From NCBI GenBank assembly GCA_977017645.1, contig OZ360246.1:10416001-10480000 (forward strand): a DNA stretch of 64,000 bases, in the 5' to 3' direction. This DNA is from Torpedo marmorata (lineage: Eukaryota). The notes under the pieces are model-generated. The model saw nothing but the letters and a program-made list of their open reading frames with translations. It had not been told where the DNA came from and searched no databases. Each line of letters opens with the position of its first letter. Positions within the stretch are counted from its first letter, which is position 1. A program made the position numbers and the translations under genes. Below, piece by piece: positions 1-64,000 of the stretch.

Positions 1-480
1 CCTCACGGGCTCACTGGGCTAACCTGTAGCCCCTCCCCATTACATCCCTTAATAAAGACTGAGAGCCCTAGTCTCCTCCCCTATACCTGCCTTGGACGTG
101 AGCCAGCAGCATGTAGAGGCATGCCTGGGTTTTCTGATTAATAAATTGTAGCGCGATCAATGACCACTCGCAGACATGAAGCAAACGATCAAAGGCTTTA
201 TTAATCAGAAAACCCAGGCATTCCTCTACAAGCCCGAAACGTCGGTTATGTATTTCTACCTTTGCTACATAAAATACACTGTTTGACCTGCTGAGTTTCT
301 CCAGCATTTGTGTTTTTTACTTCAACCACGGTGTCTACAGATTTTCGTGTTTTATTTCCTCTACATGCTGCTGGCTCACGTCCAAGGCAGGTATAAGGGG
401 AGGAGACTAGGGCTCTCCGCCTTTATTAGGGGATCTAATGGGGAGGGGCTACAGGTTAGCCCGGTGAGCCAGTGAGGACA
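1..480. mobile_element. Inverted pair of short LTR-like sequences: truncated plus copy 1-145 and full minus copy 147-480 interrupted by a PLE terminus
   Basis: 1-145 is the reverse complement of about 197-230 plus 366-477. The minus copy starts TGT (480), ends ACA (147) and has AATAAA about 50 nt before its end. Confidence 0.6.
231..355 (+). mobile_element. Penelope-like element 3' terminal fragment with TSD TTCCTCTACA
   Basis: agcccgaaacgtcggttatg...ctgctgagtttctccagc...tttcgtgtttta matches the termini of the GIY-YIG-bearing copies. TTCCTCTACA at 221-230 and 356-365. Confidence 0.8.
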
Positions 481-504
481 TGCCCGCAGTACTGTGTTCC
501 ATCA

Positions 505-790
505 CAGTGTGTGTGTGTGTCTGTGTGTGTGGGAGTCTGGATGTGCATGAGTTTGTGAGTGTGAGCATGTGTGAGAGTGCATATGTGAGTTTATGTGGGT
601 GTGTATGTGTGCGAGTGTGTGTGTGTGGATGTGTATGCGTTTGAATGTGCGTGTGTGTGAGTGTGTACATGTGTGTGGGTGTGTATGTGTGCGAGTGTGT
701 GTGTGTGGATGTGTATGCGTTTGAATGTGCGTGTGTGTGTGTGTACATGTGTGTGGGTGTGTATGTGTGTGAGTGAGTGTGCACATGCAC
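505..790. repeat. Degenerate (TG)n microsatellite with an internal period of about 80 bp
   Basis: TG-rich tract in which gggtgtgtatgtgtg recurs at about 597, 677 and 755. Confidence 0.9.
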
Positions 791-1727
791 ATCCGTGTAC
801 GACGGAAGTTCTATTCACATTAGTATTCAGGAAGCGAGAGCTGGGTTGTCAACAAACGAGACTGAGAAACACAGTTTGTGGGAATATTCTCCTTCCACAC
901 TGTGGCCTCGGTGTAAACCCAGCTTCAGCTGATAACCCCCACCTTTCTGCCAGTGACGATTCGACAGTGGAGTTTACCCACTTTCCAACCTAGCCTCTCA
1001 TGGCCCTGAGTCGATAGCACAAAACTGTCCTCAGATCCCACACCTTGCAGGTGGCACACGGAGAGGTTATTTGTGACTTTACACACAACGCAACAGATCT
1101 CTGATCTAATTGCATTCCAAGCTGCTCAAAGGACAGGTGGGATCCGTAAAGAAAACAACATATTGGAGAGGCATTCTTCAACACAATCACCTTGTCAAGG
1201 CTTGGCTATTGCGTTCCTCAGGAACCCAGAGTAGCACATGCAATGACTGAATGCTTTCCGTGCAGTCTGTATGGGATCATTGCCAGATAGTCAGAAATGT
1301 GTCTTAAAATGTATATAATGAATTAATTCATCGCTCACAGCCAGTAAATGATAAACAGTCAGCACCAGGATGGACTGACTGAGGTGTCAACGTGTGGCCG
1401 GTCGTTCTGGAATGTCCTTGCCCTGACCCGCATCTGGACGGCAGCCAGCGGAGGTCAGGATGGAGCTGGTCCGTTTACAGGTGGTAACCAGCTTGTTGAC
1501 ATGCTGACCGATCCTATTTGCAGACTGTCCCCACCCATTCATGTGTTGGACCTGTCCGTTCACACGTTGAACCTTTCAGTGCCCGACAGTTCGTTGAAGA
1601 GCCGGGCAGAGTTTCAGCCACCATGGGCTGACAGGTTCTGAATATTTCTTTGATGCTGAGATGAGCCATTTGGGGTGTCCCGATTCCATGCTGGGTACGA
1701 CAGGCATGAGGCCACAAGGACATCTTT

Positions 1728-2228
1728 ACACCTTTCGCAGCGTAAAGCCCTGCAAAAGGTAGTGGACACAGCCCAGGACATCGCAGACAAAACCCTCCCC
1801 ACCATCAAGAACATCTACAGGGAACGCTGCTGTCGGAGGGCAGCAGCAATCATCAAGGATCCACACCACCCAGCACACGCTCTGTTCTCGCTGCTGCCAT
1901 CAGGAAAGAGGTATAGGTGCCACAAGACTCGCACCACCAGGTTCAGGAACGGCTGCTACCCCTCCACCATCAGTCTCCTCAACGACAAACTCAATCATAG
2001 ACTCATTTAAGGACTCTTACTTTTGCACTTTATTGATTTTTGCTCTCTGTATTGCACAGTCAGTTTATTTACATTTCTTTATTTGTTTACATGTGTACAT
2101 TGAGTACAGTTTATTTTTTTCACTACCAATAAGTGGTAATTCTGCCTCGCCCGCAGGAAAAAAGGAATCTCAGGGTTGTATGTGATGTCGTGTATGTACT
2201 CTGACAATAAATCTGATATCTAAATCTG
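1728..2228 (+). mobile_element. Rex1/Babar-clade LINE 3' fragment
   Basis: Encodes RKALQKVVDTAQ...DPHHPAHALFSLLPSGKRYR...RFRNGCYPSTI (Rex1-type RT C-terminus); 3' UTR ends aataaatctga. Confidence 0.85.
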
Positions 2229-2281
2229 AGATATCAATAGGGGCCACTAGTGTAAAAATATAATCTTTTAGCCTATACCTT

Positions 2282-2530
2282 GGGTGGCATGGGTAGTGTA
2301 GCGATTAGCTCGATTCTATTACAGCGTCGGCAACCCGGGTTCAAATCCAGCGCTGTCTTTAAGGAGTTTGTACATTCTCTTCGTGTCTGCGTGGGTTTTC
2401 CCCAGGTGCTTTAGTTTCCTCCCACCCTCCAAAATGTATGGGGTTGTAGGTTAATTTGGGTGTAATTGGGCGGCTTGGGTTTAAATTGCCGGAATCGGCT
2501 TCGACCGTGTTGCAAATAAAATATAAACCT
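2282..2530 (+). mobile_element. tRNA-derived SINE (HE1/V-SINE-like)
   Basis: tRNA head with A/B boxes (ggttcaaatcc), conserved core, CR1-like 3' end. Confidence 0.8.
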
Positions 2531-2787
2531 TTAACTTGCTGATTGTCTGAGTTAAAGAACTTCAGAACTGAGATTGTACAAAAGACCATCATTGACCAGC
2601 GCTGACTGGATCCCTTATCACTGAGATGGAAGCTGCTCGGACCACCAGTTTCCGATTCCTAGCCCTTAGTTTGCAGATTTGCAGCTTATCGTACTTCGGG
2701 CGATGCACGTTTGTGCCGCTCTCAGTCCTCTGCTGAGTTCCAGACCCCCACCATATATTGGGTGAAGCACCTCTCCTTGTGGCTGAT

Positions 2788-3122
2788 GCAGTGGTACAGT
2801 GGTTGGTGCTGTTGCCTCTCAGCTCCACTGACCTGGGTTCAGACCTGAGCTCCAGTGCTGACTGTGTGGAGCCTGCGCACTCTTGCTGTTACCAAGTGGG
2901 TTTCCTCCCAGGGCTTCCAGTTTCCTGCAACATCCCACTGGTGAATCAGCTGCTGTAAATTACCCGTCAGTGTAGGTTAATGACAAGACGAGCCTAAGGG
3001 GAGTTGATGGACACTTGGGAGAATAAGCTGCAGGGGTACAGGGTATCAGGGGAGGGAGGAGTGGGATTGCTCCCCTGACAGCTGGAAGAGTTCCGATGTT
3101 CAAATGGCCTCCTTCTGCATCA
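2788..3122 (+). mobile_element. Older HE1/V-SINE-like copy (similar ones at about 12222-12445, 20485-20628, 54975-55230 and 57320-57500)
   Basis: gtggtacagtggttgg...ctgggttcagacctga...gggtttcctcca core. Confidence 0.55.
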
Positions 3123-3462
3123 CTGAAAGATTACCTCCCCTCTAATCAATTATGTTAAACCCTTGTCTCCTAATTGTGGACCCCTTCACTGCAGTGGTTC
3201 TGCTCACGAATATGGAATGAGCTGCCAGAAGTGGTAGAGAGGAGCATGCACTTATAATGTTCAGAAGACATTTAGACAGGTTCACAGGCAGGAAACGTTA
3301 GGAGGGCTGTGGGCCATACATAGGTAAATGGGACTAGCTCAGGTAGACAACTTGGCTGGGATAAAAGTAAAAAACACAATGCTGGAGAAACTCAGCAGGT
3401 CAAACAAAAAGATACATAACCAACGTCTCGGGCATGAGCCCTTCATCAAGGCATGAACAAAA

Positions 3463-3773
3463 GGGGCGGCACGGTTGGCGTAGCGGTTAGCGCAATGCCT
3501 TTACAGCGCCAGTGATCGGGACCGGGGTTCGAATCCTGTGCTGTCTGTAAGGAGTTTGTACGTTCTCCCCGTGTCTGCGTGGGTTTTCCCCGGGGGCTCC
3601 GGTTTCCTCCCACCGTTCGAAATGTACCGGGGGTTGTAGGTTAATTCTGTCTAAATTGGGCAGCACGGACCCGTGGGCCAAAATGGCCTGTTACCGTGCT
3701 GCATGTCTAAATTAAAAATTTAAATTAAAAAATTTAAACATTTAAATTTAAAAATTAAAAATTTAAATTTAAA
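3463..3773 (+). mobile_element. tRNA-derived SINE (HE1/V-SINE-like) with long AT tail, inserted into a PLE terminus
   Basis: ggcggcacggttggcgtagcggttagcg...ggttcgaatcc...gggtttt...ctccggtttcctccca...cctgttaccgtgctg plus an (aaattt)n tail. Confidence 0.9.
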
Positions 3774-4716
3774 ATGTGGGCAGGCGCCCGAACAAAATGG
3801 TGGAATGGGGGCAGGGGGAGGAGCACAGTCCCACAGGCAGGAGGTCATAGGTGGATAAAGGAGGGAGCGTGTTTCTCCAGAATTGTGTTTTTACTTCAAT
3901 CACGGTGTCTGCAGACTTTCGTGTTTTACTCCTGTCTACTGCAAAACTCTGCGAAATCTCTTCGAAGGATGCCTACCCTGAAGAAGTTTTCCTTTGCTCT
4001 CTGAAGGGAGTTCTGTGGGAATCTCTCTCACTGCTCCGATCTGTAATCCCTGCTTCTCTCAACCTCTACGACCATGTACTCACCCAGACAGCCCTCCCTC
4101 CCTTATCCCGGGAATATATTCTTATTGAAATGTTGCAAATGCCTCAGAATTGCACTTGCTGTTAAATTCTGTCTGTGAACCCAAAATACTCTGCTCATTT
4201 TCTCTGATCAGTCACCAGTTCTGGTATCAGGCGAAAGTCTCCTTTTTTTACTGCTGCACTTGTGAACTAATGGTAGTGTTCCAGATGAACCAGATTACTT
4301 TTTCTGTAAGATAATGGGGCAGAACATCTCGCTAACTGAGCGATTTGGCTAATATCTCCAGTCCACATCCTCGTTAAGCCTCAGCAGTGAAAGAGCTCAG
4401 CTCTCCTTCTGCCCTCCAGCTGATGGGACAGGCAACAAAGAGCTGGGTGTGGGCGACATGGGGGGTGGGGGGAGAGCTGTCTCATGCCGTGAAACCAACC
4501 TCTCCACTCCTTGCACCAACCTCCTACAACAAACAAGGGGTCACTGCAGCTAGTTGGGACTCTGCCAAGATCCGCTTCCAAACCCACAAGAATGGGAGTT
4601 TATTTGCAGAAAGAACGATGTCCACAATGTTAACCTGCCTTTCCCCTTTGGAGATTTCCAGCATTTTTATCTGGTTCTGGAAACTTCTGTCTCAGGGCAC
4701 AAGTCGGAGAGCAGGT

Positions 4717-5251
4717 TTAATGACTCTTACTTTTGCACTTTATTGATTTTTTTTCTCTCTGTGTTGCACAGTGGGTCTGTTTACATTTATTTATTTATTT
4801 ATTTACAGTACATTTGAGAACATCTACAGGGAACGCTTCCGTCGGAGAGCAGCAGCAATCATCAAAGACCCACAACACCCAGCACACACTCTGTTCTCTC
4901 TGCTGCCATCAGGAAAGAGGTATAGGTGCCACAAGACTCGTACCACCAGGTTCAGGAACAGCTGCTACCCCTCCACCATCAGACTCCTCAACAACAAACT
5001 CAATCAGGGACTCATTTAAGGACTCTTAATTGTGCACTTTATTAATTTTCTTTGCTCTCCCTGTATTGCACAGTCAGTTTGTTTACATTCGTTATCTGTT
5101 TACAGTTCTTTGTTTGTTTGCATGTTTACGCTGTGTACAATTTTTTTTGCGCTACCAATAAGTGGTAATTCTGCTGCGCCCGCAGGAAAAAGGAATCTCA
5201 GGGTTGTATGTGATGTCATGTATGTACTCTGACAATAAATCTGAAATCTGA
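4717..5251 (+). mobile_element. Rex1/Babar LINE 3' fragment preceded by a second copy of part of the 3' UTR
   Basis: Same peptide (ENIYRERFRRRAAAIIKDPQHPAHTLFSLLPSGKRYR). 4717-4815 repeats the start of the 3' UTR. Tail aataaatctgaaatctga. Confidence 0.85.
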
Positions 5252-5589
5252 GGTTTACCTGCCAGTGATTTCGCGATGCAAGGTTCAGTTTGACTGGGGT
5301 TTGCTGTGTTAGAATGTCGTGGCAAACGCACTCACTGACTGAACTGAGCATCTTTAGACTTTGGTCTTCAGAGGGGATTCAAACAGCACCTTTTGATACA
5401 GTTCTGAAGGAGGAATATGAACTCACCACATTTCGATATAGTTTTAAGAGGGGTTTTGAGGATGGGGAGAACGGGGCTCCATGCCCTTCTACACGTAGAG
5501 CCTTCTACATGTTGCCAATGTAGAAGGCTCTGGTGCAGGCAGTCCGGTTACAAGGGAAAGGATTTAAATTAACCTTCCTACGCTACAAG

Positions 5590-6042
5590 GTGTGCGGAGG
5601 AGAGATACCAGGATGTTGCCGGGACTGGAGTGCTTGAGTTATAGGGAGAGCTTCATGGGGCTGGGCCCTTATTCCCTGGGGTGTAGGAGGCTGAGGGGTG
5701 ACTTTACAGAGGTTTATAAAATCATGAGGGCTATCACCAAAGTGAATGCTCACAATCTTTTTCCCAGGGCAGATGATTCCAGAACTAAAGGGCATGAGTT
5801 TCAAGTGAGATTTAAGAGGGACCTGAGAGGCAATCTTCACACCCAAAGTGGTGTCCATATCTGGAATGAATGCCAGAGGAAGTTATGGAAGCGGGTACAA
5901 TTGTCATATTCCAAAAACATGGGACCAGATACATGGATGGGAAGGGTTTAGAAGGATATGGACCTAATGCAGGCAAATGGGAGCAGGCCCAGAATGTCAA
6001 CTTGGTCAGCATGTAGAAGACGGGCTGAAGGCTGTGACTCTA
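5590..6042 (+). mobile_element. CR1-clade LINE 3' fragment
   Basis: RMLPGLECLSYRE...RRLRGDFTEVYKIMR, typical of the CR1 RT C-terminus. Confidence 0.8.
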
Positions 6043-6149
6043 CTGTGTGGGTACATTTCTGATTCAGTGCAATCAAAATGTTGTAATATTAAAAATATAA
6101 ATCTATTAAGAAGGTATTCTTGAAACAATAAATGTACAGCACTTAGAAT

Positions 6150-6560
6150 AATACAAAATTAGGAGCAGGAGAAGGCCATTCAGCCCTTCGAGCTTGCACC
6201 ACAATCACGGCTGATCATACAGCAATACTGCCCTTTGCCTGCTTCTCTCCATATCCCTTGATCCCTTGACCTATAAGGACCACAATCCAATGCCGTTTTG
6301 AATATATTTAATGAACTGGCCTCAACAACTTTCTGTGGTAGGGAGTTCTACAAGTTCACAACTCTCTGAGTGTAGAAGTTCATTCTCCAGTCCAAAATGG
6401 CTTCCCCTTTCTCTTCAGTCTGTGACCTCTTATTCTGGACTTCCCCAACATTAGGAACATTCTTTCTGTATCTAATCTGTCTGGTCCAGTCAGAATTTTA
6501 TTTGTCTCAGTGAGATTCCCTCACATTCTAAATCCCAGTGAGTATAACCCAATCTATCCA
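6150..6560 (-). mobile_element. CR1-clade LINE 3' fragment
   Basis: Homologous to 15165-15670 (ggagcaggagaaggccattcagccc...ttccccaacatt). Confidence 0.7.
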
Positions 6561-6589
6561 CTAAGTGGCAATCTGCAAACTTAGATATA

Positions 6590-6851
6590 TTTTTAAAAAA
6601 ATTTAAATTTAGACATACAGCACGGTTACAGGCCCTTTTGGCCCACGAGCCTGTGCCGCCCAATTTACACCCAATTGACCTACAACCCCCGGTACGTTCT
6701 GAACGGTGGGAGAAAACCGGAGCACCCGGAGGAAACCAACGCCGACAAGGGGAGAACGTACAAACTCCTTACAGACAGCGCAGGATTCAAACACAGTCCC
6801 GATCGCTGGTGCTGTAACAGCGTTGCGCTAACCGTTACGCTAACCGTGCCA
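6590..6851 (-). mobile_element. tRNA-derived SINE (HE1/V-SINE-like)
   Basis: Reverse complement of the 3463 family. Confidence 0.9.
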
Positions 6852-8825
6852 TGCCGTTACATTCAAATCCTCTGTCTACATCATTAATATATATTGTGAA
6901 TAGCTGTACCGTGAGGTACCTATCAGTAACTGCCTGCCAATTTAAAAATGATCCACTTACTGTGTGGTGACTGCAGTTACAAAGGATAAAAGAAAATTAA
7001 TTGTAATTCTTGGATGCAGTGTTCATTCATAAGATCTGGGCATCACTAACATGCCCATCGTTAAATGCCCTAAGGAAAGTGGAGCTGCCTTCTTGAACTA
7101 CTTTAAGCATTTAAGAAGTGTCTAGATGAGCACGTAAATCGCCTGGACATAGGAGGCTGCTGGCCAAGTGCTGGACTAATATGGATGGATTCCCACTGGT
7201 CAGCCTGAACATGGTGGGCCGAATGGCCTGTTTCCATGCTATATAACTTTGACTGCTTCGCTCTCCTTCAGTCCTTCGGGTGCTAGTGCTCCCGATGCAG
7301 TGTCGGAGAGGGTTCCAGGATTCGGATAACATTGAGGCAACTTGCAGAGAAAATGGAGAAGCTGACCTCCTAAGCTCCCTGTCCCTATGAGTGAGTGAGG
7401 TCATTGGTTTGGAGGGTGCCGGCATGTACTCACCTCCCAACGTGGAAGGGAACTGGAAAAAGTTTCGCCCACAGAAATTCCTTACAGTGAGAGGGAATGG
7501 GGAGAGCGACACTTTGTTGGGATTTGATCCTTCATGCAGTGAGACATCACACTAGGCATGCCCTGACCACCTGGTGCTTCAGGTTCATTACTTCTGCTCA
7601 GGCTGGGAGAGCTCTGCACCAAAAATGGCCAAAGCATATACTGAGGACCTCTCCCCTCCCACCCCACCACCTCACCACCCTCAATAAGAACCCCCAGCCT
7701 CCAACTAACCTCTGATTTATTTCCAAAAATTATCCCTCCCTGTCTTTTTTACTCTTCATATTAGTTGCAGTTGACAACCAGATATGCAAAGCAGTCTCAA
7801 TTATTGAGTTTATTTATGGTTTACAGAACCACAGTGTTAAATGAAAGATGCCTCTTAGTAACTGGAGAGAGTTGACTTGCAACTCGAGTTACAAACCCTC
7901 CAGCTTCTCAGAGTTTGTCTGTGGGTTGCGGGAGGCAGGGGTTACAAATCCTCTGTTTCAAGCACCTCAAAGATCCTCCCTGTTTTTAACAGCACTACAG
8001 GCCAGATTAGATGTTTTCTTAGAACTCTTTATTTCCATATTTAAATCCTAAAACCTTTCACTAAATGCAATTATTGTCTTTTGCTTTCTTTCAATGACAA
8101 TATTAATTTTGCATAACCAGTAATCCCTGCTCGGCAGTAATACATTTGGCATTTTTATTTAAAAAAACAATTTTGTCTCCACTCCCTGTGTCCCCTGCTA
8201 ATCTGGTTTTCTCAACAAAGACTCAAAACAAGGGGAAATTGCTGCATCATTCATAAACTGTCATATGCGGAACTTGTAGTTTGAAAAATAATGTAAAAAC
8301 AGGAAATTAATGTTTATGGGTGTTTCTGGGAAACTGGTTGGTAAAGTGCAGGGATTGCAACTGACAGCTTTTATCAAATCCATGGTTCTTTGGAGTGTTC
8401 CTGTGTATCCAGGACCAAAGAGTATCATCGGTAAATCTGATAACATGGATCTGGGATGCCTCTCTTGCTGCTGTTGGACAACGTTCAAATATAACCTGTT
8501 TTCTACACATCATTATTTGTATGAAGAAAGACATAACGACAGAAGCGTTTCTGTTCCTTATGTTGTTGCTTCAGAATAAAAGGCAAATCATGCTGTTGTC
8601 TATTTAAAATAAAAATGTTTTCATCCAGGAGAGGCGATTTTCACAGTAATGGTGCAAGTGCAGAAACTCGAAATGGGTGGGTTCAAATTGTGCCTTGTAA
8701 ATTGACTCATCTGTCACTGGACCAAACCACTCCAAGCTCCCTAGTTTCTGGAAAACCATTTCGGTCTCTGTATCAAAGGATGTATTCGGCCTAAAGAGAG
8801 TGCGGCAGATTCTAATCAGTTAGAC

Positions 8826-9325
8826 CAGTGGTTTTCAAACTTTTTCTTTCCACTCACATACCACCTTAAGTAATCCCTATGCCATAGGTGCTCTGTGATT
8901 AGTAAGGGATTACTTAAGGTGGTATGTGAGTGGGGAAAAAAAGGTTGCGAACCACTGCTCTAGACCCAATTGTTACTGAAATATTTTGCTTGAGAAAAAT
9001 TGTCATTGGCTCATTTCCTTTGGAGTTATGAAACCGTGCACATAACGAGTCAATTAGGTACGATTAAAACAGTGGTTTTCAAACTTTTTCTTTCCACTCA
9101 CATACCACCTTAAGTAATCCCTTACTAATCACAGAGCACCTATGGCATAGGTAAACACGAAAATCTGTAGACACCGTGGTTAGAGTAAAAAACACAAAAG
9201 CTGGAGAACTCAGCAGGTCAAACTGTTTGACCTGCTGAGTTCTCCAGCTTTTGTGTTTTTTACCTATGGCATAGGGATTACTTAAGGTGGTATGTGAGTG
9301 GAAAGAAAAAGTTTGAAAACCATTG
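8826..9325. mobile_element. hAT (Charlie-like) non-autonomous compound element: two inverted palindromic MITEs plus a spacer
   Basis: TIRs CAGTGGTTTTCAAAC; 8-bp TSD AGTTAGAC at 8818-8825 and 9326-9333. Contains a PLE fold-back at about 9152-9262 with duplicated acctatggcatagg. Confidence 0.9.
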
Positions 9326-9632
9326 AGTTAGACTGATTCCTCAAATGTTTGGGTCGGTTCGGGTGGGTCCCATTGTTACCAAGAAGAATCGACGGGATAA
9401 GTGTTGAGAGGTGTTCCCAGGCCAGAGAGCCTGGAACTAGGAATAAAAATCGCAGTTCAATGAGGATCGAGATGACCATATTTATTTTCACACAGTGTTA
9501 CAACTCTTTGGACACCTCTGCTCTGGAAGCAGAGGTGCCTCAGTCATTGAATATATTTAGGATTATGAAAGACAGATTTTTGGCCTCTGGGCAAATTAAG
9601 GTTTATGGGGAGCAGGTAGGTAAGTTCTGTTC

Positions 9633-10030
9633 ACATAGAACACCACAGCACAGAAAACAGGCCGTTCGGCCCTTCTAGTGTGTGCCAAAACATCATTCCG
9701 CTAGTCCCACTGACCTGCACCCATTCCATAACCCTCCAGGCCTCTCCCATCCATGTATCTATCCAATTTATTTTTAAAACTTAAGAGTGAGCCCGCATTT
9801 ACCACGTCAGATGGCAGCTCGTTCCACACTCCCACCACTCTCTGAGTGAAGAAGTTCCCCCTAATGTTCCCCCTAAACCTTTCCCCTTTCACCCTAAAGC
9901 CATGTCCTCTTGTATTTATCTCTCCTAATCTAAGTGGAAGGAGCCTACTCGTATTTACTCTGTCTATACCTCTCATAATTTTGTAAACCTCTATCAAATT
10001 CAACACACTCAAATCTCCCATCAGCCTTCT
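9633..10030 (-). mobile_element. CR1-clade LINE 3' fragment
   Basis: LIEVYKIMRGIDRV...TRGHGFRVKGERFRGNIRGNFFTQRVVGVWNELP; 3' end gggccgaacggcctgttttctgtgctg. Confidence 0.9.
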
Positions 10031-12604
10031 TTGTTTCAAAACAAAATCTTCATTCCTGAGAACATCTGAGTTAACCTCTTCCATGCCCTACCTCCAAACT
10101 GCATGCATCATACTCATGAGGCACAACCATACTTCTAGCTCAGCCATCCAGCTCCCTCATCCTGCGCCTCACACAAGAGAGGCAAGTACAGCATTTCTGT
10201 ATGTTTTTACTACAATAACAGCGTCTGCAGACTTTTGTGTTTTACTCCATCTATCTGTCTGCTACCTTCAGGGAGTTGTACATGACAACAAAAGATCCTT
10301 GTTCCCCAGTGTGCTGCCATCTACTGAGCAATCCTTTCCCCTGTCTGCACGCCCAAGTTGAGTTCCATATGCTACTTTTCTTCCCACCTGCCATTCTTTA
10401 ACGCCTCTCCGCTGTTTGCGTTTTTTTTTAACCTCACGGCGCCCTCTCTGCTAAATCTGGGCCATTCTCCTGCCTGCCACTGGTTTCGATGGTCGGCTTT
10501 CATCAGGTGGTGAGAACCGGCTGGCAGAAGGAACAACTGAAGCTGGCTGCTAACCCATCCTGCCCTCGCCGTTTCTGATCCTGAATCAAGCCCACGAAGG
10601 CTCCCAAGTCTCGGTGATCCAATGCCCCCAGCTCTCTACCCACCACGACACAGAACCCATAAACCTTATCCGCGCTCCAAACTTTCTCCCATTCCCAAAC
10701 TTCAAAGGATTACTTCTGCCCTCAGTGGCAAGCAACCGCAAGTGGTTAAACTTAAACTGGCATGTATAAAGTTGGTATAAAACTCACAGAAGCTGCTGTG
10801 GTATCGGTTTTCACTCCTGGACTCTCTAACCTTGACGTAATTAATATTTTAAAACCGACATTCACAAAGTATGTGCTTGTTTATTCTCTAAACTTCGTAC
10901 TTTTACCATCAAATTGAAGCATTTCTTGCAGTTCCTTGCCAGAATGTTATGTGAGAGCAGAGGCCGAAATTGCACTCTTCATGCAGTCAGAGTGACTGTA
11001 TTCTGACAATGATGATTGTCAAAACCCCTTCAATTATAATAAAAACATACAAATAAACATTTGGATTCATGTTGCCAACAGTACCATCTGCCAAAGCAGT
11101 GAAATCCACAGGAAAAAAGATAACTAAGAGTTTTTTTAAAAAAATGGAGATAATCCCATGGTTGCTTTTGAGTGTGAATGCTGTGGAGTTCATTTAGCTA
11201 ATTAAATACAAGAGCTTCTGCATTTCAGGCACATTAAATGGATTTTAAGAAAACCTACATGAAACGCAGTTCTTGTTTTACGATAGCATTGGCCTCTGGA
11301 CAATTTCATCTCCACTGCATCACGCTAATTGGCTGATTATATTCTCTGTCAATTAAATATTAATGATGTAATGACACAGTGATTGTAAAAGATCTTGAAT
11401 GGCTGCAAAATAGGCATTTTGATATCTGTTTTGAAATCTACTTGTATAAAGTTGCAGAAAATTATTTGAATACGTTTAACGATACAGGGATATAGTACAT
11501 ACCACGATTTTGGGGAGGGGATGGATTTTTTTTCTCTCTGTCTTGAAATCTAGATGCCTCATTGAATTAGAAGCCACTTCCCAAGGCTTGATCTCAAAAA
11601 ATTCTGCAACATCAGATCCACAGGGCAACATTTACCCCTGTCTGAGTGCTTTCAGTGAGGAAGTTGAAACAGAATCCTAGCTTATCTTGTACTAGACGGA
11701 CTGCAAGTGCAGAGATGTTTACACAAATATTATGCATTATGCGGAACGAATATCAAAACAGAGGGGTTGGCAGATGTAAGAGCAACCTTGTTAGAAATTC
11801 CTTAATTAAATCTCTGACTTAAATAACATCAGCTCTTGGAATTTTTTGCAGGCTACAGTTTCTGTTTACTGCAAATATTTAGTTAAATTTGCATCAAGAG
11901 CACATTTCTCTCTCTGCAAGGTCCTAACCCTGAAATAAATACAGCAGATGGATCTGATATGAAAATGCGACATATCCGTGAATTGCACAATCCACAGACG
12001 CAGGAGAGCGATCCTTTCCTCTTCACTCCTGCAGCAACATGCGACTGACTAACTGGGCAATTGTTTGAGGGAGCAAAGGAGGATGGGGGGGGGTGGTGGG
12101 ATTTAGGGAGCAGGTGGGAAGGCAGAGCTGAAGTTGGTGACCAACCGCGATCTTACTGAAATGCGGAACGTACTTGGATCGGCTTAATCCTTGTCCCGTT
12201 TCTCATAGAGTCATAGAATCCTGACCTCGGGGACTGTCTGTGTGGAGTTTGCATGTTCCCCCTGTGACCCTGCGGGTTGGAAGCTCTGGCTTCCTCCCAC
12301 ATTCCAAAGACACATGGGATGGGAGGTTATTTGGCCCTTGTGATCTTTTCCCTAGTGTATAGGCATGTGGTAAAATCAGGGGGGAGTTCAGAACAATTTG
12401 GAGAGAATAAAAATGGGATGGATGTGGGATTAGTCTATGGGTGTTTGGCTATGACCTTATGTATCCTTGATAAATAGTAGCAGATTTAACATCTGCATTT
12501 TGTATTGTGGTCTTCATTGTAGCTTTGTACCATCTTAACGATGTTAAAATTAGCAATTAGCTGCTGGTTCTGTTTCTCCTTCCGTTTTTACCTCTTTTCC
12601 TGAT

Positions 12605-12885
12605 GTCAGCAAAGCCAGCATCTATGGCCCATCCTAAATTGCCCATGAGAAGATGCCGGTGAGTTGCCATCCTGAACCGCTGCAGTCCTTTTGGTGAGAG
12701 GATCGCCGCAATGTTGGGGAGGGATTGCCAGGATGTGGACTGATGTATGAAGTGGGGAAGGTGATGCATTTCCAAGTTGAGACTCAGAGGGGAATCTACA
12801 GTGGGTGGTGTTCCCACACACTTGCTGCCTTTCTTGATGGTCGAGGTTGCGGATTTGGGAAGTGCTGTCAAGGCAAGGAACTCCA
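12605..12885 (-). mobile_element. CR1-like LINE 3' end (divergent subfamily)
   Basis: SWQSLPN...GLQRFRMATHRHLLMGN followed by a ggatgggccatagatgctgg end, resembling shark CR1 3' ends as I recall them. Confidence 0.55.
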
Positions 12886-13697
12886 GTGCTCTTTGCAGAT
12901 TCTGGTTGGTTTAGATGAATAGTCAGGGTAGAGGAAATTACCATATTACGGTTACTGCCCACCTCTGCTCCCCTGGTCAGGATGGGGCAAGGAGATGGCT
13001 TCACTGGCCTGTTTCTATGTCTCGGACAACCACTCAGTGGAACAGGGAGGGGTTTGTGAATGTTCCTACTCAACCGATGCCCTAATCCTCTGTCCAAGCC
13101 AAGTTGTCACCCACTCCATTGCCTGCCTTACCCCCTCTTGAAGCGCTCCAGACCACAACAGCCCTGAAGGAATGGAGGCTGATATCCTGCGGGCTTCTCT
13201 CTAACCTCCGACCCACGGAACATCAGAATGGCCCCATTTTACATTCTGCAAGTAATTTTGACTTCAGAAGAGAGCAGCAATGCCTTCGAGAGAGACAACA
13301 TCTGTGGGAGACATTTAACAGCAGAGCTGGTGTTGGCCATCAAACGGCAAGATGGCCTTCCACATGCCCGGCTATCGAACCTGCGGGACATTCTCTGAAC
13401 AGCCATCATAATATATGCAGCTTTATTGAGGAGAAATGGTTAGCTTGGAAGACAAAACCTGTCTTCCTTGCTGACCGAAGAACCTGGGTGGCGAACGATT
13501 CCATCCTTATGACATAGTTTCCCTGTTAGTTGAGGAAGAAGGCAAAGCCCAAGATGTCCACCCTCTGTTGGGCCATTGATAGGCAGCATGAACTCAGTGG
13601 GCTGAACAGTCTCTTTCTCTGCTCTACCTCTCTATAACTCGATGACTTCCTGGTACTTGGTAAGTACCCTGCCAGGGACATCCACTTCTAACCACCA

Positions 13698-13915
13698 ATT
13701 CAAGGTTTCTTTAATTGTCACGTAATAATGCATACAAATGTAATATACATGATATACTTCAACATTTGCCTGCCGTAAGGCAGACAAAGAGTCGCCAGGA
13801 GCATTGCCCGGCACCCCTAACAATAGGAGAAAGAGAAGCAAAAGAGAGTCCCTTCAGAGACACTGAGTCCCCGTGGATTTGCCTCCAGCGCTCCCGCAGC
13901 CTCTGCAGCCGCACT
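13698..13915 (-). mobile_element. 3' fragment of the GC-rich non-autonomous element family
   Basis: tttgcctgccgtaaggcagaca...aaagagaagcaaaagagagtccc...gcctccagcgct matches 43355-43515. Confidence 0.65.
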
Positions 13916-14231
13916 GACCAATGCTTACTAACTGAGAGATTATAACGTTTGAGGACAATTTTGTGCTGTGGACCAACTTTAACCATATCCCTCTGTGCAG
14001 GAGTTTTGACAAGTGGCAAATGACATGCGAATGGTTCAACCCAGAAGTCAAAAAGACAGCTTTCAAACACCCTGCATCACCACATCTTCCATCCCACCTC
14101 CTCACTCGATACTTTAATTGGTGAACCATTTGCCAAGCAATTTTGAATGCAGTGAACACGGAACAATAAAATCCAATTCCGTTTCCTTAACAAGAAGCTT
14201 TTCTATGTAAAATAAAGTGAAATTTGCATAC

Positions 14232-14303
14232 CTGGCAATGTACTTCTGATAAATATTTACATCATCGGGCAGAGCACCTGGCTTGTCGGAGGACAATCCA
14301 TTC
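14232..14303 (-). CDS. CASZ1: CASZ1 72-nt coding exon ([24 protein letters not shown]), just before the first Castor zinc finger
   Basis: Acceptor actag|G (phase 2, fits the previous exon) and donor GCCAG|gtatgc. Peptide matches the recalled human [23 protein letters not shown] with one extra residue. Confidence 0.93.
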
Positions 14304-15162
14304 CTAGTTTTTGTGAAGACAAAGTAAATAGAGATTAAATTTGAATTAGTTTCACATTTGAAAATAAATATATAACCTGCCAGAATATATCTGAGAGTTC
14401 TGGGTTATTTCATGCCCTGTCCTCCTGCCTCACAGTCAGTGACAGTTTCTGGATGTTTTAGTGTCCAAGTATTGAAACTTCACATTAATTATAGATTCGC
14501 ATCAGGAAGATGATGAGAAAAAATGACATCAGATTTTAACCCTTTGATAACTCTCCTTCATCAAGTTATAACCAATTTTACAGGTCGACTATTGAGCTGG
14601 AATTATGCATGTGTGTACATAAGTGTAGTCCTTCGAAGACCTATCAAAGCAGAGCTAGTACATCTCTGTACATCCTTGCTAGTATTTTGTACACCTTCAT
14701 CTTGTACGTCATTGGTACTTATGCATTTTGTACTCCTCCAGTACATATTTATACTGTCTGTATATATGTATCTTGTTAATCTTTTGTGTATCTCTAGTAT
14801 ATAAGCATGACTGCACATATCTTATATATCTGATTTCTATCTCTGTTACAGCTGTTGTGAATATATATTTCTAGTACATCCCTACTCGAAAATTGTGCAT
14901 TTAATATACATGCATCATGTTTGGTACATATACATATGTAGTTCATCTCTGCTAGTACCTTCAGATGAATCATACTTATTGCAGGTGCATCGTTAATGTA
15001 TTAACATCTTTAATCCATCTCTGCTAACATATATGTACATAGGTTTGGGTGTACCTATAAGTAGTCCCTTTCCCTACCCATCAAGCGAGGTATAAAGTAA
15101 TTGACCCTCGCCTCTGTGTCATGTGTACCTGTTGGATGTTTGTTTCGATCAGTGAGTTGTTT

Positions 15163-15670
15163 ATAGAAACATAGAAAATAGATATAGGAGTAGGCCATTT
15201 GGCCCTTCAAGCCAACACCGCCATTCGTTTTGATCACGGCTGATCATCCACTCAGTACCCAGTACCAGCTCTCTCTCCACACCCCCTGATCCCCTTAGTC
15301 ACAAGTGCCAAATCTAACTCCCTCTTAAATATAGCTAAGGAACCGGCCTCAACTACTTCCTGTGGCAGAGAATTCCACAAATTCACCACCCTCTGAGTGA
15401 ATTTTTTTTTTCTCATCTCAGTCCTAAAAGACTTCCCCTTTATCCTTAAACTGTGACCCCTGGTTCTAGACTTCCCCAACATCGGGACCAACCTCCCTGC
15501 ACCTAGCCTGTCCAATCCCTTAAGAATTTTGTACGTTTCTATTAGATCTCCTCTTAATCTTCTAAATTCCAGCGAGAATAAGCCTAGTCGATCCAGCCTC
15601 TCTTCATATGCAAGTCCCGCCATCCCTGGTATCAATCTAGTAAACCTTTTCTGCACTCTCTCTATGGCAA
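15163..15670 (-). mobile_element. CR1-clade LINE 3' fragment
   Basis: IERVQKRFTRLIPGMAGLAYEERLDRLGLFSLEFRRLRGDLIETYKILKGLDR; tail ttctatgtttctat. Confidence 0.9.
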
Positions 15671-15854
15671 TGATGTTTAAGGTAGATGTGAAGGAACCAA
15701 TAAAGAATATTAGTGGTGTAACTTTCCAGATGCACAGCAGGTGCTGCATCAGTTTATAATTGCAGGAAGATAATGCAAATTCTGAAACATTAAATGCAGT
15801 TCTTATATATTTCTGTACTTTGTGCTTACATTATAACTAAGATTGCACAAGTGC

Positions 15855-16332
15855 TGTGTATGTAGCCAAGGCCATCACACAAGTCCCCCTCCCCTCCATC
15901 AACTCCATCTATAACTCTCGCTGCCTTGGAAAAACAGCCAATATATTAAAAGACTCATCCCACCCCGGCCTCACTCTCTACAACCCCCTCCTGTCAGTGA
16001 GAAGATTCTTGAGTGAGATCTCTTTCCTGCCATTGTTAGACTCCGGATTGAACCTCAAAATAGTAAAATTATGCTGCCTTTGCTTCGTCCCAACTGATCT
16101 CACTCTGTAACTCTGCAATTTTGGACTGTGTTTTATTGTTGTACTTAGTGTATACAATAAAACTGTGTCTTATTGTCTCCGATGGACGCTGAAAGACCAG
16201 CTGAGTTCCTCCAGCATTCTGGCGTGTTTTTACTTATTGTTGTACTCTGTATAAGATGTCTAACTGGTCTATGCGCCAATTAACTTCTATTATTGCATCT
16301 GAGTGTGTGACAATAAACTTGAACTTAAACTT
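15855..16332 (+). mobile_element. Older Rex1-like LINE 3' fragment with a nested PLE-terminus piece
   Basis: LPSINSIYNSRCLGKTANILKDSSHPG; tail aataaacttgaacttaaac. Confidence 0.6.
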
Positions 16333-16818
16333 TAACAAGTTTGCCATTGCCTGGAATCACTTTGGACCGTCCTATGCCAGTGAAAGACATTATGTAAAAG
16401 AAAAGTAATCCTTTTATGTTTTCTAATTTGCCTTGAATTCGTTCCGACAATAAGTAAACTGTCAGTTGCTGGTGTTATGTCTTAAACCAACTTATTTTGA
16501 GTCATATGGTTGAGAAAGGGGCACAGCTATACCAAAAATGTGTTCATATTTTCCGCACTGCATAGAGGAAATATTCTGCAGTTTTAAATGATTTTGTTAT
16601 AATTATAAAAGTATAATTTGTTTTAAATCTATAGGTGTTCAAATATCTTCATTTAAATAAAATATTGTTCCTCATTCTTTCTCACTGAGATACATCCAGT
16701 GTACCCAGATTTGATGAAGCGCTTCTTGGTTAACTCACTACTAAAGTAGATAAATCTCCATTAATTAGTTTTTAATCAAATTAGAGTTCCGGACCCTTAA
16801 TCTACTGGTCCCTTACAG

Positions 16819-17036
16819 CAGCCTTTCTCAACAGGGGCCCTACAGATCCCCCTGGGGGCCACAGCACATTTAAGTAAAAGCCTTTTCACCTCACGTAACA
16901 TAAATATTTTTTATGTAGTCGGTAGGAGAGAAGTACGGAAGAAACCAAAACTTGACCGCTTCACAGGGAAGGGGGCCCAAAAACCTTGAGCAGAGTCCTA
17001 TGGGGACCATAGCCGAAAAATGGTTGAGAATGGCTG
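16819..17036. mobile_element. Old hAT-like MITE
   Basis: TIRs cagcctttctcaac / gttgagaatggctg; TSD degraded. Confidence 0.6.
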
Positions 17037-18649
17037 TCTTGGAGGCTGACAGCACACAGGATTTGTCAATGTGTGGGATGTACTCTTGATTCTGAAGCAG
17101 GTTGTAGATAGAATATCCCATTGAATATATTGAAGGGGCACAGGGAAGTTCTCACTGGCATTATGGCTAACAGTCAGCCCCCACAACAGATTATACCTAT
17201 TATGGTTGTCACATGGCAGTTTGTGAGCACATTGGCTGTTGCATATCATACATTACTGCAGCAACAACATTTTGTAAGTCCTCCATTAACTGTAAAATGA
17301 TTTGGGACATCATGGAAGGTGACATACAGATGACAGCCACTCCTTCTCCGAGCCAACAAGGTCTCAGTTAAATCCTGTAACAGACGCCCACCCTGGAGGA
17401 GCTGCAGAGCTCCCCTGATTCTCCACAACTGCCGCGACCTACGTCAACCAACCCAGTCCCGCTTCCACCCACTATTCCGCACCACATTTTCCCACCCTTC
17501 CCCACAATTGACAGCATCTCAATCCTCCTGTGACATCTCCTGTTGGACAGGGTCCTGGTCAGTTATTATCTGAGATATTGCTGTGTGAGCAAAGTGGATG
17601 CCAAATATATCTTAAAATCAGGGATGACCGCATTTCAAAGCTACTGAATTGGCCACAGTGTTCTGACAAAGGGTCAGTGATCTGAAACATCAACTCTGTT
17701 TCTCTCCCCACCAGTGCTGCCTGATCTCATGGCCACCCCCGGTATCTTATGTTCTTATTTAGGTTTCCAGCATCAGCAGTTTTCTGCTTTGTCTATACAG
17801 TACAGTGGGCCACGCCAGTTATGGAGAAAGTGCTAAAATAGTGCAAGCCCTTCCTTCTGCATCCAAAACTCGATCCTAGTGGGGTATCACATTCCAAGCT
17901 CCATCACCACATTACTCTCCCTAGCTAAACCCCAAAGTGAACCCCTCCCACCCTCTTAGTTTGTTCCTCCACTGAAGAGAATGGGTCTGCTTTTGATGCC
18001 TGAATTGTTTATTGGATGATAGAAACCCCCACCTCCTCCTCCCATTTCCTTCCAGCCAATCACAATCTGCTGGAGGAACTCAGCAAGTTGAGTGAACATC
18101 AGTGAGAGACAAAAGAACGGTTAACATTTCTGGTGAAACAAAAATGTCTGCAGACGCCGTGATTGTAGTTATTACACAAAAGTGCTGGAGAAACTCAGAA
18201 GGTCCTGCAGCGTCCATAGGAGGCAAAGATATATAACCAACGTTTCGGTCCTGAGCCCTGGTCTAGATTTTAAATTTAAATTTAGACAGACAGCGCGGTT
18301 ACAGGCATTTTCGGCCCATGAGCCCGTGTTGCCCAATTACACCCATTTAACCTACAACCCCGTACGTTTTGAACGGATGAAGAGTTTTGGCCCGAAACGT
18401 CTACCTTTTTTTTTTACCCCCACTGGTGTTGCTCGACCTGCTGAGTTCCTCCAGCAGGTTGTGCTTAGCCTCAGATTCCAGCATCCACCATCTCCTTTGT
18501 ATCTCCTTCTAGCCAATGCCCAATCCCACTCCCAGAGACACTCACCGATTTACTGCAGACACATTCGAACTCGGCAACCTTCTGCAGGGAAAGAAAATAC
18601 ATGGATATTAGTCTCCCAAACTTTGCAGAGGTCATTTTGCCATCTTTCT

Positions 18650-18871
18650 TAATTTTAAGTTAGCGATACAGCACAGTAGAAGGCCCTTCCGGCCCATGAA
18701 ACTCATGCTGCCCAATTACAACCAATTAACCTACCAACCCTGTTCGTTTTGAAGGGTGGGAGGAAACCAGAGCACCCGGAGAAAACCCAAACAGGTCATG
18801 GAGAGAATGGATGGACTCCTTACTGACAGCGCAGGATTCGAACCGTGTTGCACTAACCGCTACGCTGACCG
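18650..18871 (-). mobile_element. tRNA-derived SINE; a 3'-only piece also lies at 18265-18375
   Basis: Family homology. Confidence 0.8.
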
Positions 18872-19499
18872 TTTTCCTAATCCAGATAGTATTCCTAGAA
18901 AAAGGGACTCCAATTGCGAGAGGGTCGGATAGGACCACAGACATTGGGTCATTGGCAAAAGATCCCGGAGACGGATTGGGAATTCTTTTCTCACTGCCTT
19001 TGGGGCAGTGTAGATCGCAGTGTCCATAGTGTGGGCAGGCAGAGCTGATGAGATCTCTAAAAAGGGAACTGGATAAATTGAGAGAAAGTACTGTGTGGTT
19101 GTGCAGGCACCATGGGACGGATGGGATTGGCTTTTCGATGAGACAGGATGGACTAAAATGCCTCCATCATGAGGCATCACTCCATGATTCCATGCCCAAT
19201 GATCTCCTGCTTCCGCTACTTGTAAGGATGTTTAGGAGAGTGGCTTCAGCTGTCCCATCCTTAGTACTTCATGATTGGTCCATTTTCTACAGGCTGGGAT
19301 CAATCCAATGGGGCTGGGTCCAATGGCTGTCTGACTGATGGTGAAGCGGGACTGCTCAAGTGGAACAGGTGACCTTACCTAAGGTGCAACCTACGGGCAG
19401 CTTGCAGTTCAAGTCATTGAGAAAGGGACAACTGGGAATGGAAAACCTTTCCTTCCACAGCTTGGACCACTGAACCCACTGGCCCCACTGAGAGGAGTG

Positions 19500-20340
19500 A
19501 AACACGGAAGTCTGCTGTGACTGTAGTCAAAACACAGAAATGCTGGAGGAACTCATCGGGTCTAGCAGCGTCCATAGGAGGTAAAGATATATTATCGAGG
19601 TTTAGGGCTTGAGCCCTTCCTCAAGGTATGAGTGAAAAAAATTAGGTATCGAATTAAACGCTGGGGAAAGAAAGGGGGAAGTATGGGAGGGGGAGGAGTC
19701 CAGACCAACAGGCAAAAGGTGTTAATTGGATATGATAAGCAGAAAGGTGAGAATTGAATTTGGCTCTGTGAAAGAGACAGAGGTAAAAGGGGGGAGAGAG
19801 AGAGAGAGAGAGCGCTAGAGGAAAGGTGACAGGGGGAAGAAGATGGGGGGGGGGTGTAACGGAAACCGGAGAAGTTGATGTTAATGGCATCCGGTTGGAG
19901 GGTGTCCAGACGGAAGATGAGGTGTTGTTCCTCCAATTTGCGGGTGGTCTCAGTCTGGCAGTGTATGAGACCATGGACAGACATGTCAGCAAGGAAATGA
20001 GACGGGGAATTGAAATGAGTGGCCACTGGGAGATTCACGCTATTGCCCACTGGGAGATCCACGCTATTGCCCACTGGGAGATCCACGATATTGCCCACTG
20101 GGAGATCCACGATATTGCCCACTGGGAGATCCACGATATTGCCCACTGGGAGATCCACGCTATTGCCCACTGGGAGATCCACGATATTGCCCACTGGGAG
20201 ATCCATGATATTGCCCACTGGGAGATCCACGCTATTGCCCACTGGGAGATCCACGATATTGCCCACTGGGAGATCCATGATATTGCCCACTGGGAGATCC
20301 ACGATATTGCCCACTGGGAGATCCACGCTATTGCCCACTG
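19500..20340 (-). mobile_element. 5'-truncated Penelope-like retroelement (GIY-YIG C-terminus plus terminal repeat)
   Basis: PVATHFNSPSHFLADMSVHGLIHCQTETTRKLEEQHLIFRLDTLQPDAININFS, then a pyrimidine-rich UTR and the hammerhead-like terminus. Confidence 0.88.
20023..20340. repeat. 24-bp minisatellite, 13 copies (ccactgggagatccacg[a/c]tattgc)
   Basis: Direct tandem units; translates as (HWEIHDIA)n or (PVGNIVDL)n. Confidence 0.97.
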
Positions 20341-21026
20341 AGAACCCAGTTAGCCAGAGAAACAGAAACAGATCCCTTTGCCCACACCCCAAATCCAACA
20401 ATAACCCCATTGTTTTAAAGCCTCCCCACTTTTTCATCAACTCCCCCGAGACTCTCCTGCTCACCGACACACCAGGGGCCAGCTAACCTACCATGGGGAT
20501 ATGGGAGAAAACCAGAGCACCCGGAGGAAACCCTGTTGTCATAGGGAGAGCGGACAGGTGAGGATTGAACCTGGGCCTCTGGTCCTTTGAGACAGTGTCT
20601 GTGCTAGCTATACCGATGTGCCACCCTGCACAAAGTACCCAGGACCCTCTAACTGGTACAACTGGCATGCGAGGGCGGGAGAGGGGCAAGTGTCTCTGCG
20701 TTGGGGTGTGCAGCACCATGAGATTGTGACTTTACTCCAAGTCCAAGACACTAAGGCTCGTTATTCCTGCTGTGCAGTGAAGACACACAGCCTGAACCAG
20801 GTCAAACACCAATCATAAAGGAGCATGTGATACAGCAGTGGGAGAACATTTTGGCCAGAAAGGCCTCAGTAGATGCTTCACACTTTAAGGTGCATAAACC
20901 ATATTTTATGCTTTTCCAATGAAGCAAAAAGTCTCCCTTGTTTATTCAAAGTATAAAATGCAATAATAATTATTTTACATTGAACCTAACTCCATAGTTA
21001 GCAATGTAATTGCTTGAGAAATTATA

Positions 21027-21543
21027 CCGTATATTTCGGCGTATAAGACAACCTTCAGATAAGACGGGTCCCCAATTTCAGCCTGAATTTCATGGTTTTA
21101 TCATATATCGGGTGTATAAGACGACCCCCCCAAAAATACGTGTGTTGACTGAGCTGGTGTCGCGTTGACTGAGCTGTTGGGCGTGGCCGGAAGGTGAGTG
21201 TTATCATGGAGCCTCCACCAAAACAAAGAGAGAATGAAGCAAGTTTTAAGTTAAAAGTCATTGAAGTGGCCAAGGAATCTACCAACTGTGCTGCTGCAAG
21301 GATAGTGATAGTGATTTTGAAGGATTTTAGATGTGTTTTTTAACAATAAAATTTTCTTTCTAATATACCAGTAGCTTAAAAATTTGTTGTAGGGTGGGGT
21401 CTGAGTGGGTTATGGAACCAATCGAGTGGTTTTTTTGAGTAGAATTTTAAGGTCACATTTTTGTATTTGGCCTATGAGACGACCCCTGTTTTTGGCGTGT
21501 TTTTTGGGTGCTTCAGGGTCCTCTTATACGCCGAAATATACGG
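21027..21543 (+). mobile_element. Tc1/mariner-pogo (Tc2/Kanga-like) internally deleted DNA transposon
   Basis: Perfect 22-bp TIR CCGTATATTTCGGCGTATAAGA with TA TSD. Transposase start at 21206 (MEPPPKQRENEASFKLKVIEVAKESTNCAAAR, Brinker-DBD-like) abuts an acidic end DSDSDFEGF*. Confidence 0.88.
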
Positions 21544-22084
21544 TAAATCAAATATGTGAGCTGATTAACAGAGAGGAACAGTGTAGAGATCCAGGAAGAT
21601 GAAGGGTGAAACCCTAACTCAATGTCAACAAGGTCGATGAGGTGTTCACATTTGTGCCTATTGATCCTTCACACTAAAAGTGCACACATTTTCAAAAATA
21701 CCAGCCAAAAAGATATATCCTTGCATGTTTTTTAAAGCTAAAAAGGACAGTGATTAGTTGAGGAGTTAAACTCATTACAGTCATTTTTCTTAAGCTGAAT
21801 TGCCACAATCGTAAAATGCAATTACAGTAATGGACTGCTGAGAGAAAAGGTCATGAACACTTTGAAGGACTTAGTTCCTTAAACAATTACAGTTAAAGCT
21901 GTAGGGCTTCTGGTAAAGAAAGTAAAGTACCTACCCAACAGAGTCCTCCACCAATGGGTCCCCTTTCGAAAACCGACTGCGTGAGAAATTTGAAAGTAAG
22001 TTATTAGCACTTTTGCTTTGCAAGTCTGTTTGTTAGTTAATGCAGGAGATCAGCTCAGGAAGGCGCCACAGATGCAAAATCCCA

Positions 22085-22400
22085 ATGCAGGAGAAGATGA
22101 AAGCAACTTTCTATAGTGGCATAAAGATCTCCGTCTCATCTGGGCTGATGCTCCGTAGCAGTATTAAGGGAATGTTGGCTGCCTTTTGGATGGGATATTA
22201 AATCAAAACCTTCTCTGGTGGAGATCCTTGAAGAAGAGCGGGGAAATTCTCACTTCTGTCCTGGCTAACTTTAATCAACATCACCAGAAAAATATCACGA
22301 CTGCCCATGGGATCTTGCTCTGCACTTTTTGCCCGCTGCAGTTCCTGCACTACTTCAGTGAGTCACACTTTGAAAGTGGATGTTAAAGCAATTTGGGGAC
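22085..22400 (+). mobile_element. Old SINE remnant, possibly DeuSINE-like (similar remnants at about 17100-17340, 29260-29390 and 61030-61250)
   Basis: gctgatgctcc..gcagtattaagggaatg...ttctgtcctggctaac...tgggatcttgct segments resemble the Deu-domain SINE body as I recall it. Confidence 0.4.
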
Positions 22401-22857
22401 ACGAGGTCAGGGCGACGTGGAAATGGAAACATTCTTCTACTCCCAGCTTTTTAGCCTATTTATTTTCCATGCCGACATTAATGGAATAATCAAAAGAACC
22501 GTTGAGATATGCAGCGAGCAAAGCTGCACCTGAGCAAATGGGGAGTGCAGCGGGATCAACCTAACTCTATGTGCCTGTGCGGAAAGGTTAAGATCATTAT
22601 TAATGTAATCAAAGCACAGCCTAAAATAAAATGGACTCTGTGCTTTGAGATGAAAACCAATTTCCAACATAATAGGTTCATTCATTTTGAATACAATATG
22701 ATTGAAATTATGTGGCACAGTGACACAGACACACAATAATGTTCTACACATCATTAGTGCACACCTTTGTTTACTGTCCTTGCTGTGGATCGCACAGGTT
22801 CCTCTGACTCTGTGATACAGGGAGCCGTGTTTGGATTCCCTGGTCCAGGATGACGGG

Positions 22858-23119
22858 AGTAAAACACGAAAGTCTGCAGACACCGTGATTGAAGTAAAAA
22901 CACAAAGCTGGAGAATCCCAGCAGGTCAAACAGTGAACTTTATAGAGCAAAGATAAAGATACATAACCAACATTTCGGGCTTGAGCCCTTCATCAAGGTA
23001 TGAGCAAAATGTAGGCAGGCGCCCGAAATGTAGGCAGGCGCCCGAAATGTAGGCAGGCGCCCGAAATGTTGGCTTTGTATCTTTGCTGTAAAAAGTACAC
23101 TGTTTGACCTGCTGAGTTT
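22858..23119. mobile_element. Fold-back PLE terminus with a 3x19-bp tandem at the turn
   Basis: Minus arm 22858-23005, then (aaatgtaggcaggcgcccg)x3, then a plus arm from cccgaaatgttgg; the plus arm resumes after the CR1 insertion at about 23778. Confidence 0.8.
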
Positions 23120-23778
23120 AGAACATAGAACATAGAACACTACAGCACGGTACAGGCCCTTCGGCCCACGATGTTGTGCTGACCCATATATTCCTTAAAA
23201 AAAATAGTAAACCCTCCCTACCTCGTAAGCCTCTATTTTTCTTCCATCTATGTGCCTGTCTAAGAGTCTCTTAAATGCCCCTAATGTTTCAGCCTCCACC
23301 GCCATCCCCGGCAAGGCATTCCAGGCACCCACAACTCTCTGTGTAAAAAACTTACCTCTGATGTCTCCCCTAAACTTCCCTCCCTTCACTTTGTACATAT
23401 GTCCTCTGGTGTTTGCTGATCCTGCCCTGGGAGAAAGGCGCTGGCTGTCCCCCCTATCTATGCCTCTCATAATCTTGTCGACCTCTATCAAGTCTCCTCT
23501 CATCCTTCTACGCTCCAAAGAGAAAAGTTCCAGCTCTGCTAACCTTGCCTCATAAGACTTATTTTCCAATCCAGGCAACATCCTGGTAAATCTCCTCTGC
23601 ACTCTCTCCATAGCTTCCACATCCTTCCTATAATGAGGTGACCAGAACTGAACACAATACTCTAAGTGTGGTCTCACCAGAGATTTGTAGAGTTGATACA
23701 TGACCTCTTGACTCTTGAACTCAGTCCCCGATTAATGAAGCCCAGCATCCCATAGGCCTTCTTAACTATCCTATCAAC
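23120..23778 (-). mobile_element. CR1-clade LINE 3' fragment inserted in a PLE fold-back
   Basis: LYKSLVRPHLEYCVQFWSPHYRKDVEAMERVQRRFTRMLPGL; (TTCTATG)n tail. Confidence 0.92.
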
Positions 23779-24019
23779 CTGCTGTTTCTCAAGCATTTGT
23801 GTTTTTATGAGTATGACAGGAAGCCCAGATATGAATGTCAGCTTGCATGCCCCTGACATCTTCCATGTTCATTATTTTAAGTCAACTTTTCCTCCTTCAC
23901 ACTAAAATACCAAACAAAAGCTTTCCACCCAAAACATATTTGATTGTCCCAGCCTCAAAATGTCGTCCTGCAGCTTAAATATCGGGAATCAATTTTTTTT
24001 TATCCTTGGTTACCCAATA

Positions 24020-25335
24020 CAGTAAAATCCCCATTATCCGGCACTCAATCAACCATAAACTCAAACAACCAGCAAAAAAAAAAATGAGGAAGTAAATAAA
24101 TCAAATGAATTTAAAAATAAATATGAATAAATAAAGTTTTAAATATAAGTTTAAATAAAAGTTTAAAATTGTAAAAGTAAATGTTCTCCGAAGCAACACA
24201 CAACCCCTTGGGAGTAAATATTCAGCCAGCGGAGCTCCCGATCATGCTCCGCCCGCAGCAGCTGTTTGAATAAAGTTTTCAATAAAGTTGTGTTTAAATT
24301 AAATGGCGTCACCCAGGATGAAGAGCCAGCCGATGTCGCTCACCACTGGGGCGACTCTTCCAAAGTATCTGCCTATCCCTGCCTGGTAAGGGTCTTTGTC
24401 TTTATTAATATGTCATTAAGTATATTAGTAAGGCTTTATCTGTAAACTTGAGGTAAGGAAGGGAGTTAATTATGATGGCGGCACGGTTAGCGTAGCGGCT
24501 AGCACAACGCTGTTGCAGCGCTCGTGAATGGGGTTTGAATTTAAAGGAAGGTACGCCGAGGGCCTGACCGGGACACATGCGTGGAGGTGAGTCTGGTTAC
24601 GCCGAGGGCCTGACCGGGACACATGCGTGGAGGTGAGTTGCGTTGCGCCGAGGGCCTGACCGGGACACTTGCGTGGAGGTGAGCCGGGTTGCGCCGAGGG
24701 CCTGACCGGGACACTTGCGTGGAGGTGAGTTGCGTTGCGCTGAGGGCCTGACCGGGACACTTGCGTGGAGGTGAGCCGGGTTGCACCGAGGGCCTGACCG
24801 GGACGCTTGCGTGGAGGTGAGTCTGGTTATGCCGAGGGCCTGACCGGGACACATGCGTGGAGGTGAGCCGGGTTACGCCGAGGGCCTGACCGGGACACAT
24901 GCGTGGAGGTGATCCGGATTGCACCGAGGGCCTGACCGGGACGCTTGCGTGGAGGTGAGTCGGGTTGTCAACGCGAGGGGAGGGGGGTTAATTATAATAG
25001 CGGCGGGCGGGGTTAGAGTAGCTGTTAGCGCAACGGTGTTACAGCACCAGTGACCGGAGTTTGAATTTAAATTCTCCAGTGACCAGAGTTTGATTTTAAA
25101 TTCTGTAAGTTACAGGAATTACCTGATTAAAGTGAACTTTATATAATTAAAGACTACAATACTGATTTTTTTTCAAATTACTTTACATTTTGCACTGTTT
25201 TTTGTCTTTTAAACGGTATATTCTTAATGCAGGTGTCTTAGTTAGGAATTGGAAGAGTTAGCCTCAGTCAACCGGAAAATTCGCATATCCAACATCCATG
25301 ATCCCCGTAGGTGCCAGATAATGGGGATTTTAATG
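24020..25335. mobile_element. Tigger/pogo-like non-autonomous DNA transposon carrying SINE heads and a minisatellite
   Basis: TA|cagtaaaatccccattatccggcac ... gtgccagataatggggattttaatg|TA (25-bp TIR with 2 mismatches, TA TSD). Confidence 0.78.
24554..24967. repeat. 46-bp CpG-rich minisatellite, 9 copies
   Basis: Unit cgccgagggcctgaccgggacacatgcgtggaggtgagtctggtta recurs at 24554, 24600, 24646 ... 24922. Confidence 0.97.
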
Positions 25336-25478
25336 TATTTTCCAATCGTGACAATGAAGGCAACTCTTGGAGCTCATTTGGATTATGCACTGCCTTAGTC
25401 TTTTCCATCTACCCAGCAAAATGTGTGGCTTGGTGGGGAACACTCAGTCCTTTGAATTGTAAAACTGAGGGTACCAGT

Positions 25479-26738
25479 CCCCCTCTGGAGGCTTAAACAC
25501 CAGCGCTTGTCCTGCGAAGTAGCACTGAGGAAATGCGACAGAGTTGTGTTGGGGAGGGGAGGGACTATCCGTTAAGGAGCAGGGGCATCACTGCGTGGTA
25601 CAGGAACTGCTCCGCCCAAGACCGCAAGAAATCGCAGAGAGTTGTGAACGTAGCTCAGACCCTCACACAAACCACCGTCCCCCCTGCCGACTCCGTCTAC
25701 ACATCCCACTGCCTTGGAAAAGCAGCCAACATATCAAAAGACGCATCCCATCCTCGGCACATTGACTTCACCACCCCCCCAAGCGTGAGATCACGCACCA
25801 GATTCAAGGACAGTTTCTTGCCTGTTGTTATCAAGCTCCTGAATGAACCTCACGCAAGTAAAATTATGCTGCCGTTGCTCTGTACCATCTGATTTCTTTC
25901 TCTCATTCTCCACTTCTGTATCATGTATTCCTTTCTGTACTATGTATGGGATGTCTCGTTGGACTGCTCGCCAAACAAACTTTCTCACTGCACCTTGGTG
26001 CATGTGACAATAGACTTGAACTTGATCGTGTTGTGTGCAAATTAATTTGCTGCATTTCCTCCATGACGCACTGACTTCACTTCAGGGGTTGCTGAGTGGT
26101 TTGGAACGTCCTCAGCTGATGCGAGTTGCTACCGAAATGCAAGCCTGCCTTTCATTCACCTCACCCTTTCCTCTCGTGAACTTCCGCAGCTTCCCTTCAG
26201 TGACCCCACACTGACCCGTGTGCCTGGGAGTTCCACACCCTTCGTACTCTTGGTGTCACCATGGAGATGTGTCCCTGTCCACCATTGGATTAAACAGTGA
26301 GGACTGACCAGACGATTGACCCTCAGCTCCGAGTGTGTCCCCGTACCCCATCGGATTAGATTTAAACAGACAGGACCGACCCAGTGATGGACCCCCATCT
26401 CCGAGTGTGTCCATTTGCCCATCGAATTAAACAGAAAGGGACTGGGGAGGGGTGAAAACAATGTGCCGAGGATGGGATGCGTCTTTTGATATGTTGGCTG
26501 CTTTTCCAAGGCAGTGGGATGTGTAGACGGAGTTGGCGGAGGGGACGGGTGTTTGTGTGAGTGTCTGAGCTGCGTTCGCAACTCTCTGCGGTTTCTTGCG
26601 GTCTTGGGCGGAGCGGTTCCTGTACCACGCAGTGATGCCCCTGCTCCTTAACGGATAGTCCCTCCCCTCCCAACTCTGTCGCATTTCCTCAGCGCAACTC
26701 CGGAGTACCAGTGCTGGTGTTTAAGCTTCCGGAGGGGG
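25479..26738. repeat. Inverted duplication of about 300 bp (25479-25780 vs 26444-26738)
   Basis: ORFs 25533+ and 26684- encode nearly the same peptide (EGRDYPLRSRGITAWYRN...KDASHPRHI); homology extends into the non-LINE flank. Confidence 0.9.
25575..26025 (+). mobile_element. Older Rex1-like LINE 3' fragment
   Basis: GITAWYRNCSAQDRKKSQRVVNVAQ...KDASHP...RTRFKDSFLPVVIKLLN; tail cttgaacttga. Confidence 0.7.
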
Positions 26739-26900
26739 TCTAGACGAGGAAATGGACCCCCGGCTCTGAGTGTGTCCCCTCTCCCACCAGATTAAACAGT
26801 CAGGACCGACCAGGCGATTTACCCCCGGCTCTGAGTGCGTCCCCTCCCTTATCGGATTAAACAGTGAGGACCGACCAGGCAAGGGACCCCTGGCTCAGAG
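26265..26900. repeat. Degenerate tandem units of about 55-60 bp (gtgtccc...ggattaaacag...ggac.gaccag) on both sides of the right inverted arm
   Basis: Motif at about 26270, 26335, 26405, 26770 and 26835. Confidence 0.65.
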
Positions 26901-26989
26901 GTGCATTGGAGCTCAGAACCAGCGCTCTGCGCCAATCACAGAACCTGGCTCGGACCTGGCGCAAGATGGAACGAAAGGAAAAGCCTTAC

Positions 26990-27788
26990 TTGACGGTGGA
27001 GACGGTTCCGGTTGTGATGGAGTCAGTCCGGGAGAAGCTGGACTTCAGCAGGTCTGGACCCCCAATGCCAGCTGAGGCAACTAAATCAGAGGCAGGCCCC
27101 GGGACGCAGGAGGTGCCAGAGAGGGGAGCGGCAGCTGCGCTGGTCGGGGCTTTCACCACGGCCAGCTTCTGGATGTTCTTGACGTCGTATTTGGAGGGGC
27201 GTCCAACCTTGCCGGTCTTGAAGGCGATGGCGCCGCCCATGTCCGGATCTCCCTCCCCGGGCCTGAAGAGGTGCAAGTACTTGACGTTCTCCAGGTCATA
27301 CTTGGAGGGCCTCTTGTAGGTGTTGCCGTTCTGGGGCCGGAAGCTCTCTCCCGTCTTCAGCTTCTGGATGAAGTAGTCGTACTTCGACGCCCGAGGGGCC
27401 AGGCCTTGGGTCTGGGCCAGTAGGCCGGGGGCAGGCTTGGCGTCGCGGCGGAGGGGAGCCTCTGTACCGCTCGGCAGAAGAGCCTCCTTTTCCTTCTGGG
27501 CCCGGGGACCTGGCTCCTCAGCTTTGGCGGAGGGAAGCGGCCGGGGCAGCTGCTCCCCCGCCTTGAGTTTCCGAATGCACTCCTCGTACTTGGAGCTGCG
27601 GATCCTCCTCGCCAGCGCATCCTCGCCCAGAGAGGCCCCGGGGTAGGTCTCTGAGGTAGTGGCGTTCAACTTGTCAAAGCTGATCTTCTTCGCCAGCTCG
27701 TCCTTGACGTTCTGGTCATTGTAGCCGAACATTCCCAGGAATTCATTCATCGTCGATGCTGCATAGTCATGGAGCGTTGAGATTTCCC
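26990..27788 (-). CDS. CASZ1: CASZ1 internal coding exon ([23 protein letters not shown]...[11 protein letters not shown])
   Basis: Acceptor ctacag|GG at 27788 (phase 1, fits the previous exon) and donor GTCAA|gtaagg at 26990 (phase 2). Peptide motifs [48 protein letters not shown] and [13 protein letters not shown] match CASZ1. Confidence 0.96.
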
Positions 27789-29387
27789 CTGTAGATGGTG
27801 GGACAGGAAGGGGAAAGACACCGAAGAGTTAAACATTTCAGGAACATTCTGCACAGCTCTTAAGTTTTACGACTGCTAAATTAATTTGTAAAAAGTAATT
27901 AATACAGGGGCAAAATAAAGGGAGTTCATCAATGTCAGGAAAATCAATTTCACTAAATGTTCTAGTCAATGGCTTCTCAGTACATTAAACAAAGTTTTCA
28001 TAAAGGTTTTTGACGCACAGCTCCACTTAATATGTACAAAGTCATCTCTGCTGTTTGGTGTCTCGCCTTTATTGACTAATTTGTTTTATAAGAGCACATT
28101 GTCAGAGATGATGGTGGGTGAAGGGGCTTTCCGTTCTTTATTTTTCTTAGAACTCCTACTCTGACTAATAATGCAATGGAATCGTTTGGTTTGCAGTTTT
28201 GTTTTGCGAGTACATATGGCTATTTGGGTTTTTTTTTCAGGAAGGAGCCTTTTATTCGGTAAGGGGCGCACCGTCCTGACTTGAACTACGTCGCCAGCCC
28301 TTCGATGGCGCTGGTCTGAATCCCGGTGCTCTCTGCCCTGCAGGCGTTGTGGGTGTCCAATCACCAACAGTGGTTCAAGGAAGAGGCTTCCCTACTCAAG
28401 GGCACTTGGCAATGGGTCATGACCGCCTTACTGTTCTGAACAACGAACTGGACGACCACTGGGCTGGCTGGGTAAGTGAGAGGCTTTCTTGGGACGTGTG
28501 TTGTGTTTCGCCTGCCATCGCTACATGACAAGCGGCCTTCCCGCTCCCTGACGCTGACTCCCCCGTTCAACATGGCTGCTCCATGATCGGATCGGCCTTT
28601 CCCACTCTCTCTCAACAACTTTGGTACAATAAATGCATCGGTCGCTTTTTAAAATGAACAAATAGCCCAGCGTCATTTGCCATTCGTAAAGGAGTGGGCT
28701 GGAAGTTCCATCATCGTTAATGAACGGACCCTCACTCCTGAAAGACGTGGCTCCGTTTGTTTAGGCCCCCTCAATCTACACTCGCCAACCAGTTGAAGGT
28801 ATCGAGCTCTCTCTACCTCAACAGCACCCCTCAAAGCCTGGTGCATTTACAGGTTCTCAGCGGTGGACCTTGGATGCCCGGCTAGGGTCACAAAACTGCT
28901 GGGACACATTCCACCAATGTCATCACTGCCCCATCTACACCCCTCTCGTTTCTACAAGAACAAGTGTTCAGCAACGTGAAAGAAAGTACACACCGCATCT
29001 CTTTAAAGCACCATTGAATTTTCTTCCCGATAACCCTGGAAACTCATCCATAATCCATAGGAATTCCTGGACAATCTCAGAGCCACGAGCACAACCGGGC
29101 TTCGTTGGCAGATCAAAGATTTTGCTCATTGGTGAAGAGGTTACAATTTTATTGTACTTTATCGGGGAAGTTTCTCTCCGTATGTGTAACAGGAAGCGTT
29201 ATGAGCCATTCAAGGAATGAGGTGTCATACTGTTGGTTGGACTGAGTATTGGTTTTCACTCATAGTTTGCTTCTGAGACAAAGGGCTTGGGTTCAAGTCC
29301 CTTTCGAGGGAGTGCAGCACTGCCAAAGGCACCGATTTGCAGTTGAGACCTCACTTAACACCATTGGAAAGAGGTCACTGTGGTACT

Positions 29388-29872
29388 TCAGAGAAGATTT
29401 ACTAGAATTATATCAGGAATGAAAGGGTTAGCATATGAGGAACATTTGTCAGCTCTTGGACTATACTCGTTGGAGTACAGAAGGATGCGGGGAACCTCAT
29501 AGAGACATTTTGAATGCTGAAAGGCCTGGACAGAGTAGATGTGGCAAGGATGTTTCCCATGGTAGGGGAGTCTAGGACAAGAGGGCACAGCTTCAGGATA
29601 CAAGGGCTTCAATTTAAAACAGAGATTTGGAAAAATTTCTTTAGTCAGAGGGTCATGAGTCTGTGGAACTTGTTGCCCCAGGCACCTGTGGAAACGAGGT
29701 CATTGGGTGTATTTAAGGCAGAGATTGACAGGTATTTGATTAGTCAGGGCATCAAGGGTTACGGAGGGAAGGCCGAGGAGTGGGGCTGTGTGGGTGGATG
29801 GATCAGCTCATGATAGAATGGCCGAGCAGACTCGATGGGCCGATTGGCCTACTTCTGCTCCTATATCTTGTG
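29388..29872 (+). mobile_element. CR1-clade LINE 3' fragment
   Basis: MLKGLDRVDVARMFPMVGESRTRGHSFRI...FFSQRVMSLWNLLPQ. Confidence 0.88.
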
Positions 29873-32123
29873 AAACTCTGATTATCCCACATCCAATTGC
29901 TTGGAAGTTCCAATGGTCCGTCATCTGGCTCAATTGTTAGCTTGGAATGTGAGTCAGGGTACAAATGGGCTGTACGGACAGAGGTGGTGGTTCCGGGTGG
30001 GGCTGAAGCTGGGGTCAGGGGTCAGGTTGTGAGCCAGCTGTGCGGAATACTCGGGGTCAGGTAGAAGGACATTTGAAAGCAGGTTTTCCATTCACAGGCA
30101 CAAGACTGCTTGGGCTAATCTGATCCAGCTGGGAGAATGGGTGAAAATATTCTGGAAGATGTGTGCATGGTTTTCTGGGCAGGAATTTCAGGCTGAAGCA
30201 CTCTGGCTTATAAGGAGCAACAGGGAGGAAGGGGGAGAGAGAGAGATGGATTGAACATGACAGCTGTCACAGCCCATCATTACATTTAGCAGCAGTTTAG
30301 GATACAAGGCATAGCTAACAAATTGGGGAGACTTTGCCTTGTTGATCTCACACCAGGAACGTGCAGCTTTGTGTTACCAGAGGCGGGAAAGGTGAACGAG
30401 TGTCGGGGAATCTTCGCCCAGGAGACGAAACGCCTTCACCCTGAAACTGACTGAGAATGGCTTCAAAATTTCAAGCTTCCCCTTCTAGGCCCATGGATTT
30501 TAAACTGGTCGCTCTGTAAAATTGCTCCAATCAAAAGCAGTTCAACTCAAATTGCGGACATTGACGTGGCAATTGGCGCCATTTCAAACTGTTCGATCGT
30601 GTCAAGGTCCCTTTGAGCGAAGATGTGAGACGCACAAAGGACAATGTTACTGCACAGTCAGGAGGGACAGGTGGAATGCTCCACAGGAGCTCAGAAACAT
30701 CACCAGCTGCACAAAACAGCCCCCTGTCCAAATGGTGGCTGTCATTACTCATTCTCCACAAGTTTCAGCTGTCGTACTCTTGGCTCAGAGTCAGAATGTG
30801 CTGGGCAGACGATCCCGAGCAGGTCTGAGGGTGAGCTGAATTATCAGAGCTACCAGTTCCCAGCTGAGGTGTCGGCCCAAGGCCCTCTCAGAAAGGATTT
30901 GGGAGCGAGGTTCCAATGGGGATTTGCCCCCAGCGGCACCAACAGATTGCCTGGTCACGATCACATAGTTACCTGTGGGACCTTGCTCTGCCAAAATCGG
31001 TGCTTTGACAGTGGAGAGTGTCGTAACGGAAGGCTTTTAGGTTATGGAAGAAACCGCCCAGTTCTATCCCAAACATGGCTCGATCAAAACTTCCGGCACT
31101 CGCTCAGGTGGCTACGTAGCCTATCCCTGGGAGATCAAGGCATACCTCTGCCAGCTAACGGGCACCTGGGTTTCTGCAGGACAGACCCTCGAGGCCTTCA
31201 ATGGGGGGAGAGGGTTCAGAGCGTAGGAGGCTGATTGAATGGGACTGGCACAGGGAGGGAAGGTTTACAGAATGCAGCACCCAGTAATACTGCTTACATC
31301 ATTGATCACGTCAAGCACAGCGTCGCACAGACCATGTGCCCTGTTGAACGCGTGGAGCCACTATCTGTCCAAAATAACCCAAGATCTGTTCATGGAACAC
31401 TGGGCAGGGGCTCCAGCGGTCGAAGGAGTCTAAAGTGTTTAAGACTCATCGCCTCATAAGGCTTGAATTCAGCAAGAATAATTTGTTCTGACAGAGTGTC
31501 AGATAATCTTACTTTAAAAATAGTGTAAAAATGTTTTGACCTTATCATATTTCCTCCCGATGATGTCATCCCTTGGCTTTAGGTAATTCCAGATTTCTAT
31601 ATCAGAAGCCAGTTCAGTAGATAGTGTCATTGGAGCATTAAATGAAGTACCCTAATCTTTGCACTTAAAGTCTGCAGATTCCTTCACGAAGAGCTGTCCA
31701 GGCCTGTCTATATTTGAACCCATTAAATACACGTTTTCCTCTCATGTGATAACAAACGGCACTTCATATCTCCACCTTTTTACATTCCAGAGCGGCACTG
31801 AGAAACCCCGCGAGGGGTCAGCGTGCGTGACCTCTGCACCCCCCCCCCCCTGCGCCGCCATTGCAAGAGCCCTTTAATCTCCGCTCATCCACGAGCTGCT
31901 TGGCTTTCGTTCAACAGCAGCTGTTGGCTTCGTCGGGACTGAAGAAGTGCTCAGCACACAAACGTTTGAAGAGCTCAAGTTCTCACTCTCAACGTTTCTC
32001 ACCATCACGGGGATGAAATGCCTATTTGTTTGGGGGGGGGGTGTGCAATTGGGAATTTTATTATTTTCTCTTTCAATTAACAAGTGAGTCTAAATTGCAC
32101 CCTGGGAGAAGATTGGTGATCAT

Positions 32124-32237
32124 CAGTGGCGTCACCAGGGTTGGTGTCACCCAGTGCAGTAACTCATGGTGTCATCCCCTCTGAGAGTGTCACCCGGTGC
32201 GGTCCGCACCCTCTGCACCCCCCTAGTGACGCCAGTG
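32124..32237. mobile_element. Small hAT-type MITE next to a CASZ1 splice donor
   Basis: TIRs cagtggcgtcac / gtgacgccagtg (1 mismatch); 8-bp TSD GTGATCAT on both sides; internal gtgtcaccc motifs. Confidence 0.88.
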
Positions 32238-32267
32238 GTGATCATATGAGGGGCAAGGGTAACTCAC

Positions 32268-32781
32268 CTGAAGAGGCAGTGCTGGGTTGCCTCGTGCTGG
32301 CCTCACTGGAAGAATTATAACCTTCTTCTTTCCGCCCCACCTCCTCGGAATCTCGATCCTCCACGCAGCTGCCGTCGAGAGATCCCTGAGCTCCATCGTT
32401 GTCCTCCTCCTCCTCCTCCTCCTCCTCCTCCTCACTGCACCCTTTGGGCTGAAGCATGTACACCCCTTCCGAGGACAGGAAGCCCCCGGGCCCGGCCTTC
32501 GCTTGGAAGTCCCCGTGTTCGTCCGTGTACTCCCCGTTCACCCACTTTTCTATGGCTTCCCGCCTCTTCTTGTCCTCCTCCAACCTCTGGAAGCGGCGCA
32601 GGCCGCCGTGGCTCTCGGCCTCGCCCTCCTGCTCGCTGGGGTGCAGCCCGTCGCCGTGGCAACTCTCTTGGAGTTTATGGTCTGGCTCGGCCTGCTCTGC
32701 CGCACAGTCGTAGACAACCTGCCGACTTAGCTTGGCACAGATAGCGTTCAGTTTCAGACCACCCTTCCGCTTGGCAGCCAT
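32268..32781 (-). CDS. CASZ1: CASZ1 coding exon from MAAKRKGGLKLNAICAKLSRQVV; the exon probably begins at an acceptor at 32825
   Basis: Translation matches the vertebrate CASZ1 N-terminus as I recall it (KRKGGLKLNAICAKLSRQVV, IEKWVNGEY, EGVYMxQPxGCS). Donor TCAG|gtgagt at 32268/32267, phase 1. Candidate acceptor after a pyrimidine tract, ...cccttggaag|TG, at 32825. Confidence 0.95.
32404..32433 (-). repeat. Pure (GAG)10 coding microsatellite (poly-Glu) in a CASZ1 exon
   Basis: (CTC)10 on the plus strand, in frame as EEEEEEEEEE. Confidence 0.95.
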
Positions 32782-33284
32782 CTTGGAATTTCCTGAGGTG
32801 GCCTCAATGCATGAATTTCATTCCACTTCCAAGGGACAGGAGAGGCCGCAGGAAAAGATTGCAAACAGAGAAAACAAAAACACAATGTAAATATCACCGT
32901 GCAATTTTTAACACAGCAGGCAGACTGTAGAAAACCACAAGAACTGCAGTTGCTAGAATCTGGAGCAAACAACAAGAAACTGGAGGGACTCAGAGGGTCA
33001 GGCAGCATCCGCGGAGAGAAGTGGTCAGTCAACGTTTCGGGTCGGGACCCTTTCTCAAGACTAACGTGGGAAGCGGAGGTAGCAAGTATGAAACTAAAGG
33101 AGGGGGGAAAGGCTGGGGGAGTTAGGGGAGAAGACCACGGGGGGGGGGAGGGGTGGAGAGGAACGTTTGAGGGAAGAGGGACAGCAGGAGCAGGTAGAGG
33201 AAAGATGGAAACAGCAGAACTCGATCGAAGTGGGCTTACCTAAATTTGGAAAATTCGATGTTCATGCTGTTAGGTTTTAGGTGT

Positions 33285-33510
33285 ACACAAAAGCGTTGGA
33301 GAAACTCAGCAGGTCCCGCAGCGTCCATAGAAGGCAAAGATATATAACCGACGTTTCGGGCCTCAGCCCTTTGTTAAGGTAGGGCTCAGCAGGCCTGAAA
33401 CGTTTGTTATATTTCTTTGCCTCCTACGGATGCTGCGTGACCTGCTGAGTTCCTCCAGCTCTTTTGTGTATTAACTACAATCACAGCATCTGCAGGCGTT
33501 CTCGTTTCAC
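33285..33510. mobile_element. Fold-back PLE terminus within a larger degraded PLE (about 32930-33710)
   Basis: Inverted arms around agcccttgttaaggtagggct; GIY-YIG remnant CRLGDHFPKHL on the minus strand at about 33680. Confidence 0.75.
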
Positions 33511-33892
33511 TGGGTTTTAAGTTACCGGGTGGAATAGAGTATGCTGTTTCCACAAGTTTACGTTTGGCCTCACCTTGTCAATGGACGAGGTGGGAGACAG
33601 ACAGGTCCGTGTGTGAGTGCCTAAGGGAGCCAAAATGGCTGGCAATCTGGAGTTCGTCTTGGACCCAAGGTTAGAGCACAGGTGCTTGGGGAAGTGGTCA
33701 CCCAGTCTGCAATTGTATTCGTTTCTGTCAAAGTGACAGGTGAAGTTAATACGTAGAATCAACAGAGAGATCCTGTATCCCCAACAGATGGTTTAAGGAC
33801 CAAGAGACCCAGATATAAAGTCATGTGAAAAAGCTACAGGGGGACATGTGAGGATGAACTTATTGATGTAGCAAAGGTGCTTATGATATAGT

Positions 33893-34165
33893 CAAAACAC
33901 AATGCTGGAGAAACTCAGCAGGTCAAACAGTGTACTTTATGTAGGAAAGATAAAGATACATAACCAACGTTTCGGGCTTGAGCCCTTCATTAAGGTATGA
34001 CAAAATGTAGGCAGGTGCCCGAACAACTCTTTGTCGTTAAATATCTTTAAATAAACAAAATATCTTTTTCTTTGCTACATAAAGTACACAGTTCAACCTG
34101 CTGATTTTCTCCAGCATTGTGTTTTTACTTCAATCACGGTGTCTGCAGACTTTCGTGTTTTACTT
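33893..34165. mobile_element. Fold-back PLE terminus
   Basis: aaacacaatgctggagaaactcagcagg...cctgctgattttctccagcattgtgttt inverted arms. Confidence 0.8.
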
Positions 34166-34855
34166 CTATGTATGATACGGAACTTACCACCAATAAATGT
34201 GTAAACGTCAATTAGGACATATAAAAGAAATTTTTTAGAGAGCTATATTTGCAGAGACATGGGGAAGAAATAGGGGTTGGGATTGTTCTGCAAAGAGCAA
34301 GTATAGGCTTGATGAGCTGAATAGTCTCCTTTCCAATGCAGAAATGGAAACTGTAAAGCATCATATTTCATTACTGTGGCATCCACACTATAATGGTGCG
34401 GTTTGACAAATGAAGTAAATCACACAAAGTGTTCCAAAGACGTACGGGGTTTGTTGGTTAATTGGTCACATGAGTTTATTTGGGTGGTGTGGGCTGGAAG
34501 GGCCTGCGGCCTTAACTCTTAAACAATGTAATATCTAAACCCAGCATCCCCAACTTGCATTGGAGGGATGTGGGCCGGGCGAAACGGAGCATGTCTGAGT
34601 CCGATGGCAGAGGTCCATGGTGACATTCTGCAGCTGCTGCACACCAGACACGCCATTAGGAATGGCTGCAGGTGCTCAGAAGATCAGCCGCAACTGTGGA
34701 GACAGAAGCAGGGTTTGTACTTCTGGCTGATGCCCTCAGACCTGGAATCAGCGATGAAATTGAGAAAGGTGGGGAAGGGAGGAACCAGCTCGTGCGTGGG
34801 TGTGAGGCAGCAGGGAAAGAAATGGTGAAAACGGCAAGAATGCCGTAATTTAGCC

Positions 34856-35105
34856 ATAGACATACATACAGCACGGTAACAGGCCCTTTCGGCCCACGAG
34901 CCTGTGCTGCCCAATTACACCCAATTAACTTACAACCCCCGGTACGTATCGAATGGTGGGAGGAAACCGGAGCACCCGGAGGAAACCCATGCAGACACGG
35001 GGAGGATGTACAAACTCCTTACAGACAGCGTGCGATTCGAACCCCGGTCCTGATCGCTGGTGCTCTAACAGCGTTGCGCTAACCGCTACGCCAACCGTGC
35101 TGCCC
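34856..35105 (-). mobile_element. tRNA-derived SINE
   Basis: Family homology, full length. Confidence 0.9.
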
Positions 35106-35472
35106 CAACTGTGACAAAGGACCCAAGGAGCGAAAACTAGGAGATCTGGGCGACCAATGGGAATGTGTTGAACCACACTCAGTCGAAGGTTACAATGCAC
35201 CGAAGTGTCTTTCCTCAAGTTTAAGTTGAACTTCTCATTGCAGGATTTCTGTTCACCTCGATACTGCTGTGTCTTACACAGAGCTTCCACCATTATTAGT
35301 GACAATATAATTGCAGAATAAGGGGAAAGGTTCAAATACTTTCCCTTGAGAGGTCTTTGCCCTAAAACTTTAACCCTTTGTCAATCTCCACAGACGTTGA
35401 GAACTTCTGGCCTTTCCGCAGCATTTTGCTTTTGAAGCAATTATACTGGGGCATTTGTGACTCTGTTTACTT

Positions 35473-35723
35473 TTTATTTTTTAGACATACAGCACGGTAA
35501 CAGGCCCTTTCGGCCCACGAGCCCGTGCCGCCCAATTACACCCAATTGACCTACAACCCCCGGTATGTTTTGAATGATGGGAGGAAATCAGAGCCCTCCG
35601 GGGAAAACCCACGCAGACACGGGGAGAACATACAAACAGCCTTATAGACAGCGCTGGATTCGAATCCCGGTCCCGATCGCTGGTGCTGTAACAGCGTTGC
35701 GCTAACCACTACGCTAACCGTGG
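35473..35723 (-). mobile_element. tRNA-derived SINE
   Basis: Family homology, full length. Confidence 0.9.
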
Positions 35724-37014
35724 CTAGGTCAGATAGATCACATTCAACCTTCACTGACGGGATATCATGGGTGTTCTGAATGCTTTGTGCAAGAACATTG
35801 CAGTGTTTGTGAAGCTCGGACAGAGGGTACTCCTGCCGGGAAGAGCTACCCTCTTGTACCTCTCCTCCTTGGAAAATTCTTGGGATCAAGTCCGACTAAG
35901 GCCCAGTCCACTAGAGACACACGAGATACTGCGGATGATGGAATCTGGAACATTAACAACCTCCTGGAGGGTCGAGCAGCGTCCATGGGAGAAAAAGAGC
36001 GGTTGGCGTTTCCGTAAGACCATAAGAGACAGGAGCAGAATTAGGCCATTTGGCCCATCGAGCCTGCTCTGCCATTTGAATCATGGCTGATGTTTCAGGT
36101 TGGAGCCCTTCATCAAGAAATGCAGATGCTGGTATCTTTGAGTGAACAAAGGGAAACCGAAGGACTCAACTGTCAGTCGTTTCGGGTTGGGACCCTCTAT
36201 CGAGTAAGGGTTCTGACCCGGAAGACTGACTGATCATTTCTCTCCATGGACGCTGCCTGGCTGCCTGAGTCCCCCCCCAGTTTCACCTTGTTCTCACAAT
36301 ACATCCCAAGAACTCCATCATCGATTAGATGAGGGCCATGACCTGAAATGTTGACCACTCTTTTTCTCCCATTGATGCTGTTCAACTCGCTGAGTTCCTC
36401 CAGCAGATTGCTTTTTACCCCCCAGTCTAGTTATGTGGGTCCTGAAGTGGCTGTTGAAGTCTGTGTGGTTCCCACAGACTCTGCCACAGGAGGGGCAGGG
36501 GATACTTGATAGGGGAGATAGATAGGTACTTTGGGAGGGGGTGTATTCTACCCAGTCCTTGGCCTCTGCTTACTCCCATGGTACAGAGTCGAGGCATTCG
36601 CTACCTTCCCTGATACTCTGCTTTGAACACACGGGATGGGGAATCCTGTGAGTGAGTGAGGGAGGTGCATGGTTTGGAGGAGACTTGAGAATGTTCGGCA
36701 CTGCCCTCCTGGAGATCTGTGACAGAGCTCAATGTGCCTGATCATCCAGGGATCTGGGAGTAATCCAGAGCAAGTTCAACAAGAAGGTCTACAGACGCTG
36801 GGCTCAAGTGCAATACACAAAGGTGCTGGAGAAACTCAGCAGGTCACGCAGCATCCATAGGAAGGGTAACTAACGTTTTGGGCCCCTTGTCAAGTACATG
36901 ACCCAGAAAACCTTATATTTACACATCTTCGACATGCCTGAAATGTTGATTACCTTGACATCCTATGTATGATGCATGCTGTGCTGAGTTTCTCCAGCAC
37001 GTTTGTACGTTATA

Positions 37015-37282
37015 ATTTTTTTTTAATTAAAATTTTTAAATGTAGATATACAGCACGGTAACAGACCCTTTCGGCCCATGAGCCCATGCCGCTCAATTAC
37101 ACCCAATTGACCTACAACCCCCGGTACGGTTCGAACGGTGGGAGGAAACCGGAGCACCCGGAGGAAACCCACGCAGACACAGGGAGAACGTACAAACTCC
37201 TTACAGATAGTGGCGGATTCGAAACCCTGGTCACTGGCCCTGTAACAGCGTTGCGCTAACCGCTATGCTAACTGTGCCGCCA
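37015..37282 (-). mobile_element. tRNA-derived SINE
   Basis: Family homology, full length with AT tail. Confidence 0.9.
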
Positions 37283-39707
37283 ATTCCGATTTTATATTTG
37301 GTTGGCACTTGTGGTGAATGTTTACAGTGTCTCTGTGCTGCATGTTAACAACAATGCTGAGTCAATTATCTTGCTTATTCCCAAAGGCAACTACTTCTGG
37401 AGTTTCTGAAACATTCAATCTACTATGCAGAAGATAGGAGCCAGTGCAGCAACTCCCAATCAATGTGCTGAGATGTCCCAAAGCTCTGTGAAGCTGATAC
37501 AGAGCCACACAAGGAGATATTTGGGCAAGACCATGCAAAGCACCTGTCCAAGGAGTTAGGTTTCAGTCAGCAAGTTAAATGAAGTGCAGAGATTTAGGAA
37601 GGGAATTCAGAACTTGGGGCCTCGTGGTCGAAGGCACAGCCTCCAGAGGTGGAGCATGTGATCGAGAGGCCTTTACTTATTGTGACACGGAAGGAGGCCA
37701 TTCGGCCCACTGGGTTCTATGATAACTCCCAGCAGACCAATCCAATCTGTCCCTTTATCGCTCTAATGTCTCCGTGACTCTGCAACATCCAAGGAGAGAA
37801 ACGGTCCGTCAAAGTTTCGGGACCATTTCTCGATAAAGGGTCGTGACCTGAAACGTCGACTGACCGTTTCTCTCCACGGATGCTGACTGGCGCTGCCGAG
37901 TCCCTCCACCTTCACTTTGTTCACGCAAGATTCCAGCGTCCGCAATTCCTTCGCTTCGCTATTGGAAGGTCTGAAAGAATGGGTGTGACAGATTTAACTG
38001 CAGCTTTCAAAAAGGAATGGGAAAAAATACTCGAAGGACAAAAGGACTCGGGGGGCTACTGAAGAACGGGACTCGCTGGATAGTTTTTTTTTATTAAATA
38101 TTTTATTTAAAATTTTAAATCACATGATAATGCATGTTTATAAAATACAAAATTATCAGAATACATGTGATATATTTTCACCCTCCCCTCCCTCCCTTCC
38201 TCCTCCCTAACCCACCCACCCCTACTACTCTAATAATATAGAAAGAAAGAAAAAAAAAGTTAAAAAAAAAGAAAAAAGAAAAAAAAGAGAAAAAAAGAAA
38301 AGTCGCTGGATAGTTATTGAAAACGACGAACGTGGGCTTTGTGGGTCAAATGTGAGTCACTGTATTTAAACGGAGTGTTTGTAAACACAACCAGCATTTA
38401 TTCTACTGAGTTAGTCCTCATTCTAATAGCTTGTTGAAATCAGAGCTTAATAGCATCATCCCACTCTATATATTGATATGGAAAACCACAATTAGGACAC
38501 AATTTTGCTTTAATATCTTTCTGTCAATAACACCACTTTTATTGAAGCACTGCTGTTGCAGGAGCCCACTCTGAGTCTTCTCAATACCCGGATACGCAGG
38601 GGCCAGTGTGCACTCTCAATCCATTACCCTGCAATGTTTTTTTTATGTTTTGTTCTTGCCCCTCAATGTGAGTAGACGAAAATAAACTGAAACTGATAAC
38701 CTTTTTGCAAAAATAATCCGGCTATAATTAACAGCTGTGAACTGGAAGCAGCACAACACACACACAAACTCCCACTCACACAGAAGGACAGCCATCGGCA
38801 TTTGAAACATTTCAGGGAGGTTACTTAAGAGGGAGAGACAACACATTTAAAAAAAATTATAAAATGAAATAAAAGCAGCTGTTGGGAAACACAATTGCAT
38901 GGTAATAAACTATTAACCAGTTGCAATCCAGTTAAAAGAAGGATACTTGATAAAGAGTGCAGGAGATAGGCAAGGAGATCTCACTCTCTTCTGCAGAATG
39001 GACAAAAGGCACAGCAGGTGAGATCGAGGGGCTCAGCGGTCAATGCTTTCCCGGAGCCAGCCCTCGGAACGGGCGGATCGCTGAGCGGCATTGCATGACA
39101 GGACACAGCTTCTGAACGTGAAGGCGCTGTTCCTGCATGACTCTGCAAGTGCTGACCGCACACGCAAGGTGGTCCTTGGGGGAGAAAACACAACTTTGGG
39201 ATCTTAAAAGCACGAGAGCACCGAGTAGGGCTGTTCGGCCCCTCAACTCCATGCTGGCTGGGAAAGAAGGGGGCGAGCCTCGACCCCCCCTTGGCAGCTC
39301 ATGATGACCCTGTGTGGCTAACGAGTATTCATCAGGCATCTCCTAAATGCAGAAAAGCAAGAAAACTGTCGGAAATCAAAAATAAAAGGAGATACTCGGC
39401 AAGTGGGTAAAGAAAGGTCATTGACCTGATGTTTTTCTCTCTCCATGGAAGCTGCCTGCCCAAGGTGTTATCTCCCAACATTTTACACTTTTAGTAGTGG
39501 TGGTATTTCTGCCCTTTCACCAACCCTGGGTGAACATATTATCCTCTCATCAACAATTGTATACATTCCCCTGGTTATTGACCTCATAACAAAAGGGGAC
39601 TGGGTCCTCACTAATAACCCTGTGTAAGCTACCCAGGATCTTCTATGCATTGCATTAGCACACTGCTCCTTCGTTGCTAACTTGAATCTAACTCAGAGTG
39701 GTAGTGG

Positions 39708-39932
39708 AATTTCTTTAGTCAGAGGGCCGTGAGTCTGTGGAACTTGTTGCCACAGGCGGCTGTGGAAGCGAGGTGGTTGGGTTTATTTAAGGCAGAGATT
39801 GACAGGTATTTGATTAGTCAGGGCATCAAGGGTTACGGGGAGAAAGCCGTGGGGCTGAGTGGGAGGATGGATCAGCTCATGATAGAATGGCCGAGCAGAC
39901 TCGATGGGCTGATACTCCTATATCTTGTGATC
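39708..39932 (+). mobile_element. CR1-clade LINE 3' end
   Basis: Very similar to 29635-29872. Confidence 0.8.
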
Positions 39933-40321
39933 TTGTTTCCTCTGTTTGTATGCTGTAACATTGCATAGGAAGGGTCTTCCACCTGGCACATTAACTCTGT
40001 TTCTCTTTCTGTTGAGTGTCGAGTATCCCACCATTTTCTAGTTCTATTTCATATTGGAAGTAAGATTTTTCCAACTTCTGGTCGATATGGACCCCAGTAC
40101 ACATTAATTGCCTTAGGTTGGCATTAGTTGTCTTCCAGAAGAAAGAAGGATATTTTGTGTGTGTGCTGGTGATGCAGACTGTGCAGAAATGAAGGAGAAA
40201 TATAATTGGCTTAAGGTGCAATGTTAGGCAGAGAACATTACGTCTGAACTACGATGGGTTCACCACAGCAATGTTTACGTCTTGCACTCGGAGGTCAATG
40301 GAACCAAATTTTGGATTTAAA

Positions 40322-40580
40322 GCAAAAACACAATTCTGGACAAACTCATCAGGACAAACAGTGTACTTTATATGGCAAAGATAAAGATATATAACCAACG
40401 TTTCGGGCTTGAGCCCTTCATCAAGGTATGAGCAATTTGCTCATACCCTGATGAAGGGCTCAAGCCCGAAACGTTGGTTATGTATCTTTACTGTAATAAA
40501 GTACACTGTTTGTCCTGCTGAGTTTCTCCAGCATTGTGTTTTTACTTCAATCACAGTGTCTGCAGACTTTCATATTTTAC
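40322..40580. mobile_element. Fold-back (head-to-head) PLE terminus with a hammerhead-like motif in each arm
   Basis: Arms about 40323-40435 and 40437-40548 are near-perfect reverse complements around gagcaa-t-ttgctc. Confidence 0.88.
40442..40482 (+). ncRNA. Putative minimal hammerhead ribozyme of the PLE terminus
   Basis: acc-CTGATGA-a-GGGCT(ca)AGCCC-GAAA-cg-TT-ggt: core boxes, stem II, palindromic ACGT mini stem III and a short stem I. PLE-encoded minimal hammerheads are established. Confidence 0.65.
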
Positions 40581-40977
40581 TTTGTGTTTCATGCACACAC
40601 TCAAAGCTTCATGCACACACCAGCATATTGCACATTTGCAATGGACAGAGGGTTTCTGCTTCAGATACTTGTCACGAGATGGCCTTCTTTTGCCATCCCT
40701 CACAGAGAAACTGACAGCTTGTGCGATGAACACATTGCACGCAGGGTCCGAAAGATTTCAGCTCTGCACTAAAACCATTAAAAACCCAGCATGCGTTGTG
40801 AGGTCATACACACAGGTTCACTCTCGATATAGAAAGTGATCTGTCTGTGTGTTTCGAGTAAGTTGACATGAGAATTCTTAATGGAAGCCGTTTCCTGCTT
40901 GCATCAAGTGTATGTTTTAGCTGGTCGCTGTAAGAGTTGTAAGAATATATCCCGCCACAGAGGTTGTGGGTCTACCA

Positions 40978-41362
40978 GTAAAACACGAAAGTCTGCAGAC
41001 ACCGTGGTTGAAGTAAAAACACAAAGCTGGAGAAACTCAGCAGGTCAAGCAGTGTCCTTTATATAGCAAAGATAAAGATATGTAACCAACGTTTCGGGCT
41101 TGAGCCCTTCATCAAGGTATGGAAAAATGTCGACAGGCGTCTGAACAAAATGGTGGGGGGAGGAGCATGATCCCAAAGGCAGGAGGTAATAGGTGGAGAA
41201 GGGAGGGAGGGCACAGCAGCAAGCAGGGGGAGGAGGGATGGCTCTGTGAATAGAGAGGGAAGGGGGTGGAGAGCTGAGGGAAAGAAGACAAAGGGAAAAG
41301 GGAAGGGAGGGAGAATGGAGAGTAGCAGAAACTGGAGAAGTCGATGTTAATGCCATCCGGTT
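40978..41362 (-). mobile_element. Penelope-like element 3' end
   Basis: End of the GIY-YIG ORF (ccggatggcattaacatcgacttctcc), UTR and terminus. Confidence 0.85.
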
Positions 41363-42096
41363 GGTCTACAAGGGAGGAGTTCCTTCATATTTGTACCTTA
41401 TCTTGAAATATTCCTGACTTTGTTTTCAAATCGGGGCCTATTATATAAACAATTGATTCGGTAAAGTTGAATTACGTTTCAGAAGGTCAGAGGTAAGAGG
41501 ACAGTCATTTGGAAAAACCATCTGCAGAAAAAAAATCTTTAAGGAACTGGAAGACATAAATTTTAAGGTCTTTTCACAGAAGCCTTAGAAGGAAAATTGA
41601 GGTCATTTGGGTGTAACGGCAAAGGTCATTTCTGTTCACAGCGCAAAGTATTTTAACATCTAACTAGTGATTTCCTTTGTAGGGAAATGGCTTCAATAAG
41701 CCTTTCTTTTCATTGTGGTCTGGTTCCTGACTATTTGTATACATTCATAAACACTCACTTAATAGACATTCTGTCGGAAATTGGAAATCCGAGTATATTT
41801 GGTGGATAAAACTTGGTTGCTGAGGTTATGTGACTTTTATTTTAGGAGCCTTGATGGTCATTTATCCAGGCTTTGCTCCACAGTACACTGTCAGCCATTT
41901 TACTATTCCTTATTCACATTGTCCATTGGAAGCAAGGAAAACTGAGGGTAAAAATGTGTTGTAACAGTCGATTCAAAAGTTATCCAGAAATCCAGTCAGC
42001 TTCCACCAATACCGATTGGATTCAAAGAGCATTGTTCTGATTTTACAAGCAAAATGTTGTTGGTCACCAAATCACTCAAATACACCTGGACATTCA

Positions 42097-42335
42097 GGGC
42101 GGCATAGTTAGCGTAACGCTGTTACAGCGCCAGCGACCCGGGTTTGAATCCGGCGCTGCCTGTAAGGAGTTTGTACGTTCTCCCTGTGTCTGCGTGGGGT
42201 TCCTCCGGGTGCTCCGGTTTCCTCCCACCCTTCAAAACATAAGGGGATCAATTGGGTGTAATTGGGCGGCAAGGGCTCATGGGCCGAAAGGACCTGTTAC
42301 CGTGCTGTATGTCTAAATTTAAATTTAAATTTAGA
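42097..42335 (+). mobile_element. tRNA-derived SINE
   Basis: Family homology; (aaattt)n tail. Confidence 0.9.
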
Positions 42336-42619
42336 AATAATTTAGGGCATGGTTTGAGTTACACTGTGTGACGGCGAGGATCAGGAGTGATGAGGTTGAT
42401 GTTGAGGGGAGTTAATTGCAAACTTTGATTTGAAAGAGAGTAATGGAAGGAGTCAGAGGAAGGAAGAACGATGTGTCCAGGAAGGACTCGTGACCCGATT
42501 AATGACAATGAAAGGCATGTGAAATTTGCAACACTGGATCTCCTCAAGAGGTGCCCCTGAGGTCATCAGCTGTCGAGAGCATGATGGTGCAGGCTGGTTA
42601 CATGGGGTTAAGTGGTACC

Positions 42620-43063
42620 AGGGGAAATGGTGTACAGAGTTCCAGAAGGCTTTTGATAAGACCCCACACAGGCAGTTGACCAGCAAGGTTGGAGCACATA
42701 TATTCTGGAGTAATATAAAGGTATGGATTGAAAACTGGTTGTCACATCGAAAGAAGAAAGTGGCGTCAAGGGTTGGTATTTCTCAGGTTGGCAGTGAGAG
42801 GTACAGAATTCGATTATATACAGGGAGAAGGACGTAACGAGGCTTTAAAGGGTTATAGAGAAGCTATCAGAGTAAGAACGTGGCGGATGAAAAAAATAAT
42901 GTGGAAAAATGTGGTGCACAAAATAGAAATGGTGAGAGATGGGGAAAAAGTGATGTTGAAAAGGGACCTGGGTGCCCTGTACATATCTCACTGAAAACTA
43001 CCACGCTGGTTCAGCCTGTGATTAAGAAGGCCAATTCTATGTTGGGCTTTACACTGATTGGAG
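42620..43063 (+). mobile_element. Degraded CR1 RT fragment, continuing at about 44960-45040 after a PLE insertion
   Basis: EFQKAFDKTPHRQLTSKV...WIENWLSHRK (DFxKAFD motif region); RDLGAL; IKKANSMLGF. Confidence 0.7.
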
Positions 43064-44955
43064 TAAAACATGAAAGTCATCCGAGATGTCCTCCTTGAAA
43101 AAACGTGGCTTTCCCTCTACCACCCTCAACTCAGCGGTTACCCGCATCTCCTCCATCACCCGCACATCTTACCCCCACTGCCCCCAGATGCAACAAAAAC
43201 AGGATTCCCCTTGTCATCACCTACCACTCCACCAGCCTCCGCATCCAACATACTGCATTATCCTTTGCAATTTCCGTCATCTACAACATTCAAGATTCAA
43301 GATTCAATTTACTGTCATAGTAATAAGACAGTGTCATATTCCATGAAATTTCTTTTTGCCTGCTGCAAGGCAGACAGATTCGCCACCGGCAGAAATTGCC
43401 TAAGCGCCTCAAACATTCCTTACAGTCAGAGAAAGAGAAGCAAAAGAGAGTCCCCCCAGAGTCACCGAGTGTCCGTAGATTCGCCTCCAGCGCTTCCGCA
43501 GCCTCCGCAGCCACACAGAGTCCGGTCCAAACCATGGCAACCCGAGCTCCAGATCCGAACCTCCGACACGGTCAGGTCGCCCTCGGCACCCCCTCGCATC
43601 CCGGTTCCGATACCTGGTACTCCTCCAGCCAGTTCGAGCTAACCTCCAGCAGTCTCCAGCAGCCCACAGCCTCTGCGGGTTTCTCGCCTCGAGTCACCAG
43701 CAGCCCGCCGCATGCACTGGTCCTTCAGCCTCAGAGCCCCTCACTGGTCCGCCGCCGTGGTCACCGTCCCGTGGGTCGTCTCCTCCGCTTCTCCTTCTCA
43801 GACGGGGGGTGATCTTCCTGTCCTCTGGTGCCCTGCTCCAGTCCTACGCTTCCCCGGAATCTGCAGCCCCTCGTGGCTGCTGCCGGTTAAAAGGCGCTGC
43901 CATCTTGGGCGCAGACCCCGCGGTCGCGGGATCTTAAATAAAACCACTGTTGGCTCCCTCAACGGGCCGTTCAAAGCCTGTGCGGAACCGACGGCAGTCG
44001 ACTGGGCAGTTGGACCCCGCGGGAGCGCTGCATCTCCGCTCCCACGCTCCCCGCGGGTCCGCACCAGCGGCTCCGGCAGCACCGCCATCTTCTATCAGCC
44101 AGCAGAGCGCCCCATACACGATGCCACCACCAGACACATCTTCCCCTTTGCTCCCTTCTCCACCTTCCCACCTCCCTCCGTGACTCCCTCGTGTCCACTC
44201 ATGCCTTCCTACTAATCGCCCCCTTGGCACCTTCCTCTGTGACCGCAGGAAGTGCCACACTTGTGCCCACACCTCCTCCCTCACCACCATTTGGAGCCCC
44301 AAACAGTCCTTCCAAGGAAAGCAACACTTCACGTGTATCCGCGGGAGTCATCTACTGCATCCGGTGCTCCTGTCGTGGCCGTCTCTACATCGGAAAGACT
44401 GGACGCAGACTGGGAGATGGCTTTGCTGAGCACCATCGCTCTGCCCGCACCAATGACAGGGATCTCCCAGTGGCCAATCATTTCAATTCTGCGCCCCACT
44501 CTCGCGCTGACATAGCTGTCCATGACCTCATGCACTGCCAAACCTAGTCCACCCGTAAATTGGAGGAGCAGCACCTAATATTCCATCTTGGCACACTCCA
44601 GCCGGATGGCATTAACATTAACTTCTCCGGTTTCTGCTAGACAACTTCCTGGTCTCCCTCTCTTCCCCATCCCTCTGTCTCCTTTCCTCCAGCTCTCCAC
44701 CCCCTTCCCTCTCCATTCACAGAGCCATCCCCTCTCCCCGCTTACTGTGCCTATTACCTCCTGCCTGTGGGCCTGTGCTCCTCCCCCTGCCCCCCCCCCA
44801 CCCCCCCCCTCCACCATTTTGTTCGGGTGACTGCCTATATTTTGTTCATACCCTGATGAAGGGCTCAAGCTGGAAACGTTAGTTATGTATCTTTATCTTT
44901 GCTATATAAAGGACACTGTTTGACTTCCTGCATTTCTCCAGCATTATGTTTTTAC
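43064..44955 (+). mobile_element. Penelope-like retroelement 3' half (RT thumb, Cys-rich linker, GIY-YIG endonuclease, terminus), interrupted by a nested element
   Basis: KKRGFPSTTLNSAVTRISS; CDRRKCHTC; GVIYCIRCSCRGRLYIGKTGRRLGDGFAEH...PVANHFNS. Flanked by a near-identical 17-bp TSD tttac(a/t)ctgattggagt. Confidence 0.9.
43269..44112 (-). mobile_element. GC-rich non-autonomous retroelement with an aagatggcg 5' motif and a (TCTTGAA)n tail
   Basis: Splits the PLE sequence. Homologous to 63540-64000 (+, 5' part) and 13698-13915 (-, 3' part). No recognisable RT ORF. Confidence 0.7.
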
Positions 44956-45953
44956 TTTACTCTGATTGGAGTTGAGCACACGAGTAAGGATGTCTTATTG
45001 CAATTATATGGATCCTAGATGTGACCATGGATGGACTACAGTTGATAGTTTCCTTCTCCTTGCCAAAACTCCACCAGGGCTGGGTGACACCACGTTCACA
45101 AGATCATCACACCCCTGGACATAGGCATGAGTCATTATCATGTTTCGAGGAGAAGCCTTTGGCTGCTCCTGGGTTCCATTGACTCCCCCAGAGCGTGTGC
45201 AGCAGACCCAACCATCCAAACCAACCCCACTCCCCACTGCAGACAAGGGGGAGTTAAGTCATGCCAGCATCAGCCTGGGATTGTCTTCTTACATGGAGCC
45301 TCTTCCGAACATGGGAGGGTACCTTCAATAGGTCCACACAAACAGCCAATGAGATTGGGCCAGTGTGATCAGCTGACAGGATGTTGCTCAGGAACTTTGG
45401 TGCTTCAGAAAGGAGGTGGGTTTTGGAATGAACACAGATATCACTGTGTGTGCTCTCTCTCCCTTCAGTGCTGCAGTACCCACAGATGTCAACGGTACTC
45501 ATTTGACTTAATTTCTTATTGAAAATGACTTTGTTTTACTTTCTCACTTTTGCAATGACAGAAATAGATCCACCATTCAGTCAGAGGGACTTTTCCAAGT
45601 TCTCAGAAAGTTGTTCTTTGCTCTGGCAGTGAGTATTGCATCAGAATCACTGAGTTAAACACCATCCCCTCCCCCCCCAAATATATACCCTTCCCACCCT
45701 CATCTCAACCTTCTAGTGGACAGGAGCCTTAGGCAGCACTGCAATAGCTCTCTTAACCACTGATCTATAAGAGTGTGGGTTCAGGTTCCACCCCAGAGAC
45801 AAATGTGAGATGACAATGACAACTTCAATGTCATAAATAGATAATGACCTTCATCATCGTTCTTGCCTCGATGTTGGAAAGGACCAAGGCTGACTTTTTT
45901 TTTTAACCTCAGTGCCACTTTCCTGCACAAATTCCAGATCACTAGATTCCATT

Positions 45954-46852
45954 TGTTATGGTCCATGACTGACCATTTGGACTGCGGACAGTCAGCAGGA
46001 AGGATGAAGTCTTTTGGAGTATACACTGGGTCCAGGTACTGAAAGAGTTAACTTCCCCAGCTACTTGGTGTACCCAGACAAGATACATTGTTGCACTCTT
46101 GGTGTACCCAGGCAGAGAGAGACCAGAGAGAGAGAGACAGACTAGACAAGATACATTTGTTTCACTTCTGCAAAAAGCAGGGGCAGATCTCTGCAAAGCA
46201 CACAGTTGTGAGTTGCAAAGGCTACAAGACACAGCCAGATCCAGGCTTGTGTGAAGTCAGAGAAAAGACTGACAAAATAGCACATGGCCTCTTGTCTCAG
46301 AAAAATTCTGAGAAAAAGCAACTTCTGTGGAGAACAGACGTGAGATCAGCGAGACTAGCTGTGAGATTCAAGCATACGCCTAAATCAGTGGTATACTGAT
46401 CTGCAACTTGCAATCCTTATGAACCTACAAGAAGGGGACGTCATCAGAGAAGAAAACAAGTATTTGTAAGCATAAACAGTCATTGTCTCTCTCCAACGTT
46501 CATTCAGAAGTACTTCTACCAGACACAGAGAAAAAGTTGAAGCCTGAACTTAGAGAGTGGATTTTGTCGACTGTATTATCCTTTTTTTTGACTGACTTGT
46601 TTTTTATGACTGACCTGGGGTTTTTGGGGAAAGTTTTTCCATTTTTACATAAGGGTTGGGCACAGACTGTAATGGTCTGGGCTTTACACACACACACACA
46701 TACACCTTTTAGATAAGAATAGAGTTTATAGATGTTTATAGTGGGGTTAATTGTTGTGAAATTATATGTTTACTTGTGTTTAATAAATAATAATTTCAAT
46801 TTTACCCCTTTTGCATTGCGTCTTCTGTCGTTGCTGGTTTGATTTTGTAACA
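45954..46852 (+). mobile_element. Solo LTR (Gypsy/ERV type), 899 bp
   Basis: Starts TGTTA, ends TAACA, 4-bp TSD CATT on both sides, AATAAA at 46782. Confidence 0.75.
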
Positions 46853-47181
46853 CATTTACCTCCACATATCCATTGACCAGAGATGCCATCCTTCAGGTGA
46901 GGTGTAACACTGAAAATCCGCCCAATCAGCTGAACATAAAAGGATCCCGAGAATCACAAAAGCTGCAGACGCTGGAATCTTGACAAGCAAAGAATGGCTA
47001 GAGATACACAGCAGGTCAGACAGCGTCCGTGGGTAGAAACGGTGTCGACGTTTTGGGACTGAACTCTTTATCACGTCTTGATCTTCACTGACCTCTTGCT
47101 GTGTACGCCTTGCGGAAGGTCCTCCCTTTGTTTCTTCCAGTTCCTCCACCTTCCTCCCAAAGACAGGTGCCTTAGTTGGTA

Positions 47182-48040
47182 GTAAAAGCACAAAAATGCT
47201 GGAGGAACTCGGCAGGTCTCGCAGCGTCCATGGGAGGTAAAGATATATAACCGACGTTTCAGACCTGAGCCCTTCCTCAAGGCGTGAGCAAAAAGCAGGC
47301 AGTCGTCTGAATAAAAAGGCTGGGGGAGGAGGGAAGAAAGGGCAGGCGGAGGAGCACAGGCCAACAGGCAAAAGGTGATAATTGGCTATGGACAGGAGAG
47401 GAATGGCGAGAATTGATCGGGGGTGGGGGTGGCTCTGTGAATACAGAGCTGGAGGAAAGGGAGAAAGAGAGAGAGAGAGGGAGAGAGAGAGACAGAGATA
47501 GAGCTAGAGGAAAGGAAACATAGGGACAGAGAGAGATGGGGGGATGGGGGGGGGGGTGGCTAACGGAAACCAGAGAAGTCGATGTTAATACCATCTGGTT
47601 GGAGGGTAAAAACACAGAAATGCTGGAGGAACTCAGCCAGTCTTGCAGCGTCCATAAGCGGTAAAGATATATTACCGAAGTTTTGGGCCTAACCTTTCTT
47701 CAAGGTAACTGCAATCACAGCATCTGCAGACTTTCGTGTTTCACGATGGCAAAGGTCATTTTCTATTTATGACATTGAAGACGGAAGATAAGGTGTTGTT
47801 CCTCCAATTTGCGGGTGGTCTCAGTCCGGCAGTGCATAAGACCATGGATAGACATGTCGGCATGGGAATGGGACGTGGAATTGAAATGGGTGGCTACTGG
47901 GGGATCCCCGCCATTGCGGCGGACAGAGCCGAGGTGCTCAAAGACGTGACCTCCCAGTCTGCGTCCAGTCTCACCGATGCAAAGGGGCCCACAACGGGAG
48001 CTCCGTCACAGCGTCTGCAGACTTCCGTGTTTCACTGCCT
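47182..48040 (-). mobile_element. Rearranged Penelope-like fragments (GIY-YIG tail, terminus and a nested fold-back at about 47608-47745)
   Basis: gtgttgttcctccaatttgcgggtggtctcagtc matches 19920-19960; terminus homology. Confidence 0.8.
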
Positions 48041-48443
48041 TAGTTGGTAAATTGGCCTCTGTAACTCGTCCCTGGAGCACAGGTCAGTTTGGGAATCTGT
48101 GGGAAATTGATGGGAATGTGGGAGGATTAAAGAAAAATGGGATGAGCAGAGATGAGAAAAATGGGTGACATGGAGGTGGTGGGTGGGTGAAAAGCCTGTT
48201 TCTGTTCTGTTTGAATCTATTACTAAAATAAAACTAGTCTCTGTAATGATAGCTCTGAACTGATTGGATTATTGTACAAACCCATCTGGTTCACCAGCGG
48301 AAAGGAGATCCGCCATCTTTATCTGGTCTGGCTGGTAGGTGACTCCAGACCCACCAAAGCGGTTGACTCAGTTCAGGGTAATTAGGGACCTTGTTGCCAG
48401 GGACTTCCACCTATCCCGTGAATGAGTAAAGCTATGTTCCTGG

Positions 48444-49072
48444 CAATCATCAGGGATCCACACCACCCAGCACACGCTCTGTTCTCGCTGCTGCCATCAG
48501 GAAAGAGGTATAGGCGCCACAAGACTCGCACCACCAGGTTCAGGAACAGCTGCTACCCCTCCACCATCAGACTCCTCAACGACAAACTCAATCGGGGACT
48601 TATTTAGGGCGGCTCGGTTGGCGTAGCGGTTAGCGCAACGCCTTTACTGCGCCAGCGATCGGGACCGGGGTTCGAATCCCGCGCTGTCTGTAAGGAGTTT
48701 GTACGTTCTCCCCGTGTCTGCGTGGGTTTTCCCCGGGGGCTTCGGTTTCCTCCCACAGTTCAAAACGTACCGGGGGTGTAGGTTAATTGGGTGTAATTTG
48801 GGAGGCACAGACTCATGGGCTGAAATGGCCTGTTACCGTGCTGTATGTCTAAATTTGAAAAAAAATGTAAGGACTCTTACTTTTGCACTTTATTAAGTTT
48901 TTTCTCTCTCTGTATTGCACAGTCAGTTTGTTTACATTTCTTTATTTGTTTACATGTGTATGTTGAGTCCGTTTTTTTTCGCACGGCCAATAAGTGGTAA
49001 GCAGGAGGAAGAATCTCAGGGTTGTATGTGATGTCATGTATGTACTCTGACAATAAATCTGAAATCTGAAAT
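48444..49072 (+). mobile_element. Rex1/Babar LINE 3' fragment interrupted by a SINE
   Basis: Peptide IIRDPHHPAHALFSLLPSGKRYR; the 3' UTR resumes after the SINE at about 48868; tail (aaatctg)n. Confidence 0.85.
48607..48867 (+). mobile_element. tRNA-derived SINE nested in Rex1
   Basis: Family homology; intact B box ggttcgaatccc. Confidence 0.9.
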
Positions 49073-50171
49073 GTGTGGCGTTGAGTTAATCTCCCTGGCC
49101 GGGTGTCTGGTGTAGCCTGAGGTGCTGGGGGAAATTATGATCTGCTGGTGTAGCTCATCTACTGACGAGGAAATCTCACGGATGAGGTGATGTTTTCCCA
49201 ACAGCAACTGGTCCTGTTTTAGCGTGGAATTTGTGAACGATAGCACCAGCACAAAAAGCAGATTAAAAATTGTTACCAACTATGGTTTAAGAGATCGAGA
49301 GAAAGATAATGAATTGCTTTTGTGTGTGGGAGCAGAGAGGGCGGGTGTGTTTCATTATTGGATTAAATGCAGTTTTAATTACTGTTACTCGGCAGCCTGT
49401 CACCTTGTGGGCACCAGTTGACCTTGGAAGGGAGGTGGGGAGAGCTGGGGTGAGTGGAGGACATGGAAAGAAAAGCCTGCACACAACTTCAGGCCTTGCA
49501 AGAAACCCCTTCAAACGGACAGAGATTCCTTCGGCATGCCAGCTGGCAGCTGGGGCCGTTAACCCTTCTCGCACCATGCTGTTCTCCACAGGACGCCTGG
49601 CAAATCAGGGCAGAGGAATGATACTCTGCCACTTCCTTGTCAGGAGGTCGTATCAGTCGAGGGCAGAAAAGGTTGCAGGGCTGTGTCGAGCAGTTTGATT
49701 CACTGTGCTGGATGCAGATGCAGATAGATTGCAACCCTGTTTGCTTGAGGTTCATGTTAAGTACGAAAACGTCCTTGGAAGGTTAAACACCGCAGGGAAA
49801 TTGCATGCACTTATTGCATTAGTACCGCAAGTTGACCCACAATGTACAACCTTGCGCAACTAATAAAACTACCTCTCGGCTACTTTATTTATAGTCCTGA
49901 CCCCTATTCAATCCTTATCAAGATCTTTGATTCTCATTCCCCAAGAGCTCGCCTGCTCCCTGCTCCCAGGTTGAGGGATTGCGAGGAGCTGCCACACATA
50001 TCTCACTGAGAAGAGGGTGCAGGTAGCCAGACCCCTCTGGGGAGGGAGGTGGGGAAGGTAAGGGCTCTTTTGGGCTCAGCCAACCCCCTCCCCACTGTGA
50101 GCCACTCCACCTAGTGGGCTAACAGAATAGTGCAAGGAGGTGAGCCCGAGCTTCAATATAGTGTCAATCAA

Positions 50172-50805
50172 CCCTGCATCCGGTGCTCCCGTTGTGGTCT
50201 CCTCTACATTGGAGAGACTGGGCTCAGACTGGGAGATCACTTCGTTGAGCACCTTTGCTCTGTCCACCGCAAATAGCGTGGATCCCCCAGTGGCCGCCCA
50301 TTTCAATTCTCCATCCCATTCCCTTGCTGACATGTCTGTCCATGATCTCATGCACTGCCAGACTGAGACCACCCGCAAATTGGAGGAACAACACCTCATC
50401 TTCTGATTGGGCACCCTCCAACATGATAGCATTAATATTGACTTCTCTGGCTTTCGTTAAATCCCCTTCCCCCCAACTTCTTCCCCCGTCGCCTTCCCCC
50501 AGCTCTGTCTCTCCCTTTTCCCTGTCTCCTTTCACACAGTCAAAATAAATTCTCACCTCTCCCCTTATCATATCCAGTTAACACCTTTTGTTGGTCTGGA
50601 CTCCTCCCCCAGCCAGCACTGTCTGTATTCTGAGATTTCCTGTTTTTTTCTTATTCTTTGTTTATTCCTTGAAGAAGGGCTCAGGCCCGGAACGTCGGTA
50701 ATATATCTTTGTCTCCTATGGGCGCTGAAAGACCGGCTGAGTTCCTCCAGCATTTCGGTGTGTTTTTACGACAATCACAGCATCTGCAGACTTTCGTGTT
50801 TCACT
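50172..50805 (+). mobile_element. 5'-truncated Penelope-like element (GIY-YIG plus terminus)
   Basis: CIRCS..GLLYIGETG; ANSVDPPVAAHFNSPSHSLADMSVHDLMHCQTETTRKLEEQHLIF; terminus ttgaagaagggctcaggcccggaacgtc. Confidence 0.88.
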
Positions 50806-51381
50806 CGCTTCTCAGCCAAAGCTTGGAGACGTCTCCCCCCCTCCCCCTGCTTCAACCGTCTAGCATCGGAAACTCAGCCGCATTGTAGGTGCGGCCTTCT
50901 GTCTAAAAAGTAGCTGTTTCCTCAGAGACGACTGCAGCCCCCAGCAGATCGAGGTGATCGACGGCAGCTGACAGTGAACTAAAGCACAGATGGGGAGTCT
51001 CGGAGATCAGATGTGATCCAGATTCTTCTCACCATCCTGCTCAATTGCCCGTTCATGGGTCTGGGTTCTCAGCAGGTCACTCAAATTAAAAATGACTCCC
51101 TCCACTGCCTCTAAGTTTACACCCTCAGTCGCTGTAAAGGAACATTTCAGAATCAGAAATACCATGCACAGCATCCTCTGCAGATCTGGATACCTTGAGA
51201 TTGTGTCTCTTCAAACAAAATCATAGCCAAGGCAGAGTTTAAAGTAGGAAAGCTAGGTGGAGAGACTGAGGGTTGAAATTCCAGAGCTCAGGGCCCAGGC
51301 AGTGGAAGTCCTATGTGGCGGTGATGAAATGACTAATCTTAAGATGGTCAGGAGGTCAGAATTGTCGGGCAATGGACATCT

Positions 51382-51617
51382 AGGCACAATTAGTGTAGTG
51401 GTAAGCGCAACGCTGTTACATCGCCAACGACCGGGACCGGGGTTTGAATCAGGCACTGTCTGTAAGGAGCTTGTACGTTTTCCCCATGTCTGCGTGGGTT
51501 TCCTCCCACCGTTCAAAAACGTACCGGAGGTGTAGGTCAATTGGGTGTAATTGGGCGGCACGGGCTCGTGGGCCGAAAGGGCATGTTATGTCTAAATTTA
51601 AATTTAAATTTAAAATT
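51382..51617 (+). mobile_element. tRNA-derived SINE
   Basis: Family homology. Confidence 0.85.
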
Positions 51618-53502
51618 ACTTGAAAGGACAGGCTAATGCACTCCTAATGCACCCCTGCCAGCAGATATCTCTGAACCCACATCACTGGACACAATTGCTA
51701 GATTAATTGGCCATGTACCACTCACTAGTGTGTCAGTGAGTGGTGTAAACTGGGAGGGGGGAGTTGATGAGAATGGGGGGGGGGAATAAAGTGGGATTAG
51801 TACATAGTGTAGGCAGGGGAGCTTGATCAGCAGCGATACGGTGAGCAGAAGAGCCTGTTTCCATGCTCTATGACATTGCTGCCTGTGGAGCTGCCACATT
51901 TCCCACTTTATAACATGTTCAATAAGTACTTGGAACGTCCTGAGGTAGTGACAGGTACTACTGAAATGCAGGCCCTGCTTTTTGTTCTGCCTCATCTCTG
52001 AGGGGAGAAGGTAGCATCTGCATTTGCCTCCTTGCTTGGTGTTAATGCTGGCACCCTCTGCTCTCTATTGCGAAGGCTTAACTGATTCTCCTTCCACAGA
52101 CAACCCGACCGTCTTCAGCATTCCCTGATATTATTTCAAGTTTGCAGAATCTGCAGTTTTTAAAAAAAAGCTTTAATTTACTCTGGCCCACACTGGACAG
52201 ACACAAAGGGCAGGAAAACCTGGGCTGCACACTGCATCCACGCATGCACACTCTTCGCTGCAGCGAACATCTTAAAATAAGTGGCAGTTCCCATTGAAGA
52301 GCTCATCAAACCCCACAGGCGAGATGAATTTCCACAGGACCTCTTACTCTGAGTAGGTGATCAGGGGTACAACCCACCTCAAAAGAGATGCCGACCAAAA
52401 AATGGTCGCCGTTTCGAGCCGAAACATCCGCATCAGTACTGATGAAGACTTTCCACTCGAAACTTCGACCTTTTTCTCCCACTGATGCTACTCGGCCTGC
52501 TGAGTTCCTCCGGCAGATTGCGCTTAGCCTCAGGATTCCAGCATCTGCCGTCTCCTGCGTGTCTCTGCTACTCATACCAGGCAGTCAGCCTCAGTTACCT
52601 GCTGAATACCTGAATCGAATCCCGATCACACCACCCTCCTCCTCCAACTGACAGGGGAAAAAAAATAAATGTTTCAATAATTGAGGCATTCCAGACAGCA
52701 CATGTTTTCAGAGCTGAAACTCTCAGACTGCCAGACATCTGCCTTAAATAGGAAACCTTCTTTTAACACACCATCTGTGCTCCAGGCTGTGTGTACCTAA
52801 CGATTTGTACAAGGGGAAATTCATAAACTTTATTGATTAAACATTTTTTTTTGCTGTGGGGAGTTATTTTCTCTCCCAAACCACTCAGGAGAATTTTCTG
52901 AATGGGAAGCCTGCTGAGTGTTATCACAGTGACCATCTGTGAAAGAATCTTGCCTGAAATGGAATTCCGCACAGTTGGGGAAAAGAGAACTTTCGTGTGC
53001 GGGGAGGTGTGAGCGCGCTGGATGACGAGATTGTTGTGGCAAGCAACAGCAGTTGGAATAGCCAAGGTGGCTTTGGAGGGGGGACTGGCTGTCGGTGTTG
53101 TAACGATACACAGATGGCTGCATCGAAACTTGTCAAGTAGTACACTTACACTCTCTCTCCAGTAATAACATTCTCTTGTGTCAAGGATCTTCACACCGTC
53201 TGCACTTTAAACAGATGGTAAAGGTGCGGCAGAAGAATGAGAGGGGAGCCTAGGGGAGAATTGTGTCCCCGGAAGCTGGTGAGAGCTTGGAGATTGGTGT
53301 GGCTGCAGAAACAATCCCTGCATTTCACAGCGACTCGGACGAGCACTTGATATGCATCCCGCTGTGAGGTTTTGGACTGGGAGTTGGAAAGGTGGGTGGG
53401 ATTGATGTGAATAGTTCTCTCTTCGCTGGGATTGAGATGACGGACTGAATGGTCTCCCTTGAATATCCGTAATTGAGGGTCACGGGGTAGGCAGGGTTTC
53501 GT

Positions 53503-54832
53503 ACTTTTTTTTACGGAATATACGGGTCGGCACAACATCGAGGGCCGAAGGGCCTGTACTGTGCTGTAGTGTTCTATGTTCTATCAGACTTGATAAAGTG
53601 ATAAACTGGAGAAATATCCGAAGAGATTGAATAAGCTGGGTTTATTCTCTCTGGAAAGTAAGAGGCTGAGGTATGACCTTTGAGGGGTTTATAAAATTAT
53701 GAGGGGCTTATAAAATTATGAGGGGCATGGACAAGATCAATAGTCAGAATCTTTGGCTCAGGGCAGGGGAGTGTGGAACTGCAGGGCTCAGACTTACAGT
53801 GAAGATTTCAGATTTATTGTCAGAGTACATACATGACATCACATACAACCCTGAGATTCCTTTTTCCTGCGGGCGAGGCAGAATTACCACTAATTAGTAG
53901 TGCAAAAATAAACTGTACACAATGTAAACATGTAAACAAACAAAGAACTGTAACTGATAACAAATGTATACAAACTGACTGTGCAACACAGAGAGAGCAA
54001 AAATACAGAGAGAACAAAATGAAAATCAATAAAGTGCACAAGTAAGAGTCCTTAAATGAGTCTCTGATTGAGTTTGTCGTTGAGGAGTCTGATGGTGGGG
54101 GGGTAGCAGCTGTTCCTGAACCTGGTGGTGCGAGTCTTGTGGCACCTATACCTCTTTCCAGATGGCAGCAGCGAGAACAGAGCGTGTGCTGGGTGGTGTG
54201 GGTCTTTGATGATTGCTGCTGCTCTCCGACGGCAGCGTTCCCTGTAGATGTTCTCGATGGTGGGGAGAATTTTACCTGTCTTGTCCTGGGCTGTGTCCAC
54301 TACCTTTTGGAGGGCTTTACGCTCAGGGGTATTGGTGTCCCCATACCAGACCGTGATGCAGCCGGTCAGCACACTTTCCACCACACACTCTGTAGAAATT
54401 TGCCAGGGTTTCTGGTGTCATACCAAACCTCCGCAAACTCCTGAGGAAGTAGAGGCGCTGACGTGCTTTCTTCATGATGCCATTGGTGTGTTGGGTCCAG
54501 GAAAGATCCTCCGAGATAGTGACTCCCAAGAACTTAAATTTGCTCACCCTCTCCACCTCTGATCCCCAAATGAAATGAAACAATGAAAGGGGTGATATTT
54601 AAAGGGGTACATTTCACACAAAGTGTGGTGGTTATCTGGAACGAGCTGCCAGCAGAGGTGGTCAAGGCAGGTACAATGAGAACATGTAAAATGTGTTTGG
54701 ACAGGCACTTGGATAGGAAAGGCACAGAGGGATGTGGGGCTAATTCAGGCAGATGAGATTAGAGTGGATAGGCTTCATGGTCAGCACGGAGGAGGTGGGC
54801 TGTAGGATCTGTTTCTGTGCTGTACCTGATTC
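53503..54832 (+). mobile_element. CR1 fragments (short young 3' tail at 53503-53584 plus an older fragment split by the Rex1 insertion)
   Basis: gggccgaagggcctgtactgtgctgtagtgttctatgttctat tail; KLGLFSLE-like segment at about 53630 resumes as FTQSVVVIWNELP at about 54610. Confidence 0.65.
53806..54570 (-). mobile_element. Rex1/Babar LINE fragment (longest copy) inserted in a CR1 fragment
   Basis: VERVSKFKFLGVTISEDLSWTQHT...KKARQRLYFLRSLRRFGM, then VESVLTGCITVWYG...; frameshifted. Confidence 0.9.
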
Positions 54833-55929
54833 TTTGAGTGCGAATGGCCCTTTGCCAGCTCCATCATTCAGCACGATCATGGCTGATCGTCCACTTCAGT
54901 GCCCTCCCCCATACCCTCTCCCTATGCCCCTCAATCCCCTGAGCACAGCAACACGACCAACAGAGCTGCCTCAAGCTCCAGTCACTTGGGTTCAATCCTG
55001 ACTTCCAGTGCTGTCTTCGTGGAGTTCACCAGTTCTCCCTGTGTCCGTGCAGACTTCGCCGGGAGCTCTGGTTTCTCCAAGGTTGTGCAGGTTTGCCAGG
55101 TTACTATGCCCCAGTTAAGCTATGTGGTGGAACCTATGGGAAATGGAATGGGAATAAAGGCAGAATAGAACAGCATTGGGCTAGGGTTAGCGTTGGTTGC
55201 TTGATACGCAGCAGGCATGCTGTTTCAAGGGCCTGAGTCAATGCTCTTCGACTCTCCATGTATCTATCTCCTTCTCGAGGATATTTAGCGACTTAGTCTC
55301 CACTGTCTTTGGTGGCAGAGAATTCCAAAAGTTCATTCTGAGCATTCCGAAGTTTTGCTGACCGCACTCCTGAAAACCTTGTTTCCTCGTCCTAGATCCA
55401 AGAACAGACGTGGTTTGTCCTTGCCTTCCTGGGCTGGCGGTGGACCCCATATTAAGGTACTCACTGCAGACGTAACATCTGGTTCCACCTTGGACATCAT
55501 CTTCGTTTTTCTCCCTTGAAGCTGTGATGATCTGCCGCCATTCACAAACTTGTGGGATGCCTGGGGTTGTGACGGTTGTCTTATCGGAATGATTCCCGAA
55601 GATAGGCAGGCAGTACCTACCAGGTAGCGACGCTACACAGGCTGTATGTTTTTTCTGTGATGTGCAGTGACCCAGCAGCTTGTAAATGTACCACTTCCCC
55701 CAAAAACGCCGGCCACTTCTCTTGTCCCGAGAGGACACTGCTTTCACTCAGGAGGCCACTACGAAGCAGGCATGGACTTTCAACGTTCCACTGGGCAGCA
55801 CCTTGATGCCTGATGCTCAATGTTAAAATTGAAATAGGGCAGCATTTATGTAGCTCTTGGTCACATACTTAGGACGCCCAATAATGCAATCCCAGATGGT
55901 ACTCATCTGAACATCATGTGAATCAACAA

Positions 55930-56294
55930 TTTTAACTTTTTTAAAATTTACAACACGGAGGAAGCCGATTCCGACCATTTAAACCCGTGCCGCCTAATTA
56001 CACCCAAATTGCTCCGGTTTCCTCCCACTGTTCAAAACGTACCGGGGTTGTAGGTCAATTGGGTGTAATTGGGCAGCACGGGCTCATGGGCCGAAAGGGC
56101 CTGTTACCGTGCTGGATGCGTAAATCAAAAATTAACCTACAACCTTGTACGTTTTGGAGGGTGGGAGGAATCCGGCACACCCGGGGAAACCCACTCAGGT
56201 CACGTGGTAACTCCTTACAGACAGCGCCGAGTTCGAACCCGGGTTGCTGGCACTGTAATAGCGTTGCGCTGACCGCTATGCTAACCATGCCGCC
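55930..56294 (-). mobile_element. tRNA-derived SINE with an oppositely oriented SINE 3' half inside it (about 56010-56130)
   Basis: Minus-strand head and tail flank a plus-strand gctccggtttcctccc...cctgttaccgtgctg segment. Confidence 0.75.
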
Positions 56295-59200
56295 TGGTGA
56301 AATGTGTACCAGGAATCTCAGTTAGAATTCAAAGCAATAAAATGCTGGAACTACTCAGCAGGTCAGGCAGCATCTGTGGAGTGTGAAACCGGTCAACGGG
56401 CTCGATGTTTGGTCCGTGTTGGCTGAGGGAGCTTATACATCATTCCTTTCCACCCAGGCAAGCTCTGATTTAGCGCCTTGTTCAACAGGTGGAGCTGATG
56501 GCTCTCCCTCGTTACCTTATCAGCGTTTCAGCGAATACAATGGGGTTCAAGCTCACTGCCTTCAGGAGCCAAGCTGACACTGTGTTTAGACGGATGGTTT
56601 AGAAATGCAAGCCATAAGCTCCAATTCGTTAGATAGCTCCCAGGGGTCCTCATTGAAGAACATGGAGGGCTTCATTAAAGCTCAACAACTGCTGTCTAAA
56701 CATTAGGCATTGTAAACGTAAGAACATTAGTCACAGGAGCAGGAGCAGACCTGATCCTGTGCAGACATTCAGTGGGTTCAGGACTGATTGGACCCTGGCC
56801 TCAGCTCCCCTTACCCTGGCATTGCCTATCACACTTGATTCTCTTGCAGTCCAAAGTTCTGCCTTGAATATACTGTATTCAATGATTCCACCTCCGCAGC
56901 TCTCCGAAGCAGAGAATTTCAAAGAACCACAAAACTCCTGATCTCTATCGACCCCTTCTTCTGAAACAATAGCCCCTGTACCTGGGACCCTCACTAGGGA
57001 AACATCCTCTCATCATCCACTTTATTACTGCTTTCAGAATCTCATGTATCAATAAGATCATCTCTCATTCTTCTAAACTACAATGGGTTCAGGCAAATAT
57101 GCTCAGCTCCTTCAACCTTCTCAGAACCGCCACCAATGCATCAGTACATCCTTCCTTCCTTATTATTTCATATTATTCTATTTGCTCTTCCAACATAAAA
57201 AGAGGCCATTTGGCCCATCAATCCTATACTGGATCTCAGAGCGATCGCATCAATCTCATTGTATTTCCCCGTATTCTCACTCTTTCACACACGCCTGCTA
57301 GTTTCTGCCTCCCATTGTTCCTCGGCATAATTTATAGGAGCCAATTAATCTAACAATCAGCACATTTATTTAGGACGTGGACTCTTCCCCGCGCAGTTAC
57401 AGGAGAATGTACAAGTTCGACACAGGCAGCACCCGTGGTCAGAATCGAACCAGGGACACTGGAGCTGTGTTGGCAGCAGCAATACCTGCCACGCTATTGT
57501 GGCGCCTAAGTAAGGAGGCTAAACCTGTACGAAGTACAGAGTCGTCCCCTCTCTTATACTCCATTTCCTTTGCTACAAAGGCAAACATTCAATTTGTCTT
57601 CCCATGTTCATATGCTGCATTATTATTAGCTTAGTGGCTTGAAGTGCTCCTTTGAGACATGACAGGGTATCGTAGAGCCATGTTGTCCATTCTATGCTAT
57701 CAATGAAATGGATTGGGTACTTGGAGGATGGATGGTTGGAATTTCATCCTTGAGAGGTCCAACTGATCTCAAAAGTAACGCTGCAACTGTTTAAAAACAG
57801 AAGCATCTTTTAATACGACTCAAACCTTCAAAGGCATTGCTATTTAACGGAAAATATTGCTCCTTTGTGAATTATAAAACTTAATACCAACCAGGCAACC
57901 CAGTGACTCTGCCAGAGATGGCATAACCCCTTGGAGGGAACTCAAGAGTTTGCAAACTTTGATCAATTCTTAAGTCAACGATGAAATTAATGTTATAAAT
58001 ACGATTAAATAATTCACTCTTATTTCTTGCCTTGTTATGCAAATTGCTTGAGTGATCTGAACGGAGACCCATTTTAAGTTTTACTTAAATGATTTGCCTT
58101 TTGCTAGAATCTGTTGCACTAAGTAACTGATAAATCACCCTGGCTGGATGTTAACATCGAGCCCACAATTCACTCATCAATCTGCCTCCTGGTACCGTTG
58201 AAAACAGGAAAAGAATATTGTTATCAAGAAACAGTCATGCATTAAGCAACTAGCAATCACTACAGGAAATGATGCCTGGTTGTCATGGAAATGAAAACAA
58301 ACTGGTCTCAGACACACTACCTTTGAGGAAAGGTCACCTATTATTGCTGTAAAATAACCTGCTTGGCAAGTGCGACAGGAAGCAAGAAAAAAACTTCATG
58401 TTTTGTTTGCTCAACAGACCTGTCTGAATTACTGGCCTGTGAGCTGGGTTTAAGCATCAGCAGAGACAACACCTGTCAAGTGAACAGTCTTTGTCCTCGC
58501 TGCCCTGTTACTATAACTAGTCTGAAATATTTCCTCCGTGGGAGGTTGGGATTCGGTTATAGTGGGTGCACCGCAAGGTTACAGCGCTGTGATTGGCTGC
58601 TGTGCACGATAATGCGGCCATCCCACCGTCCAGCGTCAGTGACACATCTGACCACTCCACATTCTTCAACTGCAGCTCTCTGCTCCCCACCCCATCCTGA
58701 GACTCGCTTGATTCCCTAATCTGGATTTACGATGCTTTTCAGGCACGTGTGGGTGGCTTTGTTTTGTGTTACAGATTACACAGAAAGAGGCCACTAACCC
58801 AACTGGTTAAAGCCAGTGCTGCTTCTTCACAAGAGCCTCCTGCCAGTCCTCCTTCCCAACTTCTTGCACTCCCCTGCTGGCTGTGAGCTTTCTCTCCTTT
58901 GAGACAGGGAACGTGTGTCCAAAGTTCTCTGCTGACTCTGCAATGCCGTTCTCACGGAGTGCCACACTTGCACCAGTGCCATTGTTTGTTAATGAGACCT
59001 TATCTGCACTCAGGATTCTCTGACTATTTCACAGTTAAATCAATGGTCAATTTTTACTCAGTCAAGAGCAAAAGGAACTTAAATTTCTTTTCTGTGTGGA
59101 AGTATCGCTACTGATTAAACCCGTTGTACTAACCACTTTCTTACCAGTCTGCCTTGTTTTCACTCCGCCTTAGCCAACATTACTGAAAGAGATCATCATG

Positions 59201-60339
59201 AAATTCTCATCTTGCTGTTTAAGGATGATGGCTGAGTGCTTCCTATTTATAGCAGCGATTGCCAGGATTCCCACTTATGAGGGAACCGGCACCATTACGC
59301 TCAGTCTCTGAAGGGACTTACTTTATTTCTTCCTTTTCCTTTCTTTCTCTCCTTCCCATTTTTGCAAGATGGCGCTGGAGTTCGGTAACCGGCAACGTTT
59401 GGGAGGAGAGGCACAGGAGACTGCAGATGATGGAATCCGGTGCAATAATCAAACTACTGGGGGAACTCAGCAGGTCAGGCAGGATCCGTGGGGAGGGGGG
59501 GTGGGGTGGGGAAGAGAAAGTCAACGTTTCGGGTCGAGTCCCTGCATCAGGGTTCTAGGGAGTGAGCATTTTTCAACTATCTCCTCCAGGTTCTCTGGTG
59601 GTACTGTCTGCCCTGGTGGAGGGAGAGGAAGGCAGTTTGGGAATAGATTCACTTCAACTCCGGTGACAGGGAAGGCCCATTGCTGGAAAGAGAACCTGAC
59701 CTTCTATCCTGTGTCAGGAGAGGGTGGGTAGTGGAAGCGAAAGCACTCAGCAGAACTCTAGCTCAGAAATGAAGTTGGTGAGGGAGCCCAGAACTGAAAG
59801 AGTTACGTATGTGTCAGATTAAAAGAAAATCTTGCTGATATATTGTTAACGGCAGAGAAATGATTTATATAAAATAAGAACGATGTTATATTGTTATCTT
59901 AACATTGCATTTTGATGAAAAGCAGCCATGTAGAACATGACTGTAAGTAATTAAAGCAATAAAATAGTGAAATGTGTAATTGGGGTAAAAGAATTTCAGT
60001 TACAGGAGTTTATAGTTAACTGAAATGAAAAGGTCACAGTAGGCTTTCCATTTTTGAACATTGAAATTACACTTCAAATTACACCCAGAGATTCTACCTC
60101 AGAAACCAGCTCAACCTGACAACATGAGGTGGATTTTAGTTCTTTTAATGTTCTCTCTGCCTGTTTTAAAATTCACTTGTTGCTCGCTGCGAGGTTGGAG
60201 TGGGTGTGGCGCCCGCTCTTTGGGGATGAAAGGCTGCGAATGGTACTCTTTTGTGATTCTCTCTTGGGATGTGTCGGCATGCCCACACGTAATGCCTAAC
60301 CCGAACTGCCCCCGAGGAGGTACCCGCAAGCCGTGTCAT

Positions 60340-61022
60340 ATTTCAGATTTATTGCCAGAGTACATACATGACATCACGTACAACCCTGAGATTCTTTTTC
60401 CTGTGGACAAGGCAGAATTACCACTTATTGGTAGTGCAAAAAAAACTGTACTCAACGTACACATGTAAACAAATAAAGAAATGTAAACAAACTGACTGTG
60501 CAACAGAGAGGAAAAAAAACAATAAAGTGCAGAAGTAAGAGTCCTTAAATGAGTCTCTGATTGAGTTTGTTGTTGAGGAGTCTGATGGTGGAGGGGTAGC
60601 AGCTGATCCTGAACCTGGTGGTGCGAGTCTTGTGGTGCCTATACCTCTTTCCTGATGGTAGCAGCGAGAACAGAGCGTGTGCTGGGTGGTGTGGATCCTT
60701 GATGTTTGCTGCTGCTCTCTGACGGCAGTGGTCCCTGTAGATGTTCTCAATGGTGGGGAGGGTTTTGCCTGTGATGTCCTGGGCTATGTCCACTACCTTT
60801 TGCAGGGCTTTACGCTCGTGGGTATTGGCGTCCCCATACTGTGATGCAGCCGGTCAGCATACTTTCCACCGCACATCTGTAGAAATTTGCCAGGGTTTCC
60901 GATGTCATACCAAGCCTCCGCAAACTCCTGAGGAAGTAGAGGTGCTGACGTGCTTTCTTCATGATGCTATTAGTGTGTTGGCTCCAGGAAAGATCCTCCA
61001 AGATAGCAACTCCCAAGAACTT
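60340..61022 (-). mobile_element. Rex1/Babar LINE fragment
   Basis: KFLGVAILEDLSWSQHT...VESMLTGCITVW, DPHHPAHALFSLLPSGKRYR, and the same 3' UTR. Confidence 0.9.
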
Positions 61023-62649
61023 TGCAGCAGTCAAATTGCACACAGTGAGCTGCCAAGGACAGCAACGAGGTGACGTTCAGTGTTAGTCAGAACACTGGAC
61101 GTGTCTCTCCCTGTTCGTCAGAGTGCTACCTCGGGATCCTCCACAGCCACCTGACCTCCAAGTCACCTCCTATCTGAAAGGACTTCCATCACTGCAGTGT
61201 GCTAGCTGCAGGATCTCTTGGCACAGAGATGAGAGTTACCATCCGAGCCAATGCTTTGGAACAAGCTGAGGCTGGTGAAGTGGTTCGATGTCACTTTTAT
61301 TATTTGCCTCATTACCAGAGCTCTCAGACAAGCATGAAGGCTTTGCTTGGCTGACGTTGGAAAGGGCTCTCCCCGCCAGATTCCTTGCGGACGTCGGCAG
61401 GTTCAGCTGCTCTCCAGGTGACGAATGAGACGATCATCGTCTACCTCTAGAACATGCACTTGCCAAGACGGACCGGAGGTAAATTCAACGGCCTTTGTCG
61501 CCGCTCACCCACGTAACGCGGGACCCTGAGCTCCCCAGGCTGTTCACGGGGCAAGCACGCAGAGACAAACTGCTCGGAGATTTGACCCTCTCTGGTCTGC
61601 CCAAACCTCACAGGGAGCTGCGCACGGCTTGATGCCATGGACTGGCAGGTTCCCACTCGACGAGGGAGGGAGGGAACGGGGGAGGGAGCGAGGGAAGGAC
61701 AGAAGCCTCGGGCAGCGACTACACAGGATCTACGAGGACAGGTTCAAGACCATCTCCTCACTCGATATCGAGCGGCTGGTTTCTGGGTGAAAAAAACCTG
61801 AGACTGTTTATTCAATAAATACGTAAAGGAATATTAATGTCATGCCGATGGAATGTGAATGAAGTAATGTGGCTGATATTGTGAAAATGAAATGTGACAT
61901 ATGAATGTGCTATATCACATATTTGCAAATTTTAAGAATAAGCTAATATATTAGAAAACAAAATATTTTATAACACTATAGCAAAGCTTCTTTGGATATC
62001 TTATCAGTGGGAGTTGTTATTGTCAAAGCATTTTATCTTGACACATAAGCCACAAAATTTTGTTCCAGACTCTGCAAAGCAGGGTTTTTATTTTCTCGGA
62101 GTAATTCTTGCTGCGATCTGATTTCCCTACTAGCCAGTAGGGGTCCTTCCCCTCCCTCCACTGTTCATATGGTATGCTGGGCACCAGCAATGTAAGGGAT
62201 TTTCACAGCCCTTCCGACCCTCGCCTTCTCGCCCGCAGACTCTATTTCCCAAGGTCTCCTGCGGCTCTGTCCTTCTCGGTAGGTCCGACCCAGGAGGTGG
62301 CCAATCCCGGTTCCTGCTCTGTGCTGCGGCCTCTAACACGTACCGCGCATTCTGTCTTAACATCCTGCCCTGTAGGCAATTTCAGTGATTCGCAGGAGCC
62401 TTGGGGTCATGAGTGCCATCGCTGCTGCGGAGTCACTCCTCCTGGGGTGCTAATACTTGGCTCACACCTGACGAATGGCCCAGCCCTGAAACGTTGGCAA
62501 CCCTTTACTTCCTATGGATGCTGAGTTTCTCCAGCACGTTTGTGTATTGCACTCGACCCCAGCGTCCGCAGACTTTCTTGTTTAACAACAAAAATACTTG
62601 GCTCGAGTTCTTGCAACTGATTATCCAAGTGCAAGAATACACTTGACAT

Positions 62650-62897
62650 CAGTATAGCAGTTAGCACAATGCTTTTACAGCGGCAGCGACCCGGTTTTGA
62701 ATCGGCACTGTCTCTAAGGAGCTTGTACGTTCTCCCGTGTCTGCGTGATTTTCCACTGGGTGCTCCGGTTTCAACCCACGTTCCAAAGATGTACGGGGTT
62801 AGTAGGTTAATTGGTCACATGGATGTATTTGGGTGACATGGGCTCGTGGGCCGGAAGGGACTGTTACCGTGCTGTATCTCTAAATTAAAAAAAAATC
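62650..62897 (+). mobile_element. tRNA-derived SINE
   Basis: Family homology, diverged. Confidence 0.8.
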
Positions 62898-63117
62898 AAA
62901 CATTTCAGATCCTCTTCTCGACTCATGGGCTGGTTTATTTTCCAGAAAATATCAACTATCCTTGGTGCTCGTTGGCCCTGGTTAGCAGAATGTCAATAAG
63001 CCAGCTGATTGAAGAGACGTTTGTTTCTCGAGGAACCCGCATCCCTCATTGCTCAAGGAATTAACCCCCTCACTGCCACTGTCCAGCTCTGCCCTTGGTG
63101 AAGTGGTTGAACTAAAG

Positions 63118-63489
63118 CAGTGGTTTTCAATTTTGTTCTTCCCACTCACATACCACCTTAAGTAATCCCTATGCCATAAGTGCTCTGTGATTAGTAAGGG
63201 ATTACTTAAGGTGGTATGTGAGTGGGAAAAAAGGTTGAGAACCACTGCTCTCGACCCAATTGTTACTGAAATATTTTGCTTGAGAAAAATTGTCATGGCC
63301 CATTTCCTTTGGAGTTATGAAACCGTGCACATAACGAGTCAATTAGGTACGATTAAAACAGTGGTTTTCAAACTTTTTCTTTCCACTCACATACCACCTT
63401 AAGTAATCCCTTACTAATCACAGAGCACCTATGGCATAGGGATTACTTAAATGGAATGTGAGTGGAATGAAAAAGTTTGAAAACCACTG
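63118..63489. mobile_element. Second copy of the hAT compound MITE
   Basis: Same structure and spacer; 8-bp TSD AACTAAAG at 63110-63117 and 63490-63497. Confidence 0.92.
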
Positions 63490-63539
63490 AACTAAAGTCT
63501 TGTCCCTGCCAGGGATGGAGGGAAAGATGTTTGGGCCTG

Positions 63540-64000
63540 TCAAGATGGCGGCACTGCCGGAGCCACTGTAACGGCAGCGCTGCCGCTGGTGCGGACCCCC
63601 GAGGAGCGAGGAGCGGAGATACAGCGCTCCCGCGGGGTCCAACCGCCCAGTCGACTGCCGTCAGCTCCGCACGGGCTTTGAACGGCCCGTTAAAGGAGCC
63701 GACAGTAGTTTTATTTAAAATCCCGCGACCAAGATGGCAGCGCCTCTGATCGGCAGCAGCCACGAGGGGTTGCAGACTCCAGGGGAGCGGAGGACTGGCG
63801 CAGGGCACCAGAAAACGGGGAGACCATCCCCGTCTGAGAAAGAGAAGCAGAGGAGACGACCCACAGGACAGTGACCACGGTGGCGGACCAGTGAGGGGCT
63901 TTGCGGCTGAAAGACCAATGCATGCGGCGGGCTGCTGGCGACTCGAGGCGAGGAACCCGTGGAGGCTGTGGGCTGCTGGACATTGCTGTCGGGAGACTCG
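63540..64000 (+). mobile_element. 5' part of the same GC-rich non-autonomous element, running off the window edge
   Basis: Reverse-complement homology to about 43650-44090. Confidence 0.75.

Follow-up and report, generated by a model that had tools for sequence, protein, structure and literature searches.

The 40-kb mark of the 64-kb stretch of DNA analysed here (the window) carries a short fold-back sequence with a hammerhead ribozyme motif in each arm, close to coding exons of CASZ1. How was such a structure made, and do its ribozyme motifs act on the gene around it? The sequence-only reading had placed the hairpin at 40322-40548, with a motif in each arm; this holds, and the full extent is 40317-40582. 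Its arms, 40317-40435 on the minus strand and 40437-40582 on the plus strand, are 89% identical, both contain the hammerhead motif, and they flank a lone unpaired T at 40436 (Table 1). The fold energy of the hairpin is -173 kcal/mol compared to a mean of -63 for shuffled sequences (z -23), and 0 of 100 shuffles were equally stable. Two rare variants are common to both arms, and the seam between them is a near-perfect palindrome. The sole exact match of the 26-nt seam in the 6.2-Gb genome is the seam itself. A target-site duplication was looked for at the hairpin and none was found.

When the minus-strand hairpin is folded, the predicted pairing probability of hammerhead stem II is 0.0. The motif is thus predicted to be masked by the fold-back, in agreement with the earlier suggestion that fold-back pairing could inactivate it. 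An Rfam scan of the 64-kb window gave no hammerhead family matches and only sub-threshold hairpin matches; with matches of that kind alone, a microRNA reading of the hairpin was rejected.

Table 1 Coordinates of the hairpin, related insertions and CASZ1 exons in the window.
Feature	Position	Strand	Remarks
Short hairpin unit without hammerhead	9153..9263	.	14-bp target-site duplication
CASZ1 coding exon	14225..14305	-	Protein mapping
Hairpin unit	22838..23119	.	19-nt piece three times at seam; right arm interrupted by another repeat
CASZ1 coding exon	26992..27807	-	Protein mapping
CASZ1 first coding exon found	32263..32781	-	Protein mapping
Hairpin unit, older subfamily	33268..33519	.	Both motifs damaged
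Hairpin unit	33890..34169	.	U3 motif with G5 lost; 7-bp candidate target-site duplication
Tail-less PLE terminal-repeat arm	40317..40435	-	Sense to CASZ1; begins 11 nt before hammerhead position 3
Minimal hammerhead motif, U3 (40424) opposite G8 (family state)	40390..40430	-	Predicted cut after 40397
Fold-back seam, single unpaired base	40436..40436	.	26-nt seam sequence unique in genome
Second terminal-repeat arm	40437..40545	+	Antisense to CASZ1
Minimal hammerhead motif, C3 (40448) private to (+) arm	40442..40482	+	Predicted cut after 40475
One-sided tail, ~37 nt	40546..40582	+	Ends with second GTGTTTT(T)ACT-like end motif
Separate 5'-truncated copy with tail	40977..41360	-	U3 motif (41115); last ORF codons
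Decayed copy: GIY-YIG remnant, 3' region, tail-less end	44344..44957	+	C3 at 44853; stem II damaged

The parent element was sought through an endonuclease (GIY-YIG) remnant that lies in the window at 44344-44600. A search of the 6.2-Gb genome with this remnant gave 159,381 candidates, 150 of which were scored. Long frames are present in young copies: locus L178 has a 980-aa frame with a reverse transcriptase (RT) match (E 2e-6, below the Pfam cut-off), and L179 a 532-aa frame, 64% identical to the window remnant, with RT and GIY-YIG matches that are both below the Pfam cut-offs. DKG and YIDD motifs are visible in the parent frames, whose homologues carry RVT_1 and often GIY-YIG. A Pfam search of 46 long frames of the window itself returned nothing relevant. 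A CxxxxCxxC linker, described as a feature of Neptune and Nematis elements (PMC8557442), precedes the endonuclease in L160, L176, L177, L178 and L179 and so points to one of these two groups. The family is an endonuclease-bearing (EN+) Penelope-like retrotransposon (PLE), likely of the Neptune clade. In near-full copies the terminal repeat continues across the tail and into the ORF, and the apparent start of the long ORF is ~45 nt beyond the tail. Among 30 loci that match the 5' part of the ORF, seven have a hammerhead ~540 nt upstream in the same orientation, each with U at core position 3 (U3). The RT and GIY-YIG frames, together with the head-to-head arms, support the PLE origin and the inverted termini that had been proposed. 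Across the genome, exact motifs of the family occur about once per 80 kb. At G000:C80, ~6.0-6.3 Mb, seven of the 150 scored matches to the endonuclease lie together, and their near-identical scores suggest local duplication. The region 40977-44957 was also considered as one large inverted element and rejected, as 41360-43060 is unrelated sequence.

Short hairpins of this kind were then compared in two surveys, both of loci selected by pattern and not at random. Arm ends were collected from 150 loci and the window, and the 3' ends of the 231 arms form two groups ~35-40 nt apart. The second survey, of 286 loci and the window, yielded 48 distinct short head-to-head units. In 44 of these one arm has a tail and the other has none, and the seam is individual in 46. 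Target-site duplications of 7-17 bp were present in 22/31 units, as judged by inspection with no shuffled control. In most units the arms are of unequal extent (e.g. -119/-611 or +78/-9, counted from position 3), and at the seam bases are added or overlap. Only 1/156 arms starts at the predicted hammerhead cut site, and 3 fall in the bin from +20 to +29, with ends uncertain by a few nucleotides. The 5' ends do not accumulate strongly at the hammerhead edge, the excess among the less biased arms being mild (15/156 in the bin -10 to -1, compared to 3-11 in neighbouring bins).

Fifty-five pairs of tailed and tail-less arms were compared. The two arms differ by 9.0%, compared to 14.5% between shuffled partners (12.8% at the lowest in 1000 shuffles), and the pairs share 10 rare variants where 2.05 are expected, a count raised by a small number of old-subfamily pairs. 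Most rare variants occur in one arm only (110/120 and 116/126). The likeness above that of shuffled partners, combined with the mostly private variants, shows that the arms of a unit come from the same subfamily and one source and then aged separately. Gene conversion between the arms as the cause of their likeness is not supported, as most rare variants are private.

We consider it probable that the hairpin at 40317-40582 represents a dead PLE insertion, doubly truncated and from an abundant family, likely built on site from two short cDNAs joined head to head, with the hammerhead as a passenger that is predicted to be masked. The target would be nicked on both strands with a stagger of 7-17 bp, and the element's enzyme would prime two short cDNAs on the two cut strands, at two start sites that bracket the tail and with uncut RNA as the template. 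Reverse transcription would drop off early, and the cDNA ends would be joined head to head via microhomology or a few extra bases. The layout of an inverted PLE end with a one-sided tail, and a mechanism for it, have been published (PMC3846280, PMC8557442). For the Anolis element, cutting and extension of both strands have been reported, along with two start sites that delimit the tail, and insertion in vitro was unaffected by hammerhead mutations (PMC11167929). The start site was no different between the two strands in vitro in that report (PMC11167929), which leaves the strict one-tail rule unexplained.

The palindromic seam at 40436 and the lack of a duplication there also fit snap-back self-priming, in which the inverted arm would derive from one cDNA primed on itself or from an antisense template. 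Snap-back has been proposed for palindromic junctions (PMC3846280), the palindrome at 40436 is perfect or nearly so, and a shared source for the arms of one unit is what it would give. However, simple snap-back does not yield the unequal arms and the extra or overlapping seam bases of most units, and we regard it as an unlikely origin.

The sequence-only reading had raised the possibility that the short hairpins are a non-autonomous, retrozyme-like family copied as a unit by the PLE enzyme. One pair of loci resembles this: L262 and L263 (G000:C1, ~246.78 and 248.46 Mb, 1.7 Mb apart) have the seam, both ends and private variants in common, in a 191-nt cassette (L262:1424-1614, minus strand, and L263:1424-1613) that is 98% identical between sites with different flanks and separate target-site duplications. 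The cassette is a candidate for whole-unit recopying, and some units may be recopied whole now and then. L286 has the same seam without the private variants of L262/L263, so seams can recur independently. Against a copied family stand the individual turn-points of 46/48 units and the single occurrence of the 40436 seam genome-wide. Retrozymes are also defined by units that repeat head-to-tail, each with its hammerhead (bioRxiv 2026.07.22.740005), whereas the units here are head-to-head; short direct doubles were found only at a few loci, e.g. L023 and L025. We therefore judge a retrozyme-like family to be very unlikely, and construction on site remains our preferred reading.

Some further features of the insertions were observed. 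Short pieces are re-copied at 5' seams (window 23005-23065; L013, L014, L018, L087 and L253-L282): a 19-nt unit is present three times in the window, and 203 genome copies, most of them in unrelated flanks, have an 8-nt slip at the 5' edge of the hammerhead. Both look like template realignment by RT. The PLE hairpin at 9153-9263 sits at a near-palindromic site inside a copy of a second palindromic repeat family, which occupies 8816-8968, 9065-9300 and 63110-63473 of the window. Tandem arrays are present inside a PLE remnant (24 nt, 19948-20415) and inside a SINE-like repeat (46 nt, 24464-25013).

The motif itself recurs through the window, with 12 matches at up to 3 mismatches where 100 shuffles gave an expectation of 0. 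Sixteen places had been listed previously. Eleven of these fit a 28-nt core pattern with at most 4 mismatches, the copies at 18240 and 231 break off within the core, and 52440, 59525 and 62467 are members of older, divergent subfamilies. An additional copy, absent from that list, was found at 36091. Conservation of the core positions bears out the description of the motif as a minimal type I hammerhead with both core boxes, except for the Watson-Crick pair at positions 3-8, which is found only in the 40448 arm and in older subfamilies. Stem II had been drawn with 5 bp and a 2-nt loop; the stem is there, but 4 bp with a closing UCAA loop describe it better. Stem I is longer than first drawn (CAUACC/GGU-U-AUG). 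Across five subfamily groups, U4, G5, A6, G8, A9, G12, A13, A14, the pairs A15.1-U16.1 and G10.1-C11.1 and the palindrome 15.2-16.2 are invariant.

In 20 hand-picked, related copies, stem II is 92% paired with two-sided changes in 3/5 pairs, and stem I is 56% paired. The stem covariation score exceeded 500 shuffles and all slid controls, for a structure drawn from these same 20 copies. The motifs had been suggested to pair with each other through the ACGU palindrome; cofolding of two copies instead favours, by prediction, the swapping of stem II over an ACGU helix. At L023, L025, L271 and L272 the hammerhead segment is present twice in direct tandem, with a distance of tens of nucleotides, an arrangement that could permit dimer cleavage.

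The host gene was correctly named from sequence alone: the frame at 32245-32787 on the minus strand matches CASZ1 proteins, best at 93% to a named electric-ray protein. Three CASZ1 proteins mapped on the window and 400 kb of neighbouring DNA identified three coding exons in the window and 15 more below it, every one of them minus-strand. In the direction of the gene, the first coding exon found (32781-32263) is 7.5 kb downstream of the hairpin. It is preceded by a pyrimidine tract and an AG, which makes an intron upstream of it probable, and the hairpin is probably within a CASZ1 intron.

About ten sense motifs had been expected in the CASZ1 pre-mRNA. There are indeed 11 on the CASZ1 strand, none with an intact canonical core. 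Base by base, nine have U3, several of them with further damage, 18239 is truncated and 59523 is without A9. The copies that keep both boxes (40448, 44853, 52439 and 62468) are all antisense to CASZ1. Between the first and the last coding exon we found no strand bias of the arms (25/53 sense, p 0.78), nor a significant one among core-spanning arms (17/28 sense, p 0.34); the unbiased orientation gives no sign of selection. These counts bear on a further proposal, by which the sense motifs would pair through ACGU, cleave and affect the expression or splicing of CASZ1. At least 11 motifs on the right strand, and a published if weak dimer cleavage of minimal hammerheads (PMC4209133), speak in its favour. 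We nevertheless consider it extremely unlikely, given the lack of an intact canonical core in all 11, the unbiased arms, a motif density that is family-wide and the cofolding preference for stem II swapping. None of these observations suggests that the pre-mRNA is cleaved, and the hammerhead motif probably does nothing to CASZ1. The PLE family is present in contigs of five public runs, which give no ends, strand or position-3 frequency.

The state of core position 3 was followed through the genome. The sequence-only reading had named C3U changes as a possible cause of inactivation, and the counts reverse this: when any loop sequence is allowed, 76,618 of the 77,573 exact motifs have U3 and 955 have C3. 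U3 is the family norm, and U3 faces G8 in ~99% of exact motifs. An exact 32-mer is present 4,926 times with U at position 3 and 49 times with C, a C3 share of 0.98% (49/4,975). For a control T-to-C change at another site of the motif, 45 copies are changed and 4,840 unchanged, or 0.92% (45/4,885; p 0.76). The equal shares led us to reject a C3 sub-lineage among the young copies, and C3 in the 40448 arm and in other young-subfamily copies matches the background rate of change.

Clustering of 292 copies gave seven groups. In four groups of 3-9% divergence, U3 was found in 191/202 copies not selected on position 3, and in 110/118 copies of the young groups when pattern-selected copies were excluded; all 7 upstream motifs of near-full young copies carry U3 as well. 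The three groups of 12-20% divergence are mostly C3 (29/41 copies). Core and palindrome positions differ among three U3 groups in 0/14 cases compared to 21/77 other positions (p 0.034), and vary over five groups in 0/14 compared to 32/70 (p 0.0007); both tests assume independent sites and use a profile from the same family, and are suggestive. Positions 7 and 17, which are free positions of the hammerhead, vary among the subfamilies. Together, these data suggest that U3 took over from C3 in the younger subfamilies while the remaining core stayed constant. A short upstream frame starting at A6-U7-G8 was considered as the cause of core conservation and set aside, position 7 being A, G or C in other subfamilies.

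Two observations concern the C3 copies. About 12/30 of them (L001-L030) are truncated within ~6 nt upstream of position 3, compared to ~3/30 U3 copies (L031-L060), both counted by eye, an excess that may reflect RT errors just before drop-off. Older C3 subfamilies (L131, L146, L148, L163 and the window at 52430-52470) have a pyrimidine tract, often with CAG, just 5' of stem I that is absent in the young U3 groups; it resembles the intron end at helix I described for Drosophila virilis Penelope (PMC4209133).

Positions 3 and 8 form a core pair that is reported as C-G or U-A in nature (PMC3088659, PMC4209133), and a halophile hammerhead variant is described with a natural U3 and G8 plus a 2-nt insertion (PMC7151607). 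A literature search for the activity of U3-G8 hammerheads found no measurement, and a PLE hammerhead of this type may still be in print, e.g. in supplements. We infer that a U-G wobble at 3-8 lowers activity, and the U3-G8 motif likely cuts weakly or not at all. A tentative reading, to which we give somewhat less than even weight, is that a PLE lineage fixed U3-G8 and then gave rise to at least three more successful subfamilies and tens of thousands of copies with the other core bases unchanged. Selection would have kept the motif as a ribozyme that is deliberately slow and assisted by protein, or else as an RNA fold that does not cut, and the lineage would be a natural test of the need of PLEs for RNA cleavage.

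The hairpin itself adds little to what is known. Its layout and its hammerhead motif are already in print, and it is an ordinary case of a truncated inverted PLE insertion. Adineta Pen2/Pen2a and the elements of Craig et al. 2021 (PMC3846280, PMC8557442) are described with an adjacent inverted 5'-truncated copy, a 30-40 bp tail at one end, a target-site duplication of ~8-10 bp and solo terminal repeats. Here, in contrast, many units are 110-280 bp long, have no coding sequence and occur in very large numbers, and 40317-40582 has no duplication. These thousands of short units record the integration geometry of PLEs, with one tail per unit. Non-LTR retrozymes (PMC7229834, bioRxiv 2026.07.22.740005) are likewise non-coding, hammerhead-bearing and related to PLE terminal repeats, but form head-to-tail arrays, whereas nearly all units here are single head-to-head events.

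The Anolis Poseidon element PAc (Frangieh et al. 2024, PMC11167929) resembles the present family in the two reverse-transcription start sites that bracket the tail, in the hammerhead within the terminal repeat and in the lack, as far as that report describes, of any sign of cut RNA as template. PAc has C3-G8 and an ORF that starts inside the hammerhead, whereas here the pair is U3-G8 and the ORF apparently starts past the tail; PAc belongs to Poseidon, while the linker here points to Neptune or Nematis. PLE hammerheads have low activity in vitro and were dispensable for insertion in one reconstituted system, and the family-wide wobble core is the one point of interest of the present case and alone merits a bench test: a dominant lineage with the 3-8 wobble beside older C3 relatives in the same genome provides matched natural variants for cleavage and transposition assays. 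The minimal type I hammerheads of metazoan PLEs (Cervera and De la Pena 2014, PMC4209133) share with it the core boxes, the extra base between 9 and 10.1, G10.1-C11.1, the palindromic 15.2-16.2 and the location in the terminal repeat. Stem II here has 4-5 bp, in difference from those hammerheads, and U3 stands opposite G8 in ~99% of exact matches, whereas the main text of that paper names only a compensated U3-A8 variant.
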